From positions 33,478 through 97,477 of the forward strand of contig JBKECO010000031.1 in the NCBI GenBank assembly GCA_047974745.1: a stretch of DNA of 64,000 nt, in the 5' to 3' direction. Both the position numbers and the translations under genes were made by a program. The notes beneath the pieces were generated by a model. That model was not told the DNA's origin, did no database searches, and saw only the letters and a list, made by a program, of their open reading frames with translations. How positions within the stretch are numbered: the stretch's first letter is position 1; each line of letters opens with the position of its first letter. The stretch is from Lachnospiraceae bacterium (lineage in GTDB: Bacteria > Bacillota > Clostridia > Lachnospirales > Lachnospiraceae). Shown piece after piece: positions 1 through 64,000 of this stretch.

Positions 1-1
1 A

Positions 2-874
2 GAAGATACAAAAATGCCGCTAGAGGCAGCGAATCAGCAATACAGACCGTATCTGATCTTTGCTAATATACTTCTGGTCCTCATTTTAATTATCCTGCTG
101 CTGATCACTTCAAAACTTGCAAATCAGATGTCGAATGCATTGATCCGCCCACTTAACCTCTTTGTTCAAAAAGTAAAAGATGGCGATCTTGGACTTGGTC
201 CCGATCTTGATCTGAAGTCTGATATTACTGAAATCATCTTATTGCAGAATACCTTCAATGATCTGCAGCAGAATTTAAATAAACATATTTTGCAGCTCGT
301 TCATACAGAAAAGGAAAAAGAGAAAGAAATTGCAGCAAATTTACTGCTCCGTGAGCTTTCTTACAAAGACATGCTGACCGGTGTCTATAATCGTCGGCGT
401 CTCGAGGAGGAGCTGGATCGGATGATCAATCAGTCTTATCCGAACCACCAGGCATTTTCTGTGATTTTAATGGATATTGACTATTTTAAAAAGATCAATG
501 ACACCTATGGACATGATAAGGGAGATGAAGTCTTAAAGAGCATTAGCCGAATTATTCAAAAAGAGCTGTCACCGGATGAGATTTTCGGAAGATGGGGCGG
601 CGAAGAATTTCTTATTATTTCAGCTAAGTCTGAATTTGCATCTGTTGTTCATCTTGGTGAGCGAATTCGAACGAAAATATATGATGCGATCCTGATTCCA
701 AATCATCCGATCAGTATCAGCCTTGGAATTGCTGAGATCTGCAGCTGTGATGATAAGTATTCTCTGTTCAAGCGAGTTGATGAATTACTCTATAAAGCTA
801 AGAATTCCGGCCGCAACCGTGTGGTCGCTTCTGATGAATGCAACCTAGAACGAAATGATTCCTCTGATGAATAA
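2..874 (+). CDS. GGDEF-domain diguanylate cyclase; 5' end probably lies outside the window
   Basis: The frame is open from base 2 up to the first listed Met at 14. It has a TM helix (YLIFANILLVLILIILLLI), a HAMP-like linker, and a GGDEF domain with the RWGGEEF motif. Confidence 0.85.
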   Translation, partial: EDTKMPLEAANQQYRPYLIFANILLVLILIILLLITSKLANQMSNALIRPLNLFVQKVKDGDLGLGPDLDLKSDITEIILLQNTFNDLQQNLNKHILQLVHTEKEKEKEIAANLLLRELSYKDMLTGVYNRRRLEEELDRMINQSYPNHQAFSVILMDIDYFKKINDTYGHDKGDEVLKSISRIIQKELSPDEIFGRWGGEEFLIISAKSEFASVVHLGERIRTKIYDAILIPNHPISISLGIAEICSCDDKYSLFKRVDELLYKAKNSGRNRVVASDECNLERNDSSDE

Positions 875-912
875 AAATATCCCCCTGTCTTTTGGTGACA
901 GGGGGATATTTT
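874..912. terminator. Bidirectional intrinsic terminator between convergent genes
   Basis: Perfect 16-bp stem aaaatatccccctgtc / gacagggggatatttt with a 7-nt loop. It is flanked by an A-run and a T-run. Confidence 0.8.
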
Positions 913-971
913 ATGGAGATATCCTGTTAGCTTTCCAGATTCATAGTCATATCGATGGTACCTATCCATTA

Positions 972-1334
972 TCATTTCGATGCTACCAGAAATTCTTCTG
1001 CTTCCTCCACACTGGATGCAAAAAAAACATCTTTTCCATTGTTGCATTCATAGATAAAATCCTGTAATGCTTTACTTGTATACTTGGAAAAATCTCCTAC
1101 AATTGCAATTTTCATATCATAATTGACATATTTTTGCAGGATCTCACCCGCAAGCTTTGAACTCAGATCAAAAAAATCTTCTATAATTGCCTCTTTGTGA
1201 ATAATCATCCCATGACATTCATATTCAAACTGAATTGTCGCCATCAAATCCAGTGCTGACTGCAGGTCTGTCACCAGAATTTCCTCTGTCTGAATATGTG
1301 CGATTTTTTCATTTTTCAATTGTACTACTTTCAT
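972..1334 (-). CDS. DUF4180-like protein (120 aa)
   Basis: The listed ORF was trimmed to the ATG at 1334, which is preceded by GGAGG 5 nt upstream. The sequence (SALDLMATIQFEYECHGMIIHKEAIIEDFF..LAGEILQKYVNYDMKIAIVGDFS) matches my recollection of DUF4180 proteins. Confidence 0.65.
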   Translation of the reverse strand: MKVVQLKNEKIAHIQTEEILVTDLQSALDLMATIQFEYECHGMIIHKEAIIEDFFDLSSKLAGEILQKYVNYDMKIAIVGDFSKYTSKALQDFIYECNNGKDVFFASSVEEAEEFLVASK

Positions 1335-1496
1335 CTGAACCTCCAATTCTTCTTCGTCCAATCCTGTCGTTTTGTGCTGATCATGTACTTGCAAAGCATT
1401 CCTATTTATGGAATTCTTAATTTCAAAAGAACTTGCCGCTAACATACAAAAAAACCAGCTCATACTCGGAATCCCTTGTATTTACTGGTTTTTTTA

Positions 1497-1569
1497 AGCG
1501 ATAGACGGGACTCGAACCCGCGGTCTCGACCTTGGCAAGGTCGCGCGTTACCAACTACGCCACTATCGC
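1497..1569 (-). tRNA. tRNA-Gly (anticodon GCC); CCA not encoded
   Basis: The reverse complement is GCGATAGTGGCGTAGTTGGTAACGCGCGACCTTGCCAAGGTCGAGACCGCGGGTTCGAGTCCCGTCTATCGCT. Acceptor stem is GCGATAG/CTATCGC. Anticodon stem is CGACC/GGTCG with loop TTGCCAA. The T-loop GGTTCGAGTCC is present. Confidence 0.92.
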
Positions 1570-1622
1570 AAATGCCATAAATCAAACTCATTTCTTGCCT
1601 TCCTGTCTTAGGCACATGTGTT

Positions 1623-1651
1623 ATATTACATGATAAATTGTACTTTGTCAA
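1623..1651 (-). promoter_or_regulatory. Candidate sigma-A promoter for tRNA-Gly
   Basis: Minus strand reads TTGACA, a 17-nt spacer, then TAATAT. It ends about 50 nt upstream of the tRNA 5' end. Confidence 0.4.
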
Positions 1652-1874
1652 TATATATTTCCAAAAATTGATTACAGTGTCAAAAGTGTTTTACCATGTC
1701 ATGCTCGCATGTAAGTGGTAACAACACTTTATGACACGCCCCACAATGAGGATGAAATGGGGCAGCTGCCCCATGAGAATCCGAATTGGGGGGAGGATTG
1801 TGGGAGTGCAAAGCACGAAACAATCCGTAATCAATAAAGAAATGGGGCGGCATGTTTTACCACCTTAACCAATA

Positions 1875-3482
1875 TTATAATAATGGCTGCCTCTTATCCG
1901 TGTACATCATCATATCTGCCTGATGTATTACTTCATAAATACTGGAATCCTCGACGCGCCCTGTAGCGTATCCAATTGCGATATGACCCAAAAAGCAATA
2001 GTCCTCAGATTCAACAATAATCTTTGCTTTTCTGATTTTTGACAGGATACATTGCTTTTCCTTCTCAGTGAGGTGCTCACAAAATACACAGAATTCATCT
2101 CCGCCGATCCGGTAGATCTTGTGATCAAAATAGAAACTGGAGCGAATGATCTCTCCTGCTCTTTTTATATAGGTATCACCCTCTGTATGACCAATATTGT
2201 CATTGCAGTATTTCAAATGATTCAGATCCATCATGAACACAGTGACTGCTGTCAAATCCTGATTCTCATATTTTCTAAGATCCCTGTTAAAAGCAGTTCG
2301 ATTCAATAGATCTGTCATAGAATCGGTAAATGCCAGATTTTGGAAGCTGTCAGCTTTATTGGCCAGTCGAACATAGGAAACTGCATCGCTGGATATCAAA
2401 AATCCCATGATAATAATGTAGACAAAATATGTAATTCGTCCGAATCGATTTCTATCCTCCAACGTCCAGTACAGTAAAATGATATCAATTATAAAGCCAA
2501 GTACCATGAAGCCCGTCAGACTTAAGTAGAGTATGTGTTTTTGATCCAAAAGCCGATTCTTGATTTCACGAAAAAATTCACACATGATATATAGGGTAAA
2601 AAGAATCATTACTATGTGAATATAGAACAAAGACTCGTGATAATCCACTTCATTTGCAATCTGCAAAAGAGTACTAAAAATCAAAAGGGAAAGAATGATC
2701 CCGATAAACACATCCCAGATCTTTGATGCCCTGTTTGCGAACATCATTCTGATATAGGAGATCCACGCAATAAAGGTAAGGTACATCAACTGACCGGCAG
2801 TGTAATCCACGATCAGATTGTTAGATATCATGATCCTGGTAAAATCCAGCTTGCACAACGACCACACTCCGATCATTATGGAAAAAACAGAAAGAAGCAG
2901 CAGCTCATTGTTTTTTTTTGGTTCCGCCTTCCATAGCAGAAACCAGTAAAAAAGCAATCCCAGACCTGTCATGATCGTCAGAAAATTGATTATCATCGAT
3001 GCATGGTCACGGCTGAATAAATAAGCGGTGATCTGCTGCACTTCACCTACAAGGATCTCATCAGTCATTTTCGAGACTCCCAAATGAGGATAGATATCCT
3101 GCAGCAATATCGTGATCGGTCTGCCCAAATCAGTCGGCAAGATCGTGATATAGTTCCATCGAGTTCCTGTGGTATGACCAAACAGATTATTGCCAGGACG
3201 AAGCTCACACAGAATATGGTTCTCTGTGTATACTGTCAGTATCTGATTCTGTGTCCTGACTGCCATGATTATCAGATCTGTTGGCTGGTCCGGGATTTCA
3301 AATACGATCTGAACCTCATTCTCTGACGGATAAGACATTGTATATTCCGTCACTTCCTGAAATCCATCCCAGTTAAAGATCGCAGTATTTTCATGATTAC
3401 CAACCCGAAGACCAACAAGAAAAATCAGTAATGAAGACAAAGCTACAGCAAATAGAATTCCAGCTGTAAAAATTCGATTCAT
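1875..3482 (-). CDS. Membrane sensor diguanylate cyclase (extracellular N-domain, ~7 TM helices, GGDEF)
   Basis: 535-aa ORF with GGGGGAGG upstream of the ATG. It has an N-terminal signal or TM segment, a multi-TM block, and a C-terminal GGDEF domain (LNRTAFNRDL..., RIGGDEF). Confidence 0.85.
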   Translation of the reverse strand: MNRIFTAGILFAVALSSLLIFLVGLRVGNHENTAIFNWDGFQEVTEYTMSYPSENEVQIVFEIPDQPTDLIIMAVRTQNQILTVYTENHILCELRPGNNLFGHTTGTRWNYITILPTDLGRPITILLQDIYPHLGVSKMTDEILVGEVQQITAYLFSRDHASMIINFLTIMTGLGLLFYWFLLWKAEPKKNNELLLLSVFSIMIGVWSLCKLDFTRIMISNNLIVDYTAGQLMYLTFIAWISYIRMMFANRASKIWDVFIGIILSLLIFSTLLQIANEVDYHESLFYIHIVMILFTLYIMCEFFREIKNRLLDQKHILYLSLTGFMVLGFIIDIILLYWTLEDRNRFGRITYFVYIIIMGFLISSDAVSYVRLANKADSFQNLAFTDSMTDLLNRTAFNRDLRKYENQDLTAVTVFMMDLNHLKYCNDNIGHTEGDTYIKRAGEIIRSSFYFDHKIYRIGGDEFCVFCEHLTEKEKQCILSKIRKAKIIVESEDYCFLGHIAIGYATGRVEDSSIYEVIHQADMMMYTDKRQPLL

Positions 3483-3530
3483 TACATCACCTCCCCCTTG
3501 TGATCATGAACATATATTAGGTAAGTAAAT

Positions 3531-4475
3531 TCAGAGCATCTTTAACTTCCTTAAAATAATAATAACTAACACGCAAATAATTGCAGCCAGAGCACATATG
3601 ATTAAAAATCCGTATGGTACGTTGGCTAGTGGTACCCATTTTGAGGCAACATTCATCCCATAAAGTCCGGAGATGACGGTCGGGATAGCCATGACCAGTG
3701 TAATGGAGGTTAGGAATTTCATGATATCATTCATACGGTTATTAATCATACTCGATACAAGATCTCTGGTTCCGTGAATGATATCCCGATAAATATTCGT
3801 CATCTCGATGGCCTGTCGATTCTCGACGATCACATCATCCAACAGCTCTTTGTCCTCCGGGTAGAGTTCGATTCTCTCATAGCGGGTCAAACGCTCAAGA
3901 ACGATGCTGTTCGCACTTAACGAAGTCGCAAAGTAAACAAGGTTCGTATCCAGCTCATGCAGATTGATCAAATCAGAATCCTCTGTTATATCCGTTCCGA
4001 CTCTTTTCTCGATCTCACTTCTCTTCTTATCGATCACTCGCAGAAATGCCTGATATAGATTTGTCGTACGAAGCAGGATCTGATACACAAACCGCATCTT
4101 CTTCTTCGTACTAAATCCTCGCATCCTGTTATTGGAAAAGTAATTTAATATAATGGTGTCATCACCACAAACAGTAATGATCGCATTGCGCACTAATAGA
4201 ATGCCTAATGGCATTGTTGTATAAGCTCTTTGTTCATTTCTGATTTCTTCAAAAGGAATATCTACCAAGATCAGGGTATACCCTTCTTCCATCTGAACAC
4301 GGGAGCTTTCCTCTTCATCGAGCGCAGCCCTAAGGTCGGCTATATCGATATCATAATATTTTGCGACTTCTGTCAGTTCTTCCATACTGGGAGAGATCAT
4401 ATTGATCCAGACATCAGGCTCAAAGCCCTCTTTTTCTTCAATAGCGCCGCTTTCTGTTTTATAAATCGTTCTCAT
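3531..4475 (-). CDS. corA: CorA-family magnesium/cobalt transporter
   Basis: 314 aa with two C-terminal TM helices and the signature YGMNV motif. A GGAGG RBS is present. Confidence 0.85.
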   Translation of the reverse strand: MRTIYKTESGAIEEKEGFEPDVWINMISPSMEELTEVAKYYDIDIADLRAALDEEESSRVQMEEGYTLILVDIPFEEIRNEQRAYTTMPLGILLVRNAIITVCGDDTIILNYFSNNRMRGFSTKKKMRFVYQILLRTTNLYQAFLRVIDKKRSEIEKRVGTDITEDSDLINLHELDTNLVYFATSLSANSIVLERLTRYERIELYPEDKELLDDVIVENRQAIEMTNIYRDIIHGTRDLVSSMINNRMNDIMKFLTSITLVMAIPTVISGLYGMNVASKWVPLANVPYGFLIICALAAIICVLVIIILRKLKML

Positions 4476-4644
4476 TCTTGCGCCTCCGAGATCCTTATAT
4501 CATACTTATCTATGATTATATCAAGACTATTCTTTTTTTACTAGTACAATGTAGAAATCACTGTAGACGATTCTGGTTACTGCTTGTAGAATTCATGGAT
4601 CAGGAGTATGATAATAAAATACTGGAACAAAAAAGGAGTTTTTT

Positions 4645-5331
4645 ATGATTACAGAGGAAATTACACAGATTTTGACAGAAAAGTTGAATTTTTGGGATAA
4701 ACTGACAAATAACCAGAAAGCCAGACTGATCGACAGTACCATGGTCTTTAAATATGAAAAAGGCAGAGCTCTGCACTTTGGTGATTTTGATTGTGTCGGT
4801 GTACTGATCGTCAAAGAAGGAATCATGAGAACCTATATTACCTCGGAAGAAGGTCGTGAAGCTACCTTGTACCGACTCGATCGGGGTGATATCTGCATTT
4901 TATCTGCATCTTGTATCCTGCAGACCATCAGCTTTGATGTCTCGATCGATGCCGAAACCGATTGTGAAGTCATACAGATATCCACTTCCACCTTTGCAAA
5001 AATTGCAGAAGAAAATATATATGCTGAGTTGTTTTCTTACCGGCTTGCAACAGAGCGGTTTTCTGATGTCATGTGGGCAATGCAGCAGCTGTTATTTACC
5101 AGTATTGACAAGAGACTTGCGGCTTTCCTGATCGATGAGAGTACAAAAAATCACTCCCCGAGCATCCTGATGACGCATGAACAGATCGCAAAAAATCTTG
5201 GAACTGCCCGAGAAGTGATTTCTCGTATGTTAAAACAATTTTCTCACAAAGGATATGTATCCTTGTTTCGTGGTGGTATCACCATCGTAGATAAACAGGC
5301 ATTGAAAAATACTGTTCTACATTTGAACTGA
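4645..5331 (+). CDS. Crp/Fnr-family transcriptional regulator
   Basis: 228 aa with a cNMP-binding-like beta-barrel and a C-terminal HTH (THEQIAKNLGTAREVISRMLK). AAGGAG RBS. There is no N-terminal Cys cluster. Confidence 0.85.
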   Translation: MITEEITQILTEKLNFWDKLTNNQKARLIDSTMVFKYEKGRALHFGDFDCVGVLIVKEGIMRTYITSEEGREATLYRLDRGDICILSASCILQTISFDVSIDAETDCEVIQISTSTFAKIAEENIYAELFSYRLATERFSDVMWAMQQLLFTSIDKRLAAFLIDESTKNHSPSILMTHEQIAKNLGTAREVISRMLKQFSHKGYVSLFRGGITIVDKQALKNTVLHLN

Positions 5332-5347
5332 ACCCATAGGAATTCAA

Positions 5348-5385
5348 CTTATATCTATTGACCTTATATCTATTGATCTTATATA
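5348..5385. repeat. Tandem direct repeat, ~15-nt period, ~2.5 copies (cttatatctattga)
   Basis: Copies of cttatatctattga lie at 5348-5361 and 5363-5376. A partial third copy, cttatata, starts at 5378 and overlaps the stop codon of the downstream minus-strand gene. Confidence 0.6.
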
Positions 5386-7883
5386 AACAGATTTACATTT
5401 GACTCTTCCGCATCTCCCAGATAGGAGGCAACGCCTGCATATTCTACTCCATCCAGCAGTTCTTCTTTTGTGATTCCCATAATATCCATGGACATTGTAC
5501 ATGCTATGAGCTTAACGCCATTGTCCATGGCCTTTTTCATGAGTTCTTCCAGTGAATCGACATTCTTATCATTCATGACCTTTTTCATCATGGCCGTTCC
5601 CATTCCACTCATATTCATTTTAGAGAGCTTCAGCTTCTTGCTTCCCTTAGGCATCATCCCACCGAACATGGAATCGATCAGTGATTTTTTCACTTTTGGA
5701 CCATCGCTCTTACGAAGAATGTTCAGTCCCCAGAAAGTAAAGAACAACGTGACCTTTCTTCCCATTGCAGCAGCACCATTCGCAATAATAAATGCAGCAA
5801 GCGCCTTGTCAAAATCCCCGCTGAATACAACGATCGTCTTGCCATCAGGCAGTGCTGTCAAGGTGCCTTCATTGATATCACAATCTTCAGAACCCTTTTT
5901 AATAAATACGATATTCTCTTTATTTTTACGCTCGACTCTCAGAAGTGTATTTCCTGTTCTTCTGCACCAGGAATCTACATCTGCTGCAAATCCCATATCC
6001 GTTGCTGAGACTTGCAGAACCTCATTTTCTTCCATTTCACAGATCGCTTCATGTACCTTCATAATTGGACCAGGGCACTGGAGGCCGCTGCAGTCGAGAA
6101 TACGGATCTCCTTACTGCTGATAATATTGCTTCCAGAATTCTCGGACTCTGCTTTGTGTGCTATCATGATCTCTTTCTCCTGATATCCTTGTTTCTTCTT
6201 ATCAAAATGGTGCATTGACTTATAGAATGAGGTTCCGCCGGAAAGTACCTTCACATGCTCGAATCCTCTTTGTATCAGTATTCTGGCCGCATTATAAGAG
6301 CGAACACCTACTGCACAATATACAACGATCGTTTTGCCAGAATCCAGTTCTCCAATCCTGTCCCGAAGCTGTCCGAGCGGGATGTGAACGGAATTTGGAA
6401 TGGAATATACCATCCGTTCCATCTCTTCCGTGATATCCAGTATTATCAGATCATTGACTTTGAATGGATCTTTGCTCCACTCATCCATTTCATCCCATTC
6501 CATAAAACTCACGAGACCGTTCAGTACATTTTCTGCCACGAAACCAAGCATGTTTACAGGATCCTTCGCTGATGAGAAGGGTGGTGCATAGGCCAGCTCC
6601 AGATCTTTGAGATCGGATACCGTTCCATTCAGTCGCATTGTCGTTGCAATTGTATCAATTCGTTTGTCTACACCCTCCTGACCGACGATCTGAGCCCCAT
6701 AAATGGTCTTGTCCTCATCAAAGATCAGCTTTAGTGTGACCGGTACTGCTCCGGGATAATAACCGGCATGAGACTTCTGATTGATTAAAATCGTGAAATA
6801 GTCCCTATCTTTTTTCTTTCCCATTGCAGCCAACTGCTTCTCATTGAGTCCTACCGACGCCACATCCAGATCAAATACTTTTGCCACTGCGGTTCCTAGT
6901 GATCCTTTATAACTGACTGTTGTATCACCAGTTAGAATGTCTGCTAGTATCCTGGCCTGCTTATTTGCCGGTCCGGCAAGGGGAATCATCGTTTTCTCTT
7001 TCGTAACGTATTGATCGACTTCTATTACGTCTCCAACTGCATAAACACTCTTGGCAGATGTTTCAAAATGCTTGTTGACAATGATACCGCCTCTGCTGTT
7101 GCGTGCAATTCCTGCGTCTGTGGCAAGTTCACTATTTGGCTTGACTCCAATTGCCAGTACGATCAGATCAGAACGTAAGGAATGACCGCTTGTCAGCTCG
7201 ATTTTTGTCATATCATTTTCATGGGTGAACGAAGCGACTCCATCACCAAGGATAAGATCGACTTTGTTCTGCCGCATGTTTTCATGCAATAGATTTGCCA
7301 TTTCGAAATCAACTGGAGCCATGACCTGGTTCTGCATTTCAATGAGGGTCACTTTCAAACCTAATTCATGGAGATTCTCTGCCATCTCAAGCCCAATAAA
7401 TCCACCACCTACAATAGCAGCAGATTTCAAATTGTGTTCACTGATATATTTTTTAATTCGGTCTGTATCGGGTACTGTCCAGACAGTAAATACATTTTCC
7501 GCATCTATACCAGGAATGTTTGGTCTGATCGGTGCTGATCCTGTTGCAATAACAAGATAATCATAGGCCTCTTCATAGGATTCCTGTGTCTTTTTATTTT
7601 GGACAATGACCTTTTTCTCATCCGGAAGTATTTTCGTCACTTCACTGAGCACTCTGACATCAATATTGAATTTCTTCTTCATTGCCTCAGGGGTCTGCAG
7701 CAATAATGCATCTCTGCTTTTTATAACATCACCAACAAAATAGGGAAGTCCGCAGTTTGCATAGGAGATATATTCCCCCTTCTCAAACATAATGATTTCC
7801 ATCGACTCATCTTTTCTTCTGAGTCGAGCTGCAGTGGTCGCTCCACCAGCAACACCGCCAATAATGATCGTCTTTTTACTCAT
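5379..7883 (-). CDS. Four-domain sulfur-trafficking oxidoreductase: CoA-disulfide/persulfide reductase, rhodanese, TusA/SirA, DsrE-like
   Basis: 834 aa. Motifs are GGVAGG FAD-binding, the redox Cys in SYANCGLPYF, the rhodanese loop CAVGVR, the TusA motif LQCPGP, and a C-terminal DsrE/DrsE-like domain. Confidence 0.85.
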   Translation of the reverse strand: MSKKTIIIGGVAGGATTAARLRRKDESMEIIMFEKGEYISYANCGLPYFVGDVIKSRDALLLQTPEAMKKKFNIDVRVLSEVTKILPDEKKVIVQNKKTQESYEEAYDYLVIATGSAPIRPNIPGIDAENVFTVWTVPDTDRIKKYISEHNLKSAAIVGGGFIGLEMAENLHELGLKVTLIEMQNQVMAPVDFEMANLLHENMRQNKVDLILGDGVASFTHENDMTKIELTSGHSLRSDLIVLAIGVKPNSELATDAGIARNSRGGIIVNKHFETSAKSVYAVGDVIEVDQYVTKEKTMIPLAGPANKQARILADILTGDTTVSYKGSLGTAVAKVFDLDVASVGLNEKQLAAMGKKKDRDYFTILINQKSHAGYYPGAVPVTLKLIFDEDKTIYGAQIVGQEGVDKRIDTIATTMRLNGTVSDLKDLELAYAPPFSSAKDPVNMLGFVAENVLNGLVSFMEWDEMDEWSKDPFKVNDLIILDITEEMERMVYSIPNSVHIPLGQLRDRIGELDSGKTIVVYCAVGVRSYNAARILIQRGFEHVKVLSGGTSFYKSMHHFDKKKQGYQEKEIMIAHKAESENSGSNIISSKEIRILDCSGLQCPGPIMKVHEAICEMEENEVLQVSATDMGFAADVDSWCRRTGNTLLRVERKNKENIVFIKKGSEDCDINEGTLTALPDGKTIVVFSGDFDKALAAFIIANGAAAMGRKVTLFFTFWGLNILRKSDGPKVKKSLIDSMFGGMMPKGSKKLKLSKMNMSGMGTAMMKKVMNDKNVDSLEELMKKAMDNGVKLIACTMSMDIMGITKEELLDGVEYAGVASYLGDAEESNVNLFI

Positions 7884-8049
7884 TTCTACTCCTTTAATCC
7901 CTTTTATCTGTATTGTTAAATCTTTGTCAATCCTGCCTGCGATTCTACATTTTGTTTTTTACAACACAAATGATGGGTTGTGGCAGGAATATCCTTACCT
8001 ATCATACAGAAAAAACGGCAGTACTTCTGTGACATTATCACATTGATCC

Positions 8050-9465
8050 TTACAGGGAGTTTCCAACCGCTTCTTTCGCCAGTCTGTCCGCCACTTCATT
8101 TCCCTCCACGCCGGCATGTCCCTTTACTTTAACAAACCTGATATTAATCTTTTGCATCGCTTCCTGCATAAAGGAATAGTATTGCTTTGTTCCCTCTTTA
8201 TTCCTCTTCCATCTGCCTGCGGCCCACTCTTCAATTCCCAGATAATCATAATAGATCGTCAGATCAGAAAGGCCAAGCTCGATCGCTTTTTCTACCGCTG
8301 CCATACTTGCGCATATTTCACCTGCAACATTGCGCATCGTGGCCATTTCTTCATCCTGTCCTGATCCCTGTAGGGTCTCTCGGATTCCATCATGAACTAG
8401 AATCCCACCATAACCATATATTTTATTCTTTGCATGATAGGAACCATCTACAAAGGCATAATTTATAGGATAGGTCTCTGCTGCCTCTTCCTTATGCTCA
8501 TCTGCAGGGATATCTGCCTCTAGGATTAGCTTATGCAGTACTGCTGCAGATTTCTGCAATTTGATTTGTTCTTCTTCATTCAGCGAAATCGGAACTTTTT
8601 TCTCCATTCCCCGTTTTCCAATGATCGCCGGAAGACTTAGCACAACATCCTCAATACCATATTCACCATGCATCAGTCCCGAAACAGGAAGAATCGACTT
8701 TTCATCCCTCATGATGGCTTCACAAATGCGCTTTACCGCCATTGCGATTCCATAATAGGTCGCATGTTTTTTCGAAATAATATCATAGGCACTGTTCTTT
8801 ACTGTGGATGCGATCAGATCCGTTGCCTCATCGTGTTCGAAGAAACCTCTCATCTCGCAAAAATCATCCAGTTTGATGCCGGACACATTTGCGCTGCTCC
8901 AGGCAGCGATCTCACTATCGCCATGTTCACCGATGATAAAAGCATGGACGCTCCTGCTGTCAACCTTGAGTCGCTCTCCCAAAGCATATTTTAACCTTGC
9001 AGTATCAAGAACGGTGCCTGAACCTATTACTCTCTCTTCCGGAAAGCCACTTAGTTTAAGCGCTACGTAAGTGAGTATATCCACAGGATTTGAAACGATT
9101 AGTAAAATACCTGCGCAATCTCTTTTCTTGATCTCAGGTATAATGCTTTTGAAAATAGAAATATTCTTATATACAAGATCCAGTCTGGTTTCTTCCGGTT
9201 TCTGATTTGCACCAGCGGTAATGACAATGATCGCTGCATCAGCAATATCATCATAACTGCCGGCATAGATCTGCATCGGGCGGGCAAACGGGATTCCATG
9301 GCTTATATCAAGAGCTTCACCGATCGCTCTGTTTTCATCTGCATCGATGAGAACCATTTCAGAGAACATTCCACTCTGCATCAGACTGAAGGCAGACGCA
9401 GAACCCACGAACCCACAGCCAATGATAGCAACCTTTCTTAAATTAATATGCTTTTCCTTATTCAT
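8050..9465 (-). CDS. ldh: L-lactate dehydrogenase fused in frame to a C-terminal RNase H (type 1)-like domain
   Basis: Start trimmed to the ATG at 9465, with AGGAGG 8 nt upstream. The first ~310 aa are LDH (IIGCGFVGSA, GEHGDSE). After a short linker comes an RNase H-like domain (AFVDGSY..., NVAGEI, YYDY, KVKGHAGVEGNEVADRLAKEA). There is no stop codon between the two parts. Confidence 0.8.
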   Translation of the reverse strand: MNKEKHINLRKVAIIGCGFVGSASAFSLMQSGMFSEMVLIDADENRAIGEALDISHGIPFARPMQIYAGSYDDIADAAIIVITAGANQKPEETRLDLVYKNISIFKSIIPEIKKRDCAGILLIVSNPVDILTYVALKLSGFPEERVIGSGTVLDTARLKYALGERLKVDSRSVHAFIIGEHGDSEIAAWSSANVSGIKLDDFCEMRGFFEHDEATDLIASTVKNSAYDIISKKHATYYGIAMAVKRICEAIMRDEKSILPVSGLMHGEYGIEDVVLSLPAIIGKRGMEKKVPISLNEEEQIKLQKSAAVLHKLILEADIPADEHKEEAAETYPINYAFVDGSYHAKNKIYGYGGILVHDGIRETLQGSGQDEEMATMRNVAGEICASMAAVEKAIELGLSDLTIYYDYLGIEEWAAGRWKRNKEGTKQYYSFMQEAMQKINIRFVKVKGHAGVEGNEVADRLAKEAVGNSL

Positions 9466-9503
9466 ATGTATTTCCTCCTTGTATCCGTACTTCTCATGGA
9501 TAG

Positions 9504-9533
9504 AAAAAGGGTGCACCAACTACTGGAGCACCC
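9504..9533 (-). terminator. Intrinsic terminator downstream of desulfoferrodoxin
   Basis: Minus strand reads GGGTGC, a 13-nt loop, GCACCC, then TTTTT. Confidence 0.6.
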
Positions 9534-9552
9534 AAAATCATCTGATTTTTCT

Positions 9553-9927
9553 CTATGATACTGATTTCCATAAACCGTGAAGGTTACAGTGTTCATAAGC
9601 AGCGATCAGTTCATCTGAATCTGTCAGAACAAATACTGCGACCGGTTCTTCACCTGGACTTAATGCTTTTCTTTGAACGCCCTCTTTCGTCTCGATTGAA
9701 ATAAATTCAATATGATGTTCTTCGAGCATTGGATGAGCTACTTCCCCGACTTTGACTGTAACTGTGCTTCCATCTACTTCTACTACTGGTACATGCTTTT
9801 CCGTTGCTGCATCCGTTGTACCTGGAATCAGTTCTTTCATTGGTTGTCCACAACAGACAAGAGTGCTTTGAGAATCTTTTACAATTTCCACCATTCTTCC
9901 ACATAGTTCGCATTTGTAATACGTCAT
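9553..9927 (-). CDS. dfx: Desulfoferrodoxin (2Fe superoxide reductase)
   Basis: 124 aa with the N-terminal desulforedoxin motif CELCG...CCG, a neelaredoxin-like C-domain (KHVP..., HPM, EHCNLHGLW), and an AGGAGG RBS. Confidence 0.9.
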   Translation of the reverse strand: MTYYKCELCGRMVEIVKDSQSTLVCCGQPMKELIPGTTDAATEKHVPVVEVDGSTVTVKVGEVAHPMLEEHHIEFISIETKEGVQRKALSPGEEPVAVFVLTDSDELIAAYEHCNLHGLWKSVS

Positions 9928-10032
9928 TTTTTTCCTCCTTGTCCTTAATCCTATATTTTTACGTTTGGGTCAAAGTATTTTGCTTTATTATATCAGTAAG
10001 CATTTTGAAAAACAACTACCTGATGCAGACAT

Positions 10033-10061
10033 TTGAAACCTTTTTTTGAATATGTTATACT
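10033..10061 (+). promoter_or_regulatory. Candidate sigma-A promoter for the DtxR-like regulator gene
   Basis: TTGAAA, a 17-nt spacer, then TATACT, with a TGn extended -10. Confidence 0.4.
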
Positions 10062-10103
10062 AACAACAGTTTGATATAACTCACAAAATATGAGGTGAAT
10101 CTT

Positions 10104-10481
10104 ATGAACCATATTAATGAATCCGCAGAGAATTATCTTGAGACGATTCTCCTGCTCAGCAAACAGCTGCCGGTTGTTCGTTCCGTCGATATCGCCAATG
10201 AATTAGGGTTCAAAAAATCCAGCGTTAGTATCGCTATGAAAAATCTTCGAGAGAAAGAGCATATTACGGTTACCAATACAGGATTTATATATCTGACAGA
10301 GAAAGGTCTAGCGATTGCGGAGATGATTTATGATCGCCATCAGGTGCTCTCATCGATGTTGATACGTCTTGGTGTCAATCAGGAAACAGCACTGGATGAT
10401 GCATGCAGAATAGAACATCTGATCAGCCAGGAAAGCTTTGATGCGATAAAAAAATACATGAAACAAATCAGCAGTATCTGA
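10104..10481 (+). CDS. DtxR/MntR-family metal-dependent transcriptional regulator (no SH3-like domain)
   Basis: The ATG at 10104 lies 6 nt after GAGGTG. The N-terminus ESAENYLETILLL and the wHTH SVDIANELGFKKSSVSIAMKNL are typical of the family. Confidence 0.8.
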   Translation: MNHINESAENYLETILLLSKQLPVVRSVDIANELGFKKSSVSIAMKNLREKEHITVTNTGFIYLTEKGLAIAEMIYDRHQVLSSMLIRLGVNQETALDDACRIEHLISQESFDAIKKYMKQISSI

Positions 10482-10523
10482 ATATCAGGCAATTCCTCAG
10501 ATCTGTTTACACGAGGATAATAC

Positions 10524-11417
10524 ATGCGTAAAATTTTAATTGTCGACGACAATCGACTAAATCTAAAGATCCTGGAAGACATCCTTTTGGAAGAAGGCTA
10601 TGAAATACACTGCCTGTCCGACAGTACTCAGGTAGTAGACACGGTCACGAGCTTATTACCAGATGCGATTTTTTTAGATCTTATTATGCCAGGTCTGGAT
10701 GGGTTCTGTGTCTGTGACCTTCTTCAAAATCAAGAGGAGTTACAAAACATCCCCATTATCATCATGACTTCCCTATCTGGCACAGGTTCTCTGGATAAAG
10801 CTTTTGAAAAGGGTGCTTTCGACTTTATCAGAAAGCCTTTTGACAAGGTAGAGGTACAGGCCAGGCTAAAGTCTGCATTGCGTTATTATGACCAGCATAG
10901 GATCCTTGAACACTTGGCAATGCGTGATGGTCTTACCAATCTTTATAACCACAGATACAGTATGGAATATTTGAGAAAAGAGTGCTTTCTCGCCAAAGAA
11001 AATGGGTATCCTATCGCATTTATGATGTTAGATATTGATTACTTTAAGTCTGTCAATGATACCTTTGGTCACAAAGCAGGAGATCTGATATTAAAAGAGG
11101 TCAGCAAGCTCTTGCAGGAAATCGTTGACTGTGATGGTTTAGTGGGGAGATACGGAGGGGAGGAATTTAGTGTTACACTAAATGACTGGCCATTGCCAAA
11201 TGTTCTCGAGCTTGCCGAGAAGCTGCGCAGACAGATTGAAGATCATATCTTCTGGGTCTCTGAAGAAATCAAAATCACGATCACATTGAGCATCGGTATA
11301 TCGTATTCAGAGACAGATGTAGGTAAACGAGCTGGTCTGCTGGTCGAAAAAGCGGATCATGGGTTATACAAAGCAAAAGATACAGGCAGAAACAGAGTCA
11401 TACATCAGATTCTCTGA
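10524..11417 (+). CDS. Response regulator with receiver domain plus GGDEF output (PleD-like, single receiver)
   Basis: 297 aa. The receiver domain has ILIVDD and DLIMPGLDG. The GGDEF domain has RYGGEEF. Confidence 0.88.
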   Translation: MRKILIVDDNRLNLKILEDILLEEGYEIHCLSDSTQVVDTVTSLLPDAIFLDLIMPGLDGFCVCDLLQNQEELQNIPIIIMTSLSGTGSLDKAFEKGAFDFIRKPFDKVEVQARLKSALRYYDQHRILEHLAMRDGLTNLYNHRYSMEYLRKECFLAKENGYPIAFMMLDIDYFKSVNDTFGHKAGDLILKEVSKLLQEIVDCDGLVGRYGGEEFSVTLNDWPLPNVLELAEKLRRQIEDHIFWVSEEIKITITLSIGISYSETDVGKRAGLLVEKADHGLYKAKDTGRNRVIHQIL

Positions 11418-11440
11418 TGGACATTCTCAGTTTCTGGTCA

Positions 11441-11483
11441 AAAAAATTGTCTCTGACTCCATCGGGAGGAAGAGACAATTTTT
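11441..11483. terminator. Bidirectional intrinsic terminator
   Basis: 12-bp stem aaaattgtctct / agagacaatttt with an inner ctcc/ggag extension. A-run and T-run flank it, between convergent genes. Confidence 0.7.
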
Positions 11484-11530
11484 AGTAGATCAGACCATAG
11501 TTCATAGTTCTCTATTTTATTATTTCCTAA

Positions 11531-11953
11531 TTACAGTCTTTCAGGATTATCAATGAGAAAAATGTATTCTGCAACTGATCTGTCAAATGTTTTGATATGA
11601 TGGAAGAGCCAGTCCACAACATCTTTCTCCACCTGCTGTACAAATTCTTCTGTCGGTCCTTCTGATTCTAAAAGCAGAATATTGAGATCCTGCAGAGTAT
11701 TTTTGAACTCTTTGTGCTTTTCTTTATGATGTGCGATCTCCGGATAACTAACTTCTGCCTGCAATTTCTCTTCTTCCGCAAAGTGATAGTCCGTGTATTC
11801 TAATAAAAAGTCAAGCATTTTTATTGATTTTACCTTGGCATTGCCCTCTTCACAGCTCTCAACGAACTGAGCGATTCTGTCGATCAACTCTCTGTGTTGA
11901 TCATCGATCATATGATTCCCCGTTATCAGATTATCATCAAATTCTATTTTCAT
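11531..11953 (-). CDS. Bacteriohemerythrin-family protein
   Basis: The ATG at 11953 follows a GGTGG RBS. Hemerythrin His/Glu ligand pattern is present (IDDQHRELI, YTDYHFAEEE, HHKEKH, LFHHIKTFD). Confidence 0.85.
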   Translation of the reverse strand: MKIEFDDNLITGNHMIDDQHRELIDRIAQFVESCEEGNAKVKSIKMLDFLLEYTDYHFAEEEKLQAEVSYPEIAHHKEKHKEFKNTLQDLNILLLESEGPTEEFVQQVEKDVVDWLFHHIKTFDRSVAEYIFLIDNPERL

Positions 11954-12136
11954 TTTATAGTCCACCTTTCTGCAAATGTATTGTTTTAATTATACATGCT
12001 GCAGCGGGAAAATTCACCCTTTTTTTGAAATGCTCCGACTCTTTTGTGATATAATCACAGTATTAGAATTGAAATTTGGTATACTTGACATATAAAACAT
12101 GTGCACGAAACATTTTCAGTCCGCAGGAGGATACTT

Positions 12137-12457
12137 ATGTTCAATTTATTTAATACGAAAAAAAATGTAATTAATGTCAATGATCTTGATCCATTACTTG
12201 GAAAAATAGAATTGATCGATATACGTGAACCCTCAGAGGTCAGCAACGGAACTCTCCTTACCGCAAAAAATATTCCAATGAACTCACTGATGAATAACCC
12301 CGGAAAATATCTGATCAAGGATAAGACCTACTATATCATGTGCCAGTCCGGTGGCAGAAGCTCACGAACCACGTCTTTTTTGGAAAAGCAGGGTTATAAT
12401 GTCATCAATGTTTCAGGCGGAATGGGTTCTTATGCCGGAAATAAAATCAAAAAATAG
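12137..12457 (+). CDS. Single-domain rhodanese-like sulfurtransferase
   Basis: The ATG at 12137 follows AGGAGG. The active-site loop is CQSGGRS. Confidence 0.8.
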   Translation: MFNLFNTKKNVINVNDLDPLLGKIELIDIREPSEVSNGTLLTAKNIPMNSLMNNPGKYLIKDKTYYIMCQSGGRSSRTTSFLEKQGYNVINVSGGMGSYAGNKIKK

Positions 12458-12485
12458 GATTCTATCTTTCTTTAGCGATCTTTCT

Positions 12486-14182
12486 TTATGCCAGTTTGAA
12501 GAACTCGATCATTGCATCGAGTTTTTCCGAGCTGACTTCATTTTCCTGAGCTCGCTCCAGGATCTCGTTAGCCTGTGTTGCAATATCTGCTATTCTCATG
12601 GCAATCTCCGTTGTTCCTGTCGCACCTTCTGATGCAGCCTCAGTAATTTCATCGATGGCGATTCTCAGCTGATGAATCGATTCGTAAAGCTGTTCTGCCA
12701 CTTCATTGATTCCTGATACCACCTCTCCGACTTCCTGCGCATCATTATAATACTGAGAACTAGTCTCAACGAGCTTTTCGTAATCGCCTAGAATTCTTGT
12801 ATCCATGAATTTTAAAAGTGTACCGGAATCTTCAACAACACCCTCTACTGCTTCCGAAACATTCATTGTGATATCATTGATTCTGGAAACTGCGTTTTTG
12901 GAATTTTCTGCAAGTACCCTGATTTCATCTGCCACCACCGCAGACCTTTTCCTGCTTCACCTGCCCTTGCTGCTTCAATCGCTGCATTCAGTGCCAGAAG
13001 ATTTGTCTGTGATGTAATCTGCAGTATTGTCTGCGACAATTCCCTGATTTCCTCGATTGCTCTGGTTCTTTCAATGGATTCTCGCAGCTTTAGATTTGTA
13101 TCGTGATATATTTTTGTCGCCTGTTCTCTTGCAATGGTCGTTTCTGATTTTAATTTTTCGGCTCTCTCCCGAATCTCCTCTGACAGCTTTGCTCCGCTCT
13201 CAGTCTGCTTTTGCATCAGAGAAACCTCTTCCTCCATCTCTATTGTTGATGCATTCATCTCTTGGGTCGAAGCCGACATTTCTTCCATCGCCGCAGAAAG
13301 CTCTTCTGTAGTGGATGAGATATCCTCAACTCCAAGATGCAGTTGTGAAATGCGTTTTACTGCCTTTTCTGAGGTTCCTCTGACAGCAGCAGATTCCGAC
13401 TGTATTCCGCTGATCGTACTAGATATTTTTTGCTGCATATCCTGCGTGGATCTGACGATCTCTCCAATTTCATCCTTGCGATCGCTTCCGCCCTGTATTA
13501 CTGAAACACGAAAATTACCGGATGAAAGTTCCTCCATTCCGCTCTGTAGCTTTTGTATCGCTCTTGCTATGGAATTTCCCAGCCAGAAAGAAATAAAAGC
13601 ACCAAGCAAAAGGATTATGATGGCAATGCCTGTGATGACTTGCATGCTTCGCATGATCTGTTTATTCACTTCGTCCATGTATTTTCCAACGAACCACATT
13701 CCAATGACTTCACCATCGCTTGAATAGATCGGTGTATAGTAGGTCTGTGCTTTTTTTCCTAGGATATCAGCCGTTCCCTGATATTCTTCTCCTTTTCCAA
13801 GAACCGTTTCAATGACAACATCTGAAGCCTGGGTGCCTACCTGACGCTCTCCATTATCATCTACAACATTTGTTGAAATCCTGGTATCCCCCATAAAAAT
13901 CGTTGCCAGGATCGTTGTTCCATCTGTTATTTCATCGATCACTTCGAAATTATCGTTGATAAGGGCCTCCCCCTTATACATCTGCCCCTCTACGATTGAC
14001 CAGTCTCCTTCATAGGTACTATCGATTAACTCGCTCCCCAGCTTCAGATAGTTATGCAGTGACTCACTCGTATCAGCCTTAACTAATGCGGATACCTGTG
14101 TATAGGTAATCGCTAGAATTGACATTACGAGCACAGAAATTACACTGACCGAGGTCAGCACTATTTTCCACTTTATTTTCAT
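12486..14182 (-). pseudogene. Methyl-accepting chemotaxis protein (Cache-type sensor, HAMP, MA domain) disrupted by a 1-nt frameshift
   Basis: Two overlapping ORFs (12863..14182 and 12486..12938) split the invariant signalling hairpin. The first ends ...LALNAAIEAARAGEAGKG and then runs out of frame. The second resumes (A)VVADEIRVLAENSK in the adjacent frame. Confidence 0.75.
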
Positions 14183-14213
14183 CTAAATCCTCCGGATAAT
14201 TATGATGCAGCAA

Positions 14214-14567
14214 TTAAGAGTAGAGGCTTAATCCGACAAGTGCACATCCTTCGAAAAAAGGTATGTCTCTTTTTTCAAGTAGCTCGGTGATCTCGGAGCT
14301 TTCAGCACCAGGTTGAATCAGAACACATTTGCATTCTTTCTTTAATTCCTGTAGCAGCTTTAGCCCTTTTGCAGGATGAATGCACAGATCAATGATATCG
14401 ATAGGACTTTCTGTGTCATTGATAGACTCAAGCTCCTTGCCAACTGCTTCCACATGATATCCTGCATCGATAAGACGATGTTTGATCCGATAGGCGTATT
14501 TTGTTTCATTCAAAGTATCACCTACTACTACGAAATTGTGCTGCTTCATGATCTCTTCCAGTGTCAT
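14214..14567 (-). CDS. CoA-binding domain protein (YccU-like)
   Basis: The ATG at 14567 is preceded by GGAGGA. It has a Rossmann-like NFVVVGDTLNETKYAY and LIQPGAES. Confidence 0.7.
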   Translation of the reverse strand: MTLEEIMKQHNFVVVGDTLNETKYAYRIKHRLIDAGYHVEAVGKELESINDTESPIDIIDLCIHPAKGLKLLQELKKECKCVLIQPGAESSEITELLEKRDIPFFEGCALVGLSLYS

Positions 14568-14715
14568 TCGCTTCCTCCATTCTTCTCTTAACTGCAAATC
14601 CGCATGCAGCGGTGATGTCAGTTTCTGCAAATGATCAAGACCAATGTCCCTCTCATATCCTTCATGATTTGGCATCGTTTGATTCATTTGTACTTTAACT
14701 ATCGGGTGATTTCGT

Positions 14716-15906
14716 TCAAAGCATTAGGTCATTCAAAACAAAATTTTCCTCAATTCTTACAGTCCCAAAGGAAATACTCTGCAGAGTCTCATTTAATGTG
14801 TTCTGCTGTTGTTCGTCCATAAGAATTGTCGTTGCATTCGTAGCTTTTGCCGGAAGTATTTCTGCTGATGAGCTGCCTTTTTGATCAACAGTGATCTCCA
14901 GCAGCATGGTACTTTCAATTGTACTGTTAAAAATAAAATTTCCCAAGCTATAGAAAATAGGTTTCCCTTCGTAATACTCGATTCCCTGCAGAACATGGGG
15001 ATGAGCACCGATTACCAGATCTGCTCCGGCATCGATATAACTGTGTGCAAGTTCTGTCTGATATGCCTGGGGCTGGGTTTCCCGTTCAATTCCCCAGTGT
15101 ACAAAAACCGTCAGATGATCGCATTTCGTCACGGCCTGCTCGATCGACTCGACCAGTGCTGTTTTATCATAGGTCGAGAACACCCCCGGTACCTGATTCT
15201 CAGCATTCCAGGAAACTACTGGCAATACTCGGGAAGCGGCCAGAAAGCCAAATACTGTTCCATTTTTTTCAACAGTAATCAATTCTCTTGCTCTCTCATA
15301 GGTACTGCCTGCACCAGCATACAAGATGCCCTCCTCATCCAGTGCGGCGAAGTTCTCCTCTAAAACGACCGTACCGTAATCCAGGACGTGATTGTTCGCA
15401 AGACTTACAATATCCACACTTAGATCCTGCAATAACGAGGTATATGCGGGATCGACACGAAAGGTATATTGCTTATCGGGTGCTTTCTCTCCTTTCGTAC
15501 CAAAGGGGAACTCCTGATTGACCATTACGATATCCGCAGTCTGAAGACGAGAAAGTATTTCCTCCGAAACGACGCCTTGAATGCCTTGTGAATCATAATT
15601 GTCCAAAACATAAGGACTCAGATAGACATCTCCGCCAAAAATCAATGTCGTAGTTGCATTTGTCACCTCTGTTGATGGCACCTGTGACAGAATGTTTTCC
15701 TCTGATTCCATCACTTCGGACTCAGTTACTGCTTCAACTATGGTCGTCTCAGTGGTTCCCTCATCAGAATCAGCACTATTTTTTACACCAGATACATTTG
15801 CGATTTCCGACTCTCTGGCATCCATTGCTTCCAAATATATTGTAGATAACAAAAGAACCATACCTGTTGTGAGTATTATCACTGCTGAAATTAAAATTCT
15901 TCTCAA
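14716..15906 (-). CDS. CapA-family (PGA_cap metallophosphatase-like) membrane-anchored protein
   Basis: ORF 14716..15945. The TTG at 15906 is preferred because AAGGAG lies 6 nt upstream. It has a TM anchor and a CapA-like core (GGDVYL, VNQEFP, LANNHVLDYG, HWGIE, GAHPH). Confidence 0.75.
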   Translation of the reverse strand: MRRILISAVIILTTGMVLLLSTIYLEAMDARESEIANVSGVKNSADSDEGTTETTIVEAVTESEVMESEENILSQVPSTEVTNATTTLIFGGDVYLSPYVLDNYDSQGIQGVVSEEILSRLQTADIVMVNQEFPFGTKGEKAPDKQYTFRVDPAYTSLLQDLSVDIVSLANNHVLDYGTVVLEENFAALDEEGILYAGAGSTYERARELITVEKNGTVFGFLAASRVLPVVSWNAENQVPGVFSTYDKTALVESIEQAVTKCDHLTVFVHWGIERETQPQAYQTELAHSYIDAGADLVIGAHPHVLQGIEYYEGKPIFYSLGNFIFNSTIESTMLLEITVDQKGSSSAEILPAKATNATTILMDEQQQNTLNETLQSISFGTVRIEENFVLNDLML

Positions 15907-16036
15907 AATGTACTCCTTCGAACTGGCTTGCTCGATATTCTTCAATCTGGCTATTTCGCTTATGCCAGATTTGCGGTATGCTTAGCGAAGCAACATCGTT
16001 TGATACCTACATTACAATTTAACATGAGGTGATTTT

Positions 16037-16606
16037 ATGAAAACAAAGACACTTGTACTTTCTGCATTAATGGCTGCGTTGACCTGCGTTGCCACTATGA
16101 TCATTAAAATTCCGACCCCGACCTTCGGCTACATACATCCCGGTGATGGGTTTGTACTTTTAAGCGGAATCCTCCTTGGACCTTTCTATGGTGCACTGGC
16201 TGCCGGTATTGGTTCCATGTTCGCAGATATCTTTTCAGGTTATGCCTCCTGGGCTCCTGCTACCTTTATCATTAAGGCACTGTGTGCCGCACTGATCGGA
16301 CTCATCTATCGTAAGTTCGCAGTTGGCACTGCCATTTCCATGAAGCGAAAATATCTCATTGTGCTGTTTGGTGGCATTTTGGGCGAAGCTGTTATGGTCT
16401 TGGGTTATTTTCTCTACGAGACTGGTCTCGCTGCTTTTGCCGGAGGTACGTTCTCCGCTGCGGCACTTGCCTCCGGACTGGCTGTTTCCCTGCTCTCGAT
16501 CCCATTCAATACCGCACAGGGAATCATAGGGATTGTGATCAGTCTTCTCCTGTTTCCCATCATTATAAGAATCGATCCACTCAGATCGAATCAAGTCAGG
16601 AACTGA
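16037..16606 (+). CDS. ECF transporter S component (substrate unknown)
   Basis: 189 aa and about 6 TM helices, with GAGGTG RBS. The N-terminus LSALMAALTCVATMIIKIP is typical of the family. No ECF A or T genes are adjacent. Confidence 0.75.
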   Translation: MKTKTLVLSALMAALTCVATMIIKIPTPTFGYIHPGDGFVLLSGILLGPFYGALAAGIGSMFADIFSGYASWAPATFIIKALCAALIGLIYRKFAVGTAISMKRKYLIVLFGGILGEAVMVLGYFLYETGLAAFAGGTFSAAALASGLAVSLLSIPFNTAQGIIGIVISLLLFPIIIRIDPLRSNQVRN

Positions 16607-17634
16607 TAAGAGGTTCTGGAACGAAATTCCGTATCTGCCTTTTGGACCGGATCAGGAAACGCTTCACAATTTACTGCATTTGGATATTGCTGTGATTCAA
16701 AGCAGTAGCCACTTCTATTTCCATAGACTGCTTTGTTCTTTCCCGTGTGACTGCTGATAAAATTGCCCGCATAGAACTGCATTCCAGGGCAGTCCGTAAA
16801 AGCAATCATGTGGATACCTGTTTTTCCGCTCTTAGCCTCAGCCATGATGCGAAAGCCTTCGCCGGTGATTGCATAGTTATGATCATATCCACCGCAATAC
16901 GTAAGCTGTGGGTATGGGTCATCTATATCGAGCTCTATCGCTTTCATAACTCGAAAGTCCATAGGTGTATGTTCCACCTGGCGGATTTCACCCGTTGGTA
17001 TCAACCCGATTTCTCTGATTGGTGTAAAGGCATCTGCGTAGATCTTGACTTCCTGATCTTCGGCATTCCCAGAGTCATGACCTGACAGGTTAAAGTAAGA
17101 ATGATTTGTAAAATTGATGATGGTATTCTGATCACAAATCGCTGTATAATCAATATTTAAGGTATTATCGGAAGTCAGCTGATAGCATATTTTTGCAACT
17201 AGTCTGCCAGGAAACCCATCCTCTAAATGCTCCATAACACAAGAAAGCGTTACAGAAGTATCATATTGGCTGATTTCTTCGAGCTGAAATAGTTTCTGAT
17301 GCATACCATGAGCGCCACTATGAAGATTGTTTTCTCCATCGTTCTTTTCTAATTGAAATTCTGTATCTCCAATCTGAAATCGTGCATTCTCAATACGATT
17401 ACTGTTCCGTCCGATCATAGCACCAAAAAAGTAATTATGATCCAGATATTCCTGCGGTGTATCATATCCAAGTACGATATCCACCATTTCATCTAGTTCA
17501 TTCGGCACACGAATAGCTCTGATCACAGCGCCTAGCGTTATGATCTCGACCTCGACTCCAGCCTCTCCAATCAGTGTGAACTTATCAATAATTTGATTAT
17601 TGCTGTTTAAACCAAATATCTCCCTTTTTACCAT
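16591..17634 (-). CDS. galM: Aldose 1-epimerase (galactose mutarotase)
   Basis: 347 aa with family motifs NSNRI, NLHSG, HSYFNL and CFESQ. Confidence 0.85.
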   Translation of the reverse strand: MVKREIFGLNSNNQIIDKFTLIGEAGVEVEIITLGAVIRAIRVPNELDEMVDIVLGYDTPQEYLDHNYFFGAMIGRNSNRIENARFQIGDTEFQLEKNDGENNLHSGAHGMHQKLFQLEEISQYDTSVTLSCVMEHLEDGFPGRLVAKICYQLTSDNTLNIDYTAICDQNTIINFTNHSYFNLSGHDSGNAEDQEVKIYADAFTPIREIGLIPTGEIRQVEHTPMDFRVMKAIELDIDDPYPQLTYCGGYDHNYAITGEGFRIMAEAKSGKTGIHMIAFTDCPGMQFYAGNFISSHTGKNKAVYGNRSGYCFESQQYPNAVNCEAFPDPVQKADTEFRSRTSYQFLT

Positions 17635-17657
17635 TACGTCTCCCTCCTGTCTGTCTT

Positions 17658-18293
17658 CTAAACCAGAATCTCCTTGATCAATGGTATAAGATCTTTGACG
17701 GATTCTGCTCTTGGAACGAGCTCGTTTATCGTTCCAAACCCATAGGCGGCATGAATAAATGGCACACCAGCTTTTACGGCAGAATCATAATCTCCCTGTA
17801 TATCCCCTATATAAACTGCTTTGCTGATCCGATTTCGCTCAATAATCCTCTTTATATTCTCTGCTTTTGGCAGATTTGCATTACCATAACATTCAAAATC
17901 CGTAAAATAATGTTCAAAGCCATAGTGTCTTAACATACCTTCTATATAACCGCTCTGACAGTTACTTACAATAAAAAGCTTATAAGATACCTGTAATTCT
18001 TTGAGCATGGACTCCAACCCAGGATAAAGATTTCCTCCATGCTGCTCTAGATACTCATTTTCTCTGGCACAGCAAATATCCAGTAGTTTTACCGCTTCCT
18101 CTCTGGATAACGTGGGAAACAGGCCAACTGCAATAATATCCATTGACAGTCCGAACAGCCCTCTGATATCCTCTGGCAATATCCGTCCCAAAGCAGGATT
18201 TAACTCCTGCACGACCTCATCCCATGCTTTTGCGACATTTGCTACAGAATCCCATAGAGTTCCATCTAAATCAAAAATCACTCCTTGTTTCAT
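17658..18293 (-). CDS. HAD-superfamily hydrolase (phosphoglycolate phosphatase-like)
   Basis: The ATG at 18293 has a GGAG RBS. It carries the DLDGTLWDS motif I, VSN motif II and the GD..GD motif. Confidence 0.75.
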   Translation of the reverse strand: MKQGVIFDLDGTLWDSVANVAKAWDEVVQELNPALGRILPEDIRGLFGLSMDIIAVGLFPTLSREEAVKLLDICCARENEYLEQHGGNLYPGLESMLKELQVSYKLFIVSNCQSGYIEGMLRHYGFEHYFTDFECYGNANLPKAENIKRIIERNRISKAVYIGDIQGDYDSAVKAGVPFIHAAYGFGTINELVPRAESVKDLIPLIKEILV

Positions 18294-18348
18294 TTCTGCT
18301 CCGATCCAGTTCGTATATTTATATGCTTTTTCCATCGTATGATTTATA

Positions 18349-19617
18349 CTATTCGATTGCTTTTCCAATATCAGTTCTCATATATTTATTCGCAAAATCG
18401 ACCCACGCAGTCGCTTTATATGCATTTTCCCTGGCAGATCTAAGGTCTTTTCCCTTTGCAGTCACACCAAGGACACGACCGCCATTCGTTACGATCCTGT
18501 GTTCCTGATCAAACGCCGTTCCTGCATGAAAGCAATGATATCCCTCTTCGTGATCAAATTTATCAAGTCCGGATATTTCAAATCCCTTTTGATAGGATAC
18601 TGGATAACCATCGGAAGCAAGCACGACACAAACTGCTGCATTTTGCTCAAATTCTAAATCAACAGTATCAAGACTTCCATCTGTACATGCTATCATCACA
18701 TCAAGCAGATCCGTTTTCATTCGTGGCAGTACGACCTGCGCCTCTGGATCTCCAAATCTTGCGTTATATTCTAACACCTTTGGACCATCCTCTGTCAGCA
18801 TCAGTCCAAAGAAAATGATTCCGATAAATGGTCTTCCTTCGGAAGCCATTGCATCCACGGTCTGTTGGTAGATATATGTTCTACAAAATTCATCCACCTC
18901 TGGTGTATAGAACGGACTTGGTGAAAAAGTTCCCATTCCTCCTGTATTTAAGCCCTGGTCTCCATCCTGTGCACGTTTATGATCCTGAGCCGAGGACATG
19001 ATTCGGATCGTGTGGCCATCTACAAAGGAAAGCACTGAGACTTCACGCCCTGTCATAAATTCCTCCACGACCATGGTGCTACCTGCCTCACCGAATTTTC
19101 TCTCTTCCATGATTTCTTTTACGCCTGCCTCTGCCTCTTTAAAAGTATTACAAATCAATACCCCTTTACCCAAGGCAAGTCCATCTGCTTTCAAGACAAT
19201 AGGCATCCTGGCTGTTCTTAAATAGTCGATCGCTATGGCTGGATCATGAAAGGTCTCATAGCCGGCAGTTGGAATATTATATTTTTTCATCAGATCTTTG
19301 GAAAATGACTTGGAGCCTTCCAGAATCGCCGCATTTTTTCGCGGTCCAAATACTTTGAGACCTCGCTCTTCGAAAAAATCCACAATGCCGCCGACAAGTG
19401 GATCGTCCATTCCTATGATTGTAAAATCTATTTTTTCCTTCTCGGCAAAGTCAGCCAATGCCTCAAAATCCATAGCCGAAATAGATACACAGGAAGCCAG
19501 TGATGCGATTCCGGCATTCCCCGGTGCACAAAAGATTTTTTCAACATTTGGATTTTTCGAGATATTCTGCGCAATTGCATGCTCTCTGCCGCCGCTTCCA
19601 ACAATTAAGACTTTCAT
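18349..19617 (-). CDS. purD: Phosphoribosylamine--glycine ligase
   Basis: 422 aa starting [14 protein letters not shown]. It has an ATP-grasp core and overlaps the purN stop. Confidence 0.93.
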   Translation of the reverse strand: MKVLIVGSGGREHAIAQNISKNPNVEKIFCAPGNAGIASLASCVSISAMDFEALADFAEKEKIDFTIIGMDDPLVGGIVDFFEERGLKVFGPRKNAAILEGSKSFSKDLMKKYNIPTAGYETFHDPAIAIDYLRTARMPIVLKADGLALGKGVLICNTFKEAEAGVKEIMEERKFGEAGSTMVVEEFMTGREVSVLSFVDGHTIRIMSSAQDHKRAQDGDQGLNTGGMGTFSPSPFYTPEVDEFCRTYIYQQTVDAMASEGRPFIGIIFFGLMLTEDGPKVLEYNARFGDPEAQVVLPRMKTDLLDVMIACTDGSLDTVDLEFEQNAAVCVVLASDGYPVSYQKGFEISGLDKFDHEEGYHCFHAGTAFDQEHRIVTNGGRVLGVTAKGKDLRSARENAYKATAWVDFANKYMRTDIGKAIE

Positions 19618-20252
19618 AATGAATTCTCCTGACTGATTTGTACTTTTCCATCCGTTATTACAATTCTTCCATTTGCAATCAGATCAACAGCCTTCGGTAG
19701 CAGTTGCCACTCCGCTTCCAACATCACCCTCTTCTGTAGGGATTCTGCTGAATCTGTGAACAACACTTCGACCGCTTTCTGTAAAATGATTGGTCCGGTG
19801 TCTGTTCCTTCGTCCACAAAATGAACTGTAGCCCCACTGATTTTGACACCTCTTTCTAAGGCGGCTTCATGGACTCTCAGGCCATAATAGCCCTTGCCGC
19901 AAAAAGCAGGGATCAGTGATGGATGTATATTGATCATGCGAAAATGATACATCTTTATCATTTCAGGTGGAATCACAACGAGAAATCCTGCAAGTACGAC
20001 CAGATCAGGTGCAAATCCATTCAATTTGTCCAAAAAATCTCTATTAAAGGCCTCTCTGTCCAAATAGTCCTTCGGTGATATACAAAGTGCCGGGATCTCA
20101 TTCTTTTTTGCCCGCTCCAGCGCATATGCATTAGGATTATTACTTATCACTGCTACGATTTCAGCATTGGTGGTGCTCTTATTGTTTATTGCATCAATCA
20201 GAGCTTGTAGATTCGTGCCTCCTCCGGACACAAGGACAGCGATTCTTAACAT
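19614..20252 (-). CDS. purN: Phosphoribosylglycinamide formyltransferase
   Basis: 212 aa with [23 protein letters not shown] and [13 protein letters not shown]. Confidence 0.92.
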
Positions 20253-21271
20253 AGAACCACACCCTTCTCTCCATTCGTTATTTTGCCTACCACATAAGCG
20301 CTTTCTCCTGCTGACTCAATGGCAGCCACTGCCTCCTCCACATGTTCTGGATCTACTGCTAAAATCATTCCAAGTCCCATGTTATAAGTATTGTACATCA
20401 TGACATCCTCGATATTTCCTTCCTTTTGAATCAGTTGGAAAATTGGAGGTATAGGATAGCTTCCTTTATCTACATGAGCTGTTTTTCCTTCCGGAAGCAT
20501 TCTCGGTATGTTTTCATAGAATCCTCCACCTGTGATATGACTGCACGCTTTTATACGAATTCCAGACTCTTTAAGTTTCCGAAGAGCAGTGACATAAATT
20601 TTTGTAGGAGCAATCAAGGCTTCACCAAGGGTCATGCCGAGATCCTCATGGAAGGTGTTCAATGCTTCCACTGTCATGGGAAATACTTTTCTGACTAGTG
20701 AGAAGCCGTTAGAATGCACTCCGGATGAGGCCATGCCAATCAAAATATCTCCATCCTTTAATTCCTTGCCAGTAATGATGTCCTTCTCGTCAACAACACC
20801 AACCGCAAATCCTGCAAGATCATATTCCTCCTCAGGATAAAATCCCGGCATCTCAGCGGTTTCCCCACCAATTAATGCTGCATTCGACTGTCTGCATCCC
20901 TCTGCAACGCCGCTGACGATCGTAGCAATTTTCTCAGGATAATTTTTCCCACAGGCAATATAGTCAAGAAAGAACAGTGGTTCTCCGCCAGCGCAGGCGA
21001 TATCATTCACACACATTGCAACACAGTCGATCCCAATCGTATCATGTTTGTCCATAAGAAAGGCCAGCTTCAGTTTCGTTCCGACTCCATCTGTCCCAGA
21101 TACAAGTGTAGGCTTTTCCATGCTTTTAAAAGCTTCCATAGAAAAAGCTCCTGAAAATCCACCCAGGTTCGTGAGAACCTCTGGCCTCATCGTCGCCTGT
21201 ACATGCTTTTTCATTAACTCTACCGACTTATAACCGGCTTCTATATCCACTCCTGCATTTTTGTAATCCAT
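20246..21271 (-). CDS. purM: Phosphoribosylformylglycinamidine cyclo-ligase (AIR synthetase)
   Basis: The ATG at 21271 follows AGGAGG. The sequence begins [13 protein letters not shown] and contains DGVGTKLK. Confidence 0.92.
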
Positions 21272-21417
21272 CTGATCTTCCTCCTGCCTGTTCGACAATA
21301 GTTCTGCAATATTTTCTCTCTCTAGTTTAAATAATATTTCAGTGGAATTCAAATTATTAAAATTTATACACTTATTATTATCACTTATGTTATATGCTTA
21401 ATATATAAGTATTGCAT

Positions 21418-23514
21418 CTATTCTAAAGGACCATTCAGCTCTTCGGTTCCGGGTACTGCAAATTTACCCTCTTCTATAATAGGTATCATGTCCCCTGCTG
21501 ATGTGATTGCATGGATAGAAGAAAGCTCATCATAGGGAATCGTAATGTCTGTGTGACAATTAAAATATGCATCCTTACTATCGACGTTCCTCTTGGCAGA
21601 AATCTCATTTTCTCTTGCTACGATTTCTTTTCCGTCTGGATTAAAGACCTTTATTTCTTCTGCATGAGAATAACAAGTATCTCCTACAGCAAAGTGTGGG
21701 CCCATTTTTTCAGCAATCAGGATCGGTAGTTTGTCTGCGATCTGATAAGTCTTTGCCATTTTATAAGCTGTTGTATTTGTACCAATAGCAAATTCACCGA
21801 TCGGCAGTGATTCATGACGATTCAGCAAATTCTCGAAAATGAATTGTTTGTTTTCCTTCTCGGATGCAAAATTGGAACAGTTATACTCAACGATGATTCC
21901 ATCCGCAAAAAGAAGTTCCAAATCCAAATACTTTAACCCATTTAAAAATACTTGCGTCACGTGAAGTGTTCCATTTGTTCCCTTTAAAACAGGTGATGTA
22001 AAAACTTCACCCACTGGAATATTCACATCCGCAACACAGTTCTCGAACTTGGTCTCTTTCTCCGCATCCGTCAAAGGATAAAGCGAAATAGTCAGATCCG
22101 TTCTGTTCTTTCCTGCACCTTTTACCACAACAGAATCTGCTGCGTCTAGAACATCGATCAGCTTCTGTTGGATAGTGCGGTATATCATGTAATCAAGGGT
22201 ATTGATCTTGACTGTCTCTCGAAAGATCTCTTCAAAATTGTTACCAATAACCGGAATAGGATAGGCGATGATCGTGAAGCTACGCTCTTCATCCGGTATG
22301 TACATATTCGTTAGTTCCGCTGCCCGGCTTTGATAGCTTACATTTAGTTCATTCTGTTCCTTTGAGTAGGCAGGTGCTTCTTTTTTATTGCTCGGTGCAA
22401 AAGGTGCTTCCCCAAAAATCTCTATGACAGCAGGACCTGCATGACCCCTCGACTCTATTCTATAAAGCTCAAAGGCAGATTTCAGAGTCTCTAATCTTCG
22501 CTCTACAAATGCTTTGTCCAGATAGAAGAATTTGTCGTTTCGATGATCGAACTCGAACTGATGGTTCACCGGCTTTGTATAGTAGCCATAGCTTCTCCGA
22601 CCAGTTACAAAGAAAGAAGATGTATTATTTCTCGAAATGGTTGTTTTTAAACCTTTTGCCTCAATATTTCTAACCGCAGCTGCTGCTACCCGTTCAAAAC
22701 CTACCGGATAGATCAATGCGATCGTGGATTTTTTCGACAAGTCCTTGCCAAGTGCCTGATAACCTGTATAAAATCCTTCCGTCATAGTATCAGCCATGGA
22801 CTGTATTTCTTCCTCAGAAAATTGATTCAAAAAAGTGGCGGTATTCATTTCACTGGTCGTTATATACTCCCCATATCGATACAGATACCGTAAGTCATTC
22901 AGATCGGCTTCTTTCAAAATCGATGTATAAAAATCATATTCCGGATCCACCATCTCACCAATTTTTTCTTCCGAAAAAATTTCACTGTAATCATGAAAGA
23001 ACCAGCGGATGATATCTTGGATCTCATCATAGGAGGTTCCCGTCTCGGATTCAAAACAATTATAAATTTCAACGAACAGTTCGGTATAAATCGTGATATC
23101 CCGTTTTCGGCCTTCAAATGCAAATCCGATCAAAGAACGAAGCTCTGTATATAAAAAACATAGTATCGAACCAAATTCCTCGCCGAGAAGTCTGACTGCT
23201 ACTTCTGGATTAGCATAGCTTCTATCATAGTTACCTGGAAGTATTTCGTAGTAGAAATTCCAATTTGTCTCTTCACATTCTTCTATCGACCGATCATACA
23301 TTGCTCCCGTTTCGACCTGCCTAACTACCTGATCGATCTGTTTTAAAAAATCCGCTGTCTTGCGAAAGTAATCCCAGAATTGATCAGGAACTGCATGCTC
23401 CGTCCTGATCAAAAGTACACGATCCATGATTAGTTCATAGCGTTCGCGTACATCTTCATTTGCTTCATGTATTCTTTCTTTATATCCCATTCTCTGCTCC
23501 CTGTCCTTCATCAT
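21418..23514 (-). CDS. Long M29-like (AmpS/PepS-type) aminopeptidase-family protein
   Basis: 698 aa. The C-terminal half has M29-like motifs (NIPVGEVFTSP, EFAIGTN, GPHFAVGDTCY). The N-terminal ~350 aa have no family I can recognise. Confidence 0.55.
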   Translation of the reverse strand: MMKDREQRMGYKERIHEANEDVRERYELIMDRVLLIRTEHAVPDQFWDYFRKTADFLKQIDQVVRQVETGAMYDRSIEECEETNWNFYYEILPGNYDRSYANPEVAVRLLGEEFGSILCFLYTELRSLIGFAFEGRKRDITIYTELFVEIYNCFESETGTSYDEIQDIIRWFFHDYSEIFSEEKIGEMVDPEYDFYTSILKEADLNDLRYLYRYGEYITTSEMNTATFLNQFSEEEIQSMADTMTEGFYTGYQALGKDLSKKSTIALIYPVGFERVAAAAVRNIEAKGLKTTISRNNTSSFFVTGRRSYGYYTKPVNHQFEFDHRNDKFFYLDKAFVERRLETLKSAFELYRIESRGHAGPAVIEIFGEAPFAPSNKKEAPAYSKEQNELNVSYQSRAAELTNMYIPDEERSFTIIAYPIPVIGNNFEEIFRETVKINTLDYMIYRTIQQKLIDVLDAADSVVVKGAGKNRTDLTISLYPLTDAEKETKFENCVADVNIPVGEVFTSPVLKGTNGTLHVTQVFLNGLKYLDLELLFADGIIVEYNCSNFASEKENKQFIFENLLNRHESLPIGEFAIGTNTTAYKMAKTYQIADKLPILIAEKMGPHFAVGDTCYSHAEEIKVFNPDGKEIVARENEISAKRNVDSKDAYFNCHTDITIPYDELSSIHAITSAGDMIPIIEEGKFAVPGTEELNGPLE

Positions 23515-24106
23515 CGATCAGATTTTCCTTTTCCAGATTCGAATAGATCATCTCCTCGATTACCTGCCATAGTATTTGCGAGCCTTCCGCAGTTCTGCTG
23601 TTTCTTTTCATGATCTGGCTCTTTGTGACCTGATGTTCACGCCAGGATAATCCACCCTGAGCGTTCGTCAGCAGAACCGGTTGGATTTTATCCAGTGTAT
23701 TGGCAAATTTAGCCTCTGGTGTCTCCATCGCTTCAAATTCTTCCCAGATGCTGAGATATTCATCTCTTTGTCCCTCCGGAAGCAATCCATATAAGCGATC
23801 TGCTGCTATTTGCTCGCGCTGTATTTTTGTTTCATTTCCACTTGTGTCGTAGGCATAGGTGTCACCCGCATCTATTTCGATAATATCGTGCAACAGAACC
23901 ATTTTAACAGTTCTTAGGATATCTATTTTTTCGTTCGCATAGTCTGCAAGAAGGACTGCCATTACTGCTAGATGCCATCCATGCTCAGCATCGTTTTCTT
24001 TTCGTACGCCGCTTGCCAGATATGTCTGCCGCATGATTTCCTTTTGCTTATCCAGTTCCAATATGAAATTCAGGGTATCCTGCAGATTATTATCCATACG
24101 TTGCAT
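23480..24106 (-). CDS. HD-domain phosphohydrolase (YfbR-like 5'-nucleotidase family)
   Basis: 208 aa with ENDAEHGWHLAVMA and LLHDIIEIDAGD. Its 3' end overlaps the next gene by 35 nt. Confidence 0.75.
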   Translation of the reverse strand: MQRMDNNLQDTLNFILELDKQKEIMRQTYLASGVRKENDAEHGWHLAVMAVLLADYANEKIDILRTVKMVLLHDIIEIDAGDTYAYDTSGNETKIQREQIAADRLYGLLPEGQRDEYLSIWEEFEAMETPEAKFANTLDKIQPVLLTNAQGGLSWREHQVTKSQIMKRNSRTAEGSQILWQVIEEMIYSNLEKENLIDDEGQGAENGI

Positions 24107-24127
24107 CCTTTCCTTCTGACCCTCATA

Positions 24128-24457
24128 TCAGCTCAAGATCAGGTAGATTCCGTTGAAATAGAAAATCGTCCAGATCAAAGTCATTGCGATAGACAAAAAT
24201 ACAGAAAGTCTGGGAAACAACCGATATGTTTCCTCTTCCCGAAAACTCATGATTCCAATGATGATTGCTCCGACGGCGAGAATAAATGCCAGTATACCGG
24301 CACTTCCCAAATAAACACTTCCTTCTCCACCCTTTTGATAGGATGCCAATACGACTAAAAAAAGGGTCAGCATAGATCCTGCTGAAATACAGCAGGATAT
24401 GATTCCCTTTTTAGAGTGTTTTTTTCTTGTGAATTTATAGTTGCTTTTTCTCCTCAT
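24128..24457 (-). CDS. Small membrane protein (DUF6142-like)
   Basis: 109 aa with a basic N-terminus and three predicted TM helices. Confidence 0.5.
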   Translation of the reverse strand: MRRKSNYKFTRKKHSKKGIISCCISAGSMLTLFLVVLASYQKGGEGSVYLGSAGILAFILAVGAIIIGIMSFREEETYRLFPRLSVFLSIAMTLIWTIFYFNGIYLILS

Positions 24458-24914
24458 GATACTTGTTCCAGACCCTTCTTAATAGCAGATACAACAGGAA
24501 CCCAATGGCTCCGCCTATCGTATTTAAAATCATGTCATCCACATCAAAGCTGCCAACCCTAGCGACCAGCTGCACTAATTCAATCGACAGGCTAAGGACA
24601 AAGGACAAGAGGATCACACAGATCCATTTTCTGCATTTTTTTAACAGCATCGGCAAGAACATTCCGAAGGGAATGAGAACTATGACATTGCCAATCAGAT
24701 TTAGACAAACGACCCTCATCGATAAAATATCTCTATACGTCCAAAAGCGTAGTATTTCCTTAAAGGGTATAAAGTTGTAATGATAGTCTTCCGTAAGGTG
24801 AGTCCTCCCCCAGCTGTCTGCAAAAAAGAGAAAATAAGCCAAAAGTATCAGATATAATGTAAATAGAATTATGATTCCCGTTCTGATTATTTTTTTCTTT
24901 TTTCTATATTCCAA
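24435..24914 (-). CDS. VanZ-family membrane protein
   Basis: 159 aa. TM pattern fits, with NFIPF, NVIVLIPFG, SLSIELVQL and DVDDMILNTIGG. Confidence 0.8.
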   Translation of the reverse strand: MEYRKKKKIIRTGIIILFTLYLILLAYFLFFADSWGRTHLTEDYHYNFIPFKEILRFWTYRDILSMRVVCLNLIGNVIVLIPFGMFLPMLLKKCRKWICVILLSFVLSLSIELVQLVARVGSFDVDDMILNTIGGAIGFLLYLLLRRVWNKYHEEKKQL

Positions 24915-24934
24915 TTTTTGGACCCTCGTTCAGA

Positions 24935-25609
24935 TTATTGCACACCGTACTGCATATAATAGCTGTCGATCGCATCCTTTAATGGTTCATCAATAATAAC
25001 ATTCCCTTTATACGGGCGATTGTAAAGATGCTCGACCACGTCCTTCATAGTAACAATTGCAGTCGTTGTAAGACCATAAGTCTCCTTGATTTCCTCCAGT
25101 GCACTTTTTGTTCCCTGCCCGCGCTCCATTCGGTCTACGGATACCACCAGACCACGTACATCCGTGTCGCCCTGAGCTTTTAAGATCGGGAGTGTTTCAC
25201 CGATCGAGGTGCCGGCTGTTGTGACATCCTCAATGATAATTATACGATCTCCATCCTTGATCGGGCTGCCCAGAAGGATTCCGGTATCCCCATGATCTTT
25301 TACTTCCTTCCTGTTCGAGCAATAGCGGATATCTGCACCATACTGCTCGCTCAGTGCAATAGAAGTGGTAACAGTCAGCGGAATACCCTTATAGGCCGGT
25401 CCAAAAAGGACATCAAATTCCAGATCAAATGTATCATGAATCGCTTTTGCATAGTACTCGCCCAGTTTTTTCAACTGTGCTCCCGTTCTGTAAAATCCCG
25501 TATTGACAAAAAAAGGTGTCTTTCTTCCACTTTTTGTTACAAAGTCCCCAAATTTAAGGACATTACAATCTATCATAAATTCAATAAATTCCTGTTTGTA
25601 TTGTTCCAT
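24935..25609 (-). CDS. pyrE: Orotate phosphoribosyltransferase
   Basis: 224 aa with the PRPP-binding loop IIIIEDVTTAGTS. Confidence 0.9.
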   Translation of the reverse strand: MEQYKQEFIEFMIDCNVLKFGDFVTKSGRKTPFFVNTGFYRTGAQLKKLGEYYAKAIHDTFDLEFDVLFGPAYKGIPLTVTTSIALSEQYGADIRYCSNRKEVKDHGDTGILLGSPIKDGDRIIIIEDVTTAGTSIGETLPILKAQGDTDVRGLVVSVDRMERGQGTKSALEEIKETYGLTTTAIVTMKDVVEHLYNRPYKGNVIIDEPLKDAIDSYYMQYGVQ

Positions 25610-26220
25610 ACTATCCTAAAACCTCCTGTTTGAATGTCTTTCGCTTAATTGCCGATCTATCCAAAATCTCTTCGACTTGACTAAAAAAAATCTCTGCCTC
25701 ACTTACCGTCAATACTCTTCGTTCTTTCTCTTCTATCTTAGAAATCACAGTATCGATCTGCCTTGCAGAATTTTTGATAAGTAAATCAGAGTCAATCGCT
25801 TTTCCAGCATGATAACAAGAATTCTATAAATTCCTGCGTTCATTGTCTGTTTCTAATTCGTTACTGACATGTAGCATGATAATCAGATTAAGTGATGTGA
25901 GTTTTCTCCGACCCAGATCCTGTTGAACACGTCTGTAATAGGAAGGACTCCAAATATCTCCACTATTCTATCATAAAGCTCAAGCAGTTTCAATCCGTTT
26001 CAAAAGGACATTTTACCAACAATATTACCATTTAGAACTGTCACTACACCTAAATCGCCTTGTTTACTGCCAAAGTCGTCAATATAAATGCTGCAGTACC
26101 CAAATCGGTTGGCAATGTTTTTTGATGTACTATGGTAATAGTTTCTCCTATAATCAAAAATGCCCTCAAAGCTTGTAAAATCAAGCATTCAAGGGCATCG
26201 TCATGGATATTCAAGAATGA

Positions 26221-26652
26221 TTATGCAGGATATTCTGTATCACTCACCTTTTCGCACCATTCAGTGGAAGTATTCTCACCAGGTACTTCCACAGCAATAT
26301 GGCTGAACCAGGAGTCTTTTTTGGCACCATGCCAGTGCTTTACATTCGCAGGGATCGTAATTACCATACCAGGAATGAGGCTCACTGCATCTTTCCCTTC
26401 CTCCTGATACCAACCTTCTCCAGCCGTACAGATCAAAATTTGTCCGCCTCCGGATGCAGCGTGGTGAATATGCCAATTATTTTTACAGCCTGGTTCAAAG
26501 GTGATGTTGGCAAGAAAGACAGGACATGTTCCACGCTCTGTCAGAGGATTTAAAAAAGAAGCTCCACTGAAATACTCGGCGTATCCATCATTAGGTAATC
26601 CGGTTCCGAACATATTTGCTTTTTCAAATTCTTCTCTATTCTGCATTTTCAT
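26221..26652 (-). CDS. Cupin-domain protein
   Basis: 143 aa with the cupin metal motif (NNWHIHH...GGGQ, HWHGA). It overlaps the merR stop by 17 nt. Confidence 0.75.
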   Translation of the reverse strand: MKMQNREEFEKANMFGTGLPNDGYAEYFSGASFLNPLTERGTCPVFLANITFEPGCKNNWHIHHAASGGGQILICTAGEGWYQEEGKDAVSLIPGMVITIPANVKHWHGAKKDSWFSHIAVEVPGENTSTEWCEKVSDTEYPA

Positions 26653-27046
26653 TTTCCGTGTAACCCTCCTTTGTTTTCAAATTCTCTTCAAATTTGGCCA
26701 GTTGATTCTCGTACCCATCTATTTTTCCATCTAGATAATCCAGAGTCTCCTGAAGATTCAAAATCCTATCGTAAATCTGTGCTCGCTGCTCCAATAACAG
26801 ATTTTTTCTTGCTTCGATGGTATCTTCCTCTCTTTGAAACAGATCTACATATTCAATCAGTAATTCGATCGATAATCCTGCATTTCGCATGCATTTGATA
26901 AAATATACCCATCTGCAGTCTGCCTCTGTATAATCCCGGTTGCCACTTGCACCTCTGTTTACAGGCGGCAGCAATCCTATTCTTTCATAGTATCGAAGCG
27001 TATCAGCAGTCAGTCCGTACTTTTTACTTACTTCAGCAATTGTCAT
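26636..27046 (-). CDS. MerR-family transcriptional regulator (NmlR/AdhR-like)
   Basis: The second ATG (27046) has workable spacing from GGAG. The HTH is MTIAEVSKKYGLTADTLRYYERIGLL, followed by a coiled-coil C-terminus and a single Cys in IKCMRNAG. Confidence 0.8.
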   Translation of the reverse strand: MTIAEVSKKYGLTADTLRYYERIGLLPPVNRGASGNRDYTEADCRWVYFIKCMRNAGLSIELLIEYVDLFQREEDTIEARKNLLLEQRAQIYDRILNLQETLDYLDGKIDGYENQLAKFEENLKTKEGYTENENAE

Positions 27047-27082
27047 ACCTTTCATCTCCTGTACACTACAGTGCTTAGCTTA

Positions 27083-27574
27083 TTATGAAATATCCACTGC
27101 TCTTACCCATTCCAAAAGCTCTTTTTCGGATGTTCGGGTGTTAAATACCTTACCTTCTATAAAATGTGTGGATACAGGACAGCTTGTTTTCAGTTCCTTG
27201 AGTGTATTTCCAAATTTACTCCCACCAGAGGTCGCAAATACCACGATCGTCTTGCCCTCCAGATTAACTCTTTCAAGAAATGTATTCACGATCGTCGGTG
27301 CTACATACCACCAGATCGGGAACCCGAGATAAATAACATCATACTCCTCTGCATTCTTCAAACTGCTTCCCATAACAGGACGAAATTCTTTGTTTTTCAT
27401 TTCTATTGTGCTTCTTGATTTATTATTCATCCAATCCAGATCGGCATTTGTATAGATTTCCTCAGGTTCTATTTCAAAAAGGTCCGCATTTGCTGCTTTG
27501 GCAAGTACTGATGCGACTGATTTTGTGACACCACTTGCTGAAAAGTATGCTACAAGTTTTTTACCATTCATCAT
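27083..27574 (-). CDS. Flavodoxin-family protein
   Basis: 163 aa with the FMN-binding start KLVAYFSASGVTK and the motif GFPIWW. Confidence 0.8.
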   Translation of the reverse strand: MMNGKKLVAYFSASGVTKSVASVLAKAANADLFEIEPEEIYTNADLDWMNNKSRSTIEMKNKEFRPVMGSSLKNAEEYDVIYLGFPIWWYVAPTIVNTFLERVNLEGKTIVVFATSGGSKFGNTLKELKTSCPVSTHFIEGKVFNTRTSEKELLEWVRAVDIS

Positions 27575-27618
27575 TTTTCACCTCTTTTTTTCTAAATACC
27601 TTTCCATGTACTTCAAAC

Positions 27619-28785
27619 TTACAGGCAGTTCTGAAAGATATTTACAACATCTGCTTCATTTAGTGGTTTGAATGCATATTTCAACCCGCCGCTCATAGAT
27701 TTTTTGGCCATGAGTTCAAAGTTACTGTTATCTATTCCTATTTCTGTAAATGTACTTTGGAGCCCAAGTGTCTGAAACAAAAATTCTGATACCTTTTCTA
27801 TGCTCAATTTGGCAACTTCCATCTGTGGCAAAGAAGCATCGATGCCAAATACATTCACACCGAACTGATAATATTTGGATACTGTCGTCTCGTCTAAACA
27901 GTATTCCAGCCACCTTGGGGTCAGAATCGCAAGACCAAGACCATGTGTTATGTCATAAATGGCAGAAATCTCATGTTCCATTGGATGGCAGCTCCAGGCC
28001 TGTCTTTTTCCACCATTCACAAAACCATTGATCGCCCAGGATGAGGTCCACATTAAATTGGCTCTGGCTTCATAATCATCTGGCTTTTCCAATGCAACAG
28101 GAGCATACTTGATAATTGTTTTCATCAGACCTTCCATAACAGTATCTAACATAAATAAATCCTGGTTCATGTTAAAATATACTTCCAGAATGTGATTCAG
28201 CATATCTGCTGCACCACAAGCGGTCTGATATTGATTCACAGTATATGTATTTGTTGGATCTAAAAAAGATACTTTTGGCTGCATGACAGGGAATAATAGC
28301 CCTATTTTATCATGAGTCTGCGGATTGCTGATGACACCACCGCAGTCCATTTCTGATCCGGTTGCTGCCAGAGTAAGGATATCTATAATAGGGAGGCACT
28401 TCTCCACTCCCGTTTTCTGTGTCAGGATATCCCATGCATCCCCATCGTAAAAAGCTGCTGCTCCAATATATTTTGTACAGTCAATGACCGAGCCTCCACC
28501 CACAGCTAAAAGCACATCAATGTTTTCTTTTTTGCAGATATCGGCACCTACATTGACAGAACTCACTCTCGGATTGGGATCAATTCCTGATAGTTCAAAT
28601 AATTCCAGTCCTGCCTTTTTGATTTCAGTAATTACTTTGTCATAGAGCCCTATTTTCTTTATGGATCCTCCTCCATACGTCAAAAGAACTTTTGTGCCAT
28701 ACCTGCTCAGCTCTGCTCCAAGATGTTCTAACTGGTCTTCTCCAAAATACACTTTTGTGGGTATATCATAAATAAAACTATTCAT
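27619..28785 (-). CDS. Iron-containing (group III) alcohol dehydrogenase, butanol dehydrogenase/YqhD-like
   Basis: The ATG at 28785 follows AAGGAGA. Motifs are GGGS, GGGSVID and the His cluster HxxxH (HPMEHEISAIYDITHG). Confidence 0.85.
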   Translation of the reverse strand: MNSFIYDIPTKVYFGEDQLEHLGAELSRYGTKVLLTYGGGSIKKIGLYDKVITEIKKAGLELFELSGIDPNPRVSSVNVGADICKKENIDVLLAVGGGSVIDCTKYIGAAAFYDGDAWDILTQKTGVEKCLPIIDILTLAATGSEMDCGGVISNPQTHDKIGLLFPVMQPKVSFLDPTNTYTVNQYQTACGAADMLNHILEVYFNMNQDLFMLDTVMEGLMKTIIKYAPVALEKPDDYEARANLMWTSSWAINGFVNGGKRQAWSCHPMEHEISAIYDITHGLGLAILTPRWLEYCLDETTVSKYYQFGVNVFGIDASLPQMEVAKLSIEKVSEFLFQTLGLQSTFTEIGIDNSNFELMAKKSMSGGLKYAFKPLNEADVVNIFQNCL

Positions 28786-28817
28786 TCTGTTCTCCTTGTA
28801 TCTCATCTTTTGTTAGT

Positions 28818-28854
28818 TGATACAGTTACTGTATCACTTGGAGTGAGCTCCAAG
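28818..28854 (-). promoter_or_regulatory. Two abutting perfect palindromes within a MerR-type promoter upstream of the adh-fld-merR-cupin operon
   Basis: The first is TGATACAGT-T-ACTGTATCA (28818-28836). The second is CTTGGAG-TGAG-CTCCAAG (28837-28854). On the minus strand, TTGCCT, 19 nt, then TACAGT spans the second dyad. Confidence 0.55.
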
Positions 28855-28882
28855 GCAAGTGCTTTTTTAAAATTTTTGAATT

Positions 28883-29740
28883 TTACTCTTTTTTGCGCTC
28901 TTCAACCATGTTAACGAACCATTCCACCATTGCCGGATCCTGATGTGAGAAAAAGGAACTTTTTTCCTGATCCAGCTCTGCTATTTTGTTCATATCATCA
29001 TCTGACATCTCAAAGTCAAATACATCCAGGTTCTCCTTCATTCTTTCAAAATGAGTCGACTTTGGAATTACAACAACACCACGTTGAATATGCCAGCGGA
29101 GCATGATCTGTGCAACCGTTTTTTTATATCTGTCAGCAATTTCCACGAGGACTGGGTTCGAAAACATTTCCCCCCGTCCTTCACCGAATGGTGCCCATGC
29201 TTCGATCTGCACATTATATTTGTCCATCCATTCCTTCGCTGCCTTCTGCTGGTTCAGTGGATGTGTCTCAACCTGATTGACCATCGGCGTAATTTCTGAA
29301 AATGCTGCAATATCTACCATTCTGTCTGCGTAAAAATTAGAAATACCGATTGCCCTGATTTTACCTTCTTTATAAAGATCTTCCAGTGCGCGATATGCTC
29401 CATAATAATCTCCAAATGGCTGATGGAGCAGGACAAGATCCAGATAATTTGTTTTCAACTTTCTCATTGACTCTAGCACGGATGCTTTTGCCTTTTCATA
29501 GCCATAAAATTCGACCCATATTTTTGTTGTCAAAAATATTTCTTCTCTTGGAACCCCGCTGTTCAAAATTGCATTCCCTACTTCTTCCTCATTCGCGTAG
29601 CTCTGTGCGGTATCTATCGACCGATAACCAGCCTTCAGTGCATCCAGAACACATCTTTCACACTCTTCTTTCGTCACCTGATATACACCGTATCCTAAAA
29701 TTGGCATTTTTACTCCATTGTTTAAACTTACATATTCCAT
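28883..29740 (-). CDS. Aldo/keto reductase
   Basis: The ATG at 29740 follows GGAGG. The sequence begins MPILGYGVYQ, has the catalytic D/Y/K/H context (IDTAQSY, LHQP), and contains IPKS. Confidence 0.88.
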   Translation of the reverse strand: MEYVSLNNGVKMPILGYGVYQVTKEECERCVLDALKAGYRSIDTAQSYANEEEVGNAILNSGVPREEIFLTTKIWVEFYGYEKAKASVLESMRKLKTNYLDLVLLHQPFGDYYGAYRALEDLYKEGKIRAIGISNFYADRMVDIAAFSEITPMVNQVETHPLNQQKAAKEWMDKYNVQIEAWAPFGEGRGEMFSNPVLVEIADRYKKTVAQIMLRWHIQRGVVVIPKSTHFERMKENLDVFDFEMSDDDMNKIAELDQEKSSFFSHQDPAMVEWFVNMVEERKKE

Positions 29741-29969
29741 TTTTTTCCTCCGATTTTCCTCATTCACAATGCCAGATACTTCTGACAGAGTCTCGAGATC
29801 TGGTGTTTTGACTTCTTCTTTTGATACTCATTTTTGTGCAGCGCATGCATTTCTTTTATGACATTAGTTTACATCCAATGTTTCTGAATGTACAATAAGA
29901 ATATAGGAAACTGCATTTCATAATATGAATAGTAAATGTCCTGACTTTTCGATCCGGACAGGAGGGAAT

Positions 29970-30782
29970 ATGTTAAATTTAATTGAATTGGAACAGTTCA
30001 TTGCTTTTTCAGAATATGGTACACTTTCAAAAGCTGCCGAAAAACTAAACATCTCTCAACCGACGATCACGCGTACTATGCAGCGTGTAGAGGATAGTTT
30101 TGGAATCCCTTTGTTCATCAGAAGCAAAAACAAAATTGAGCTTAGCGAGTCTGGCATGAAAGCAGTTGAATACTCAAGAAATCTATTGGCAGATGCTGAC
30201 AACACGATTCACTTGGTTCAGCAATTTTACAAAGGTCTGCATACTGTTTCCGTAGAATCCTGTGCGCCGGCTCCTCTTTGGTCCTTTCTTCCAGAATTAT
30301 CCTCTCGCGTTCCAGAAAAATCGATTATTTCCAGAATTGCTCCTATTTCAGAAATCATCGAAAATATCAGATCCGACCACAGTGATATCGGCATCCTGCC
30401 ACATCCAGTCGATCTGGATGGGATTCACTGTGTTTCCTTAATGAAGGAGTCATTATCTGTCTGCGTCCGACCGGAGCATGATCTTGCACATAAAAATTCG
30501 CTGTCATTTCATGAACTGAATGGATTTAATTTTCTGCTTCGATCACAGATCGGGTTTTGGAATGAGCTCTGCCATGAAAAAATGCCTTCCTCGAAATTTT
30601 TAATTCAAACAGATGAATTCGCATTCAATGAGTTGATTCGTGAATCTTCTCTTCCCTTCTTTGCAACAAATCTGACGAAAGATACGCAAGGATTAATAAA
30701 AGACAGAGTTAGAATTCCTATAACGGATCCTGAAGCCAATGTCACATATTATATGATTTCAAAATATTCTTGGTCGTTGTGA
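29970..30782 (+). CDS. LysR-family transcriptional regulator, divergent from the AKR gene
   Basis: The ATG at 29970 follows GGAGGG. The HTH is LEQFIAFSEYGTLSKAAEKLNISQPTITRTMQRVE. Confidence 0.85.
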   Translation: MLNLIELEQFIAFSEYGTLSKAAEKLNISQPTITRTMQRVEDSFGIPLFIRSKNKIELSESGMKAVEYSRNLLADADNTIHLVQQFYKGLHTVSVESCAPAPLWSFLPELSSRVPEKSIISRIAPISEIIENIRSDHSDIGILPHPVDLDGIHCVSLMKESLSVCVRPEHDLAHKNSLSFHELNGFNFLLRSQIGFWNELCHEKMPSSKFLIQTDEFAFNELIRESSLPFFATNLTKDTQGLIKDRVRIPITDPEANVTYYMISKYSWSL

Positions 30783-30825
30783 GCATAGCTGACTCTTATA
30801 AAATGCCGTTTCGCGTTCGCTTCAA

Positions 30826-30862
30826 TAAAAAAGCGATTATCTTTTTCATAAGATGATCGCTT
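30826..30862 (-). terminator. Intrinsic terminator after pyrD
   Basis: 13-bp stem aagcgattatctt / aagatgatcgctt with one G-U pair and a 6-nt loop. It is followed on the minus strand by TTTTTT. Confidence 0.7.
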
Positions 30863-30902
30863 TGCTTATTACATTTATGATCCTTATATAGAATCTCGTT
30901 TC

Positions 30903-31808
30903 TTACTGATGTACTGCACCAATCAGATCATTGATGTCCTTTACACCATAAAGTTTCATATAATCTTCGATACCTTCCACAATTTCCAGAGATACTGATG
31001 GATTTCTAAAATTCGCCGTTCCCACTGATATCGCGGTCGCTCCTGCCAGAATCATCTCAATTGCATCCTCTGCAGTCATGATTCCACCCATTCCAATAAT
31101 TGGAACAGACACTGCCTGTGCCGCCTGGTACACCATTCGAACCGCAATTGGATGAATGGCCGGACCTGACAATCCACCTGTTCTATTCCCAAGCAGAAAA
31201 CGTTTGCTGTGGATATCGATTTTCATGGCAGTCAGAGTATTGATCAGAGAAAGTAAATCTGCGCCTCCTGCCTCTGCTGCTTTTGCCATGTCTGTAATAT
31301 CGGTCACATTCGGACTCAGCTTCATAACGACAGGCTGTCTGGCCAGTCTTTTTATTTCCTTGGTGATCGATTCGATACAGGAGGCATCCTGCCCAAAAGC
31401 AATGCCGCCTTCTTTCACATTCGGACATGAAATATTGATTTCCAACAGATCAACTGGCTGATCGGAAAGGCGCTCCACTACTTCGCAATAGTCACTGATG
31501 CTCTTCCCGCAGACATTGACAATGATTTTTGTATCATATTTTGACAGAAATGGAATATCCCGTTCTATAAAGACTTCTATCCCCGGATTCTGCAATCCGA
31601 TCGCATTCAGCATTCCACCATAAACTTCTGCTACTCTGGGAACTACATTTCCCTCCCAGGGAATATTGGATACACCTTTTGTGATGATACCTCCGAGTTT
31701 ATTCAGGTCCATGAATTCTGAAAATTCTTCACCGGAACCAAATGTTCCAGATGCTGTTGTTACAGGATTCTTCAGCTTTACTCCTGCAAGACTAACTGAT
31801 GTATTCAC
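30903..31808 (-). CDS. pyrD: Dihydroorotate dehydrogenase B, catalytic subunit
   Basis: 301 aa. The GTG start overlaps the pyrK TAG stop by 1 nt. Motifs are NPVTTASGTFG, INISCPN and GGI. Confidence 0.92.
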   Translation of the reverse strand: MNTSVSLAGVKLKNPVTTASGTFGSGEEFSEFMDLNKLGGIITKGVSNIPWEGNVVPRVAEVYGGMLNAIGLQNPGIEVFIERDIPFLSKYDTKIIVNVCGKSISDYCEVVERLSDQPVDLLEINISCPNVKEGGIAFGQDASCIESITKEIKRLARQPVVMKLSPNVTDITDMAKAAEAGGADLLSLINTLTAMKIDIHSKRFLLGNRTGGLSGPAIHPIAVRMVYQAAQAVSVPIIGMGGIMTAEDAIEMILAGATAISVGTANFRNPSVSLEIVEGIEDYMKLYGVKDINDLIGAVHQ

Positions 31809-32575
31809 TAGATTTCCACCTCCTCAGCTCGAAATACAGGACCTTCTTTGCAGACCCTTTTATTTTTTACATTTGTATGTGAGTCCTTGTTCTTTGATTT
31901 GCATACACATCCAAGACACGCTCCGATTCCACAGGCCATCCTTTCTTCCAAAGATAGCCAGCATTCAATATGATGTTCCTGTGCGTAACGCTTGATTGCA
32001 CGAAGCATGGGAGTTGGACCGCAGGCATATATAATATCTGCTGAGAGCCCATTTTCTCGAATTGCATCCAGGACATTACCCTGTGTTCCGGTTCCGCCCT
32101 CTTCTGTTGCGATATATACATCTGAAAAAAGCCGAAAATCATCTACAAGAAAAGTATCTTCCCGAAAACCTAAAATTGCTTTTTTTTCACAGTCCAGCTG
32201 CTTTGCCAGCTCCAGCATGGGAGGAATTCCAATTCCACCGCCAATCAGAAATGCCTTTTTTGTTTTTAATGGGAATCCATTTCCAAGGGGTCCGATCACA
32301 TCGAGCCACATTCCAGCACTCAGATTTGAAAACTCCTCGGTTCCTTTACCAAGTATACGATACACGAGGCGAATGGAGCTGTCAGCTTTGTCAATTTCAC
32401 AGATACTGATCGGCCTTGGAAGCAGTCTGCTTCCATCTGTGCAGTACATATCTACAAACTGGCCTGGAACTGCAACGTCTGCGATTCCTTCCGCTCTTAA
32501 CCACATGTCGAACACACCACTGGAAATTTCTTTCTGCCGAATCACGATTGCTTTCACTTTTTTCTTTACAGACAT
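31808..32575 (-). CDS. pyrK: Dihydroorotate dehydrogenase B, electron-transfer (FAD/2Fe-2S) subunit
   Basis: The ATG at 32575 has an AGGAGA RBS. The C-terminal cluster is CGIGACLGC...C. Confidence 0.88.
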   Translation of the reverse strand: MSVKKKVKAIVIRQKEISSGVFDMWLRAEGIADVAVPGQFVDMYCTDGSRLLPRPISICEIDKADSSIRLVYRILGKGTEEFSNLSAGMWLDVIGPLGNGFPLKTKKAFLIGGGIGIPPMLELAKQLDCEKKAILGFREDTFLVDDFRLFSDVYIATEEGGTGTQGNVLDAIRENGLSADIIYACGPTPMLRAIKRYAQEHHIECWLSLEERMACGIGACLGCVCKSKNKDSHTNVKNKRVCKEGPVFRAEEVEI

Positions 32576-32576
32576 T

Positions 32577-33872
32577 TTATATGCTCTCCTGATATACGAT
32601 ATTTCCATCGTTTATTGTCATGACCACTTTGCCAAAAACTTCCTTTCCAACAAAGGGCGAATTTTTACTTTTCCCGGCGAAATCAGCTTCACTGATTTTA
32701 TAGAAAGCTTCTGGATCAAATATGGTTACATCTGCTGCCTTTCCAACTGCCAGACTTCCTTTCTCTATGTTCAGGATTGCCGCTGGGTTTCTGCTCATTT
32801 TCTCTGCCATCTGCATGGGTGTAAGATATCCCTCTTTCACAAGTGCTGTGTAGGTCAAGGATGCAGCAGTCTCAAGACCAATGATACCAAATGGTGCAGA
32901 TGCCATTGACTGTGATTTCTCCTTCCCAGTATGTGGAGCGTGATCTGTAGAGATCACTTCTAAGGTTCCGTCAGAGAGACCTTTAATCAGTTCCTCCACA
33001 TCTTCTTTGCTTCGAAGTGGCGGGTTCATCTTATAATTTGCATCATCACATAAGATATCCTCATCGGTCAGAATGAAATGATGCGGACATACCTCGCCTG
33101 AAACCTTTACTCCAACAGATTTTCCATATCGGATGATATCCACGCTTCCTTTTGTTGAGCAATGACACAGATGCAGCTGACATCCAGTCGCTCCTGCTAA
33201 GATCGTATCTCTGGCTGCGATCACATCCTCTGTGTAATTGCCAATTCCTTTCATGCCAAGTTCATCGGCGCGTTTTCCCTTATTCATGACTCCGCCTGCA
33301 ACCAGCGATTTATCTTCACAATGCGCAAATACAGGTGCACCTAGCTTTGCTGCGATTTCCATTCCCTGGCGGTAAAGCTCTGCATCCATTACGGACTTTC
33401 CATCTTCAGAATAGGCTCTGCATCCAGCATCGAACATTTTCTTCATATCGGAAAGAGCTTGACCGCCCTGTCCTTTGGTAATTGCCCCTGCCTGCAGAAC
33501 ATGGACCAGACCGATTTCATCTGCCCTATGCTGTACATAGGTTATGATCTGGGCGCAGTCCGCCGAAGGGCTGGTGTTCGGCATAGCCACGATTGTAGTG
33601 AATCCACCCCTTACTGCTGCCCTGGACCCTGATTCAATATCTTCTTTTTCTGTAAAGCCGGGATCTCTAAGATGCACATGGAGATCGATAAATCCAGGCA
33701 TCACAAAATATCCTTTTGCATCTACGACTGTTGCATCTATCCCGATTACATCCTTGCTATCTATATTTGGACTGATGTCTTTAATGACACCATCTTCGAT
33801 CAATAGATCACGTATACTGTCGATCTGCTGATCCGGATCAATGACCCTGCCGTTCTTAATCAGTAATTTCAT
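32577..33872 (-). CDS. pyrC: Dihydroorotase
   Basis: 431 aa with DLHVHLRDPG and the STDHAPH motif. Confidence 0.92.
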   Translation of the reverse strand: MKLLIKNGRVIDPDQQIDSIRDLLIEDGVIKDISPNIDSKDVIGIDATVVDAKGYFVMPGFIDLHVHLRDPGFTEKEDIESGSRAAVRGGFTTIVAMPNTSPSADCAQIITYVQHRADEIGLVHVLQAGAITKGQGGQALSDMKKMFDAGCRAYSEDGKSVMDAELYRQGMEIAAKLGAPVFAHCEDKSLVAGGVMNKGKRADELGMKGIGNYTEDVIAARDTILAGATGCQLHLCHCSTKGSVDIIRYGKSVGVKVSGEVCPHHFILTDEDILCDDANYKMNPPLRSKEDVEELIKGLSDGTLEVISTDHAPHTGKEKSQSMASAPFGIIGLETAASLTYTALVKEGYLTPMQMAEKMSRNPAAILNIEKGSLAVGKAADVTIFDPEAFYKISEADFAGKSKNSPFVGKEVFGKVVMTINDGNIVYQESI

Positions 33873-33945
33873 TTGTTTTTCCTCATTCAGTCATCATCCT
33901 CACAAACAAATTCATTGTACCATAAATTCGAATATGGGAAAAGTC

Positions 33946-33978
33946 AAAAAGGGTACGAAAGTTGCGACTCTCGTACCC
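33946..33978 (-). terminator. Intrinsic terminator after glgP
   Basis: Minus strand reads GGGTACGA, a 12-nt loop, TCGTACCC, then TTTTT. Confidence 0.7.
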
Positions 33979-33985
33979 CTGTTTC

Positions 33986-36244
33986 TTAGGAAAGCTTCCA
34001 AATATCGTTATTATACTGCTCGATTGTTCGATCAGATGAGAAGTAACCTGACTGGCTGATATTGATCAGCATTTTTTTTGCCCACACTTGCTGTTTTTCA
34101 TAATCCTTTAGGGCCTTATCCTTTGTCTGAATATAGGATTTGAAATCTAGCAGTGTCATGAACCAGTCCTTATTCAAGATCTCATTATATAGTCTGGTGA
34201 GATTCTCTTCTTTTCCGATTGAGAGCATTTTATCACTAATAATAAAATCCAGCGCCTGTTTCACATTTTTATCTTTTTTATAGAAATCCTTCGCAACATA
34301 GTCTCCCAGCCTGTAGTGCTCAATGACCGTATCGCTGGACTCACCAAAGATATATATATTGTCTTCCCCCACGAGTTCGGCGATCTCTACATTGGCACCA
34401 TCCATGGTACCCAGGGCGACTGCTCCATTCAACATGAACTTCATATTACTCGTACCACTCGCCTCTTTCGATGCCAGCGAAATCTGTTCATGTATATCTG
34501 CTGCCGGAATCAGTTTTTCAGCCAGTGTTACATTGTAATTCTCAACCATTACCACACTAAGATGCTGGCTGACGATTGGATCCTCTGCGATTAATTCCTG
34601 CAGACACAGGATCAGATGAATGATATCTTTGGCAATGATATAAGCCGGCGCAGCTTTTGCTCCAAAAATCACAGTAATGGGACGCTTCGGAAGCTTACCT
34701 GCCTTGATCTCAAAATATTTGTGAATTACATAAAGTGCATTCATCTGCTGTCTCTTATACTCGTGAAGACGTTTGATCTGAATATCAAAAATGGAATCAG
34801 GATTTATTTTAATCCCCTGCACACGTTCCAAGTACTCAACAAGGTCACCCTTATTGCGATTCTTAATATCCAGCAGTTTCTGCCAAACTGTGGGGTCTGC
34901 TGCAAATGCCGCTAGTTTCTGTAGCTCCATGGCGTCTTTTTTAAATCCGGGACCAATGAGTTCTTCGATAAATTCTGCAAGACTTGGATCGCTGTGAAGC
35001 AGCCATCTGCGGAATGTTATTCCATTCGTTTTATTATTAAATTTTTCCGGATACAACTTATAGAACTTATTTAATTCACTATTCTTTAAGATCTCTGTAT
35101 GCAGATACGCAACACCATTCACGCTAAAACCGTAATGAATATCTATATGTGCCATATGAATCGTTTTGTTCGCATCTATGATAGCTACAGCTGGATCCTT
35201 GAACTTCTTCATAACCCTGTTGTTCAGCTCATAAATAATTGGAATCAGCTGCGGAACGACCTGCTGCATATATTTCATAGGCCATTTTTCCAGAGCTTCG
35301 GCTAAAATTGTATGATTTGTATAAGCGCATGTCTTTGAAACGATCTTAATTGCTTCATCCATACAAATTCCCTCTTCCAGAAGTAATCTGATCAGTTCAG
35401 GGATGATCATTGTAGGATGAGTATCATTGATCTGAATCACCGCATAATCATAAAGATTCTTAAGGTTTGAGCCTTTCTTCTTAGCTTCATCGATTATAAG
35501 TCTTGCGCCGCAGCTAACCATCATGTACTGCTGATAAATTCTCAACATTCTTCCGGCATCATCACTGTCATCTGGGTAGAGGAACAGCGTCAGGTTCTTT
35601 TTGATATTTGTTTTATCAAAGTCAATACCATCTCCCTTTACGATTTTCTCGCTTACAGATTCGATATCGAACAGATGCAATTGATTGATTCGGTTCTCAT
35701 AACCGATCACATCGATATCGTACATTCTGGCCTGTACTTCGAAGCCCCCATAATTCACAGGGTAGACCACATCCGTCTTTTTAAGCCAGCTTGTCTTCTC
35801 GATCCATGGATTTGGCGCCTCGAACTGCAGATTGTCTTCAAATAGCTGTTTAAAAAGCCCAAAATGATAATTGAGACCAATCCCATCTCCTTCCAGTCCA
35901 AGCGTTGCGATCGAATCCAGAAAGCAGGCTGCTAATCTGCCGAGTCCTCCATTTCCCAATGATGGCTCAGGCTCCGTCTCCTCGATTTCTGCCATGGACT
36001 TCCCATAAGCAGCAAGCAGTTCCTTCATTTCATCATAGATGCCTAGATTGATTAAATTATTAGACAGCAGCTTTCCGATCAAAAATTCTGCTGAAACATA
36101 ATAGAGTTTCTTTTTCTTCTCTACTTGATTTTTTAACTTGGCACTCTCCTTAACATAGGAGAGAAGAGCATAGTACAATTCCTGATTTGTGCATTCCCCG
36201 ATTTCTTTTTGAAATTTTCGTTTTACTATTGTTTGTAAACTCAT
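33986..36244 (-). CDS. glgP: Glycogen/maltodextrin (alpha-glucan) phosphorylase
   Basis: 752 aa with [10 protein letters not shown] and the PLP-lysine region [15 protein letters not shown]. Confidence 0.93.
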
Positions 36245-36270
36245 ACACAGCCTCCCTCATTATTGTATAA

Positions 36271-36286
36271 CTGGTAACGTTACCAG
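36271..36286. promoter_or_regulatory. Perfect 16-bp palindrome CTGGTAACGTTACCAG; candidate LacI-family/cre-like operator of glgP
   Basis: It has the central-CG palindrome form TGnnAACGTTnnCA. It lies 9 nt downstream of a minus-strand TATAAT (36296-36301) and about 27 nt upstream of the glgP ATG. Confidence 0.5.
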
Positions 36287-36430
36287 TACGACTAGATTAT
36301 ACTACTCCTTTACATCGTTTGTATAGTCCTAATCATAACACTTTATGATATTTAGTTGCAATATATGGCAAAAGAATAGTACAATACAGGGATAACCGGA
36401 ATGTAACTTGAGAAAGATGAGGTAATTTAT

Positions 36431-37702
36431 TTGAATACGGCCAATACAATTCAATTGTTATGTCTACTGTTGCTGCTGATGCTGTCTGCTTTTTTTTCTT
36501 CTGCAGAAACATCATACACAACGGTGAATCAAATTCGAATTCGGACGCTTTCAGAAGCAGGTGATAAACGAGCAAAACGAGTTCTTCTTATCACCAGTGA
36601 TATGCATAAAATGCTGAGCGCTATACTGATTGGCAACAATATTGCAAATTTGTCCGCCTCGTCGCTGGCCACGATCCTGTCGATCCGCTTATTTGGCAGT
36701 GCTGGAGCAGGAATTGCAACTGGTGTCCTTACTTTTCTCATTCTAATCTTTGGCGAGATTTCTCCAAAAACAATCGCTACTCGCCATGCCGACACAATCG
36801 CTCTAGCCTACTCAGGAATCGTATATGGACTTATGAAGGTTCTGACTCCTGTTATTATAATTGTGAATTTTCTTTCAAAAATGTTTCTGCGTCTGCTTCG
36901 TGTGGATGTAACAGCAAATGGTCAGACAATGACGGAAGAGGAATTTAAAACGATCGTGGATGTCGGACACGAAAGTGGTGTACTTGAAATAACGGAACAT
37001 GAGATGATCAATAATCTATTCGACTTTGGTGATGCCCAGGCGAAAGAGATCATGATACCAAGAATCGATATGACTTTTGCACGACTCGACAGCAGTTATG
37101 ATGAGATCATTGCTATCTTCCAGGAGGACAAATTTACTCGACTTCCAGTCTATGAAGATACCACAGACAATGTGATTGGCATCATTAATGTAAAGGACCT
37201 GCTATTAGTGAATGACAAAGCATCCTTTCATGTGAAAGATTATCTTAGAGAACCTTATTTCACATATGAGCATAAAAATACAGCAGAGCTTTTTATTGAA
37301 ATGCGGCAGAATTTTGTCAATAATATAGCGATCGTACTTGATGAGTACGGTGTTACAGCTGGCATGATCACACTTGAAGATCTCCTTGAAGAAATCGTGG
37401 GTGAAATTCGAGATGAGTACGATGCCGATGAAGAAGATCCTATTGTACGCTTGAACGCACGGGAATTTATTGTGCAGGGTTCTTATAATCTAGAGGATCT
37501 TTGTGATGAACTGGATCTTTCATTCCACTCTGAAGATTATGATACAATCGGTGGTTATCTGATCGGGTTGCTGGACCATGTCCCGGAAAAAAATGAGATC
37601 GTCATAACAGATGACAATACTCTTTTAAAGGTCGAGAAAATGGATAAGAACCGCATTGAAAAGGTATATATTAAGCTCCCTCTCGTTTCACATTCAGAGT
37701 AA
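36431..37702 (+). CDS. CNNM/TlyC-family protein (DUF21, CBS pair, CorC_HlyC)
   Basis: 423 aa with a TTG start 8 nt after GAGGT. It has 4 TM helices, CBS domains, and a C-terminal transporter-associated domain. Confidence 0.85.
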   Translation: MNTANTIQLLCLLLLLMLSAFFSSAETSYTTVNQIRIRTLSEAGDKRAKRVLLITSDMHKMLSAILIGNNIANLSASSLATILSIRLFGSAGAGIATGVLTFLILIFGEISPKTIATRHADTIALAYSGIVYGLMKVLTPVIIIVNFLSKMFLRLLRVDVTANGQTMTEEEFKTIVDVGHESGVLEITEHEMINNLFDFGDAQAKEIMIPRIDMTFARLDSSYDEIIAIFQEDKFTRLPVYEDTTDNVIGIINVKDLLLVNDKASFHVKDYLREPYFTYEHKNTAELFIEMRQNFVNNIAIVLDEYGVTAGMITLEDLLEEIVGEIRDEYDADEEDPIVRLNAREFIVQGSYNLEDLCDELDLSFHSEDYDTIGGYLIGLLDHVPEKNEIVITDDNTLLKVEKMDKNRIEKVYIKLPLVSHSE

Positions 37703-37747
37703 ACTTTGACATGAAGTACCGCACTCGCAATAATGTTGCACCTGACG

Positions 37748-40006
37748 TCAGACTCTCACCCGTATCGTCTTACTATAGGAACCATAGATTCTTTTACCAT
37801 TCTTCATGATATAGGATCTGGTTCTGATGTAGTATACTTTTTTCTTATTGAATTTTGAAATGATAACATGATCTTTTTTTTCGTTTTTAATATAGTAATT
37901 TTTCTTTTGTGAGGAAAAATCTCGTTTTCTGGAAATCTGTACCTGATATCCATCAGCCATGATATCTGTTTTTAGTTTTACCTTGATCTTACCATCTCCT
38001 GTAATCTCAGCCTTTGCTTTATTTCTTTTTGGCACCACAGTGAGCATTGCTTCTGCACTGCCATTTTCATCTGTCACCCTGATACGAACGATACCTGTTC
38101 GTTTGATCGTGACCTTTCCTGACCTCTTTCCGATTGTCGCTATTTTTCTATTCATGCTTTGATATTCAGGATTGCCTTCCAGATTTTGAACATCCAGATA
38201 AATGCATTTGTTTTTCTTATAGGATACTATTTTATCTGCTATGGAGAGTTCTTGTTTCACGACCTCAGGTTCTTCTGCTACCTCAACAGGTACTGGAAGA
38301 TCTGGCTTCACATACTCAGGTATATTTTTTCCAGGCTCTGCTTCCTCGATCGTGAAGAGAATATACATTGGACTAAAGTCATTATTTTTGTAGTTGTAAT
38401 AAAGTCCAATTCCCTCCACTACTATAGTAGCAATCCCTGCCCTGAAATTATGATAGTAATGGAGTGTATAATCCACATTTTCCTTAAGCAGAAGATTCTG
38501 ATATCTTATGATCGGTTTTGGACAGATGAATTCATCATCGTGTATCTTTTGTACTGGAATGGGATCCGCTTTTGCATCTGCAATGTGTGCCTGTACAATG
38601 ATTTCCATCTGCTCTTTTTTGATGATACCATCTTCCTCTACCTCTGCGTAAATTTGTGTAATACCTGGATATTTTCCAATCACATCCACACTATGATGTC
38701 TTATATCATTCAATTGTGCTATTTTAGGATCCTCTACTGACCATCTGACCGGATCTAAATAAGCCAGGCAGTCTTCCGGTAAAATTCGAACACCAATTGT
38801 AGCAGCCGCTTCACCGATTCGCGCAACGGTTCCATTGGGTACATAGATTTCCATTTCTGTCATCGGTTTCTTTATCACTAGGTTCAGCTGAATACTGTGA
38901 CCGCTCTCATCTTCGCCTGTAATAACGATTCTTCCTCCCTTCCTAGTACTAAGTAGACCATTCGACATGACGACAGCAGTCTCCGGATTGCTGCTAGTCC
39001 ATTTTATGGCATCTGTTGTGTCAGCAGGAAATATTTCCGCCAGCTCATAGAGTTTAACCATATCTTCAACATTACAGGTCAGCTCCATTTTGACGCTGCC
39101 ATCCACAAACTGCAGTTGAGTGGATGGATATCGTTCGATCATGACACTTACTTTATCCATTCCTGATGCGTATCCTGCCGTATCCTTCATCTTACTATCC
39201 AGCATTTCCTTGACAGAATCCAACTTTACCACATATGCAGACCCTATCGGCATGCCAAAAAAGATACCATCCAAATAATAAGCGGACTCTATCTTCGTCC
39301 TTTTTAAATACAAATGAAGGGGATTGACAAAATGGCAGAAGGATGCGGAAGAAAGGACATCGACAGTCTCAGGTACTATAATTTTCTTTAGGTATTTACT
39401 TTTCATAAAAGCGTACTGATGTACATAGTTGATTCCATTCGGAATAATATAATTCTCTCCTTCCCTTGAAGCAGGGTAGACCCAGATATTAGTACCAGCA
39501 TATAACACTCCATCTATGGAATAAAAGACTTCGCGGTTCGAGCCCGCTTCAATTGACCGCAGTGAGGGGACGAGGGAGAAAGCGATGGAAGATACTGCGC
39601 CAATGCTTTTTGGCAAAGTTAATGTTTCGATATTTCGCCGTTCCAGAAATGTACCGGAATTAAGTCCCATTACAATCATGTTCTGAGCAGTATCTGGAAT
39701 TGTTACATCAACATCATTGCCCAAATATCTCTCAACCCAAAGAAAATCTATTCCGCTGTATGTTTTGATCTCATATATAAAATCTCCCTCAGTAATCAGT
39801 CTTGGTTCTTCGGCTGTTCTCGAAAAGGATGAAGAAACTCTATCCAAAATTATTTCATCGCCCCGCATAAATTCGATGCTCTTCATATATTCTGAGTTCT
39901 GCATGACTTCGGCAGCCTGTACCTGCATTACATCCGTGCCTTGAATAGCAAGACCTGTAAATAGCATTAAGATCCATAATCCTTTAATTATCTTGAAGTA
40001 ATTCAT
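37748..40006 (-). CDS. Secreted surface protein with BspA-type leucine-rich repeats, Big_2 Ig-like domain(s) and an FN3-like C-terminus
   Basis: 752 aa with a signal peptide (ends ...VQAAE). LRR_5-like repeats are present (TLPKSIGAVSSIAFS...). A Big_2-like segment reads AIKWTSSNPETAVV. There is no LPXTG. The start overlaps the upstream gene by 23 nt. Confidence 0.75.
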   Translation of the reverse strand: MNYFKIIKGLWILMLFTGLAIQGTDVMQVQAAEVMQNSEYMKSIEFMRGDEIILDRVSSSFSRTAEEPRLITEGDFIYEIKTYSGIDFLWVERYLGNDVDVTIPDTAQNMIVMGLNSGTFLERRNIETLTLPKSIGAVSSIAFSLVPSLRSIEAGSNREVFYSIDGVLYAGTNIWVYPASREGENYIIPNGINYVHQYAFMKSKYLKKIIVPETVDVLSSASFCHFVNPLHLYLKRTKIESAYYLDGIFFGMPIGSAYVVKLDSVKEMLDSKMKDTAGYASGMDKVSVMIERYPSTQLQFVDGSVKMELTCNVEDMVKLYELAEIFPADTTDAIKWTSSNPETAVVMSNGLLSTRKGGRIVITGEDESGHSIQLNLVIKKPMTEMEIYVPNGTVARIGEAAATIGVRILPEDCLAYLDPVRWSVEDPKIAQLNDIRHHSVDVIGKYPGITQIYAEVEEDGIIKKEQMEIIVQAHIADAKADPIPVQKIHDDEFICPKPIIRYQNLLLKENVDYTLHYYHNFRAGIATIVVEGIGLYYNYKNNDFSPMYILFTIEEAEPGKNIPEYVKPDLPVPVEVAEEPEVVKQELSIADKIVSYKKNKCIYLDVQNLEGNPEYQSMNRKIATIGKRSGKVTIKRTGIVRIRVTDENGSAEAMLTVVPKRNKAKAEITGDGKIKVKLKTDIMADGYQVQISRKRDFSSQKKNYYIKNEKKDHVIISKFNKKKVYYIRTRSYIMKNGKRIYGSYSKTIRVRV

Positions 40007-43000
40007 GTTTTCCCTCTTTTCTCCCCTGTTCTAAAAATGTCTGATAGTACATTTCATTCGCCGTATTTGGTCCCAATTGTTTAATCCATTCCTGCATTTC
40101 CAGAATTTTTTCATGTGTGAATTCAAAACGACCTGCAAGATTCTCATATACTCCACTTCCCGGCACAGGGATCGGCGTGGCTCCTAGTGCCAATTCTGTT
40201 ACTCCTGGCTCGGTATATAAAATATCCTTTTTCTTTATATTCAGAACCTGCAGCAGATACTCTTGATACGCTCCCTCGCTCCAAATGGATGACGCATCCA
40301 CTGTCGGCAAAAAGTCCTTTGAAATGAACCGTGGATCGCCTAGATCGAAATTTTGTACTTCTGTATCAACAAGGAAAACGAAAATTGTTTTTTTCGAAAT
40401 ATTCCCCACCTGATCCGGCGCCTGGATCCAGATTGAAAAGCTGTCATCCGATTCGGCGCCGGTAAATTCAGTTTCCTGATAATCCAGGATCGCCTTCTCG
40501 CAGTTCGGCGTATCATCAAGAACCTGTATACAATCTAGAATATACTGCTCCGTCAATACTCCATTTCTGGCATCCTCCAGCGAAAAGTACAGATCTGATG
40601 CCAAAATCTGAGGGAAGGAATCCCATACTGCATAAAAATTAAGGAAAGGCATACGGTTTGTCGAAAACTCCTCGGGTATTGGCAACGGATCTTGTCCACC
40701 CTCTGCAGAATAATAGTCTGCTGAGGGTGCACCAATGGAAAGACCCATCTTATTAGAAAGATGCTTTTCATTTGAAGCCTCCGCAAACAGAATATGCCCA
40801 TGTACTGGATCCTTCGTATAAATCATACTGTCTCTTTGGGCATACCTGTCTTTTTCCAGGCTCCATCCAATCAGCTGATAGGGTATTGTCTCCAACATCT
40901 CATTTCCATTTATATCCGTAGAACTGCCTGTTCTAAGATCGATCGTCTGTCTCTCGTCATATTTTTCAAAATGCATACCGCCTGCTTGCGTATTACCCTT
41001 GTCGTTACTTGAAAACATCACAGAGTCAAATATAGAATCAATCTGCTCCAGATAATTACCTCCCGCATTCTGTCCATTGCCAATAAAAACGATCTGGAAT
41101 GAAGTATCCCACTGTGCATAGAGTACACAATCTCCGTTCTCTGTTATCTCATATACAGGGCGTTTCTTTGATAGAACAAGATCCTGCTCGCCGTTAATCT
41201 CTGGTGTGAGGCTCCATCCAAGGAATCGATATGCTTTCTCAAAGATAGGGTCTGTAACTCTTGCCTCCTCATAGTTGAGTGTCATACTTTTTCCTGTACT
41301 TTTCCATTGGATATCTGGTACCTTAACATTGCCAAGATTCACGACTGCCAGATCATTCTTATTTACGTTGCCAAGAAATCTGACAGCTTCATAGGGACGC
41401 CAATGGGCATGTACCGTTGTATCTGCAGCAAAATATGTAAATTCTGCATACCCGCCTATTTTTGAAAGCAGCTCTCCGTTCTGCCCAATGAAAGCGGTGC
41501 CTTTTCCCTCTTTTTCCGTAAAGTATCCCATGAACTGATATTTTCTTTTACCACCTGGAAGTGAAGAATCCTCAGCATATTTTATTGGAACTGTGATCCT
41601 ATTATTTAAAAAAATTTGATTTAATTCTTTATCTGCAAAATATCCGATAGTATATTTCTGATAAACATATTTTGTTGGCCTATTGCTTTGCTCACTACCA
41701 GGTGCATTTAGGTTTATTAAGAAAGTCCCTGGCATCCATACTGGTGTGAATACCACTGAGGTATTCGTGGTATAGGCAGATCCACATTGATATTCTTTTC
41801 CATCAGAACACTTCCAACCAGTCAGAATATATCCCCTTTTTGTGATCTGATCCTGCGCAGGTGTTCTTCCAGACCCACTACCCCATTCTGCGCTCAGGTC
41901 GATTGTAGCACCATGCACAGATGTGAGGTTTATAATAGACTGGTTTTCGGAAAAAAGTGTACTCCGGTCTCTTCTCCATCCCAAAAAACTTCTATATAGT
42001 GACTGGTTTCTGACAGAGGGATCTCGTGGGACTTCATCTGCTCCCAGCCTGAACTCTGCTGTTATAGGAAAGTTGAAATAATTCCTGGAAAGCCAGCTAC
42101 TCTTATTATAAACATGTGTTGTTGCAGCAGTCTTTCCCTTACCCCCACCCGGGTTATATTTTATGATATATTGATTTGGTGCAAAGTATCGCCTGACAGA
42201 CTGTGAATTTACAAGCTGCTTTGGTGCATAGTAATTAGCTTCTGTATCCGATTCAAAATGATACCCTGTATACGGAGATGAAATGCCCCACATTCTGCCT
42301 TGCACCAGAGTATCTGGGTATAGCCTCTTCATATTGATGCCAGAACTGCCTGCCTTTAGACCAGTATCAGAATAATAATCCTCAGATTTGGCTGTGACAG
42401 AATACGGTTTCTGATGTATTTTCGCTATGGCATGCACACTATTAGGATCATCGATCCATTTTACTCCATTGTGGATTGATCCTTGCCCCGTATTGGTCGC
42501 ATTGATCTGTAGTGTAAAACTTCTTCTCCTATCATCGATCTCAGCTTCAGATCGAAGCGTGTCCTTAGCTCCGGCAGAATTATTGATATCATATTCTCTT
42601 GTATTAAGCCTAAATCCTGATCGATAGTGCTCGATCGAAAACTTCTGATCATGGAACTCTTTCGTCAGATAGGAGAGATCAACCGTATATACACTATATT
42701 TCATATTTGTTTCGGCAGAATCTCCGCCCTGCTTTCTCTTCGAAGTACTGCGATCCAGCTTTAGATTAAAATAATCGGAAGGATTCAGGCTGCCATCCTG
42801 CCTGTATTTATTATCAATCGTCATTGTCACACGTCTGTCCTGATCTCCCGATGCATGGTTGATCAGATTGATCTTGTAATCTGTGCGGACATCTCCCCTT
42901 TGTGCAGGATCCTGACTGTAATAATAATTTCCACATGACATCTTAAGCCAAAAGTACCCACTCAAATGTCCAATATCCAGGCCGGCCGATGTGTGAAATT

Positions 43001-44246
43001 CTCCCAGATCCAGCGTGAGATAGTATTCATATTTTTTGGTACCCAGCACTATTGTGGGATCATTCGTCAAAAGAGGTTCCTTTAAATCTTCTAATCGATG
43101 AAGCAGCAGCTCCAGTTTATCCGAATTTGCCTGAACAAAACCAGCGATCTCTGTAATATCAGAATTCACATAGGCTCGTATCAGCTGATCCTCTGTACAG
43201 CTCTCCCAGTCCTTTAATGAAAGAAGTGTCCGTTCCGAGGTTTCTGCAGAAAAATTCACCCTGTTCCCTGCTATTTCAGCACCCAGATATCCATGCCCGG
43301 TATATAGATCCCATCCTTCGACACCCTGATCTGTTGCATCTTCCACCAGTCGACGTTCCAGTTCTTCGGGATTTAGATGAATTTCTTCTGATTTTATCAT
43401 AGCCGCAATGGCTGTTACCTGCGCTGCTGCATAGGAAGTACCTTCTTGCACCCCCTCTGGCTCCACTCCATCTGAGACAAAATCCAGTGTTTTTCCATAA
43501 TTGGAAAAATCCGCTCTCTGTCCATCCTTACCTAATGCTCCCACAACTATGACCTGGTCTAAATCAGACGGTGAGTAATTCATGGTATTTCCACCTTCAT
43601 TTCCAGCGGACACAATGACCGTAATTCCACTCTCGACTGCTAAAAGCAGTGACTCACTGATCTTTTCTGTTGTTTTTCCGGCTATGCTGTTCATACTAAG
43701 ATTAATAATGTGTACCCCTTCTGACATTGCCGCCTCAATTGCAAGCGAAACGGATTCAGCAGAAGCCTCACCCATTTGGTCAGCTGCTTTTATAGGCATG
43801 ATTTTTACATTTTCATCTGAGTAGGATGCAATGATTCTGCATATTTGAGAGCCATGACCATTTAAATCAAATACAGTGTCATCCTTTGTAAAATTGTAGT
43901 TGGTATGGAGCATTCTGTTATGTGGAATTGGAATGGACTCCGCTGCTCCTGTATCTATTACCCCAACGATTACATCTTTGCGCTTTTCTTCTTCGATTAC
44001 TGTGTTAGCTTCTATGTCTCTCCCCGATTCAACCTCTGATTCTTCTGTGCTTGGTACTGATCCTTCATCTGCCTCGTAAAAGTATTCTTGCACTGAATTT
44101 ATATTTGAATCTTTAGAAATTTTATAGACTCCCTTCTCACCCCTGAGATCTGCATACGTTCTAAGAGAATCACTCCCAGAGGAAAGAAGTTCGACAAGTA
44201 TCATCAACGTACAAATCAGCCTTGTGATCACTTTTTTCATATTCAA
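39984..44246 (-). CDS. Giant secreted S8 (subtilisin-like) serine peptidase with multiple Listeria-Bacteroides (InlB B-type) repeats
   Basis: 1420 aa with a signal peptide. The catalytic triad context is VGVIDTGA / NGHGSQ / GTSYAAA. Downstream aromatic-GW/GY repeat motifs are FLGWRRD, LTGWKCSDG, FMGYFTEKEG, FLGWSLTPE and LIGWSLEKD. There is no sortase motif. Confidence 0.85.
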   Translation of the reverse strand: MNMKKVITRLICTLMILVELLSSGSDSLRTYADLRGEKGVYKISKDSNINSVQEYFYEADEGSVPSTEESEVESGRDIEANTVIEEEKRKDVIVGVIDTGAAESIPIPHNRMLHTNYNFTKDDTVFDLNGHGSQICRIIASYSDENVKIMPIKAADQMGEASAESVSLAIEAAMSEGVHIINLSMNSIAGKTTEKISESLLLAVESGITVIVSAGNEGGNTMNYSPSDLDQVIVVGALGKDGQRADFSNYGKTLDFVSDGVEPEGVQEGTSYAAAQVTAIAAMIKSEEIHLNPEELERRLVEDATDQGVEGWDLYTGHGYLGAEIAGNRVNFSAETSERTLLSLKDWESCTEDQLIRAYVNSDITEIAGFVQANSDKLELLLHRLEDLKEPLLTNDPTIVLGTKKYEYYLTLDLGEFHTSAGLDIGHLSGYFWLKMSCGNYYYSQDPAQRGDVRTDYKINLINHASGDQDRRVTMTIDNKYRQDGSLNPSDYFNLKLDRSTSKRKQGGDSAETNMKYSVYTVDLSYLTKEFHDQKFSIEHYRSGFRLNTREYDINNSAGAKDTLRSEAEIDDRRRSFTLQINATNTGQGSIHNGVKWIDDPNSVHAIAKIHQKPYSVTAKSEDYYSDTGLKAGSSGINMKRLYPDTLVQGRMWGISSPYTGYHFESDTEANYYAPKQLVNSQSVRRYFAPNQYIIKYNPGGGKGKTAATTHVYNKSSWLSRNYFNFPITAEFRLGADEVPRDPSVRNQSLYRSFLGWRRDRSTLFSENQSIINLTSVHGATIDLSAEWGSGSGRTPAQDQITKRGYILTGWKCSDGKEYQCGSAYTTNTSVVFTPVWMPGTFLINLNAPGSEQSNRPTKYVYQKYTIGYFADKELNQIFLNNRITVPIKYAEDSSLPGGKRKYQFMGYFTEKEGKGTAFIGQNGELLSKIGGYAEFTYFAADTTVHAHWRPYEAVRFLGNVNKNDLAVVNLGNVKVPDIQWKSTGKSMTLNYEEARVTDPIFEKAYRFLGWSLTPEINGEQDLVLSKKRPVYEITENGDCVLYAQWDTSFQIVFIGNGQNAGGNYLEQIDSIFDSVMFSSNDKGNTQAGGMHFEKYDERQTIDLRTGSSTDINGNEMLETIPYQLIGWSLEKDRYAQRDSMIYTKDPVHGHILFAEASNEKHLSNKMGLSIGAPSADYYSAEGGQDPLPIPEEFSTNRMPFLNFYAVWDSFPQILASDLYFSLEDARNGVLTEQYILDCIQVLDDTPNCEKAILDYQETEFTGAESDDSFSIWIQAPDQVGNISKKTIFVFLVDTEVQNFDLGDPRFISKDFLPTVDASSIWSEGAYQEYLLQVLNIKKKDILYTEPGVTELALGATPIPVPGSGVYENLAGRFEFTHEKILEMQEWIKQLGPNTANEMYYQTFLEQGRKEGKHELLQDN

Positions 44247-44258
44247 ACCCTTCTCCCG

Positions 44259-44885
44259 TTAATTAAATTTTGCCGTAAATACCCGATCTCCATGCAGTAT
44301 AACAGCTGATCCTTCCTGATCTGTTGCGACCTCCCTCTTAACACCTGTCACATCACCTGTCTCGGTCAAAAATGTCTGCGCATTTCCTGTTTCATTCGTC
44401 CAGCCAAGAAAGGATTGTCCAGATCGTGCTGGATCCTTTGGTTTTGGTATGTGAGAACCTTCTTCAAGACCATATTGCTTATAGATATCACCTGTAGGAT
44501 ACAGATAGGTCACTGTATAATTTACCGGTTCAAACTCTATTTCACGATCCAGAATAATGGTACGGAGTTCAGAAATTCTTCCTATTTTTCCATTTGGATA
44601 AGAATATGTCATAAGTACATCAGCCGATAGAATACCCATTTCTGGATCCGCAGATAGAATTTCGACCTTTAGATCAGATTCACTGTGTATTCCAGATATA
44701 AGACTTTGCATGAAAATAGAAATGAATTCCTCCTGGGACATTCCACCATCATCCTGTACCAAAGCAAGCTCACGAATCGTCAGATCCAAAGCTGCCGCAA
44801 GCTCCTGTCGCAGTTCATTTTCCCGAAGGGTCTTAGAAGAAACAGATAGGAGCATAACAAAGCCAAGAAGAATGGATACAAACAA
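44259..44885 (-). CDS. Membrane-anchored protein with one Listeria-Bacteroides-type repeat
   Basis: 208 aa with a TTG start after GGGGGA. It has an N-terminal hydrophobic helix and the C-terminal motif GQSFLGWTNETGNA. Confidence 0.6.
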   Translation of the reverse strand: MFVSILLGFVMLLSVSSKTLRENELRQELAAALDLTIRELALVQDDGGMSQEEFISIFMQSLISGIHSESDLKVEILSADPEMGILSADVLMTYSYPNGKIGRISELRTIILDREIEFEPVNYTVTYLYPTGDIYKQYGLEEGSHIPKPKDPARSGQSFLGWTNETGNAQTFLTETGDVTGVKREVATDQEGSAVILHGDRVFTAKFN

Positions 44886-44899
44886 AATTCCCCCATATA

Positions 44900-45403
44900 T
44901 TATGTGCCTGATACGAACACCTCCCGTGCACCCAGAATGGGAATCCGGAAAAACACTGTCGTTCTTTTTCCACGATCATCTTGTGCACTGACTCGAATTT
45001 TATAGACCCCGGCTGTCGGAAAGCGAAAACTGTTTTGATTTTCTGCATCTGGGATCCAAAGACTGTTTCCCTCTGCATCCCAGATGTCATGAATTTTTAT
45101 GACAACATTTTCACTTTTATAATCCACTCCATAGAACCAGTGCTCCAGATCATAGTCCTGATCAGCAAATGCATTTTCCCGCATGTAAAATATATCTGGA
45201 TTCCCAACTTCCACCTTGACCTCCGGTCGCATATGACCAGTAAGATTGTTCCTGCGTACTGTTTGTGTTATACGATCAGCAAACACCGGTATCAGTCCTT
45301 TCCTCCCCTGAATATCTACAGCATTAAAAATCAAAAACAGTATGGCCGTGCCTGCTGCGATCGAAATTACAACTCTTCCATATTCTTGAAATAATAGCTT
45401 CAT
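44900..45403 (-). CDS. Flp-like minor pilin/pseudopilin with a C-terminal beta-rich (Ig/PKD-like) domain
   Basis: 167 aa. The N-terminus MKLLFQEYGRVVISIAAGTAILFLIF carries the EYG-plus-hydrophobic-helix motif shared with three neighbouring small ORFs. The C-terminus GVYKIRVSAQDDRGKRT is PKD-like. Confidence 0.6.
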   Translation of the reverse strand: MKLLFQEYGRVVISIAAGTAILFLIFNAVDIQGRKGLIPVFADRITQTVRRNNLTGHMRPEVKVEVGNPDIFYMRENAFADQDYDLEHWFYGVDYKSENVVIKIHDIWDAEGNSLWIPDAENQNSFRFPTAGVYKIRVSAQDDRGKRTTVFFRIPILGAREVFVSGT

Positions 45404-45415
45404 GTTTCCTCCCTG

Positions 45416-45547
45416 CTAAACGATCCTTTGTCCCCAAATATATAGAAACTGCCAGAGCAGTCCGTTTCTTTCTATCATAGCTGCAATGACAGAAATGATA
45501 CCGATGGTCGCACTTGCAGCCAATATCATTCCCCCATATTCCTCCAT
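45416..45547 (-). CDS. Small Flp-like pilin (43 aa), below the ORF-track length cutoff
   Basis: Hand-translated as MEEYGGMILAASATIGIISVIAAMIERNGLLWQFLYIWGQRIV. It fills an otherwise empty gap inside a tightly packed operon. An alternative TTG start lies 12 nt upstream, after GAGGGTG. Confidence 0.5.
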   Translation of the reverse strand: MEEYGGMILAASATIGIISVIAAMIERNGLLWQFLYIWGQRIV

Positions 45548-45579
45548 TACTTCTGTCAACCTATTCACCCTCTCTCGAA

Positions 45580-45684
45580 CTAAGAAGTTAACATGTTTAA
45601 TATAATTCCAAGCGCCAGAAACATAGAAGCACCAGTAATCATATACAACAATGCTGATCCATATTCTTCCATTATTTTCCTCAT
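45580..45684 (-). CDS. Small Flp-like pilin (34 aa), below the ORF-track length cutoff
   Basis: Hand-translated as MRKIMEEYGSALLYMITGASMFLALGIILNMLTS. A GAGGT RBS lies about 9 nt upstream. The gene starts 8 nt after the upstream stop. Confidence 0.5.
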   Translation of the reverse strand: MRKIMEEYGSALLYMITGASMFLALGIILNMLTS

Positions 45685-45691
45685 GTGTACC

Positions 45692-46063
45692 TTACCTCGT
45701 ATATCCTCTGAAGGTACAATTAATCTCATCAGAAAAAGGATTCGGCCTATACAAAAAAGTCAGCTGGACTTCAGCCATCTTTATCTTTGCAGGCATGGAT
45801 CCACCACTATTGTCTGCTATAATAGCCTGCCCTTTTTCATCATACCCTTGTACATTCAGAAGATAATTTCTATTCTCTGCCTCCTGAATACAGTTGCTCA
45901 TCACATTACTGTCAAAGTCACTGTTTTCCAAAACAGAGATAACATCATTTTTAAAATCCTGTGCATTTGAAACCTCAATCTGAGCACCAAGCATCCCCCC
46001 TGCTGTAAATAAAAAGAAAATCAACATGAAGAATCCAAGGTATATTTTAATGACTACCTCCAT
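45692..46063 (-). CDS. Membrane-anchored pilus-accessory protein (DUF4320/TadE-like position)
   Basis: 123 aa with a GGGAGGAGGGG RBS, an N-terminal hydrophobic helix, and a small globular domain. Confidence 0.5.
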   Translation of the reverse strand: MEVVIKIYLGFFMLIFFLFTAGGMLGAQIEVSNAQDFKNDVISVLENSDFDSNVMSNCIQEAENRNYLLNVQGYDEKGQAIIADNSGGSMPAKIKMAEVQLTFLYRPNPFSDEINCTFRGYTR

Positions 46064-46075
46064 ATCCCCTCCTCC

Positions 46076-47503
46076 CTACGTGCTTATTGATCCAAGATAG
46101 GAAATGACCAGAAAACTCATATCCGCCATCATTTTCAGCATTCCGAGAAAAGCCGGAACTAAGAACAAAAGATACATGGCTGCCATCTTGTCTTCATTGA
46201 TTAAACTTTCAGACTGCAGTAACAGTTCTCTGTTTCTCTCTAAAATCTCGCCTGTCTGCTGCTGTACATCTCCGCTTCCCTGCGTGACAGCATAGAGCAT
46301 GCCCATTGCTGAGGTTATCTCAGGAATTGAAAATTCTTTTAAAAACTCAGTATATGGATAGTTGGATTCTGGATATTCCTGAATCTGGATCCATAATCTT
46401 CTGATAGCCGGCTGTAGAACCGGTTCTGAAACATTCATGCTTTTTTGAATCGATATTGCTACATTTTCTGTCTGCATCAGAAGGGAAAGTTCTGTGATCC
46501 ATTGTGGAAAAAATTTTCGAATCTCCCGACTGGCACTTTTTTTCACAAGATGAAATCCTAGTTGATGCTGCATAAAAAGTATAGATGAAAGTGCCGCCAT
46601 GAAGCCGGATAAAACTTTTAACCCAGTAATCCAAAGAGCAGCGGAAACCAAAGCTGCACCGGTGCCTGCTATCAGACTGGTGCGCATTTCTTTCTTTTTA
46701 TTGAAATTCTTTACTTTCCAGTAGAGCTCTTCTCCATTTCTCTTCTTCCGGTTTCCATGCTCCTGCTGGGATTTTAAAATCTTCTTCTCAGCCTGAATAT
46801 AAACGACAAGTTCAAGAGTGATGTATAGCAGTGTTGAGAGCTGATAGACAAGAGAATTAGTAAATTCGGCATTTTTCGTCACTTTTGAAGTGAAAATTGG
46901 AGTGATCAGGCATAGTAGTGACGATAGCACAATAGACATTAGAACATTTCTTTTTCCCTGCCTGCAACTATTTTGATATACACGACTCTGCTTCTCCCAG
47001 ATATTTCTGTCAGCAAGTAGGACCACAATGGCACTTTCATATTCTCCGCCGTGCTTCTCAACATTTAACATGAGTCTGTGAATACTGTTCATTCTCTGAT
47101 TTGGGTATTCCTTTTCCATCATTTGTAATGCCTTTTGTTGAACATCTTGCTCAGTATAGGCCGTTTTTAAAAAATGGACAGCTCTGCCTATCACCCGTTT
47201 CATTTTTCCCTCAGAAAAAATTCGTTCAACATCTGTGAGGGCATTACCTATTTTGGGATTCATGCGAAAGCTATATAGTATCTGCTCCATATATAAATTG
47301 ACATCGAGAAAATCCTGTTCAAATGCTTTTGTTCTGCACTGTATCCCACGCAGTATACATGCAAAGACCAGTACTTCTGCGATCGAAACAATTAAAAACA
47401 CATGGGTTAGCTGAAACAGTTTGCCCAATACAGTGGCGGCGATCATCACAAATAGAAAGAATGGGATGTCTGATTTTTGAAACCGTTGCCCTGGTCTACC
47501 CAT
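46076..47503 (-). CDS. Type II secretion system F-family platform protein (fused TadB/TadC-like)
   Basis: The ATG at 47503 follows AGGAGG and overlaps the ATPase gene stop by 8 nt. The protein is polytopic with two T2SSF-like halves. Confidence 0.7.
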   Translation of the reverse strand: MGRPGQRFQKSDIPFFLFVMIAATVLGKLFQLTHVFLIVSIAEVLVFACILRGIQCRTKAFEQDFLDVNLYMEQILYSFRMNPKIGNALTDVERIFSEGKMKRVIGRAVHFLKTAYTEQDVQQKALQMMEKEYPNQRMNSIHRLMLNVEKHGGEYESAIVVLLADRNIWEKQSRVYQNSCRQGKRNVLMSIVLSSLLCLITPIFTSKVTKNAEFTNSLVYQLSTLLYITLELVVYIQAEKKILKSQQEHGNRKKRNGEELYWKVKNFNKKKEMRTSLIAGTGAALVSAALWITGLKVLSGFMAALSSILFMQHQLGFHLVKKSASREIRKFFPQWITELSLLMQTENVAISIQKSMNVSEPVLQPAIRRLWIQIQEYPESNYPYTEFLKEFSIPEITSAMGMLYAVTQGSGDVQQQTGEILERNRELLLQSESLINEDKMAAMYLLFLVPAFLGMLKMMADMSFLVISYLGSIST

Positions 47504-48560
47504 CCGAATCCTCCTTTGCAGCTGGATTTGCAAAGTAATCCGTGATTCCCTTCTGATTCATTTTCAGGCTGATTTCTTCCGGAAGTGTATTTGTCAGAAG
47601 CTTTCCCTGATCTACCAGCATAAATAGTCGGTTCTGATTCTGAGAGCGAGTATATAAGCATATCTGGTCAATGTATCGCCTGATCTCCCCATCTGGAAAC
47701 ATTTTCTTACAAAGAAGAACACCTACGTCAACATAGCTGTAAATATCATTGATGATTCTCTGTGACTCAGTGTCATTCTCCATCATATTCAAAAGTCTCT
47801 CAGGTATCTTCTTGACAGAATCCGTGTGAAGTGTTGTGAATCCCTTGATTCCTGTACTCCAACATGTCAGCAGTGCTCTTGCCTCTGTTGATCTTACTTC
47901 CGAAAGCATGAGCCAGGAGGGGTTCATTCGTAGAGATGTTTTGATTGCTTTTGTATAATCCATTCTGCGATTTACTTTGATCTCTACCGCATCGTTATTC
48001 GGATTGATTTTTTTATAGTGAAGCTCAGGGTTATCCTCGATCGTGATTACTTTTTCATTGACGGGAATGAACTGAGACAAAAACTTGGCACATTCTGTCT
48101 TACCAGCTGCAGGCTCCCCACAAAAAACAAAATTCATCTTTGCCGCCACACAATTAATCAGAAATGCGAGAACTTCACGGCTGGCATAGCTATTTGAAAT
48201 TGCATCCCCAACAGAGAATCTGAGTGCCGGTAGTGACTTTCGTATGCAAAAACTTCTGCCCGTCACCGCAACAGATTCATGAATCATTGTGATTCGCAAG
48301 GTCTCCGTTTCTGCTTCTAGAACTGTTTCTGCTGCATTAAAATGACAGCTGACTTCATTCGCAATGATCGAAGTGAACTTCTCAAGAAATCCTTTTTCGA
48401 TCTGCTGCTTTGCGCATTCGACCTGATAACGGACATTATCCGTAGTTGTCACCCAAAGCTCTGATCCGTTATAGTCAACATCTGTGATGGATTCATTCTG
48501 AATATAGGATGTCAGAATTCCGAATACATCTGAATTAATCGGAAGAGATAGTTTTTGCAA
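47496..48560 (-). CDS. CpaF/TadA (VirB11-like) secretion ATPase
   Basis: Walker A is GEPAAGKT, the Asp box is ITIEDNPELH, Walker B-like is WLMLSEVRSTEA, and the His box is TTLHTDS. The TTG at 48560 lies 7 nt after GGAGG. The longest ORF starts at the TTG at 48578. Confidence 0.85.
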   Translation of the reverse strand: MQKLSLPINSDVFGILTSYIQNESITDVDYNGSELWVTTTDNVRYQVECAKQQIEKGFLEKFTSIIANEVSCHFNAAETVLEAETETLRITMIHESVAVTGRSFCIRKSLPALRFSVGDAISNSYASREVLAFLINCVAAKMNFVFCGEPAAGKTECAKFLSQFIPVNEKVITIEDNPELHYKKINPNNDAVEIKVNRRMDYTKAIKTSLRMNPSWLMLSEVRSTEARALLTCWSTGIKGFTTLHTDSVKKIPERLLNMMENDTESQRIINDIYSYVDVGVLLCKKMFPDGEIRRYIDQICLYTRSQNQNRLFMLVDQGKLLTNTLPEEISLKMNQKGITDYFANPAAKEDSDG

Positions 48561-48574
48561 TTCTCTACCTCCCC

Positions 48575-48760
48575 TCAAGGCGTCCCAAGTCCAGCGGCCT
48601 GATTTGCACTTGCGTAAAAATTATTGATCAGATCGGCAAATGCTTTATATACAATGCTGTTGGTATCATCTCCTATCACCAGTGTCACAATGCCTACAAT
48701 AGCAAGCACTCCGATCACTGCAATAATAGTCTGTCCGTATTGTTTGAAAATTTCTTCCAT
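48575..48760 (-). CDS. Flp-like pilin (61 aa), probable major subunit
   Basis: The ATG at 48760 lies 7 nt after AAGGAG. The sequence is MEEIFKQYGQTIIAVIGVLAIVGIVTLVIG followed by a short hydrophilic tail. Confidence 0.6.
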   Translation of the reverse strand: MEEIFKQYGQTIIAVIGVLAIVGIVTLVIGDDTNSIVYKAFADLINNFYASANQAAGLGTP

Positions 48761-49317
48761 AACTGTTCTCCTTCGTATAATTTTCGAATTATAAATTGTA
48801 TCGATTCCCAAGCTATATTTATCTCACAGCTTAGTTGATGCATTCCATCTTGATTTCCTCTTCTCAAATCAGATTTCCCAGTGAATGATTTTTTTTCCAA
48901 TAAAAACGGGATCCTGGTGTCGTATGGAATAAACGCAGTATCATTCGCTGAAAGCTTAAATAAATTACAAAAATGGGTGATTTTTTTTGTTTCCATGGGA
49001 GTAAATTTTCCAATGAAAAGCATTCTGCGCTGACTGCGCAATGGATATTTCTGAAAGAATTGCTCCAGCCCAGTACTGGACTGATTTGTGTTTAAGATTA
49101 AAAGGTCAGCCGTTTGGATCAGCTCTCGCTGATGCAGGCTGCTTTGACCTCCCGTATCTGTTAGAACATGATTTAGCTTGGCCATGTGCCAGAACTCTGA
49201 TGGATCACAACAGAAAATAAGTGGTTCGATATTCGTGTGATTCCATACTGAATGAAAAAAACGCAGATTCGTACTAGTCCCGGTGCCTTCGCAAACTCCG
49301 TGAAATACAATTTTCAT
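48715..49317 (-). CDS. ParA/MinD-fold protein with degenerate P-loop (CpaE/TadZ-like position), first gene of the operon
   Basis: 200 aa. The N-terminus MKIVFHGVCEGTGTSTN resembles a deviant Walker A, but both lysines are replaced. Confidence 0.45.
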   Translation of the reverse strand: MKIVFHGVCEGTGTSTNLRFFHSVWNHTNIEPLIFCCDPSEFWHMAKLNHVLTDTGGQSSLHQRELIQTADLLILNTNQSSTGLEQFFQKYPLRSQRRMLFIGKFTPMETKKITHFCNLFKLSANDTAFIPYDTRIPFLLEKKSFTGKSDLRRGNQDGMHQLSCEINIAWESIQFIIRKLYEGEQLWKKFSNNTDRLLLQ

Positions 49318-49406
49318 AGCTTACCTGTTCATTTTTTAAAATGGGAACTGCAGGAAGAATCGTCCTACATTGATATAAATATAAGATATTGAAATAAGAT
49401 AACCAC

Positions 49407-49435
49407 ATCATACTATTTAAAAGTGCAAATGTAAA
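49407..49435 (-). promoter_or_regulatory. Candidate sigma-A promoter of the Tad-like operon
   Basis: Minus strand reads TTTACA, a 17-nt spacer, then TATGAT. It is about 90 nt upstream of the first ATG. Confidence 0.4.
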
Positions 49436-49451
49436 CATGCATTTCAAATTA

Positions 49452-49480
49452 TTGTAAGTTTTTTCATAAAATGGTATGAT
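49452..49480 (+). promoter_or_regulatory. Candidate sigma-A promoter of degV
   Basis: TTGTAA, a 17-nt spacer, then TATGAT, with a TGn extended -10. Confidence 0.4.
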
Positions 49481-49507
49481 AATGAAAATGAAAACTATGG
49501 AGGGAAT

Positions 49508-50377
49508 ATGAGTACGTTCAAGATTACAACAGATAGCAATGCCGATTTACCAGAAGGTTATATTGCTGAACATAACCTCGATATTGTAACTTTAAATTTC
49601 ACCATTGATGGTGAGACCTACAATAGAGAGCACAATCTCCCGGTCGACGAATTTTACGCCCGTATGCGTAATGGCTCACTTCCAACGACCGCGCAAGTCA
49701 ACCCTGTTGATGCAAAAGAGATATTTGAACCGCTGTTAGCTACAGGAACTGATGTTTTACATATTGCATTTTCATCTGCCTTGAGCGGAAGTTATAACAG
49801 CTGCAGACTTGCGGCAGAGGAGCTGCGGGAAAAATATCCGGATCGAAGAGTCTATGTCGTAGATTCACTTTGCGCCTCTTTAGGTCAGGGACTTTTCATA
49901 CATAAGGCTGTTGAAATGCAAACGCGTGGTGAGGATATTGATACTGTGTGTGACTGGCTCGAAGCGCATAAGCTGAATGTAGTCCATAATTTTACAGTGG
50001 ATGACCTTAATCATTTATATCGCGGGGGACGAGTATCTAAGACTGCTGCTGTTATTGGAACGATCGTTAATATCAAGCCGATTCTGCATGTCGATAACGA
50101 AGGTCGTCTGGTGGCACTTTCTAAGATCAGAGGCAGAAAGAAATCCTTACATGCCCTTGTAGAAAATATGGAAAATCAGGTCGGTAGCTGGCGTGATAAA
50201 AATGATATTGTATTCATCAGCCATGGAGACTGCGAAGCTGACGCTCAGTATGTCGCAGACCTTGTAAGAGAAAAATTTGGAATCGAGAACTTTCTGATCA
50301 ACTATGTTGGTCCTGCAATTGGTGCCCACTCCGGACCAGGTACACTTGCACTATTCTTTATGGGTGATACCAGATAA
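49508..50377 (+). CDS. DegV-family fatty-acid-binding protein
   Basis: 289 aa with the KITTDSNADLP start and the TAQVNP and SSALSGSYNS motifs. Confidence 0.88.
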   Translation: MSTFKITTDSNADLPEGYIAEHNLDIVTLNFTIDGETYNREHNLPVDEFYARMRNGSLPTTAQVNPVDAKEIFEPLLATGTDVLHIAFSSALSGSYNSCRLAAEELREKYPDRRVYVVDSLCASLGQGLFIHKAVEMQTRGEDIDTVCDWLEAHKLNVVHNFTVDDLNHLYRGGRVSKTAAVIGTIVNIKPILHVDNEGRLVALSKIRGRKKSLHALVENMENQVGSWRDKNDIVFISHGDCEADAQYVADLVREKFGIENFLINYVGPAIGAHSGPGTLALFFMGDTR

Positions 50378-50410
50378 CCGAACGCTGGATAAAGCAATCC
50401 TATAAACAAG

Positions 50411-50462
50411 AAATACCATGCATATACTCCTCAATAAAAGGGTATCTGCATGGTATTTTTTT
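50411..50462 (+). terminator. Intrinsic terminator after degV (possibly bidirectional)
   Basis: Stem ataccatgca / tgcatggtat followed by TTTTTTT. Confidence 0.65.
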
Positions 50463-50483
50463 GACTTGTCTAAGCCGCTGATC

Positions 50484-52283
50484 TTACTCCTTCGACACAT
50501 CCACGATTTCAATATGCAGCTCTTCGAGCTGTTTTGGTTCAACTCTGCCTGGTGCATTCGACATCAGGCAGGAAGCATCTTTGATCTTTGGAAACGCAAT
50601 GACATCTCTGATATTTTCAGTCTGTGCCATCAGCATGACCATTCGGTCCAGTCCGTAGGCAAGTCCTGCGTGGGGTGGTACTCCATATGTAAAAGCATCC
50701 AACAGGAACCCAAATTGTTCATAGGCTGCTTCCTTTGTAAATCCTAGTAATTCGAACATTTTTTCCTGAATATCACTTTGATGAATTCGCACACTTCCAC
50801 CGCCAAGCTCACAGCCATTTAAGACGATATCATACGCTTTCGCTCTTACCTTTCCAATGGTTTCCATCGACTCCATCAGAGGAAGATCCTCTTCCATTGG
50901 CATCGTGAAGGGGTGATGCATTGCCAAATATCTGTTCTGCTCCTGCGACCATTCCATCAATGGAAATTCTGTTACCCACAAAAAATTGTACTGGTCTTTA
51001 TCGAAAAGCTCTAATTCCTTCGCCAGTTCCAGGCGGAGTGCACCAAGTACATCCCAAACGACCTTATTCTTATCCGCTGCAAAAAACAGCAGGTCTCCTG
51101 GCTTTCCTTCCAGAGCGGCAATGATTTCCGCTGTTTTTTCTTCTGTAAGGAATTTGGAGAAGGATGATTTTACACTTCCATCTTCATTGACTGCAAGATA
51201 CGCCAGCCCCTTTGCACCATATCCTTTTGCAAATTCCACAAGCTTATCTATTTTCTTTCTTGGCATCTGTCCTTGTCCGGCTGCGTTGATACCTCTCACA
51301 GACCCCCCCTGCTCAAGCGCTCCTGTAAATACTGCAAATCCGCAATCCCGAACGAGATCCGAGATATCCTTTAACTCCATTCCGAATCTGGTATCCGGTT
51401 TATCTGAACCAAAACGATTCATTGCTTCCTGCCATGGAATTCTTTGCAATGGAAGTTCTACCTTTACTCCCACCGTTTCCTGAAATACTCGTTTTAATAA
51501 TCTTTCATTTACTTCTAACACATCATCTATATCAACAAAGGACAGCTCCATGTCCAGCTGAGTGAATTCAGGCTGTCGGTCTGCACGCAGATCCTCGTCC
51601 CGGAAGCATCTTGCGATCTGAAAGTATCTGTCGTATCCAGAACACATCAGCAGCTGCTTGAAGATCTGGGGCGATTGGGGCAATGCATAAAAATTACCCG
51701 GATGAACTCGACTTGGTACCAGATAATCTCTTGCCCCCTCCGGTGTTGATTTATTCAGGATCGGTGTTTCAATATCGATGAAGCCTTCCTGGATCATAAA
51801 GTCTCTCAGAATTCCTGTGACCTTACTCCTCATCATCAGATTTCTCTGAATATCTGGTCTTCTCAGATCTAAGTATCTGTATTTTAAACGAACCTCATCT
51901 CTCGTCTGGCTATTTTCTTCAATGGGAAATGGCGGTGTCTCTGCTTCCGAAAGGATGCGCAGATCATGCGCGATAAGCTCAATATCACCTGTCGCTAAGT
52001 TCTCATTCACAGCAGCAGTCCTTTTGGATATTTTCCCCGTGACTGCGATCACGAATTCATTTCTCAGCATTTCTGCCTTTTGAAAGCCTTCGGCTCCGAC
52101 ACTTTCTTCATCAAAAATGATCTGCAGTATTCCCGAGCGGTCTCTGAGATCTGCAAAAATCAGCGCTCCCAGATTTCTTCTTCTCTGTACCCATCCCATT
52201 ACCGTAACCGTTTCACCTATCGTTTGATTCGATACCTCTGTACATCTGTGGGTTCTTTTTAGTCCCTGCATAGATTCAGCCAT
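50484..52283 (-). CDS. aspS: Aspartate--tRNA ligase
   Basis: The ATG at 52283 follows GGAGA. It has class II motifs (FRDEDLRADRQPEFTQLD, GGGSVRIH). Confidence 0.93.
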   Translation of the reverse strand: MAESMQGLKRTHRCTEVSNQTIGETVTVMGWVQRRRNLGALIFADLRDRSGILQIIFDEESVGAEGFQKAEMLRNEFVIAVTGKISKRTAAVNENLATGDIELIAHDLRILSEAETPPFPIEENSQTRDEVRLKYRYLDLRRPDIQRNLMMRSKVTGILRDFMIQEGFIDIETPILNKSTPEGARDYLVPSRVHPGNFYALPQSPQIFKQLLMCSGYDRYFQIARCFRDEDLRADRQPEFTQLDMELSFVDIDDVLEVNERLLKRVFQETVGVKVELPLQRIPWQEAMNRFGSDKPDTRFGMELKDISDLVRDCGFAVFTGALEQGGSVRGINAAGQGQMPRKKIDKLVEFAKGYGAKGLAYLAVNEDGSVKSSFSKFLTEEKTAEIIAALEGKPGDLLFFAADKNKVVWDVLGALRLELAKELELFDKDQYNFLWVTEFPLMEWSQEQNRYLAMHHPFTMPMEEDLPLMESMETIGKVRAKAYDIVLNGCELGGGSVRIHQSDIQEKMFELLGFTKEAAYEQFGFLLDAFTYGVPPHAGLAYGLDRMVMLMAQTENIRDVIAFPKIKDASCLMSNAPGRVEPKQLEELHIEIVDVSKE

Positions 52284-52323
52284 ATTAATTCTCCTATTGT
52301 TCACATCTCATGTATCCATTAAA

Positions 52324-53589
52324 TCAGTCATTTCTGGAAAAGAATTCTTCAAATTCCTGGTAACCCTCTGCTGAAAGCTTTTCCTTTTGGAATTTTTTAT
52401 TCTTATTCATTCGGACAACCAGCACATATTTTCCTTCTTTTCTTGCTTCCTGCGCTTTATGGATCACTTCAAAAAGCTTCTCAGCCGGATAGTTCTTCTC
52501 GATCAGATATGCTACTTTTAATGGCTGCTCCGGTATTTGATATCCTTGTTCCATCAGCAATAAAATGATTCTCTCGAACCCGATAGAAAATCCGCATGCA
52601 GGAGTCTGACTTCCAGTAAAATTGCCGATCATCTCATCATATCGGCCGCCACCGCCACAGCTTCCGCCAAATTCAGGAATTGCAATTTCAAAAATGGTAC
52701 CTGTATAGTATCCCATTCCTCTTACCAGTGTAGGGTCGAATACCACCTGAAATTCTGCTTCTTTTGTTGCTTCTACGCTCTTTATGATCTCAGTCAGATT
52801 TTCATTTACCTCATTGTCAAGATAGGATCCTAACATATCAGCGAGAAGTTTAAGTCTTTCTACCGAATTCTTTTCTTGTAAAGCCACTTCGAATAGGGAG
52901 CGGTATTTGTCCACCATTTCCTGTGAAAATCCTGCTTCTATCAGCTCTGACGCCACTCCATCCATGCCGATCTTGTCCATTTTATCCAGAATAATGTACA
53001 CGGTATCCGTTGCATCTTCAGAAAATCCGCTGTATGCAGCCATCGCCTTTAAAATTCTGCGCTCATTGATACGTATCTCAAAATTTTTAAATCCAAGTCT
53101 GCCCAGTGTTGTCGTTGTAGCCAGGATCAGTTCGATCTCAGCCAGATTGGTGGGTTCTCCCAAAATATCGATGTCACATTGAGTGAACTGTCGATATCGA
53201 CCTCTCTGTGGACGATCTGCTCTCCAAACACTGCCGATCTGCAGAGATTTAAAGGGATTTGGCAGTTCATTTGCGTGATTGGCATAAAATCTCGCAAGGG
53301 GAACTGTCAGATCATATCGAAGTCCCATATCTACCAGATCAGCTTCACTCCTGACCTCATCCAACTTTAGCTTTTCACCGCGTTTTAAGACCTTAAAAAT
53401 AAGTTTCTCATTTTCTCCGCCTTGCTTATTGCTCAGATTTACAATATTCTCCATGACAGGAGTATCCACTGGGGTAAATCCAAAGCTTCGATAAGTATCC
53501 TTGATCACACTGATCGCATAATCTCTGATCTGCATCTCCTCCGGGAGGATATCCCGCATGCCCGTAACGGTTTTTTTTACTAAAGCCAT
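52324..53589 (-). CDS. hisS: Histidine--tRNA ligase
   Basis: 421 aa with GMRDILP, RYRQFTQCD and GGGGRYD. The start overlaps the hemZ stop. Confidence 0.93.
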   Translation of the reverse strand: MALVKKTVTGMRDILPEEMQIRDYAISVIKDTYRSFGFTPVDTPVMENIVNLSNKQGGENEKLIFKVLKRGEKLKLDEVRSEADLVDMGLRYDLTVPLARFYANHANELPNPFKSLQIGSVWRADRPQRGRYRQFTQCDIDILGEPTNLAEIELILATTTTLGRLGFKNFEIRINERRILKAMAAYSGFSEDATDTVYIILDKMDKIGMDGVASELIEAGFSQEMVDKYRSLFEVALQEKNSVERLKLLADMLGSYLDNEVNENLTEIIKSVEATKEAEFQVVFDPTLVRGMGYYTGTIFEIAIPEFGGSCGGGGRYDEMIGNFTGSQTPACGFSIGFERIILLLMEQGYQIPEQPLKVAYLIEKNYPAEKLFEVIHKAQEARKEGKYVLVVRMNKNKKFQKEKLSAEGYQEFEEFFSRND

Positions 53590-55067
53590 TCCAATTCCTC
53601 CATTTTGCTGCGTTTTTTTTCTATCATTTCATCCACTCTCGTCAAATAGTGATCGATATCTTTTACATTCTCGACTCGCTGTGCTTTCCTTCCATTGCCC
53701 ATCACGAACTTGGATGCAGCACCTGCACCCAGTGCCAGAATTGTCTGTTTTTCTTCCATGATCAAAATATTGTAAATACCTTCCTGACCAGGTCTTGCAT
53801 AACCAACATTCTCAAAATTTCCAGCCATATTTTTCTGTCTGTATAAATAATAGGGACGTAAGCCTATTTCTTTTGCAGCTTTCGCTGTGAGTTCAATAGT
53901 CTCATCTGTATTCTCGATGGATAATTCCTTATAGTCCTCGGGAAACATCTTTAACCTTGCGGCTCTTTTAATAGCAAGGGAGTGCACGGTCAGATTATCA
54001 GGCGCCATATCGCTTATGTGCTTTAATGTAGATTTCACATCCTCCAGTGATTCATTGGGGAGTCCGATGATCAGATCCATATTAATATCATCAAACCCCA
54101 GTTCTCGTGCAAGCTGAAAGCTGTCTATCGTATCCTTTACACTGTGATGCCGTCCGATCAGCTTTAAGGTCTCCTCCTTCATGGTCTGAGGATTGATGGA
54201 AATCCTTGTGATACCAAGCTCCTTTAGGGTCGCAAGCTTTTCCCTTGTTATACTGTCAGGTCTTCCGGCCTCAACTGTAAGCTCGACACACTGGGACAGA
54301 TCAAAGGAGCTCTTGAGCAGTTCGATCAGCCGTCGCAGCTGTGCCGGCTCCAGTGATGTCGGTGTTCCGCCGCCGATATACACTGTCTGCAGTGTTCTGT
54401 TCTTACAGGTTTCTGCCGTAAACAGAATTTCTTTCTCCAGAGCGTCCAGATATTCATCTACCCTGCTTCGCCACTTGGCCAGTGGATAGGATGTAAAGGA
54501 GCAGTACAGGCAGGTACTCGGGCAGAATGGAATTCCAATATACAGGCTGTAACCGTTCTGATAATCGAGCTTGCTTAAGATCTCAAGCTCCGTCACTGCC
54601 ACTTCGATACAAAGATCCGCTTTTTCCTCGGAGATCAGATACTGATCCATCATCTGTTCCTTGATCTGAACTGGTGTCCTTCCTTTTTCCAAAAGGTCCA
54701 TTGGAATTTTTGTTGGTCGGATCCCGGTCAGAGTTCCCCATGGAAGCAGTTTTTTAGTTTGGCAGGAAAGGATCTGATAAAGGGATTTTTTCAGTGCATT
54801 CTTTGTTTCCTTTCGGTCATTCCAATCCACTGTCATGACCTTTAGCAGATCCGGCAATTCGGATTCCCTGAATCGACTCGCATCCCATATGTAGTGCTCA
54901 AATTCAATTTTATTTTCCAAATAATGGATGACAACATGAAACGATATCTCCTCCCCGTCCTGCGGCATTTCCTCCAAAAATTTAATTTCTTCCTGCGGAT
55001 AAAATGCTCTGATCAGGGAATGAATATCGTATTCAAAGTCAGTTCTTTTTAATTGTATTGTTACCAT
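53580..55067 (-). CDS. hemZ: Radical-SAM coproporphyrinogen dehydrogenase-like protein HemZ
   Basis: It has the CPSTCLYCSF radical-SAM motif and a HemZ-type N-terminal extension starting MVTIQLKRTDFEYD. Confidence 0.8.
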   Translation of the reverse strand: MVTIQLKRTDFEYDIHSLIRAFYPQEEIKFLEEMPQDGEEISFHVVIHYLENKIEFEHYIWDASRFRESELPDLLKVMTVDWNDRKETKNALKKSLYQILSCQTKKLLPWGTLTGIRPTKIPMDLLEKGRTPVQIKEQMMDQYLISEEKADLCIEVAVTELEILSKLDYQNGYSLYIGIPFCPSTCLYCSFTSYPLAKWRSRVDEYLDALEKEILFTAETCKNRTLQTVYIGGGTPTSLEPAQLRRLIELLKSSFDLSQCVELTVEAGRPDSITREKLATLKELGITRISINPQTMKEETLKLIGRHHSVKDTIDSFQLARELGFDDINMDLIIGLPNESLEDVKSTLKHISDMAPDNLTVHSLAIKRAARLKMFPEDYKELSIENTDETIELTAKAAKEIGLRPYYLYRQKNMAGNFENVGYARPGQEGIYNILIMEEKQTILALGAGAASKFVMGNGRKAQRVENVKDIDHYLTRVDEMIEKKRSKMEELEWL

Positions 55068-55078
55068 ATATGTGCTTT

Positions 55079-55708
55079 CTAAATAAAGGGATTGTGCTCT
55101 TTTTCCCATCCGATCGTGGTTGCATCATTATGACCTGCATATACCTTCGTCTGCCCTGGAAGCACAAATAACGATTCTTTAATGGAACGGACGAGTGTCG
55201 CATAGCTGCCACCTGGAAAATCTGTTCTTCCGATCGATTCACAAAAAAGAGTATCTCCGGTAAAAATGGTATTCTCCTCTTTCAAATAATAGCAGCAGCC
55301 TCCTGCTGTATGTCCGGGTGTGAGAAGTGCCTGGATAAAAAAGCCCGCGATTGTCATCTCCTCACCGTCTCTAAGGTAGCAATCAGCCTGATAGGATTCA
55401 CTGACTCCTCCCATTGAGCTTAAATTGACAGCTGGATTTTCCAAAGTTTCCTGTTCCGCCTGCTGGGCGTAGATCTGGATACCATAATGATCTGCTATTG
55501 TTCTTGCATCCTTTGCGTGATCAAAATGTCCATGTGTCAGCAGAACTGCTTTTGGAACATAGCCAGACTCTTTTATTTTTTGCATCAGTCTTGCTGCTTC
55601 ATCGCCGGGATCAATGATTACGATTTCGCTGGTCTTAGTATTCACTGCAAAATAGCAATTTGTCATGACCATTCCGACTGTATATTCTTCCACTCTTAGT
55701 TCTGCCAT
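55079..55708 (-). CDS. MBL-fold metallo-hydrolase (glyoxalase II-like)
   Basis: 209 aa with the THGHFDH motif. Confidence 0.85.
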   Translation of the reverse strand: MAELRVEEYTVGMVMTNCYFAVNTKTSEIVIIDPGDEAARLMQKIKESGYVPKAVLLTHGHFDHAKDARTIADHYGIQIYAQQAEQETLENPAVNLSSMGGVSESYQADCYLRDGEEMTIAGFFIQALLTPGHTAGGCCYYLKEENTIFTGDTLFCESIGRTDFPGGSYATLVRSIKESLFVLPGQTKVYAGHNDATTIGWEKEHNPFI

Positions 55709-55717
55709 TTTCCACTC

Positions 55718-58021
55718 CTATCCCGTTGTTCTTTCAATGTCGATCACACTCTCGACCTGACGGATCTTATCGACTAAAGAAGTCAGATCACTTCTTCCTT
55801 TTATGCTAAACGAAATATCGATCGTTGCAATGCCCTGTTTGCTGGTCTTTGAATGAATGCTGTTGATATCAATGTCACGTTCTGTAAATATCCTTGTGAG
55901 ATCCACAAGAAGTCCTGTCCTATTATTACCATAGATCTTGACTTCCGCATTGTACAGGCCATTCGTACCTTCTTCTGCACCAGTTTGCCACTCAGCTTCA
56001 ATCAGACGATTTTGATCGATCTCTGAGAGATTGATCACATTGATACAATCCGTTCTGTGTATGGAGACCCCTCGGCCTCTGGTCACAAATCCAACAATTT
56101 CGTCTCCCGGAACCGGGCTGCAGCATTTTGAAAAATGGACAGCGATGTCAAACAATCCCTTGACGATAATTCCGCTCTTAGAGCGAATTGGCTCTGGCTT
56201 TTCACGGCTGCTATCTGTGATCGCTTCTAATATTTCCTGATCTGTGATCTGTGTTACATGATCTTTTTTGTACTCCTCATACAGTCGGTTCACGATCTGA
56301 CTCTCTTTTAGACCTCCATGCCCCACCGTTGCCAGAGCAGAGTTCCAGTCATGAAAACCATATTTATTTAAAATTTTATTCTGATACTGAGATTTGTTGA
56401 TATCTGAAAGGCTGATTCCCTTTGATTTTGCATATTGCGCAATCAGCTCTTTACCATGTTGAATGTTCTCTTCTTTCAGCTCGCTTCTGAACCACTGATT
56501 GATCTTGGTCTTCGCCTGGGTGCTTTTCACGATATTGAGCCAGTCCCTGCTGGGACCCCTTGAATTTTGTGATGTAACGATTTCGATCCGATCCCCGTTC
56601 TGGATCACATAATCGATTGTCACAAGCTTTCCATTTACCTTTGCCCCGATCATTTTATTACCAACCGCAGAATGAATACTGTAAGCAAAGTCGATCGGTG
56701 TCGAGCCATTGGGCAGATTTTTGACATCCCCAGAAGGCGTAAAGCAAAAAACGGTATCGGAAAAAAGATCGAGATCACTTTTTAGCAGACTCATAAATTC
56801 TTTATTGTCAGACATATCTCTCTGCCATTCCAGAATCTGTTTCAGCCAGCTCAGCTTCTCTTCTTCCTGACTCGCATTATTAGAATTGCCGCCTTCTTTA
56901 TATTTCCAGTGAGCTGCGATTCCATACTCTGCAGTTCGATGCATCTCATAGGTTCTGATCTGTATCTCAAATGGCTGTCCTGTCGGTCCGATCAGGGTCG
57001 TATGCAGGGACTGATACATATTCGGCTTTGGCATCGCAATATAATCTTTAAATCTGCCAGGAATCGGCTTGTATTTCTCATGAATCACGCCTAGTGCTGC
57101 GTAACAGTCTTTCACGGATTTGACGATTATACGGATTGCGAACAAGTCATAGATCTGGTCGATCGTCTTTTCCTGATTTACCATTTTCTTATAAATGGAG
57201 AAAAAGTGCTTTGCACGACCATCGATTTCAGCTGTGATTCCAGCCTGTCCAATGACTTCCTTTACTTCATCCACTAATGACTGTACATAGTCATCTCTGA
57301 TATATTTTCTGACAGCTACTTTTTCAACCAGGTCATAATATGCTTCCGGCTCCAAATATTTAAGGGAGAGATCATCCAGTTCTGTCTTGATTCTTGAAAT
57401 ACCAAGACGCTGTGCGATCGGTGCGTAGATGTCCATTGTCTCTCTGGCTTTTTCTTTCTGCTTCTCTGGTTTCATATACTTCAATGTCCGCATATTATGA
57501 AGACGGTCAGCGAGCTTGATCAAAATGACACGGATATCCTTTGCCATTGCCAGAAACATTTTCCGCAGGTTCTCTGCCTGGACTTCAACCTTGTCTGCAT
57601 CATAGGACAACTGCCCCAGTTTTGTCACTCCATCCACCAGCAGTGCCACTTCTTTATTAAATTCCTTTGTGATTTCCTCCTCGGTCATGATGGTATCTTC
57701 AACCACATCATGAAGAAGTCCTGCAACTATGGTCTCCTTATCTAATTCTAGATCAGCGAGTATGATAGCAACACAAAGAGGGTGAATGATATAAGGTTCA
57801 CCCGATTTTCGCACTTGTCCCTTGTGTGCGTTTTCCGCAATATGGTAGGCTTTTTCAATCAGGGAGGTATCGGTGGAGGGATGATATTTTAATACACTAT
57901 GGATCAATTCCTCATACAATTTCTCCGGTGACTGAAAATCCTGCATCTCACGCAGTCTGTCCTCAATGGAGCAATACTGACGTTCCAGTTGTTCTAATTC
58001 CAGGGATGATACTTCTGCCAT
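55718..58021 (-). CDS. relA: Bifunctional (p)ppGpp synthetase/hydrolase (RelA/SpoT homologue)
   Basis: It has an HD hydrolase domain (HPLCVA, LLHDVVEDT), a synthetase domain (YQSLHTT, EIQIRT), and TGS and ACT domains. An alternative ATG is at 58075. Confidence 0.92.
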   Translation of the reverse strand: MAEVSSLELEQLERQYCSIEDRLREMQDFQSPEKLYEELIHSVLKYHPSTDTSLIEKAYHIAENAHKGQVRKSGEPYIIHPLCVAIILADLELDKETIVAGLLHDVVEDTIMTEEEITKEFNKEVALLVDGVTKLGQLSYDADKVEVQAENLRKMFLAMAKDIRVILIKLADRLHNMRTLKYMKPEKQKEKARETMDIYAPIAQRLGISRIKTELDDLSLKYLEPEAYYDLVEKVAVRKYIRDDYVQSLVDEVKEVIGQAGITAEIDGRAKHFFSIYKKMVNQEKTIDQIYDLFAIRIIVKSVKDCYAALGVIHEKYKPIPGRFKDYIAMPKPNMYQSLHTTLIGPTGQPFEIQIRTYEMHRTAEYGIAAHWKYKEGGNSNNASQEEEKLSWLKQILEWQRDMSDNKEFMSLLKSDLDLFSDTVFCFTPSGDVKNLPNGSTPIDFAYSIHSAVGNKMIGAKVNGKLVTIDYVIQNGDRIEIVTSQNSRGPSRDWLNIVKSTQAKTKINQWFRSELKEENIQHGKELIAQYAKSKGISLSDINKSQYQNKILNKYGFHDWNSALATVGHGGLKESQIVNRLYEEYKKDHVTQITDQEILEAITDSSREKPEPIRSKSGIIVKGLFDIAVHFSKCCSPVPGDEIVGFVTRGRGVSIHRTDCINVINLSEIDQNRLIEAEWQTGAEEGTNGLYNAEVKIYGNNRTGLLVDLTRIFTERDIDINSIHSKTSKQGIATIDISFSIKGRSDLTSLVDKIRQVESVIDIERTTG

Positions 58022-58114
58022 CTTTTCACCAACATTTCGATACTTTACAGGTTTTGTTAATAATGCCACATCCACGAATCATATATTTGTCTATTTTGAT
58101 AAATACAGAGAATA

Positions 58115-58960
58115 TTATAAAGACTTTTCAGAAAAAAAGCAACGACTATGCCTGTTTTTCGTCATCACGTACATGTATTTACATGTTTTTCTTCCATTCC
58201 TATACAGAGTCTCTATTTTTTTGAAACCCAATTTGTCAAGCAGCTTCCCTGACTTAAAGTTGATCGTGTCCGAAAATGCCACGATTTTTCCATATGCAGA
58301 AAGCTTGGTCTCTGCATAAGTTATGATCCCTCTGCAGATTTCTTCCCCGTATCCTAGCTGTCGATACTCCGGTAAGACTGCAAACCCAAGCTCAGGAACC
58401 GGTTCGCCAGCATCCTCTGAAAGGTTGAGACCTGCCCTTGCAATGAGCCCATCTCCTTCTTGTTCAAAAAACAGCCAGTCACCAAATCCATAAAAGCCAT
58501 ACATATACTTTATATATGATTTAAGCTTCTCTTGTTCTGTTTCTTCATCCCCCATCGCATCGCTTACTACTCTGATGTCATATTCCTGATTCATTTGATA
58601 CAGCAGCTGCAGATCCGAAATTCTGATTTCCTGCGCTCTGCATCTCTTGGTCAAAAAAATGGTAACGGGCAGACCATAGAATCTGCGGTAAATATGATTT
58701 AACTCATGCACCCTTACCAAATGAATTGTTTCATATAATAATGCAGCCTCAAACAGTTCCTCCTTCGGAAACAAATCTGACTTTACTGCGACACAGGGAA
58801 GGTTCCATTTTTTTGCCATCGCACAACTGTGATCTGTATATGCAAGTATCAATAGCTTCTTCTCTGATTTTTCCCTCATAGAGCAGATTTTGGGCCAGGA
58901 AACCTCCGGAAGATCTGGACAAATTATTTTTTCAAGCATCTGGTAACTCCAATGATTCAA
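58115..58960 (-). CDS. GNAT-family N-acetyltransferase with an uncharacterised N-terminal domain
   Basis: 281 aa. The C-terminal ~150 aa are RimJ/RimL-like (ELGFAVLPEYRQLGYGEE). Confidence 0.65.
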   Translation of the reverse strand: MNHWSYQMLEKIICPDLPEVSWPKICSMREKSEKKLLILAYTDHSCAMAKKWNLPCVAVKSDLFPKEELFEAALLYETIHLVRVHELNHIYRRFYGLPVTIFLTKRCRAQEIRISDLQLLYQMNQEYDIRVVSDAMGDEETEQEKLKSYIKYMYGFYGFGDWLFFEQEGDGLIARAGLNLSEDAGEPVPELGFAVLPEYRQLGYGEEICRGIITYAETKLSAYGKIVAFSDTINFKSGKLLDKLGFKKIETLYRNGRKTCKYMYVMTKNRHSRCFFSEKSL

Positions 58961-59075
58961 TGGTTATTGTCACTAATCATAGCTTACTTTTACAAGAATG
59001 ACCACAAAAATATTGTGGAACACTCTCATTCCATGATACAATATGGTACGAAAAAAAGAAAAGGAGGATTTACAG

Positions 59076-59597
59076 ATGTCTCAGAATCCAATTGTAACAT
59101 TTGAAATGGAAAGCGGTGCGCTTATCAAAGCAGAGCTCTATCCAGAAATTGCACCCAATACTGTAAATAACTATATTAGTCTGATCAATAAGAATTTTTA
59201 TGATGGTGTTATTTTTCATCGTGTCATCAAAGGCTTTATGATCCAGGGCGGAGATCCGGATGGAAATGGAACCGGTGGTCCGGGATATGGAATCAAAGGG
59301 GAATTTTCCCAGAATGGATTTCAAAATGATTTGTCACATGATGCAGGTATCCTTTCCATGGCTCGTTCCATGATGCCTGACTCCGCAGGAAGCCAGTTCT
59401 TCATCATGCATAAGGACACTCCTTATCTTGATGGCTCTTATGCTGCGTTCGGTAAAGTGACAGAGGGCATGGATGTGGTCAATGCAATTGCAGAGACTTC
59501 GACAGATCACAATGACCGACCAATGGAAATACAAAGAATCAAACATGTGTCAGTGGATACTTTTGGGGAAACGTATCCGGAACCAGAAACCAGATAA
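59076..59597 (+). CDS. ppiB: Cyclophilin-type peptidyl-prolyl cis-trans isomerase
   Basis: The ATG at 59076 follows AAGGAGG. Motifs are FHRVIKGFMIQGGDP and SQFFI. Confidence 0.9.
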   Translation: MSQNPIVTFEMESGALIKAELYPEIAPNTVNNYISLINKNFYDGVIFHRVIKGFMIQGGDPDGNGTGGPGYGIKGEFSQNGFQNDLSHDAGILSMARSMMPDSAGSQFFIMHKDTPYLDGSYAAFGKVTEGMDVVNAIAETSTDHNDRPMEIQRIKHVSVDTFGETYPEPETR

Positions 59598-59618
59598 CTG
59601 AAAATCAAAGGAGAATTT

Positions 59619-61028
59619 ATGAATCAGGATAGAAAACCAATCTATAATGCGAAAGAACTTGGTATGCCAAAAATGCTAATACTGGGTCTTCAGCATATGT
59701 TTGCTATGTTCGGAGCAACTGTTCTTGTGCCAATTTTAGTAAATGGATTTTTTGAAGGTGAAGGACTTTCAGTCCAGGTAACCTTGATCTTTGCAGGTCT
59801 TGGCACCTTATTTTTCCACCTATGCACAAAACTTGAAGTTCCAGCCTTTTTGGGATCTTCCTTTGCCTTCCTGGGTGGATTTGCAACCGTTGCTAATCTG
59901 GATTCCGGAAAATTTGCAGATATGACCATGGGTGAAAAACTCCCCTATGCAACAGGAGGAATCGTTGTAGCTGGTCTTCTGTATCTGGTTCTTGCACTTA
60001 TCGTGAAACTAATCGGAATCGAAAAAGTAATGCGCTTTCTTCCTCCAGTCGTTACAGGTCCAATTATTATCTGTATCGGGCTCTCACTGGCGCCAGTGGC
60101 GATCTCTAGTGCATCTTCCAACTGGATTCTTGCATTGATCGCACTTGTTACCATTATCGTCTTCAACATCTGGGGAAAAGGAATGTTTCGAATTCTGCCG
60201 ATCCTGATGGGTGTTGCAATTTCTTATGCAGCAGCTCTAATCATGAATGCTGCTGGTATGACGAATCCGGACGGCTCAGCGATCATCAGTTTTGCTGGTG
60301 TACAGGCTGCGGGATGGGTCGGACTTCCACCCTTCCAATTTGCAAAATTTGACATTACGCCAATTCTTGTCATGGCTCCCATTGCCCTTGCTACCATGAT
60401 GGAACATGTTGGTGATATCTCTGCTATATCAGCAACTGTAGGTAAGAACTTTATTCAAAAACCAGGATTGCACCGCACCCTGATCGGTGATGGACTTGCC
60501 ACCTCTTTTTCAGCATTGTTCGGTGGTCCTGCAAATACAACTTATGGTGAGAACACAGGTGTACTTGAACTGAGCAAGGTATATGATCCAAAAGTCATTC
60601 GTATCGCTGCATGTTTTGCCATATTTCTGAGCTTTTTTCCTAAATTTGCTGCTGTGATCACCTCATTGCCAGCTGCGATCATTGGAGGTGTCAGCTTCAT
60701 ACTATACGGAATGATTTCAGCGATCGGTATTCGTAATGTGGTAGAAAACCATGTGGATCTTACCAAATCCAGAAATCTTATCATCTCAGCAGTGATCCTT
60801 GTTTCTGGTCTCGGATTTTCAAGTGGAATTACGTTCAATATCGGTCAGACACCAGTTACTTTGACTGGCCTTGCGATAGCTTCTATTGTTGGAGTTGCGT
60901 TAAATGCGATTCTTCCAGGTAAAGACTATGAGTTCGGCATTGATGCAGATGCAGATGAAAACAGTGGAATCGACATGAACCCATTCAGTCATCATTCTTC
61001 ACAGGAGCATCATAAAGGCGAAAAATAA
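59619..61028 (+). CDS. NCS2-family nucleobase:cation symporter (uracil/xanthine permease-like)
   Basis: 469 aa and about 12-14 TM helices, with LGLQHMFAMFGATVLVP and NTTYGENTGV. Confidence 0.85.
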   Translation: MNQDRKPIYNAKELGMPKMLILGLQHMFAMFGATVLVPILVNGFFEGEGLSVQVTLIFAGLGTLFFHLCTKLEVPAFLGSSFAFLGGFATVANLDSGKFADMTMGEKLPYATGGIVVAGLLYLVLALIVKLIGIEKVMRFLPPVVTGPIIICIGLSLAPVAISSASSNWILALIALVTIIVFNIWGKGMFRILPILMGVAISYAAALIMNAAGMTNPDGSAIISFAGVQAAGWVGLPPFQFAKFDITPILVMAPIALATMMEHVGDISAISATVGKNFIQKPGLHRTLIGDGLATSFSALFGGPANTTYGENTGVLELSKVYDPKVIRIAACFAIFLSFFPKFAAVITSLPAAIIGGVSFILYGMISAIGIRNVVENHVDLTKSRNLIISAVILVSGLGFSSGITFNIGQTPVTLTGLAIASIVGVALNAILPGKDYEFGIDADADENSGIDMNPFSHHSSQEHHKGEK

Positions 61029-61041
61029 AATGGATATAAGT

Positions 61042-61081
61042 AAAAAAATGCAGTTCCCAGATGAAGGGGACTGCATTTTTT
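61042..61081. terminator. Bidirectional intrinsic terminator
   Basis: Stem atgcagt(t)ccc / ggg(g)actgcat flanked by AAAAAAA and TTTTTT, between convergent genes. Confidence 0.7.
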
Positions 61082-61092
61082 GATTCAGATAA

Positions 61093-61935
61093 TTACATTT
61101 CCTCTATAGCCTTCACACCTTCAGCTAACTCAGGAACAACAATTTCATGGAAGTTTCCTGCATCTGCTGCTTTAGCGGACTCCGGATCGATGGGAAGCTT
61201 GCCAAGGACCGGAATACCAAGTGATGCTGCCACTTCATTGATCTTGCTCTCACCGAATAAATGTATCATAGTTCCACAATCCGGGCACTTGAGATAGCTG
61301 AAATTTTCCACAACTCCAAGAATCGGAATATGCATCATTTCCGCCATATGATATGCTTTCTTAACGATCATCTGTACCAGCTCCTGTGGTGATGTCACAA
61401 TTACGATTCCATCTACCGGAAGAGACTGAAATACTGTCAATGGTACGTCTCCCGTTCCAGGAGGCATATCAACAAACAAATAGTCCAGCTCTCCCCAGAT
61501 TACATCCGTCCAAAACTGTTTCACTGTACCTGCGATCACCGGACCTCTCCAGATAACAGGTGCTTCTTCATCCTCCACCAGGAGATTCAGGGACATGACT
61601 TTGATACCATTAGCGGCTTCACAAGCATACATGCCCTCCTCTGTACCATATGCAGGTCCCTTTAGACCGAACATCTTTGGTATGGATGGACCAGTAATAT
61701 CTGCGTCCAGAATGCCCACCTGAAAACCTGCATTTTTCATAGCAACTGCTAGTGATGCCGTTACAAAAGACTTACCAACACCACCTTTTCCACTTACAAT
61801 TCCGATTACATTTTTTATGGTCGAGAACTGGTTTGCCGGTTCCCTGAGATCTTTTGGTGCTGATGCACCGGTACATCCCTCACAGCTCTCCTGAGTGCAG
61901 CCTTCTGCGCTGCTGCATGACTGATTTTCTGCCAT
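61093..61935 (-). CDS. Mrp/NBP35-family Fe-S cluster carrier ATPase
   Basis: 280 aa with the deviant Walker A GKGGVGKS and a CPxC motif (CPDC). Confidence 0.88.
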   Translation of the reverse strand: MAENQSCSSAEGCTQESCEGCTGASAPKDLREPANQFSTIKNVIGIVSGKGGVGKSFVTASLAVAMKNAGFQVGILDADITGPSIPKMFGLKGPAYGTEEGMYACEAANGIKVMSLNLLVEDEEAPVIWRGPVIAGTVKQFWTDVIWGELDYLFVDMPPGTGDVPLTVFQSLPVDGIVIVTSPQELVQMIVKKAYHMAEMMHIPILGVVENFSYLKCPDCGTMIHLFGESKINEVAASLGIPVLGKLPIDPESAKAADAGNFHEIVVPELAEGVKAIEEM

Positions 61936-61952
61936 TTTCTATACCTTCTTTC

Positions 61953-63041
61953 TTAATCTGTTGTCAGACATTTTTTTCGTTTGAACAATTCCTTTAGTGA
62001 CTCATCATATGGCGGGTATGCAATCCCGAACTCTGTAATGATTCCTGTGATCAGATCATGATCTGTCACATCGAAGGCAGGGTTATAGACTTTTACTCCT
62101 GCTGGTGCCATTCTCTTTTCATACCACATCTCTGTAATTTCGGAATCGGGTCTTTGTTCGATCTCGATCTCTTCTCCAGTCGCTGTATTCATATCGATCG
62201 TAGATGTAGGTGCACAAATGTACATGGGAACCTGATATTGCTTTGCAACAGCTGCAACGACCGAAGTTCCGATTTTATTTGCAGTATCTCCATTTGCTGC
62301 GACCCTGTCACATCCAACGAACACAACATCCACCCAGCCATTTTTCATGACCATTGCTGACATATTATCACAGATCAGCGTCACGTCCACACCACTGGAC
62401 TGCAGTTCGAATGCGGTCAGTCTGGCTCCCTGTAAGAGTGGTCTGGTTTCATCTGCGTAGACTCTGAATTGATAGCCTTGTTCCTGCCCCAAATAGATCG
62501 GAGCGGTGGCTGTTCCATATTTGCTGGTGGCTAACTGCCCTGCGTTGCAATGGGTCAGGATTCCATCTCCTTTTTTCAAAAGGGAAAGACCATACTCCCC
62601 GATCTTCTGGCAGACAGCGATATCTTCCTCCTGGATGGCGATGGCTTCTTCTTTCAGCCGTTCACATATTTCATTTACTTCCTTGTCTGAATTGCTGGTA
62701 ACAACATCTTCCATCCTATTTAGAGCCCATGAGAGATTGACTGCTGTTGGTCTGGACGAGTCCAGATACTTTCGATACTCTGCAAATTTAAGGTAAAAAA
62801 GAGCATAACTATCTTCATGAATGCCACATGCCAGCACATAAATTCCATATGCTGCTGCTACACCAATCGCCGGTGCACCCCTTACTTTTAGAAGATATAT
62901 GGCATTCCAGATTTCTTCTGCTTCCTTAAGCTCTACAATTTCAATGCTTCCTGGAAGCTTCGTCTGGTCTATGATTCTGACGGAGAGATTCGTTTCGTCA
63001 AGGCTCACAGTCTTATATTCCATTATATTTTTTGTTTCCAT
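61953..63041 (-). CDS. mtnA: S-methyl-5-thioribose-1-phosphate isomerase
   Basis: It is an eIF-2B alpha/beta/delta-like fold with [14 protein letters not shown] and [10 protein letters not shown]. ATGs at 63041 and 63047 are both possible. Confidence 0.88.
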
Positions 63042-63129
63042 ATTCATTCCTTTTTTGCCTGCTATCAAGTTCCAGATACACATTTATTATATAATAGTTG
63101 TCTATTCACTGTAAATAGCTTCATTTTCG

Positions 63130-63158
63130 TTGCATAAATTGATTCCTCATGATAAAAT
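63130..63158 (+). promoter_or_regulatory. Candidate sigma-A promoter for the ECF S-component leader
   Basis: TTGCAT, a 17-nt spacer, then TAAAAT, with a TGn extended -10. Confidence 0.45.
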
Positions 63159-63163
63159 TTCAC

Positions 63164-63240
63164 CAGACAGTATCAATGTGAACTGTACCGGAGTGTAGAG
63201 AGTTTGATTTTTCATAAAGACAGTACCAATCGGACTGTAC
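63164..63240 (+). promoter_or_regulatory. Leader with two near-identical ~25-nt hairpin or dyad elements
   Basis: The first is cAGACAGTAtCAATgtgaACTGTACc at 63164-63189. The second is aAGACAGTAcCAATcggACTGTACt at 63217-63241. Each has an ACAGT/ACTGT stem. Confidence 0.45.
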
Positions 63241-63260
63241 TTATATCAAGCATGTTTTTG

Positions 63261-63290
63261 AACCCGGGCATCTTTATGTCCGGGTTTTTA
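63261..63290 (+). terminator. Intrinsic terminator inside the 5' leader (attenuator) of the ECF S-component gene
   Basis: AACCCGGGCA / TGTCCGGGTT form a stem of about 10 bp with a short loop, followed by TTTTT. It sits 52 nt upstream of the ATG. Confidence 0.7.
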
Positions 63291-63341
63291 AATCACTTTG
63301 ATACTGGAAACTATTGTTTGATTCAAAAAGAGGAAAAGACT

Positions 63342-63947
63342 ATGAAAAAAAAGAAATTATCAACAAAGCAACTGGTAGAGATGGCTCTGCTGATTGCAAT
63401 TATTCTGCTGATGGCTTTTACCCCAATCGGATACATTAGAACACCTGGATTAGAAATTACCCTGATCATAATCCCGGTTGCCATTGGAGCTGTCACATTA
63501 GGGCCTACTGCAGGTGCTATTCTCGGAGCTGTGTTTGGATTGACTAGTTTTATACAATGCTTTGGAATGAGTGTTTTTGGAACAGCACTGCTTCAGATCA
63601 ACCCACTGGCAACATTTGTTGTTACCGTCGTGACCAGAACACTTGTAGGTTGGCTGACAGGTCTGATTTATCTGGCATTCGTCAATCTAAAGGTCAATCG
63701 TGCTGTTTCCGTCATTATTTCGAGCCTGGCTTGTCCATTACTGAATACTTCACTATTTATGAGTGCACTTGTACTATTTTTCTACAATTCAGATTATATT
63801 CAAGGCTTTGCAGATATGATGGGCACTGCGAATGTATTTGCTTTTATCTTTGCCTTTGTCGGTGTCAATGGGCTGATTGAGGCAATTGTCTGCTGTATTG
63901 TGGGCAGTGCAGTGATACGTGCCCTTCAGATCACACTAAAAAACTAA
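63342..63947 (+). CDS. ECF transporter S component (substrate unknown)
   Basis: The ATG at 63342 follows AGAGGAAAAG. The protein is 201 aa with about 6 TM helices, and LVEMALLIAIILLMAFTPIGYI is typical of the family. Confidence 0.75.
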   Translation: MKKKKLSTKQLVEMALLIAIILLMAFTPIGYIRTPGLEITLIIIPVAIGAVTLGPTAGAILGAVFGLTSFIQCFGMSVFGTALLQINPLATFVVTVVTRTLVGWLTGLIYLAFVNLKVNRAVSVIISSLACPLLNTSLFMSALVLFFYNSDYIQGFADMMGTANVFAFIFAFVGVNGLIEAIVCCIVGSAVIRALQITLKN

Positions 63948-64000
63948 TTTTACATCAAATCCAATCGGTATAAAAAAAGAGTATTCCCTTCATTACAGGA

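Follow-up and report, generated by a model that had tools for sequence, protein, structure and literature searches.

Within the 64,000-nucleotide stretch of DNA analysed here (the window), taken from a draft genome of a Lachnospiraceae bacterium, one open reading frame appears to run from an L-lactate dehydrogenase (LDH) straight into a type-1 RNase H domain, which raises the question of whether such a protein is real, how it could have arisen and what its two halves would do. On balance, we consider it probable that the frame is a real fusion, specific to this lineage, in which LDH has taken the place of the hybrid-binding domain (HBD) of a clostridial RNase H1, probably with two independent activities. 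The domain combination is previously unreported (the literature searched holds no report of an LDH-RNase H fusion) and it falls within a known kind of event, namely the fusion of RNase H domains to unrelated enzymes.

Architecture of the fused gene

The fused frame, ldh::rnhA(catalytic), is located on the minus strand at 8050..9465, with its ATG at 9465 and its TAA at 8052-8050, and encodes 471 aa. An earlier note on this DNA had described the reading frame at 8050-9465; its coordinates and reading hold, and the strand, which was left unstated there, is the minus strand. A strong Shine-Dalgarno sequence, AAGGAGG(A), can be read from the sequence ~7 nt 5' of the ATG (9472..9479, minus strand), and translation from an alternative TTG at 9519 would yield 489 aa. 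On the same strand, a complete LDH occupies residues 1-319 (8509..9465; delimited by Pfam, NCBIfam, the alignment to 1LDB and the C-termini of homologues), the acidic linker PADEHKEEAAETYPIN residues 320-335 (8461..8508; delimited by its sequence and by low pLDDT at 322-328) and the RNase H type-1 catalytic domain residues 336-471 (8053..8460; Pfam, the match to PDB 2kq2 and AF2/Foldseek). The linker is therefore 16 residues long, close to the ~15 aa first estimated, and is followed by a domain of 136 residues over which the frame is open throughout; no stop or frameshift separates the two domains. The in-frame order of LDH, short acidic linker and RNase H in a single ORF, as first described, was reproduced by Pfam and NCBIfam, and every motif quoted in support of it was found, with GCGFVGSA at 16-23, GEHGD at 179-183 and LHKLILEAD at 310-318 in the LDH half and YAFVDGS at 336-342, NVAGE at 379-383, YYDY at 405-408 and GNEVAD at 455-460 in the RNase H half.

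Inspection of the sequence in and near the linker revealed no separate in-frame start with a Shine-Dalgarno sequence for the RNase H half, so that this half would be producible only as part of the fusion. In the public NCBI annotation the 471-aa product is missing, and the gene model there is a 162-aa ORF from a CTG within the LDH half; the 90% cluster of the fused protein consists of itself and this 162-aa model only.

In the AF2 model of the whole fusion, residues 322-328 of the linker show pLDDT <50 and are modelled as disordered, and the linker is of a type similar to those that connect the HBD to the catalytic domain in RNase H relatives. The LDH half of this model is poor (pLDDT 30-60), since the mixed alignment put HBD sequences onto LDH columns, and the model carries no information on a domain interface. 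Structural matching was based on a model of the RNase H part only, and the Foldseek result of the whole fusion was set aside.

The lactate dehydrogenase half

The LDH had been judged complete from its Rossmann, catalytic GEHGD and C-terminal helix motifs, and this judgement is upheld by the location of all of them and by the alignment to a solved enzyme: in B. stearothermophilus LDH (1LDB, 317 residues), positions 8-312 align with residues 11-315 of the fused protein, with no gap problem (E 5e-91). Pfam recognizes Ldh_1_N at 11-148 (140 bits) and Ldh_1_C at 151-314 (139 bits), the L-LDH equivalog of NCBIfam (TIGR01771 / PRK00066), which takes in the first two thirds of the protein, reaches 401.7 bits (cut-off 303.55), and NF000824 reaches 416.2 bits (cut-off 339). 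The catalytic residues are kept, with the Arg in ETRLDL (92-97), the Asp and Arg in LDTAR (153-157) and the His in GEHGD (179-183), which we take to be the equivalents of Arg109, Asp168, Arg171 and His195 in the reference numbering.

The closest unfused LDH homologues are ~80% identical and 320 aa long. Unfused homologues at this level of identity terminate six residues past an L-x-K-[IL]-L motif (for example ...LKKILKECEL and then the stop), and because these ends coincide with I319, the LDH would be complete to its natural last residue with the stop codon alone missing. By analogy with its homologues, the LDH half would be expected to reduce pyruvate with NADH and to form a tetramer.

The RNase H half and the loss of the HBD

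Pfam RNase_H (PF00075) matches residues 337-467 with 51.7 bits against a gathering threshold of 25.8 and covers profile positions 6-140 of 141. The possibility that the DEDD residues might be missing, raised at the outset as an argument against the fusion, was checked by alignment, and all four carboxylates are present together with the His: D340 (8448-8446), E383 (8319-8317), D407 (8247-8245), H450 (8118-8116) and D460 (8088-8086), all on the minus strand. Across an alignment with 60 relatives, D340, E383, D407, H450 and N456 are invariant and D460 is conserved in at least 90%, and the fused protein carries every one of these residues. It also matches 48 of the 50 family columns that are conserved at 80% or more, a fraction (0.96, against a mean of 0.93) that is mid-range among the 61 proteins compared.

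The best PDB sequence match to the RNase H half is 2kq2 (E 8e-20), with weaker matches to human RNase H1 and E. coli RNase HI. As a solved relative, 2kq2 is the closest one, and it carries the name 'RNase H-related protein' only. The AF2 model of residues 316-471 (pLDDT 93, pTM 0.85) shows the canonical strand and helix order of the RNase H fold, and the best Foldseek matches comprise Halobacterium RNase H1 (TMt 0.84), Sulfolobus tokodaii RNase HI, E. coli RNase HI and the RNase H domain of Rv2228c, with PDB entries 4e19, 3aly and 3hst among them (TMt up to 0.84). The score for the E. coli-type RnhA equivalog NF001236 stays far below its cut-off (36.4 bits against 160), and by its sequence the RNase H half appears to be of the HBD-associated clostridial type and not of the E. 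coli type. It is predicted to act as a Mg2+/Mn2+-dependent endonuclease on RNA:DNA hybrids. GC, GC3 and codon usage of this half are typical for the genome; its GC is 0.45 compared to 0.43 in the LDH half, and its codon fit lies at the 56th percentile of the genome.

With residues 318-471 as the query, 117 proteins were found, and almost every one of them has PF01693 (the HBD) together with PF00075, which agrees with the earlier view that in Firmicutes this module forms the C-terminal half of viroplasmin/RNase H1 proteins. HBD-linker-RNase H proteins of 200-220 aa that are 63-71% identical to the RNase H domain of the fusion are encoded at genome and metagenome loci from Eubacterium ruminantium, Agathobacter, Lachnospira, [Lactobacillus] rogosae and human-gut contigs. 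P0149 and P0169, the HBD-type relatives that come closest in the tree, are located among unannotated, possibly mobile genes, an observation that is suggestive only.

The fused ORF is both the only L-LDH gene and the only PF00075 match in the genome. Separate ldh and rnhA genes, which the earlier note had proposed looking for, were found in neither case in this draft of 69 contigs, which is estimated to be 97.6% complete, so that a second rnhA could sit in the missing part. PF01693 has no match in the fused protein or elsewhere in the genome, and a permissive tblastn detected no HBD relic in it; a gene for RNase HII is present. Judged by sequence comparison, LDH appears in effect to have replaced the HBD of the sole RNase HI detected in this organism.

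Genomic context and reality of the join

The fused gene is flanked upstream by a desulfoferrodoxin (superoxide reductase) gene, dfx (9553..9927, minus strand), in an arrangement that is syntenic with unfused relatives, and downstream by a gene for an 834-aa CoADR-rhodanese-TusA-DsrE reductase (5379..7883, minus strand), the kind of gene that directly follows the unfused ldh in a relative. Between dfx and ldh::rnh, RNAfold predicts a terminator-like hairpin, GGGTGCTCCA...TGGTGCACCC, followed by a T tract (9502..9533, minus strand); the consensus terminator scan did not flag this hairpin. In the syntenic metagenome-assembled relative, dfx is followed by a 320-aa ldh (P0013, 78% identical to the LDH half) that ends with a stop, by a 131-bp spacer and by an 830-aa CoADR-rhodanese-TusA-DsrE gene, and rnhA is absent 3' of ldh. 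As the neighbours are the same and ldh ends at 320 aa in the relative, the ~450-bp segment of linker and RNase H appears to be extra DNA at the 3' end of ldh. A MAFFT DNA alignment of the junction with the syntenic locus misplaced the end of ldh and was uninformative beyond the RBS of the downstream gene.

The same DNA, identical over the gene and its flanks, was recovered in two Logan run assemblies (L014 and L015, from SRR30067235 and SRR30067233), whose contigs of 27 kb and 5.8 kb respectively contain the exact 471-aa product and the same neighbours. The Logan assemblies were built with a different assembler from that of the genome; the two accession numbers are adjacent and the runs possibly belong to the same study as the genome, which limits their independence. 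Base-for-base identity in three assemblies renders an assembly chimera unlikely and disfavours the assembly artefact that had been listed among the possible explanations. An artefact in the wider sense, be it a chimeric join between ldh and a rnhA fragment or an overlooked stop or indel where the domains meet, finds some footing in the 69-contig state of the draft and in the public NCBI model, with its 162-aa ORF from an internal CTG in place of 471 aa, but it appears highly improbable in view of the three identical assemblies (two of them Logan contigs of separate runs), of an in-frame join that falls exactly at the natural end of LDH and of a genome that holds no second copy of either half to seed a chimera. 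The lack of an own start codon in the RNase H half and its native composition also speak against an artefact.

Distribution and related fusions

Other cases of the fusion were sought in word-indexed 90%-identity clusters with the whole protein and the RNase H region as queries, with phmmer over 1.84 billion representatives (a search in which a fusion is expected to outrank plain LDHs), with queries across the junction in JGI metagenomes and in GTDB genomes, and in sets of 40 and 300 related genomes. None of these, be it the 1.84 billion representative proteins, the 5.8 billion clusters, the JGI metagenomes, the GTDB genomes or the 300 family genomes, yielded a further LDH-RNase H fusion. An architecture search for LDH plus RNase_H in other genomes, as initially suggested, has thus been run, and this co-occurrence is seen in one lineage only. 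The fusion is confined to one lineage or species, no second species of the genus is present among the relatives searched, and this restriction makes it a curiosity, as well as a natural test of RNase H function in a protein that lacks the customary HBD. Three candidates turned out to be of other kinds: the G079 match over query positions 5-429 reads through into a peptidase gene that has no relation to RNase H, P0002, of 439 aa, is an internally duplicated LDH, and P0376 is an LDH-MarR protein.

Other partners are joined to the same RNase H clade. HBD-less RNase H fusions from gut Clostridia carry a cupin (P0122, P0123, P0131), a PNPOx-like domain (P0132, P0137), GGDEF-EAL (P0143), IspD (P0148) or, as RNase H::PRTase, a PRTase (P0168), and a further HBD-less type in this clade is a truncated HolA::RNase H. 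The GGDEF-EAL::RNase H type was recovered in three assemblies, each from a different study, and an NCBI MAG carries cupin::RNase H. In a FastTree of the RNase H domain, which is quick and of low resolution, these fusions are spread over several branches, which points to independent events, and the LDH fusion stands apart from them. The presence of several HBD-less architectures in one clade suggests that partner swapping at the disordered linker recurs, with the LDH case as a new instance.

The restriction to a single lineage also bears on whether the RNase H half matters to the cell. It could be a weak or dispensable passenger, the product of a recent, near-neutral accident that removed the HBD and the promoter, tolerated because of RNase HII and now decaying. 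A singleton lineage in which no other LDH-RNase H was found would fit such a history, as would the lost HBD, the presence of RNase HII and the many genomes of the same family that have no RNase H match to the query at E <= 0.001. We regard it as unlikely, given that a decaying domain is hard to reconcile with the retention of all catalytic and invariant residues, with 48 of 50 conserved columns, a frame open over all 136 residues, a very confident predicted fold and native codon usage, and that HBD-less fusions of other kinds are maintained across different samples and studies.

Origin and possible function

The favoured reading, a real fusion in which LDH took the place of the HBD, would start from the sole L-LDH gene, situated in a conserved dfx-ldh-CoADR neighbourhood of oxidative and sulfur stress, which would have lost its stop codon and would now read on via a flexible acidic linker of ~16 residues into an RNase HI catalytic domain. 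This domain would be a member of the clostridial HBD-linker-RNase H1 clade that lost its N-terminal HBD. The most economical origin would be one or two illegitimate recombination or deletion events that joined the last ldh codon to the linker of a co-directional rnhA, which would have been already, or newly, placed just downstream of ldh, and that removed the stop, the spacer and the HBD. Loss of the stop codon, an origin proposed in the earlier note, is correct in that the stop is missing and is too simple as a full account, since the HBD and any intergenic DNA are gone as well, and ldh is not followed by rnhA in the syntenic relative.

An intermediate with ldh directly followed by HBD-rnhA was found neither in the flanks of ~90 rnhA/ldh loci, nor in the contexts of the closest LDHs, nor in the 300 family genomes, so the proposed path is an inferred one. 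The related genomes carry ldh and rnhA on separate contigs, and the neighbours of rnhA vary from one relative to the next; an 'empty' ancestral rnhA site was sought in the genome with the fusion, and none was identified. In one related genome (G021), rnhA adjoins a gene for a DtxR-like regulator that is 70% identical to one located two genes from the fusion, which is a weak hint.

The protein would be made as one chain, as suggested by an RNase H part that has neither a start codon nor a Shine-Dalgarno sequence of its own, and it would form a tetrameric LDH, like its homologues, from which RNase H domains extend on flexible tethers. The two activities would be independent of each other, as has been reported of the RNase HI-CobC protein of mycobacteria. 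The HBD boosts hybrid affinity and processivity in RNase H1 enzymes without a basic protrusion, and its removal weakens substrate binding in the RNase H1 of Bacillus halodurans and Thermotoga; binding should therefore weaken without the HBD, and the activity of the fusion may be reduced. Oligomerization of the LDH may partly offset this loss by multivalent binding, and RNase HII would take the remaining hybrid-processing duties.

A closer integration has also been considered, in which LDH would target, oligomerize or regulate the RNase H domain and thereby couple the removal of R-loops or primers to the redox or glycolytic state within an oxidative-stress operon, by way of tetramer avidity, of FBP- or NADH-dependent assembly or of nucleic-acid binding by the Rossmann fold. 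LDH occupies the usual place of the HBD and is followed by a linker of similar type, the gene is located in the conserved dfx-ldh-CoADR stress cluster, and the partners in the other fusions come from families (cupin, PNPOx-like, IspD, GGDEF-EAL and PRTase) that are commonly oligomeric. Mammalian LDH and GAPDH have been reported to bind single-stranded DNA and AU-rich RNA, which serves as a lead only. Such moonlighting is nevertheless decidedly improbable: conservation stops at one lineage, the usable part of the whole-fusion model consists of a disordered linker with no information on a domain interface, and the partners in the other fusions are mutually unrelated, which fits an opportunistic capture of the upstream gene better than a specific functional pairing. 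A broader proposal, for which we see an equally slim chance, would be that in gut Clostridia the HBD of RNase H1 is exchangeable and recurrently replaced by an enzyme encoded upstream (LDH here, and cupin, PNPOx-like, IspD and GGDEF-EAL partners elsewhere), whose multimerization or metabolite-controlled assembly holds the nuclease on hybrids, so that R-loop or primer removal would here be tied to the NADH/FBP state as sensed by an LDH tetramer within an oxidative-stress operon.

If the RNase H half of the favoured fusion is active, a clostridial RNase H1 catalytic domain would work without its HBD when tethered to a tetrameric metabolic enzyme, which bears on the HBD, the basic protrusion or oligomerization as sources of substrate affinity; taken with the sister fusions, it would also suggest that HBD-RNase H1 genes are prone to partner swapping by virtue of their long disordered linker. 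The locus would also be a trap for annotation: the public model seems to divide the ORF, with a 162-aa RNase H called from a CTG inside it, and a 'Rosetta-stone' inference from the fusion would wrongly tie lactate metabolism to hybrid removal. If the RNase H half is inactive, the gene would be a recent genomic accident of little consequence. The recurrent replacement of the HBD in gut Clostridia is the aspect most worth following.

Comparison with known systems

Compared to the bacterial allosteric L-LDHs (1LDB/1LDN; B. subtilis 3PQD), the fused protein aligns over their full length (E ~1e-91) and keeps all of the catalytic residues. His188 of the FBP site is present, and position 173 of this site, in the numbering that we assume, is Lys in the fused protein and Arg in the allosteric enzymes. 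It differs from them by a C-terminal extension of 152 residues, made up of the linker and RNase H.

With the HBD-RNase H1 proteins, annotated as 'viroplasmin family protein', the catalytic domain of the fused protein is 59-71% identical, and in the domain tree it nests in their clade. Both share the DEDD residues and the His, a flexible linker before YAFVDGS and a fold class without a long basic protrusion, whereas the HBD is absent from the fused protein and a 319-residue LDH stands in its place. The other HBD-less fusions belong to the same RNase H clade and show the same layout of partner, linker and YAFVDGS, but their partners are never LDH.

The mycobacterial RNase HI-CobC/acid phosphatase proteins (Rv2228c and MSMEG_4305/RnhC) also combine RNase HI with an enzyme that acts on small molecules and is not related to it; in the structural comparison, 3hst, the RNase H domain of Rv2228c, was one of the best matches to that of the fused protein. 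NF005567, the profile for the bifunctional RNase H/acid phosphatase, reaches only 16.5 bits on the fused protein (cut-off 326), and no phosphatase domain is present in it. For MSMEG_4305, the two domains are reported to be functionally dissociated (PMC7466739). RNase H is N-terminal in the mycobacterial proteins and C-terminal here, its partner is a phosphatase there and a NAD-dependent dehydrogenase here, and the mycobacterial arrangement is conserved genus-wide, unlike the LDH fusion, which belongs to a single lineage.

Genomic context and annotation of the fusion gene

The ldh gene is housed in a conserved oxidative/sulfur-stress cluster, which in the window (5379-10481) runs in the order DtxR-like regulator, desulfoferrodoxin gene (dfx), ldh::rnh (the gene of the L-LDH-RNase H fusion) and the CoADR-rhodanese-TusA-DsrE reductase gene, and in the ENA MAG contigs of a relative (L021/L022) in the order rubredoxin, flavin reductase, desulfoferrodoxin, ldh, CoADR-rhodanese-TusA-DsrE, DsbD, AhpC/thioredoxins and Fur. 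The presence of an LDH inside an O2-detoxification operon is of interest in its own right. Between dfx and the fusion gene, a minus-strand hairpin (9502-9533; 10-bp stem with one mismatch, followed by TTTTTCT) lies only ~40 nt ahead of the ribosome binding site of the fusion gene. It may serve as a terminator or an attenuator, and the stretch between this hairpin and the fusion ATG contains no convincing promoter.

The sole NCBI-sourced member of the 90% cluster of the fusion protein is P0389 (MHKLILEAD..., 162 aa), whose gene model (8050-8538, minus strand) starts within the LDH half, at the CTG codon of Leu310. No Shine-Dalgarno sequence lies 5' of this CTG start. Thus, the public annotation apparently splits the fusion or calls it incorrectly, leaving the 471-aa product unreported there.

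P0376 (491 aa, from the representative library) is a further C-terminal LDH fusion, with LDH at residues 7-308 and a MarR-type winged-helix domain at 369-426. The LDH homologue P0002 (ENA, 439 aa) contains an internal tandem duplication of ~120 residues, in which the SAIMKSIIGEIKK...KNSA block occurs twice, and which is either genuine or an assembly artefact.

Relocation of rnhA and recurrent RNase H fusions

In one family member (L026, G021:C48, 4744-5922), the rnhA gene encoding RNase H with the hybrid-binding domain (HBD) is divergently adjoined by a gene for a DtxR-like regulator 70% identical to that of the window (10095-10481), which is two genes from the fusion. The arrangement hints, weakly, at a former location of rnhA in the neighborhood of the fusion. 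The HBD-RNase H proteins closest in the tree to the window's domain, P0149 and P0169, are encoded (L027-L029) amid unannotated ORFs that are co-directional and bear LRR_5, AIM24 and 3D domains. The regions in question may be mobile or phage-like, surroundings that could help account for frequent rnhA relocation. A Lachnospiraceae-like HBD-RNase H (67% identical) is also encoded on JBQKHF010000009.1 (L100), titled "Thermoguttaceae bacterium"; a flanking gene there is 89% identical to one of the window's genome, and the organism label looks wrong.

The clostridial RNase H clade of the window's domain includes further members lacking the HBD (P0122, P0123, P0131, P0132, P0137, P0143, P0147, P0148 and P0168; fusion loci L120-L124), the partners being cupin, PNPOx-like, GGDEF-EAL, IspD, truncated HolA and PRTase. 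The GGDEF-EAL::RNase H fusion occurs in three assemblies from three studies, and at L120 a GGDEF-EAL gene comes next after the cupin::RNase H gene. These observations suggest that neighboring genes have been captured repeatedly at the disordered linker.

Follow-up and report, generated by a model that had tools for sequence, protein, structure and literature searches.

A stripped-down, uncharacterised relative of Tad pili predicted from an eleven-gene operon of a Lachnospiraceae bacterium

The operon and its products

The window, a stretch of 64,000 nucleotides from a Lachnospiraceae bacterium, contains a block of eleven ORFs between positions 37748 and 49317, all of them on the minus strand (Table 1). 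An earlier note on this DNA had described these genes as a Tad/Flp-like operon, and each ORF was found where it had been placed. The genes overlap or are separated by gaps of about 30 nt at most, as computed from the most likely start codons. The overlaps are 46 nt for g01/g02, 8 nt for g03/g04 (47496-47503) and 23 nt for g10/g11 (39984-40006); the gaps are 12 nt for g04-g05, 7 nt for g05-g06 and 12 nt for both g07-g08 and g09-g10. Other junctions depend on the choice of start: g02-g03 is a 14-nt gap with TTG 48560 and a 4-nt overlap with TTG 48578, g06-g07 is a gap of 20 nt with TTG 45559 or 32 nt with ATG 45547, and g08-g09 is a 14-nt gap that becomes a 13-nt overlap when g09 starts at ATC 44912. 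The latter two of the three overlaps had been reported correctly, but the upper limit of 15 nt given for the gaps is slightly exceeded at g06-g07. A promoter-like site precedes the block, no Rfam element was found in the leader upstream of g01, and terminator-like matches within the block are not in excess of the shuffle expectation.

Table 1. Features of the operon, with positions in the window
Feature	Positions	Strand	Description	Basis or remark
Promoter-like site	49407..49435	-	TTTACA-17-TATGAT, ~90 nt upstream of g01	Consensus scan, pattern match only
g01	48715..49317	-	200-aa cytoplasmic protein	P-loop-like motif G-T-S-(A/T)-N-M, conserved, without lysine
g02	48575..48760	-	61-aa putative major subunit; MEEIFKQYG, hydrophobic helix, short C-terminal tail	Family conservation
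g03	47496..48560	-	T2SSE-family hexameric-type ATPase	354 aa from TTG 48560; 360 aa from 48578
g04	46076..47503	-	Polytopic platform protein (predicted)	475 aa from ATG 47503; 485 aa from TTG 47533
g05	45692..46063	-	123-aa pilin-like protein; MEVVIKIYLG, TM, ~90-aa domain	Related to DUF4320 / pLS20 gene 40
g06	45580..45684	-	34-aa mini-pilin (putative); MRKIMEEYG, single hydrophobic helix	Homologues annotated as genes
g07	45416..45559	-	Mini-pilin (putative); MTEVMEEYG...	47 aa from TTG 45559; 43 aa from ATG 45547
g08	44900..45403	-	167-aa modular pilin-like protein; MKLLFQEYG, TM, PKD/Ig-like domain	Motif conservation, weak PKD match
g09	44259..44912	-	Pilin-like protein with Flg_new domain	Flg_new 1.4e-6 (Pfam)
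g10	39984..44246	-	1420-aa Sec-signal protein; S8 subtilase head, Flg_new-like repeats, C-terminal module
S8 catalytic domain of g10	43290..43979	-	Residues 90-319	Peptidase_S8 1e-29; lineage-specific head
C-terminal module of g10	40212..40679	-	Residues ~1190-1345	Bact_surface_Ig-like domain, then VRFIS...S.W motif
g11	37748..40006	-	752-aa Sec-signal surface protein	LRR_5 / Big_2 (Pfam)

The g03 gene encodes an assembly ATPase of the branch that includes the Tad, archaeal-pilus and VirB11 enzymes. It has a Walker A motif (GEPAAGKT), an Asp box (ITIEDNPE) and a His box (TLHTD), and it matches Pfam T2SSE at 9e-19; its best partial NCBIfam matches, each under its own cut-off, are VirB11, TadA, TrbB and FlaI. 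When the family profile was compared with the PDB, VirB11 (94 bits), CpaF (81) and archaeal GspE (78) scored far above PilB, GspE and PilT. Foldseek placed CpaF at the top of the PDB matches to the AF2 model (pLDDT 88; 1.9e-23, TM 0.69-0.75), followed by FlaI, archaeal GspE and then VirB11 (1e-19). The earlier reading of a type IV filament-like operon built around a T2SSE ATPase is thereby supported, with the enzyme in the CpaF/VirB11/archaeal clade. TTG 48560 is the likely start, being preceded by GGAGG and giving the length of a 354-aa homologue (P0001).

The platform is encoded by g04, whose 475-aa product, as annotated at NCBI (P0121), starts at ATG 47503. The protein consists of two tandem copies of a TM-cytoplasmic helical bundle-TM unit, with about seven hydrophobic segments, and the internal duplication is detected by hhalign (84%, E 7e-6). 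The g04 sequence has no match in Pfam, NCBIfam or the PDB; among its homologues, weak Pfam matches are most often to T2SSF (9 of 40). The AF2 model is all-helical (pLDDT 87), and Foldseek found nothing in the PDB for the full model. However, the family profile aligns with six TadB/TadC proteins over residues 304-427 (hhalign 94.9%, E 4.3e-8). We therefore retain the T2SSF assignment of the earlier note, which Pfam does not give for the window protein, and regard g04 as a fused, internally duplicated TadB/TadC-like platform whose T2SSF homology is visible only by profile-profile comparison.

Four pilin-like proteins had been counted previously. There are six, because g05 and g09, which had been called an accessory and an anchored protein, respectively, have the same N-terminal design as g02, g06, g07 and g08, namely M-x5-[EQ]-[YF]-G or a close variant with a hydrophobic helix right after it. 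A basic leader and a standard cleavage site are missing from all of them, and in all six families the maximal ORF begins at the motif Met in most of the distinct sequences (38 of 66 for g02), which rules out a leader for these families. The segment before the helix is acidic, which is unusual for an N-in membrane anchor. Three of the proteins carry C-terminal domains (PKD/Ig-like in g08, Flg_new in g09 and a domain of ~90 aa with no recognised fold in g05), so that an N-in/C-out topology fits, as in pilins.

Homology of these proteins to known pilins cannot be demonstrated from their sequences. They have no match to Pfam Flp_Fap or TadE, N_methyl scores only 0.043, and the scores of a pilin-family HMM against Flp sequences were not above those of shuffles. 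The label 'Flp-like' is not supported by these tests; the likeness lies in the EYG motif and the architecture. A prepilin peptidase was also sought nearby: Peptidase_A24 is absent from the eight loci labelled with Pfam, and neither the window nor about 90 loci contain a GxGD[VI]K motif. Such an enzyme could be supplied by a gene at another site in the genome, with cleavage following the conserved Gly.

Homologues of g02 occur in 80 of the 84 loci fetched for comparison, always just upstream of the ATPase gene, and the strict motif M-x6-[YF]-G is present in 70 of 89 family matches; the window gene has a GGAG Shine-Dalgarno sequence 6 nt upstream. Homologues of g05 occur in 78 of the 84 loci, with the N-terminal consensus M-S-Q-V-I-K-x-[FY]-x-G, and g05 aligns with plasmid DUF4320-type proteins (hhalign 82.8%, E 9e-6). 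The mini-ORFs g06 and g07, which the ORF track had missed, are real genes, as the earlier note had proposed, since homologues lie at the matching position in many loci and are gene-called in independent assemblies (g06 as 35, 42 and 33 aa in L001, L003 and L091; g07 as 47-50 aa in L001, L003 and L090). The TTG start of g07 gives the family spacing M-x5-E-Y-G and has the Shine-Dalgarno sequence GAGGGTGA upstream. The PKD match of g08 is weak (0.056); when 144 small module proteins of mixed families were scanned, 7-8 of them again gave PKD/PKD_4 matches. Finally, g09 is probably a 217-aa protein from ATC 44912 (I/M-RHIIYGG...) rather than a 208-aa protein from TTG 44885: a GGGAGG Shine-Dalgarno sequence lies 7 nt before the ATC, IIYGG is in frame, and the family consensus is M-K-x-x-[IV]-[FY]-G.

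The conserved module and its lineage-specific additions

The system is not rare. No fewer than 560 species-level genomes carry the module, the majority of them from Lachnospiraceae and Clostridium, and the platform family comprises 972 clusters at 50% identity; the system is widespread in these two groups and common in gut Clostridia. Carriers that can be grown in culture include Lachnospiraceae bacterium 38-14, Roseburia sp. 1XD42-69, Petralouisia muris, Anaerosporobacter mobilis and Clostridium tyrobutyricum, the last with an element-borne copy. Identical gene order recurs in the 84 loci, which puts the block far beyond chance, but this conservation covers the core of the eleven-gene block and does not extend to g01, the S8 head of g10 or g11.

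Downstream of the pilin set, the system almost always ends in one large Sec-exported protein with a conserved C-terminal module of ~160 aa, which can be regarded as its signature. An iterated HMM finds this module in one gene per locus in 60 of the 84 loci, and the gene is always that of a large signal-peptide protein immediately downstream of the pilin genes; in L031 the module is split across two adjacent ORFs. PF16403 matches 8 of 46 members, and the PDB gives an Ig-like match at 5e-5. The heads of these proteins vary (S8, ALK_LTK_GRD, CBM, GBS_Bsp-like) on a common Flg_new stalk. In the window the S8 head has an intact catalytic triad by sequence (D98/H131/S271), and the closest relative has a homologue of 1542 aa. 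Neither g10 nor g11 has an LPXTG-type sorting signal.

The S8 head, g01 and g11 are lineage-specific extras outside the conserved module. Of the 84 loci, only about 12 have an S8 head and only seven have g11-like matches. At L090, an orthologous locus that is likewise flanked by DegV and CNNM, all three are missing; the closest sequenced relative has no LRR gene, and g11 is absent from L001/L002, where the CNNM gene directly follows the S8 gene. The absences of the S8 head and g11 from L090, and of g11 from the closest relative, argue that these two are not part of the conserved system. Consequently, while the domain calls of the earlier note (Peptidase_S8, Flg_new, LRR_5 and Big_2) are upheld, its tie between the filament and two very large secreted proteins is reduced to one protein with the C-terminal module. 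As for g01, homologues were found in 13 of the 84 loci (phmmer E<=1e-3), plus a few more by inspecting ORFs upstream of the pilin gene; it is an accessory gene found only in a subclade. It has no match in Pfam or NCBIfam, and its family profile, from an alignment of 16 sequences, has none in the PDB. It had been called ParA/CpaE-like; hhalign comparisons with Mrp/ParA-type and plasmid TadZ-like ATPases align the P-loop in register and are not statistically significant.

The flanking genes in the window, L090 and L001/L002 are housekeeping genes (DegV, AspRS, HisRS and RelA; CNNM and glycogen phosphorylase), and no relaxase, VirB4, VirD4 or integrase was seen there. A relative with a 55%-identical ATPase has the module at the same DegV/CNNM site, and conservation of position over this distance indicates vertical inheritance. 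Clostridium variants adjoin DUF961-DUF961-FtsK genes, or an actin-like partition gene, plus defence cargo.

Comparison with described systems

The literature search found no paper that describes this system, in keeping with the novelty suggested for it earlier. The operon appears to be a stripped-down, uncharacterised relative of the Tad pili in the type IV filament superfamily. Its resemblance to the Tad/Flp (type IVc) systems, such as CpaF-CpaG-CpaH-PilA of Caulobacter and TadA-TadB-TadC-Flp1 of Aggregatibacter, includes the ATPase, whose fold is closest to CpaF, the platform homology, a very small major subunit (about 55-60 aa) with an E/Q-Y-G motif starting the hydrophobic helix, several minor pilin-like proteins and the arrangement of all genes in one operon. 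However, it lacks both a nearby prepilin peptidase (TadV/CpaA) and a G/XXXXEY cleavage site; its subunits start only six residues before [EQ]-[YF]-G and eight before the helix. TadB and TadC are fused, g03 is short (354 aa) and without the N-terminal extension of CpaF, and there is no secretin, TadD, RcpC/CpaB or recognisable TadZ. Moreover, the window proteins are not detected by the Pfam models Flp_Fap, TadE and T2SSF, and the module includes a dedicated giant secreted protein. The lack of a secretin, a nearby prepilin peptidase and a sortase signal had been noted before.

Among described systems, the nearest relatives are the 'VirB11' modules found on plasmids of the pLS20/pXO2 type and, by its described gene content, a Tad-like cluster with a fused platform in TANB77. 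The plasmid block (pLS20 genes 34-41, pAW63/pXO2 CDS 16-26 and plasmids of E. faecium, Listeria and Lactococcus) includes the closest annotated relatives of g03, which are 27-31% identical over 82-94% of its length and come from conjugative plasmids of Enterococcus, Listeria, Bacillus (pXO2/pAW63, pLS20 gene 37), Lactococcus and Brochothrix. The gene order is shared: after the ATPase gene come genes for polytopic proteins that have TM segments at both ends, for a DUF4320-type protein of 120 aa anchored at its N-terminus and for ~47-aa peptides with a single helix, and a large surface adhesin is encoded alongside. However, the plasmid block sits inside a T4SS operon with VirB4, VirD4, VirB6 and VirB8, whereas the window module stands alone among housekeeping genes; the plasmid platform is split over two genes (~270-aa polytopic proteins), the plasmid peptides lack the M-x5-EYG motif, and the plasmid adhesin is upstream and of the thioester or isopeptide type. 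In the published gene listing the block consists of a 'putative VirB11' plus unknowns (PMC8557374); according to a 2025 review, Gram-positive T4SSs are without VirB11 (PMC12857230).

TANB77, an uncultured gut Clostridia clade, has a cluster with a CpaF/TadA-type ATPase, one platform protein in which TadC and TadB are fused, several short 'pilin-like' proteins in a row, each with a single TM segment and no detectable sequence homology, and a large terminal protein (PMC11680825). That cluster differs in having CpaB, TadZ and CpaE homologues, a 640-aa ATPase, a 693-aa platform and pilin-like proteins of 143-237 aa; neither a leaderless EYG motif nor a conserved C-terminal cargo module is reported for it.

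The motors of archaeal type IV pili and archaella (FlaI-FlaJ, GspE2) are also similar, in that the g03 model fits FlaI and archaeal GspE no less well than CpaF and that g04, like FlaJ, is a single polytopic protein with two repeats. However, the host here is bacterial, and archaeal subunits have class III signal peptides, absent here, that are cut by PibD/FlaK/EppA after a basic residue plus Gly/Ala. The tip-associated PilY1/PilC adhesins and the modular pilins known from Streptococcus sanguinis are a parallel in concept: a large protein of several domains, or pilins onto which domains are grafted (here Ig-like on g08 and Flg_new on g09), is encoded together with minor pilins and presumably sits on the filament. 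No sequence or domain relationship is known, and the docking module here would be the Ig-like domain plus the VRFIS motif.

Possible functions

With some caution, we lean towards reading the operon as a minimal machine, complete in itself, for type IV filaments in monoderm Clostridia, with leaderless subunits, that serves one cognate large protein. The hexameric-type ATPase g03 would dock onto g04, and together they would lift the small membrane-anchored subunits from the bilayer into a short pilus or pseudopilus, with g02 as the shaft and g05-g09 (g06 and g07 as bare-helix peptides) priming or capping it. All six would be made without a conventional class III leader; as M-x5-[EQ]-[YF]-G sits directly on the hydrophobic helix, a dedicated prepilin peptidase may not be needed, and processing would be at most a non-canonical cut at the conserved Gly. 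The filament would keep the large Sec-exported protein at the cell surface or drive it through the thick wall, and synteny suggests their coupling, presumably by recognition of the Ig-like + VRFIS module. The cargo here would carry an active-looking S8 subtilase head, with the co-translated LRR/Big_2 adhesin appended.

The same genes could instead form a type II secretion-like pseudopilus, a piston that pushes g10 (and g11) through the peptidoglycan and releases it, with no display on a pilus. One major and five minor pilin-like proteins are the T2SS pseudopilus pattern, two bare-helix subunits could not decorate a fibre, and the large protein, with a Sec signal peptide and no wall-anchoring signal, has an enzyme as its head in the window lineage. 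We nevertheless consider this unlikely, as g03 groups with CpaF, FlaI and VirB11 and not with the GspE/PilB type, and the heads are mostly adhesin-like repeats (Flg_new, Ig, CBM) rather than enzymes. A strictly conserved C-terminal module would be expected as a docking handle in either case, so it does not separate display from release.

We are more doubtful that the operon is a mating or cell-cell contact apparatus, that is, a chromosomal, domesticated 'VirB11' block of Gram-positive conjugative plasmids and ICE-like elements, with a role in aggregation or donor-recipient contact and not in host or substrate adhesion. The ATPase relatives, the DUF4320 / pLS20 p40 relationship of g05, the neighbours of the Clostridium variants and the matching plasmid order (large adhesin, small TM proteins, ATPase, polytopic pair, DUF4320 protein, ~47-aa peptides) would all fit, but the housekeeping flanks free of conjugation genes and the vertical inheritance do not, and the plasmid block itself has no assigned function (PMC8557374). 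Least probable to us, by a little, is that there is no filament and that ATPase, polytopic protein and small hydrophobic proteins together make up a complex embedded in the membrane, whose subunits stay in the bilayer. Such a complex could be a machine for insertion or quality control, or the large protein's channel. All characterised partners of a T2SSF platform and a CpaF/FlaI-clade ATPase are helical filaments of N-terminal-helix subunits, and six paralogous single-helix proteins with one motif, three of them with C-terminal domains, are the classic major/minor pilin pattern. In favour of this reading, no sequence test for pilin families picks up the subunits, two of which are only 34-47 aa long; leader and peptidase are both absent, and the platform model has no structural match in the PDB.

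If the minimal-filament reading is true, this module may serve gut Clostridia to display or export large adhesins and enzymes.

Layout and surroundings of the block

The eleven minus-strand open reading frames described in the earlier note were all found, with small start-codon corrections. In order of transcription they are g01 (a 200-aa protein), g02 (a 61-aa putative major subunit), g03 (an ATPase), g04 (a platform protein), g05 to g09 (minor pilin-like proteins), g10 (a 1420-aa S8 protease) and g11 (an LRR_5/Big_2 protein). All of the junctions are tight, although the gaps reach ~30 nt and not the 15 nt first claimed. The likely g03 start is a TTG located 7 nt after a GGAGG, in agreement with the near-identical 354-aa database protein P0001, and the likely ATG start of g04 agrees with P0121, a 475-aa NCBI protein named '[Lachnospiraceae bacterium] hypothetical protein'. 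This g04 start reproduces the 8-nt g03/g04 overlap noticed originally. A TTG is the better start for g07, and g09 apparently begins at a rare ATC codon with a perfect GGGAGG Shine-Dalgarno sequence 7 nt upstream; the N-terminus typical of its family (..IIYGG) lies in frame ahead of the first canonical start. These g07 and g09 starts are preferred because no others restore the N-terminal motif conserved in each family. Automatic ORF callers would shorten g09 by 9 residues and miss the pilin-like motif.

One promoter-like site precedes the block, terminator-like matches inside it show no excess over shuffle expectation, and an Rfam search of the operon leader found no riboswitch or other RNA element. 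Genes for DegV, AspRS, HisRS, a radical-SAM protein, an MBL hydrolase and RelA/SpoT flank one side, and CNNM/CorC, glycogen phosphorylase and pyrimidine genes flank the other. A mobile-element origin of the window copy is unsupported, as these flanks are housekeeping genes. The glycogen phosphorylase and g11 are each exactly 752 aa and their genes lie 1.5 kb apart; the proteins are unrelated and the equal lengths are a coincidence. The sole Rfam and tRNA matches in the 64-kb window are a full-length Clostridiales-1 sRNA (RF01699, 129 bits) and the tRNA-Gly(GCC) gene adjoining it.

Positions of features in the window and in fetched homologous loci (L numbers)
Feature	Record	Position	Strand
tRNA-Gly(GCC) gene	window	1497-1569	-
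Clostridiales-1 sRNA	window	1669-1833	+
Glycogen phosphorylase ORF	window	33986-36244	-
g11 ORF	window	37748-40006	-
g09, in-frame N-terminus ahead of first canonical start	window	44886-44912	-
g09, apparent ATC start	window	44912	-
g07, TTG start	window	45559	-
g04, ATG start	window	47503	-
g03, TTG start	window	48560	-
Diversity-generating retroelement	L001	1000-5900	
Clostridium module	L003/L004 and L085	~4800-9300 and ~16600-21000	
Tandem module copies	L069	~9800-15500 and ~15700-19900	
Upstream Mrp/NBP35 gene (examples)	L020, L025, L030, L034, L039-L043, L046, L048, L051, L053, L060, L062, L064, L068, L074	300-900 nt upstream of pilin gene	

Motor, platform, subunits and large proteins

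Only T2SSE, Flg_new, S8, LRR_5 and Big_2 pass when all eleven proteins are searched against Pfam and NCBIfam; the pilin-like proteins, the platform and g01 are blank. The T2SSE match belongs to g03 (9e-19), which has a Walker A motif, an Asp box and a His box and is thus an ATPase of the T2SSE/PilB-CpaF-FlaI family, as expected of the TFF superfamily. Its NCBIfam matches (VirB11, TadA-type, TrbB and FlaI) are partial and sub-threshold. Against PDB, the g03 family profile scores 94 bits with VirB11, 81 with CpaF, 78 with archaeal GspE and 63 with FlaI, and ~40 or less with PilB, GspE and PilT. Foldseek matches the AlphaFold model (pLDDT 88) best to CpaF (1.9e-23, TM 0.69-0.75), followed by FlaI, archaeal GspE and then VirB11 (1e-19). 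These profile scores and model matches would place g03 in the CpaF/archaeal/VirB11 branch, outside the PilB/GspE branch. For the original description as a CpaF-type ATPase, the closest fold is that of CpaF, but the sequence profile ranks VirB11 over CpaF. A SpoIIIA-like reading was dropped, with no NCBIfam SpoIIIAA match, as was a ComG-like one (ComGA 54 bits where the cut-off is 300, and no ComG-type leaders).

The window g04 protein has no match in Pfam, NCBIfam or, by family-profile HMM search, PDB sequences, and Foldseek of its confident model against PDB yields nothing beyond non-specific helical matches, VirB6 (E=1.9) among them. Four lines of evidence from sequence and model nevertheless favor a TadB/C-type platform. 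Among g04 homologues, weak matches are most often to T2SSF (9 of 40), and the two halves of g04 are mutually homologous (hhalign 84%, E 7e-6), an internal duplication. The model (pLDDT 87) shows a helical bundle between TM segments twice over, and the family profile aligns over 122 columns with six TadB/TadC proteins of plasmid Tad loci (hhalign 94.9%, E 4.3e-8), four of them Pfam T2SSF-positive. The fused TadB/C-like platform proposed earlier is thus favored by this alignment and by the repeat, but not by the direct searches, and a T2SSF platform as in the TFF superfamily is recognized at the profile-profile level only. Comparisons (hhalign) of the g04 family with E. coli HofC alone and with two E. 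faecium plasmid p38/p39-like proteins were not significant. The family is discrete and comprises 972 clusters in a profile search of 1.84 billion representatives.

The four pilin-like proteins of the earlier note hold, but the count is six (g02 and g05 to g09), with one N-terminal design common to all. Each family starts with M-x5-[EQD]-[YF]-G or a close variant, without a basic leader, and ~20 hydrophobic residues directly follow the motif. The N-terminus is M-K/x-E-I-F-x-[EQ]-[YF]-G in g02, g06, g07 and g08, M-S-Q-V-I-K-x-[FY]-x-G in g05 and M-K-x-x-[IV]-[FY]-G in g09. Among distinct sequences, the maximal ORF begins at the motif Met in 38 of 66 for g02, 23 of 30 for g06, 11 of 17 for g07, 28 of 39 for g08, 49 of 59 for g05 and 41 of 53 for g09, so that a longer leader is impossible in those sequences. 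The C-terminal domains are PKD/Ig-like in g08, Flg_new in g09 and ~90 aa without a known fold in g05; the Ig-type and Flg_new domains are typical of surface proteins, which fits the N-in/C-out topology of pilins.

A Gly(-1)/Glu(+5) cleavage site is absent from the six families, and the class III signal peptide of the TFF superfamily (basic leader, Gly -1, Glu5) is likewise lacking (N_methyl 0.043, sub-threshold). No Peptidase_A24 is annotated within +/-10 kb at eight Pfam-labelled loci, and the A24 motif GxGD[VI]K occurs neither in the 64-kb window nor in ~90 loci. Thus, the loci examined lack the prepilin peptidase of the superfamily, as had been claimed. The Flp-like label for g02 is not supported: Flp_Fap has no match in the window protein and is outside the 25 commonest Pfam families (E<=0.5) of 144 small module proteins, 36 of them g02 homologues, and the g02 HMM scores Caulobacter and Aggregatibacter Flp sequences no better than shuffles. 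The (E/Q)YG motif is similar to the N-terminus of mature Flp pilins, a resemblance only. No Flp-family major pilin of the Tad/Flp-pilus kind was thus recognized in the block. TadE and Tad-domain families are also outside the 25 commonest among the scanned homologues, and no TadE/TadF or TadG was recognized; g05 to g09 may be their functional analogues.

The first gene, g01, was thought to be ParA/CpaE-like. It has a conserved P-loop-like motif without the lysine, but its family profile has no match in PDB and no significant similarity to ParA/MinD/TadZ proteins; hhalign was not significant against Mrp-type proteins (E 0.045, probability 1%) or against plasmid TadZ-like ATPases (E 0.13), and the attribution is not supported. 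The gene is missing from most of 84 fetched loci. In one large subclade, a gene for an Mrp/NBP35-type P-loop ATPase (GKGGVGKS) is conserved upstream of the pilin gene; this neighbor probably reflects conserved chromosomal synteny, but it may have a ParA-like partner role.

Of the two large proteins, g10 has a Sec signal, a Peptidase_S8 domain (1.1e-29, residues 90-319) with D98, H131 and S271 in canonical motifs, which is the Asp-His-Ser triad of a subtilase, Flg_new-like repeats and a C-terminal module. The other, g11, combines a Sec signal with LRR_5 and Big_2 domains. A sortase signal is absent from both, as stated originally. The C-terminal module, characterized from locus sequences, consists of a Bact_surface_Ig-like domain and then a conserved 'VRFIS...S.W...W.FT' segment, and a protein-database search with the C-terminal 271 aa of g10 gave no matches. 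An iterated HMM (g10 residues ~1190-1345) detects it in a single gene per locus at 60 of the 84 loci, always in the last large protein; most of the other 24 are truncated contigs. A stretch of unresolved residues divides this gene into two neighboring ORFs at L031. Ahead of the C-terminal module, Flg_new repeats are common to the large proteins, whose heads vary (S8, ALK_LTK glycine-rich, CBM or GBS_Bsp-like).

Relatives on chromosomes and mobile elements

More than 900 close relatives of g03 are present in a word-indexed protein database, and a scan of one genome per species gave at least 560 module loci. Among the matches listed, the great majority of carriers are Lachnospiraceae (Roseburia, Agathobacter, Eubacterium, Petralouisia and many MAGs), together with Clostridium, Anaerosporobacter and Lachnotalea. 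The 84 fetched loci have a constant order: pilin, ATPase, platform, g05, (g06), (g07), g08, g09 and then a large signal-peptide protein. Only loci of the subclade nearest the window have the S8 head and g01. The operon of Lachnospiraceae bacterium 38-14, the closest relative sequenced (ATPase 61% identical), ends at the S8 protein; CNNM is directly next and there is no LRR gene. Locus L090 (ATPase 55% identical) occupies the same site, between RelA...HisRS-AspRS-DegV and CNNM, without g01, the S8 domain or the LRR gene, and its last gene encodes a 726-aa Flg_new protein. By these comparisons, the conserved core is nine genes, and the S8 domain, g01 and the LRR/Big_2 gene are lineage-specific additions. 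Hence the eleven-gene system in which protease and LRR protein were hard-wired to the filament is reduced to its conserved core.

Some individual loci display unusual features. For example, a Lachnobacterium MAG (L069) has two tandem copies of the module, the second more divergent (ATPase 239 bits versus ~360 in other loci). A relative of 38-14 (L001) has a diversity-generating retroelement (mtd-like target protein, bAvd and RVT_1 reverse transcriptase) just upstream of the module, with an endolysin beside it, presumably a prophage end; another strain (L002) has neither. The module in a record labelled 'Thermoguttaceae bacterium LCP21S3_D1', a planctomycete name (L010), hardly differs from the one in a Roseburia MAG (L009), with equal gene lengths and near-identical peptides; mislabelling or contamination of this record is probable.

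In C. tyrobutyricum and C. sporogenes, the module is beside DUF961-DUF961-FtsK/SpoIIIE genes, which lie upstream (Tn916 orf23-21-like) in an integrated element adjoining a TRAM/tRNA-U5-methyltransferase gene. The element carries an MT-A70 methylase and downstream defence cargo, a Cap4 nuclease in one strain and OLD-TOPRIM plus UvrD helicase (Gabija-like) in another, and within 10 kb there is no visible VirB4. Another Clostridium-type locus has the module after an actin-like partition gene. Two unannotated 'Bacteriophage sp.' records from human faeces (MT837507.1 and MT835474.1) have ATPase genes whose products match g03 at 45-49% identity over 93% of its length; the module may be borne by phage-like elements, or the two contigs may come from bacteria or mobile elements.

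A PLSDB search places 'CpaF/VirB11 family' proteins of Gram-positive conjugative plasmids nearest to g03 among annotated ATPases; most are 27-31% identical over 82-94% of the query, those of pXO2-type and a few other plasmids 23-26%. The hosts are E. faecium, Listeria, Brochothrix and Lactococcus, along with pLS20-like B. subtilis and pXO2/pAW63-type Bacillus plasmids. In fetched plasmid loci and in the pAW63 gene table (PMC1196294), the VirB11 blocks follow the same logic as the module: a large surface adhesin, anchored proteins of 120-140 aa, a ~50-aa peptide and the ATPase, and further two ~270-aa polytopic proteins, a DUF4320 protein and ~47-aa peptides. In addition, g05 aligns with DUF4320/p40 proteins (hhalign 82.8%, E 9e-6). 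Plasmids of E. faecium (pA10290_P3, L087), B. subtilis (pLS20-like, L089) and B. thuringiensis (L095) have, inside their transfer operons, a Tad-like block of a CpaF/VirB11-type ATPase, two TadB/C-like polytopic proteins, a DUF4320 protein and ~47-aa single-helix peptides, adjoining a large adhesin gene; the pLS20-like plasmid has two identical copies of the single-helix peptide.

The component VirB4 is the only ubiquitous T4SS marker. Neither the operon nor its annotated flanks in the window, in L001/L002 or in L090 showed VirB4, VirD4, VirB6 or VirB8, the set expected of a VirB/D4 T4SS; g03 resembles the VirB11 of such systems, yet it pairs with a T2SSF-type platform. In pLS20, gene 37 is listed as a 'putative VirB11', genes 36 and 38-41 are of unknown function, and the plasmid is stated to encode no pilus components (PMC8557374); a 2025 review has VirB11 absent altogether from Gram-positive T4SSs (PMC12857230). 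From these gene comparisons, we read the window module as a putative free-standing sister of the plasmid VirB11/DUF4320 block (pLS20 genes 36-41 type), not as a member of it.

Proposed function and significance

The generic TFF superfamily is defined by an ATPase, an inner-membrane platform and pilins (Denise et al. 2019, PMC6668835). By motor and platform, the module is a predicted member; it appears to lack the pilins and peptidase of the superfamily and to add a conserved, putative cargo-docking module. Its parts list, homologies and conservation are established by bioinformatic analysis, and from them we infer polymerization, lack of processing and coupling to the large protein.

We consider it somewhat better than an even bet that the block encodes a minimal type IV filament with unprocessed subunits and a docked large protein. 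The g03 ATPase and the fused g04 platform would build a short fibre from g02, which the five minor subunits would prime or cap, all of them used without conventional processing. The filament would hold its cognate large protein, or push it through the wall, with docking via the C-terminal module. The same parts might instead act as a T2SS-like piston that releases the large protein, which we regard as unlikely. A device for cell-cell or mating contact with an ancestry in mobile elements, to which the plasmid and Clostridium relatives are pertinent, seems quite improbable for a block with these chromosomal neighbors, and a non-filamentous membrane complex is slightly more improbable still.

Returning to the minimal filament, no published description of the module was found in literature searches, as the earlier note had supposed. 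Tad systems are generically stated to occur in Clostridia (PMC6668835), and the literature includes a canonical TadV-containing Firmicute tad operon (PMC12786226) and a divergent Tad-like cluster of clade TANB77 in which TadC and TadB are fused (PMC11680825).

Leader processing forms part of the definition of the superfamily and of its detection by tools such as MacSyFinder. To our knowledge, no type IV filament so far described can do without either a class III leader or a dedicated prepilin peptidase. A large conserved clade with neither would change the definition, and would explain why these genes are annotated only as 'ATPase, T2SS/T4P/T4SS family' and hypothetical proteins. A bolder and rather doubtful proposal is that this is the first type IV filament with leaderless, ready-to-assemble subunits and no prepilin peptidase, that its plasmid sisters are the missing Gram-positive conjugation 'pilus' and that the Lachnospiraceae copy was repurposed. 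If so, the sisters (pLS20 genes 36-41, pXO2/pAW63, enterococcal, listerial and Clostridium ICE-like) would be mini-filaments presenting a large adhesin for mating contacts, and the chromosomal version would present enzymes and adhesins to the gut environment. The link to pLS20/pXO2-type 'VirB11' blocks offers a testable hypothesis for conjugation genes listed as unknown.

Several of the most abundant butyrate producers in human and animal guts are Lachnospiraceae, Roseburia and Agathobacter/Eubacterium among them, and little is understood of how they attach to mucus, fibre or one another. A machine tied to one giant, rapidly diversifying surface protein could be a monoderm route for very large proteins without a sortase signal, and the diversifying heads (protease, lectin-like or repeat) on a common stalk and docking module suggest a general solution for display or export. 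In conclusion, the module is widespread in key gut commensals, and it would challenge a defining feature of type IV filaments.

Follow-up and report, generated by a model that had tools for sequence, protein, structure and literature searches.

The window, by which the whole 64-kb stretch of Lachnospiraceae DNA analyzed here is meant, carries an operon on its minus strand (about 39984–49317) that we judge to be an undescribed variant of the Tad-like type IV filament system. It encodes a VirB11/TadA-type ATPase, a fused platform protein and six small pilin-like proteins, followed by a giant secreted protein. On balance, we lean towards the reading that the small proteins of this region are the pilins of a Tad-like type IV filament operon and that they would be leaderless, keep Met1 and need no prepilin peptidase.

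Operon Organization and Putative Assembly Machine

All coordinates given refer to the minus strand. A putative promoter-like site upstream of the operon (49407–49435, TTTACA-17-TATGAT) was assigned by consensus match only, with 10/12 positions matching. The first gene (48715–49317), which overlaps the pilA start by 46 nt, encodes a cytoplasmic protein of 200 aa, possibly a degenerate ParA/TadZ-like protein. The Pfam search gave no match for it, only a weak BcsQ match being seen (E 0.12), and it did not resemble the ATPase that occupies the TadZ position in a canonical Firmicutes Tad locus; homologues were found by BLASTP in 12 loci.

The secretion ATPase (47496–48578, likely start TTG 48560) belongs to the T2SSE/VirB11/TadA/FlaI family. 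It matched Pfam T2SSE (9e-19) as well as the NCBIfam VirB11 (8e-29) and TadA-family (4e-21) models, both under their own cutoffs, with VirB11/HP0525, archaeal GspE, FlaI and CpaF as PDB matches, and it was found in 85 of 87 loci. Next to it, the polytopic platform (46076–47533, NCBI start ATG 47503, 475 aa) is a fusion of TadB-like and TadC-like halves, 475–485 aa in total length. Pfam and PDB sequence searches with the platform returned no match. Against the Tad locus of Parageobacillus, hhalign aligned the N-terminal half with a T2SSF-family protein (probability 93%, E 2.5e-7) and the C-terminal half with the TadC-position protein next to it (95%, 3.8e-8), with a tblastn E of 7e-6; the AF2 model is all-helical (pLDDT 87). 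The first-pass annotation had thought of a type IV filament, and the ATPase together with the TadB/TadC-like platform supports an operon of this type.

The last gene (39984–44246) encodes a giant Sec-secreted protein of 1420 aa with an S8 subtilase domain (Peptidase_S8, 1e-29), repeats and, at its C-terminus, a conserved domain about 200 aa long. The S8 domain occurs only in the clade of the window (about 13 loci). In about 60 loci, the last gene matches the C-terminal region (residues ~1203–1400).

The operon is conserved in about 200 Clostridia species, in Lachnospiraceae and other Clostridia. A collection with one genome per species gave 208 matches, and gene order was kept in 80 loci fetched from among them; platforms across these loci are only 29–45% identical, yet synteny, lengths and sequences are kept. 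Candidate carriers available in culture are Roseburia sp. 1XD42-69, Roseburia zhanii, Petralouisia muris and Clostridium tyrobutyricum ATCC 25755. One subclade of the operon family sits on a mobile element.

Six Pilin-Like Genes

The four N-termini reported in the first-pass annotation are all present in the operon at the starts it gave. Its description of four paralogues stands as to their paralogy and pilin-like architecture, but the count is six, since the 123-aa and 208-aa genes had been missed. In all six proteins, the membrane helix begins 5–9 residues after the start.

The presumed major subunit, pilA (48575–48760, 61 aa), starts with MEEIFKQYG, followed by a TM helix and a short amphipathic helix. 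An AGGAGA Shine–Dalgarno site lies 6 nt before the start, which is the same in the NCBI annotation, and its AF2 model (pLDDT 88) contains a helix at residues 2–28, a loop and a helix at 36–56. Elsewhere, one to three copies are found in tandem per locus. The fifth paralogue, of 123 aa (45692–46063), has the N-terminus MEVVIKIYLG, a TM helix and a domain of about 90 aa. It is present in 82 loci, and its family begins with M-[GS]-Q-V-I-K-T-[YF]-x-G, with Y/F8 in 68/68 and G10 in 63/68.

Two mini-genes follow. The first, pilB (45580–45684, 34 aa), lacks an NCBI annotation and encodes MRKIMEEYG and then a TM helix; an alternative start exists at 45672 (MEEYG), while 45684 is backed by homologues beginning with MKTVIEEYG and MKLIMEQFG. 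For the second, pilC (45416–45559, 47 aa, MTEVMEEYGG and then TM), the start is most likely TTG 45559 and not ATG 45547, judging from the NCBI call P0005 and the homologues, with which it agrees. Among the 72 loci where any B/C/D-type gene was detected, syntenic ORFs of 30–37 aa (consensus MKxIiEEFGgaiiYaIAG) were found for pilB in at least 46 and ORFs of 44–51 aa (consensus MkEIfEEYG) for pilC in at least 53, so that length, position and sequence are all conserved in both.

The pilD gene (44900–45403, 167 aa) starts with MKLLFQEYG, followed by a TM helix and a beta-rich, weakly PKD-like domain (E 0.056). It has a GGAGG Shine–Dalgarno site and an in-frame stop four codons upstream, and a homologue of 145–180 aa occurs in 68 loci. 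The sixth protein, from the 208-aa gene (44259–44912), consists of (M)RHIIYGGILF, a TM helix, a domain of about 100 aa and an InlB B-repeat, with a Flg_new match (1.4e-6). Its apparent start is ATC at 44912, with GGGAGGTG 5 nt before it, and in-frame upstream codons agree with the MKHIIYG of homologues. This family is present in 75 loci, with K2 in 64/66 and G7 in 58/66.

The distance from Met to the motif, given earlier as 3–7 residues, is in fact fixed when the homologue-supported starts are used, with Glu/Gln7, Tyr8 and Gly9 in all four proteins (pattern M-x6-[YF]-G), and the Met-to-Tyr distance stays the same in paralogues that cannot otherwise be aligned. Position 8 is aromatic in 89/107 pilA-position genes and 122/172 B/C/D genes. 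The pilA family comprises 386 clusters at 90% identity and 366 at 50%, the latter number coming from an exhaustive profile search; in this family, M1 and Y8 are the sole invariant residues, position 9 is G, S or A, and Gly is found at position 10 wherever position 9 is Ser or Ala. The N-terminal pattern is far beyond chance, and both operon order and pattern recur in the 80 loci. That the small ORFs are functionless hydrophobic artefacts of chance or annotation, as their very short length and the unannotated pilB might suggest, is hardly credible, since it is contradicted by the strong Shine–Dalgarno sites and by synteny, length and sequence kept over 80 loci in spite of the platform divergence.

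It was also considered that no pilus is formed and that the small proteins are bitopic membrane parts of an ATPase-driven apparatus that exports or displays the giant protein, which, with its conserved C-terminal domain, is a constant partner. Pilin family profiles are unmatched, Foldseek found no pilin fold with pilA, and almost nothing of the mini-proteins (34 and 47 aa) lies outside the cell. Nevertheless, we hold this to be improbable, since an ATPase with a TadB/TadC-like platform is the signature motor for filament assembly (PMC10191384). Moreover, pilA directly precedes the ATPase gene, has a strong ribosome-binding site and, in its one to three tandem copies, resembles major pilin genes; it matches Flp in its helix-loop-helix architecture and E-Y-G motif, and one major plus several minor subunits with a common N-terminal motif make up a standard pilin set.

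Start Codons and Upstream Sequence

An in-frame start codon upstream is lacking in 71/107 pilA-position genes and 118/172 B/C/D genes. In 38/107 and 78/172, respectively, an in-frame stop occurs within five codons upstream, and it immediately precedes the Met (0 codons) in L062 8879 and L075 9056. The same Met was called as the start in 106 of the best 120 database homologues, and the 14 longer calls carry it internally, several just after residues encoded by the Shine–Dalgarno site. Among the best 149 of the 366 pilA clusters, 115 begin at that Met with an aromatic position 8, and in 28 of 33 offset matches, the aligned stretch starts at an internal Met. The exhaustive search revealed no conserved N-terminal extension in the 366 clusters. 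Given the near in-frame stops, the general lack of another start and the lack of an extension, sequence comparison indicates that the start codons are real and excludes an upstream leader. The alternative upstream start considered in the first-pass annotation is thus answered, as no in-frame start can give a G-xxxx-EY leader.

Prepilin Peptidase and N-Terminal Processing

As stated previously, the 64-kb window contains no A24 peptidase, every ORF with at least three predicted TM helices having another Pfam identity, and phmmer with a TadV-type peptidase query gave no match. None was found in the 87 loci or on the related 83-kb element MT835474. A canonical Firmicutes Tad locus encodes its A24 peptidase beside the pilin.

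Processing by Met removal alone, proposed earlier, is unlikely because pilA to pilD carry K, R, E, D, Q or N as their second residue, and methionine aminopeptidase does not accept these there; Gly/Ser at position 2 is restricted to the 123-aa family.

The proteins could also be ordinary type IV prepilins with a short, unusually acidic leader of 9–10 residues (M-K-E-I-F-E-E-Y-G), cut after Gly9/Gly10 by an unlinked A24 peptidase, a possibility to which we give clearly less weight. The enzyme might be a PilD, ComC or TadV encoded elsewhere, in which case the mature pilins would start at the helix without Glu5. Many Clostridia carry type IV or Com pili, and in most pilA, B and C proteins a stretch of about 22 hydrophobic residues comes right after Gly9 or Gly10. 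The x-T-[IA]-I behind this Gly resembles Flp residues +1 to +4, and both the hhalign alignment of the pilA family with genuine Flp pilins (probability 17%) and a weak Pfam N_methyl match (E 0.027) place Gly9 on the cleavage-site Gly at -1, so these alignments favor cleavage. By its general definition, a short class III signal peptide could look like this hydrophilic N-terminus of nine residues, which ends in Gly and is followed by some 22 hydrophobic ones (PMC10191384). Peptidases are common to several systems, the MSH pilus loci having no linked one and being thought to borrow it (PMC6668835); an enzyme encoded elsewhere might therefore cut after Gly9.

However, both alignments are below significance, and cleavage would discard the invariant Tyr8 and the conserved Ile4/Phe5, leaving a variable new N-terminus without Glu5. 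One large pilA clade (MQDILKEYGP) would have Pro at +1, and Gly is absent from positions 7–11 in 18/68 pilD-type proteins and in the distant pilin of MT835474 (MKETVAHILEIAVVV, same register from Met1). The supposed leader would, in addition, be negatively charged and of invariant length across very divergent paralogues and 366 clusters. Invariant Tyr8, a Gly9 that varies, Pro10 in one clade, and the paralogues lacking Gly thus favor retention of the short N-terminus, as does the AF2 model, in which a single helix is predicted to run through pilA residues 2–28. With its net acidic charge, the N-terminal segment does not allow topology to be deduced by the positive-inside rule.

The label "Flp-like" given earlier needs to be restricted to the E-Y-G motif and the architecture. 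No pilA member matched Pfam Flp_Fap, homology to Flp is statistically unsupported, and no profile shows Flp membership.

Comparison with Known Systems

The Tad/Flp pilus (type IVc; Flp1, TadE/F, TadA, TadB/TadC, TadV, TadZ) shares with the present operon a short ATPase of the TadA/VirB11/FlaI branch, platform proteins related to the two fused halves, a tiny major subunit (50–60 aa) with E-Y-[GA] before the hydrophobic helix and a short C-terminal helix, and several minor subunits with a common N-terminal motif, all in one operon. In contrast, the platform is here a single protein, a TadV peptidase is missing from the operon and its surroundings, and subunits begin seven residues before Tyr, whereas Tad/Flp pilins carry a basic leader of 10–25 residues ending in Gly. 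Pfam Flp_Fap or TadE matches, CpaB and a clear TadZ/CpaE are also missing, and the giant protein is a constant partner.

Among annotated systems, the platform has its nearest relative in the canonical Firmicutes Tad-like locus of Parageobacillus thermoglucosidasius plasmid NZ_CP063416 (L087). This locus, too, belongs to a monoderm host and is carried by a mobile element, as one subclade of the present family is. It differs in its separate TadB and TadC, CpaB, AAA ATPase, 467-aa CpaF-type ATPase, A24 peptidase and pilin with a long basic leader. The TANB77 Tad-like pilus cluster (PMC11680825), as far as its main text describes it, likewise comes from gut Clostridia, and its operon combines a platform in which TadC and TadB are fused, a TadA-like ATPase and a series of single-TM "pilin-like" proteins that defy annotation; that text mentions no prepilin peptidase, and the word "prepilin" does not occur in it. 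The same description differs in CpaB, TadZ, CpaE, a 640-aa ATPase, a 693-aa platform with the opposite domain order and larger pilin-like proteins (143–237 aa), with no leaderless N-terminal motif described there.

The MSH loci are alike in lacking a linked prepilin peptidase, but they are proteobacterial, of T4a lineage, and their pilins have normal class III leaders, thought to be cut by the peptidase of another system (PMC6668835). The Com pilus of monoderms (ComGA, ComGB, ComGC-GG, ComC) is a similarly minimal machine with one ATPase, one platform, and one major and four minor pilins; its pilins have canonical leaders and Glu5 and need ComC, and its ATPase and platform come from another branch.

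Proposed Assembly of Leaderless Pilins

In the preferred reading, small bitopic proteins would be pulled out of the membrane and polymerized by the ATPase and the fused TadB-TadC-type platform, with pilA (61 aa) as the major subunit and the 123-aa protein, pilB, pilC, pilD and the 208-aa protein as five minor ones, all six presumably translated without a class III leader. In Flp pilins, Glu5 and Tyr6 are part of the mature protein and assembly reportedly requires them (Tomich et al. 2006, as cited in PMC10191384). The N-terminus M-[KREDQ]-x-[IV]-[FILM]-x-[EQ]-[YF]-[GSA] would equal the mature Flp N-terminus (x-x-x-I-E-Y-G) plus two residues, and because of this correspondence the subunits would be assembly-competent as made, with Met1 kept and the peptidase unneeded. 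The filament, or short pseudopilus, probably carries or exposes the giant secreted protein through its conserved C-terminal domain, which would resemble tip-located non-pilin effectors such as PilY1/PilC. If this is true, the six proteins, starting so shortly before their membrane helix, may be the first pilins whose assembly dispenses with the usual leader-cutting peptidase.

Operon Organization

All four pilin-like N-termini reported in the first-pass annotation are encoded in one minus-strand operon of a Lachnospiraceae metagenome-assembled genome, which runs from a promoter-like site at 49435-49407 down to about 39984. The NCBI proteins MFV0466545-51 are all called "hypothetical" except one; the operon components all carry the name "hypothetical protein", and pilB is unannotated. 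The first gene (48715-49317) encodes a 200-aa cytoplasmic protein of no family. It is followed on the same strand by pilA (61 aa, 48575-48760), a T2SSE-family ATPase (47496-48578), a polytopic platform protein of 475-485 aa (46076-47533), a 123-aa pilin-like protein starting with MEVVIKIYLG and then a TM segment (45692-46063), pilB (34 aa, 45580-45684), pilC (47 aa, 45416-45559), pilD (167 aa, 44900-45403), an InlB B-repeat protein of about 208-217 aa (44259-44912, the 208-aa protein hereafter) and a secreted protein of 1420 aa that contains an S8 subtilase domain (39984-44246).

The first gene and the start of pilA overlap by 46 nt in different frames (48715-48760). Since the homologue of the first gene in the related locus L001 has 175 aa and stops before pilA, the C-terminus of the window copy may be shifted or extended. 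Immediately after the operon, the minus strand encodes a 752-aa protein that combines BspA-type LRR with Big_2 domains (37748-40006), and an LRR_5/fn3 protein is also found downstream in L001. The 752-aa protein may be a second adhesin of the same island.

Relationship to Type IV Filament Systems

The ATPase matched Pfam T2SSE with an E-value of 9.2e-19, above the cutoff, and was found in 85 of 87 loci. Its PDB matches were VirB11/HP0525, archaeal GspE, FlaI and CpaF, about equally close, and the best NCBIfam match was VirB11, far under its cutoff (100.7 vs 249.95). Searches with the platform protein gave no matches in Pfam (T2SSF included), NCBIfam or the PDB by sequence profile, and nothing was found in the PDB by Foldseek with its AF2 model (pLDDT 87). 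A tblastn search tied its C half to a Tad-like locus on a Parageobacillus thermoglucosidasius plasmid (L087, NZ_CP063416), and the two T2SSF-type domains were recovered by hhalign against L087 proteins: the N half aligned with the protein annotated by PGAP as T2SSF family (probability 93%, E 2.5e-7) and the C half with the adjacent TadC-position protein (95%, E 3.8e-8). These alignments identify the platform as a predicted fused TadB-TadC-type protein. Judged by sequence, the system has both the ATPase and the platform of the type IV filament superfamily.

The Flp-like character that had been proposed for the pilins stood in architecture and failed in profile and processing motif. A size of about 50-60 aa, E-Y-[GA] directly before a hydrophobic helix and a short C-terminal helix were all found in the alignments of pilA relatives and its AF2 model, as in an alignment of genuine Flp pilins. 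None of 20 diverse pilA members matched Pfam Flp_Fap (PF04964) at E-values up to 10, with only scattered TM noise for other pilin models; hhalign of pilA against four genuine Flp pilins reached only 17% probability, and no pilin was found in the PDB by profile or Foldseek. The G/XXXXEY processing motif after a 10-25 residue leader is absent, with E-Y at residues 7-8 from the initiator Met. The likeness of pilA to Flp is best described as a resemblance, not proof of homology.

Regarding Tad accessory proteins, the 200-aa first gene product was compared with TadZ/CpaE: it had no Pfam match, and BLASTP against the TadZ-position ATPase of L087 showed no similarity. Nor was CpaB matched when the ten proteins of the operon in the window were scanned against Pfam. 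The 123-aa protein gave nothing against either the DUF4320 protein of the Parageobacillus locus or the PDB. When type IV secretion components were searched for (VirB4, VirB6, VirD4-type, VirB2-type pilin), Pfam and NCBIfam revealed no other family of that system in the operon. pilA, a single TM helix, shows a non-significant similarity (E 1.1) to the pKM101 pilin TraM precursor (PDB 8cw4, chain 1A), which begins MTTLFKKYGPAVV, like the pilA clade with MQDILKEYGPALI. This likeness is probably due to chance, because in TraM that stretch is part of a cleaved signal peptide.

Among described systems, the nearest are canonical Tad loci, the Parageobacillus plasmid locus and the TANB77 Clostridia cluster. 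In L087 the pilin has a long basic leader and an A24 (prepilin peptidase family) gene lies directly beside it, whereas both are missing in the present operon. The TANB77 cluster has a TadC-TadB fusion as its platform, and its pilin-like genes defy annotation (PMC11680825). L087 itself (23169-39537) is a canonical Tad-like locus of Firmicutes that encodes an A24 peptidase of its own. It adjoins TrbL/VirB6-like, large hypothetical and lysozyme-family genes, an arrangement that suggests coupling between a Tad-type pilus and a conjugation module of Gram-positive type. Full-text searching of the literature returned no account of this operon family, nor of type IV pilins that naturally lack a leader. 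The operon is an undescribed, widespread variant of the Tad-like type IV filament operon, with all subunits sharing a fixed, very short N-terminus and with no linked peptidase. In operation it resembles a Tad/Flp system, but it should not be classed as one.

Start Codons and N-Terminal Sequences

The four N-termini are real, and their pattern is tighter than first claimed, each start being preceded by a Shine-Dalgarno site. For pilC, a better start is TTG 45559 (MTEVMEEYGG), in agreement with NCBI, while homologues favor 45684 for pilB. With these starts, Glu/Gln7, Tyr8 and Gly9 are present in 4/4 proteins, followed by about 20 hydrophobic residues. The E-Y pair does lie near the initiator Met, as annotated, at residues 7-8 in place of the variable 3-7 residue spacing initially given. 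The absence of Gly at -5 was also borne out: residue 2 of pilA-D is never Gly but K, R, E, D, Q or N.

The same design is seen in two further genes of the operon, those of the 123-aa and 208-aa proteins. For the latter, codons for the homologous N-terminus (RHIIYGG) lie in frame ahead of the annotated start TTG 44885: in-frame minus-strand codons 44886-44912 read I-R-H-I-I-Y-G-G-I vs M-K-H-I-I-Y-G in homologues. No ATG, GTG or TTG is available to start this N-terminus. The apparent start is ATC 44912-44910, with GGGAGGTG 5 nt upstream, and it is either a non-canonical start or an assembly base error.

Upstream in-frame starts that would give a normal G-xxxx-EY leader were sought across the loci and were absent. 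An aromatic residue occupies exactly position 8 in 89/107 pilA-position genes, a set that takes in some unrelated small ORFs, and in 122/172 pilB/C/D genes. An in-frame ATG, GTG or TTG upstream is missing in 71/107 and 118/172, respectively, and an in-frame stop lies within 5 codons upstream in 38/107 and 78/172, sometimes directly before the ATG. A leader hidden behind an alternative start was ruled out by these stop-codon positions and missing start codons.

A profile search of 5.8 billion proteins yielded 386 pilA relatives; in 106 of the best 120 the same Met is called as the start, and the 14 longer calls keep that Met internally, several just after translated Shine-Dalgarno residues. Exhaustive HMMER searching of 1.84 billion representatives, with a profile from an alignment built from database hits (A3), gave 366 clusters at E ≤ 1e-3 and 141 at E ≤ 1e-10, and no member showed a conserved N-terminal extension. 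The only invariant pilA columns are M1 and Y8. In three database proteins (P0276, P0282 and P0293), the whole pilA module is fused to 230-470 extra C-terminal residues, an arrangement that parallels the modular pilins of other type IV systems.

Prepilin Peptidase and N-Terminal Processing

No A24 peptidase is encoded in the 64-kb window, as had been noted, since every ORF with at least three predicted TM segments was otherwise identified (GGDEF, ECF-S, VanZ, CNNM, a permease and others). A phmmer search with the Parageobacillus peptidase gave no match in the window and 87 loci of 6-21 kb, and no A24 peptidase was found on MT835474, an 83-kb record that carries a distant relative. Taken alone, absence from a locus is weak evidence against an unlinked copy elsewhere in the genome. 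MSH loci without their own peptidase are thought to borrow one (PMC6668835).

The N-terminal segment was then considered as a class III signal peptide. The putative leader is of 5-9 residues, acidic, fixed in length and holds the most conserved residues; a hydrophobic helix with a preceding Gly is present in most subunits. We lean slightly towards retention of the N-terminus without cleavage, as read from sequence conservation. E7-Y8-G9 would then correspond to E5-Y6-G7 of mature Flp, and the proteins would be made essentially mature, uncut and with two extra residues. In Flp, E5 and Y6 belong to the mature pilin and determine its assembly. In agreement with retention, the invariant residue is Tyr8 and not Gly9: at position 9, the large MKVIFEEYSG clade has Ser, and many pilC proteins have Ala. 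In the MQDILKEYGP clade a cut after Gly9 would put Pro at +1, Gly is missing from positions 7-11 in 18/68 pilD-type proteins, and the same holds for the MT835474 pilin (MKETVAHILEIAVVV), although its register from Met1 is unchanged. Moreover, the Met-to-Tyr distance is fixed among otherwise unalignable paralogues, no Glu5 follows Gly9, the segment is acidic, not basic, and the AF2 model predicts one unbroken helix over pilA residues 2-28.

Cleavage after Gly9, with the first nine residues acting as a short leader, is a possible but rather unlikely alternative. The segment agrees with a class III signal peptide in the broad sense, which is hydrophilic with a Gly/Ala end before 20-25 hydrophobic residues (PMC10191384), the latter often including Glu5, and nearly every pilA, B and C protein has a Gly at residue 9 or 10. 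Gly9 is also aligned with the cleavage Gly in a sub-threshold Pfam N_methyl match (E 0.027, 14.5 bits vs a cutoff of 21.2), as well as in the hhalign comparison with the four genuine Flp pilins (17% probability). The further suggestion of processing by Met removal only is unlikely, since methionine aminopeptidase does not accept the residues at position 2 of pilA-D (K, R, E, D, Q or N); Gly or Ser occupies this position in the 123-aa family alone.

Subunit Roles and the Secreted Protein

From its position just upstream of the ATPase gene, strong ribosome-binding site and tandem copies, we infer that pilA would be the major subunit and the other five pilin-like proteins minor subunits. Domains of extracellular type occur in two of these five, a PKD-like domain in one and an InlB B-repeat in the other. 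The N-terminal passenger of the large Sec-secreted protein varies (S8 protease, B-repeats), and its C-terminal domain of about 200 residues (39984-40600 in the window) is conserved. This domain is common to the last gene of about 60 loci, has no Pfam match and may be the module tying the giant proteins to the pilin set. PilY1/PilC are tip-associated non-pilin effectors, and by the same logic the large protein would dock on the minor-subunit complex. The S8 domain is limited to the window's clade (about 13 loci), with InlB B-repeats elsewhere; given this restriction and its location on a Sec-secreted protein, the S8 protease was discarded as an alternative processing enzyme.

Distribution and Mobility

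Word-indexed searching gave 22 homologues of the platform protein, none annotated, and a pattern scan of one genome per species gave 208 encoding stretches. The 80 fetched loci come from Roseburia, Petralouisia, Lacrimispora, Lachnoclostridium phytofermentans, [Clostridium] fimetarium, Clostridium tyrobutyricum, C. cavendishii, Anaerobium, Eubacterium sp. 14-2 and many MAGs. Gene order is conserved as pilA (1-3 copies), ATPase, platform, 123-aa protein, pilB, pilC, pilD, 208-aa protein and large secreted protein. Both in the window and in L005, the operon lies between degV and a CNNM/CorC gene, which is a stable chromosomal site.

Four loci (L056, L061, L062 and L075) and about 14 related ones have an almost identical pilA (MKEIFEQYGSVIIAAV...) in C. 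tyrobutyricum, C. cavendishii, L. phytofermentans, C. fimetarium, Lacrimispora and Anaerosporobacter. They are flanked by ParB and an actin-like ALP (segregation) protein, or by an FtsK/SpoIIIE-like protein. With near-identical pilins across genera and such flanks, this subclade looks like a mobile element carrying the system. An extra conserved membrane protein of 57-65 aa is encoded upstream of pilA in it (L056 4874-5050 and 12 other loci), with an N-terminus M-[KR]-x-[IV]-F-[ST]-x-I-G whose spacing equals that of the pilin-like genes. A phage origin was rejected, since IMG/VR held no relatives and three "Bacteriophage sp." GenBank matches are unverified fecal contigs.

Significance

A class III signal peptide defines type IV pilins, and for type IV filaments in general four core components are regarded as universal, one of them the prepilin peptidase (PMC10191384, PMC6668835). 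Detection tools, among them PilFind and the MacSyFinder models, depend on both. With no room for a conventional leader and no linked peptidase, the operon family is invisible to these tools. It has about 200 species matches, and cultured strains of Roseburia, Petralouisia, Lacrimispora, Lachnoclostridium and Clostridium are among them. We give roughly even chances to a widespread type IV filament machine of gut and environmental Clostridia that operates without prepilin peptidase, its major and minor pilins being translated mature, keeping Met1 and assembling directly. In that case, one of the four "universal" core steps of filament biogenesis, the cleavage of the leader, would not be obligatory. 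Should the subunits be unprocessed, the family would be a natural experiment on the purpose of leader cleavage, for which topology, timing and N-terminal charge pairing with Glu5 are candidate roles. The operon is an unannotated surface-structure locus of abundant gut Lachnospiraceae, with giant adhesin- or protease-like proteins, and is therefore relevant to host and substrate attachment.
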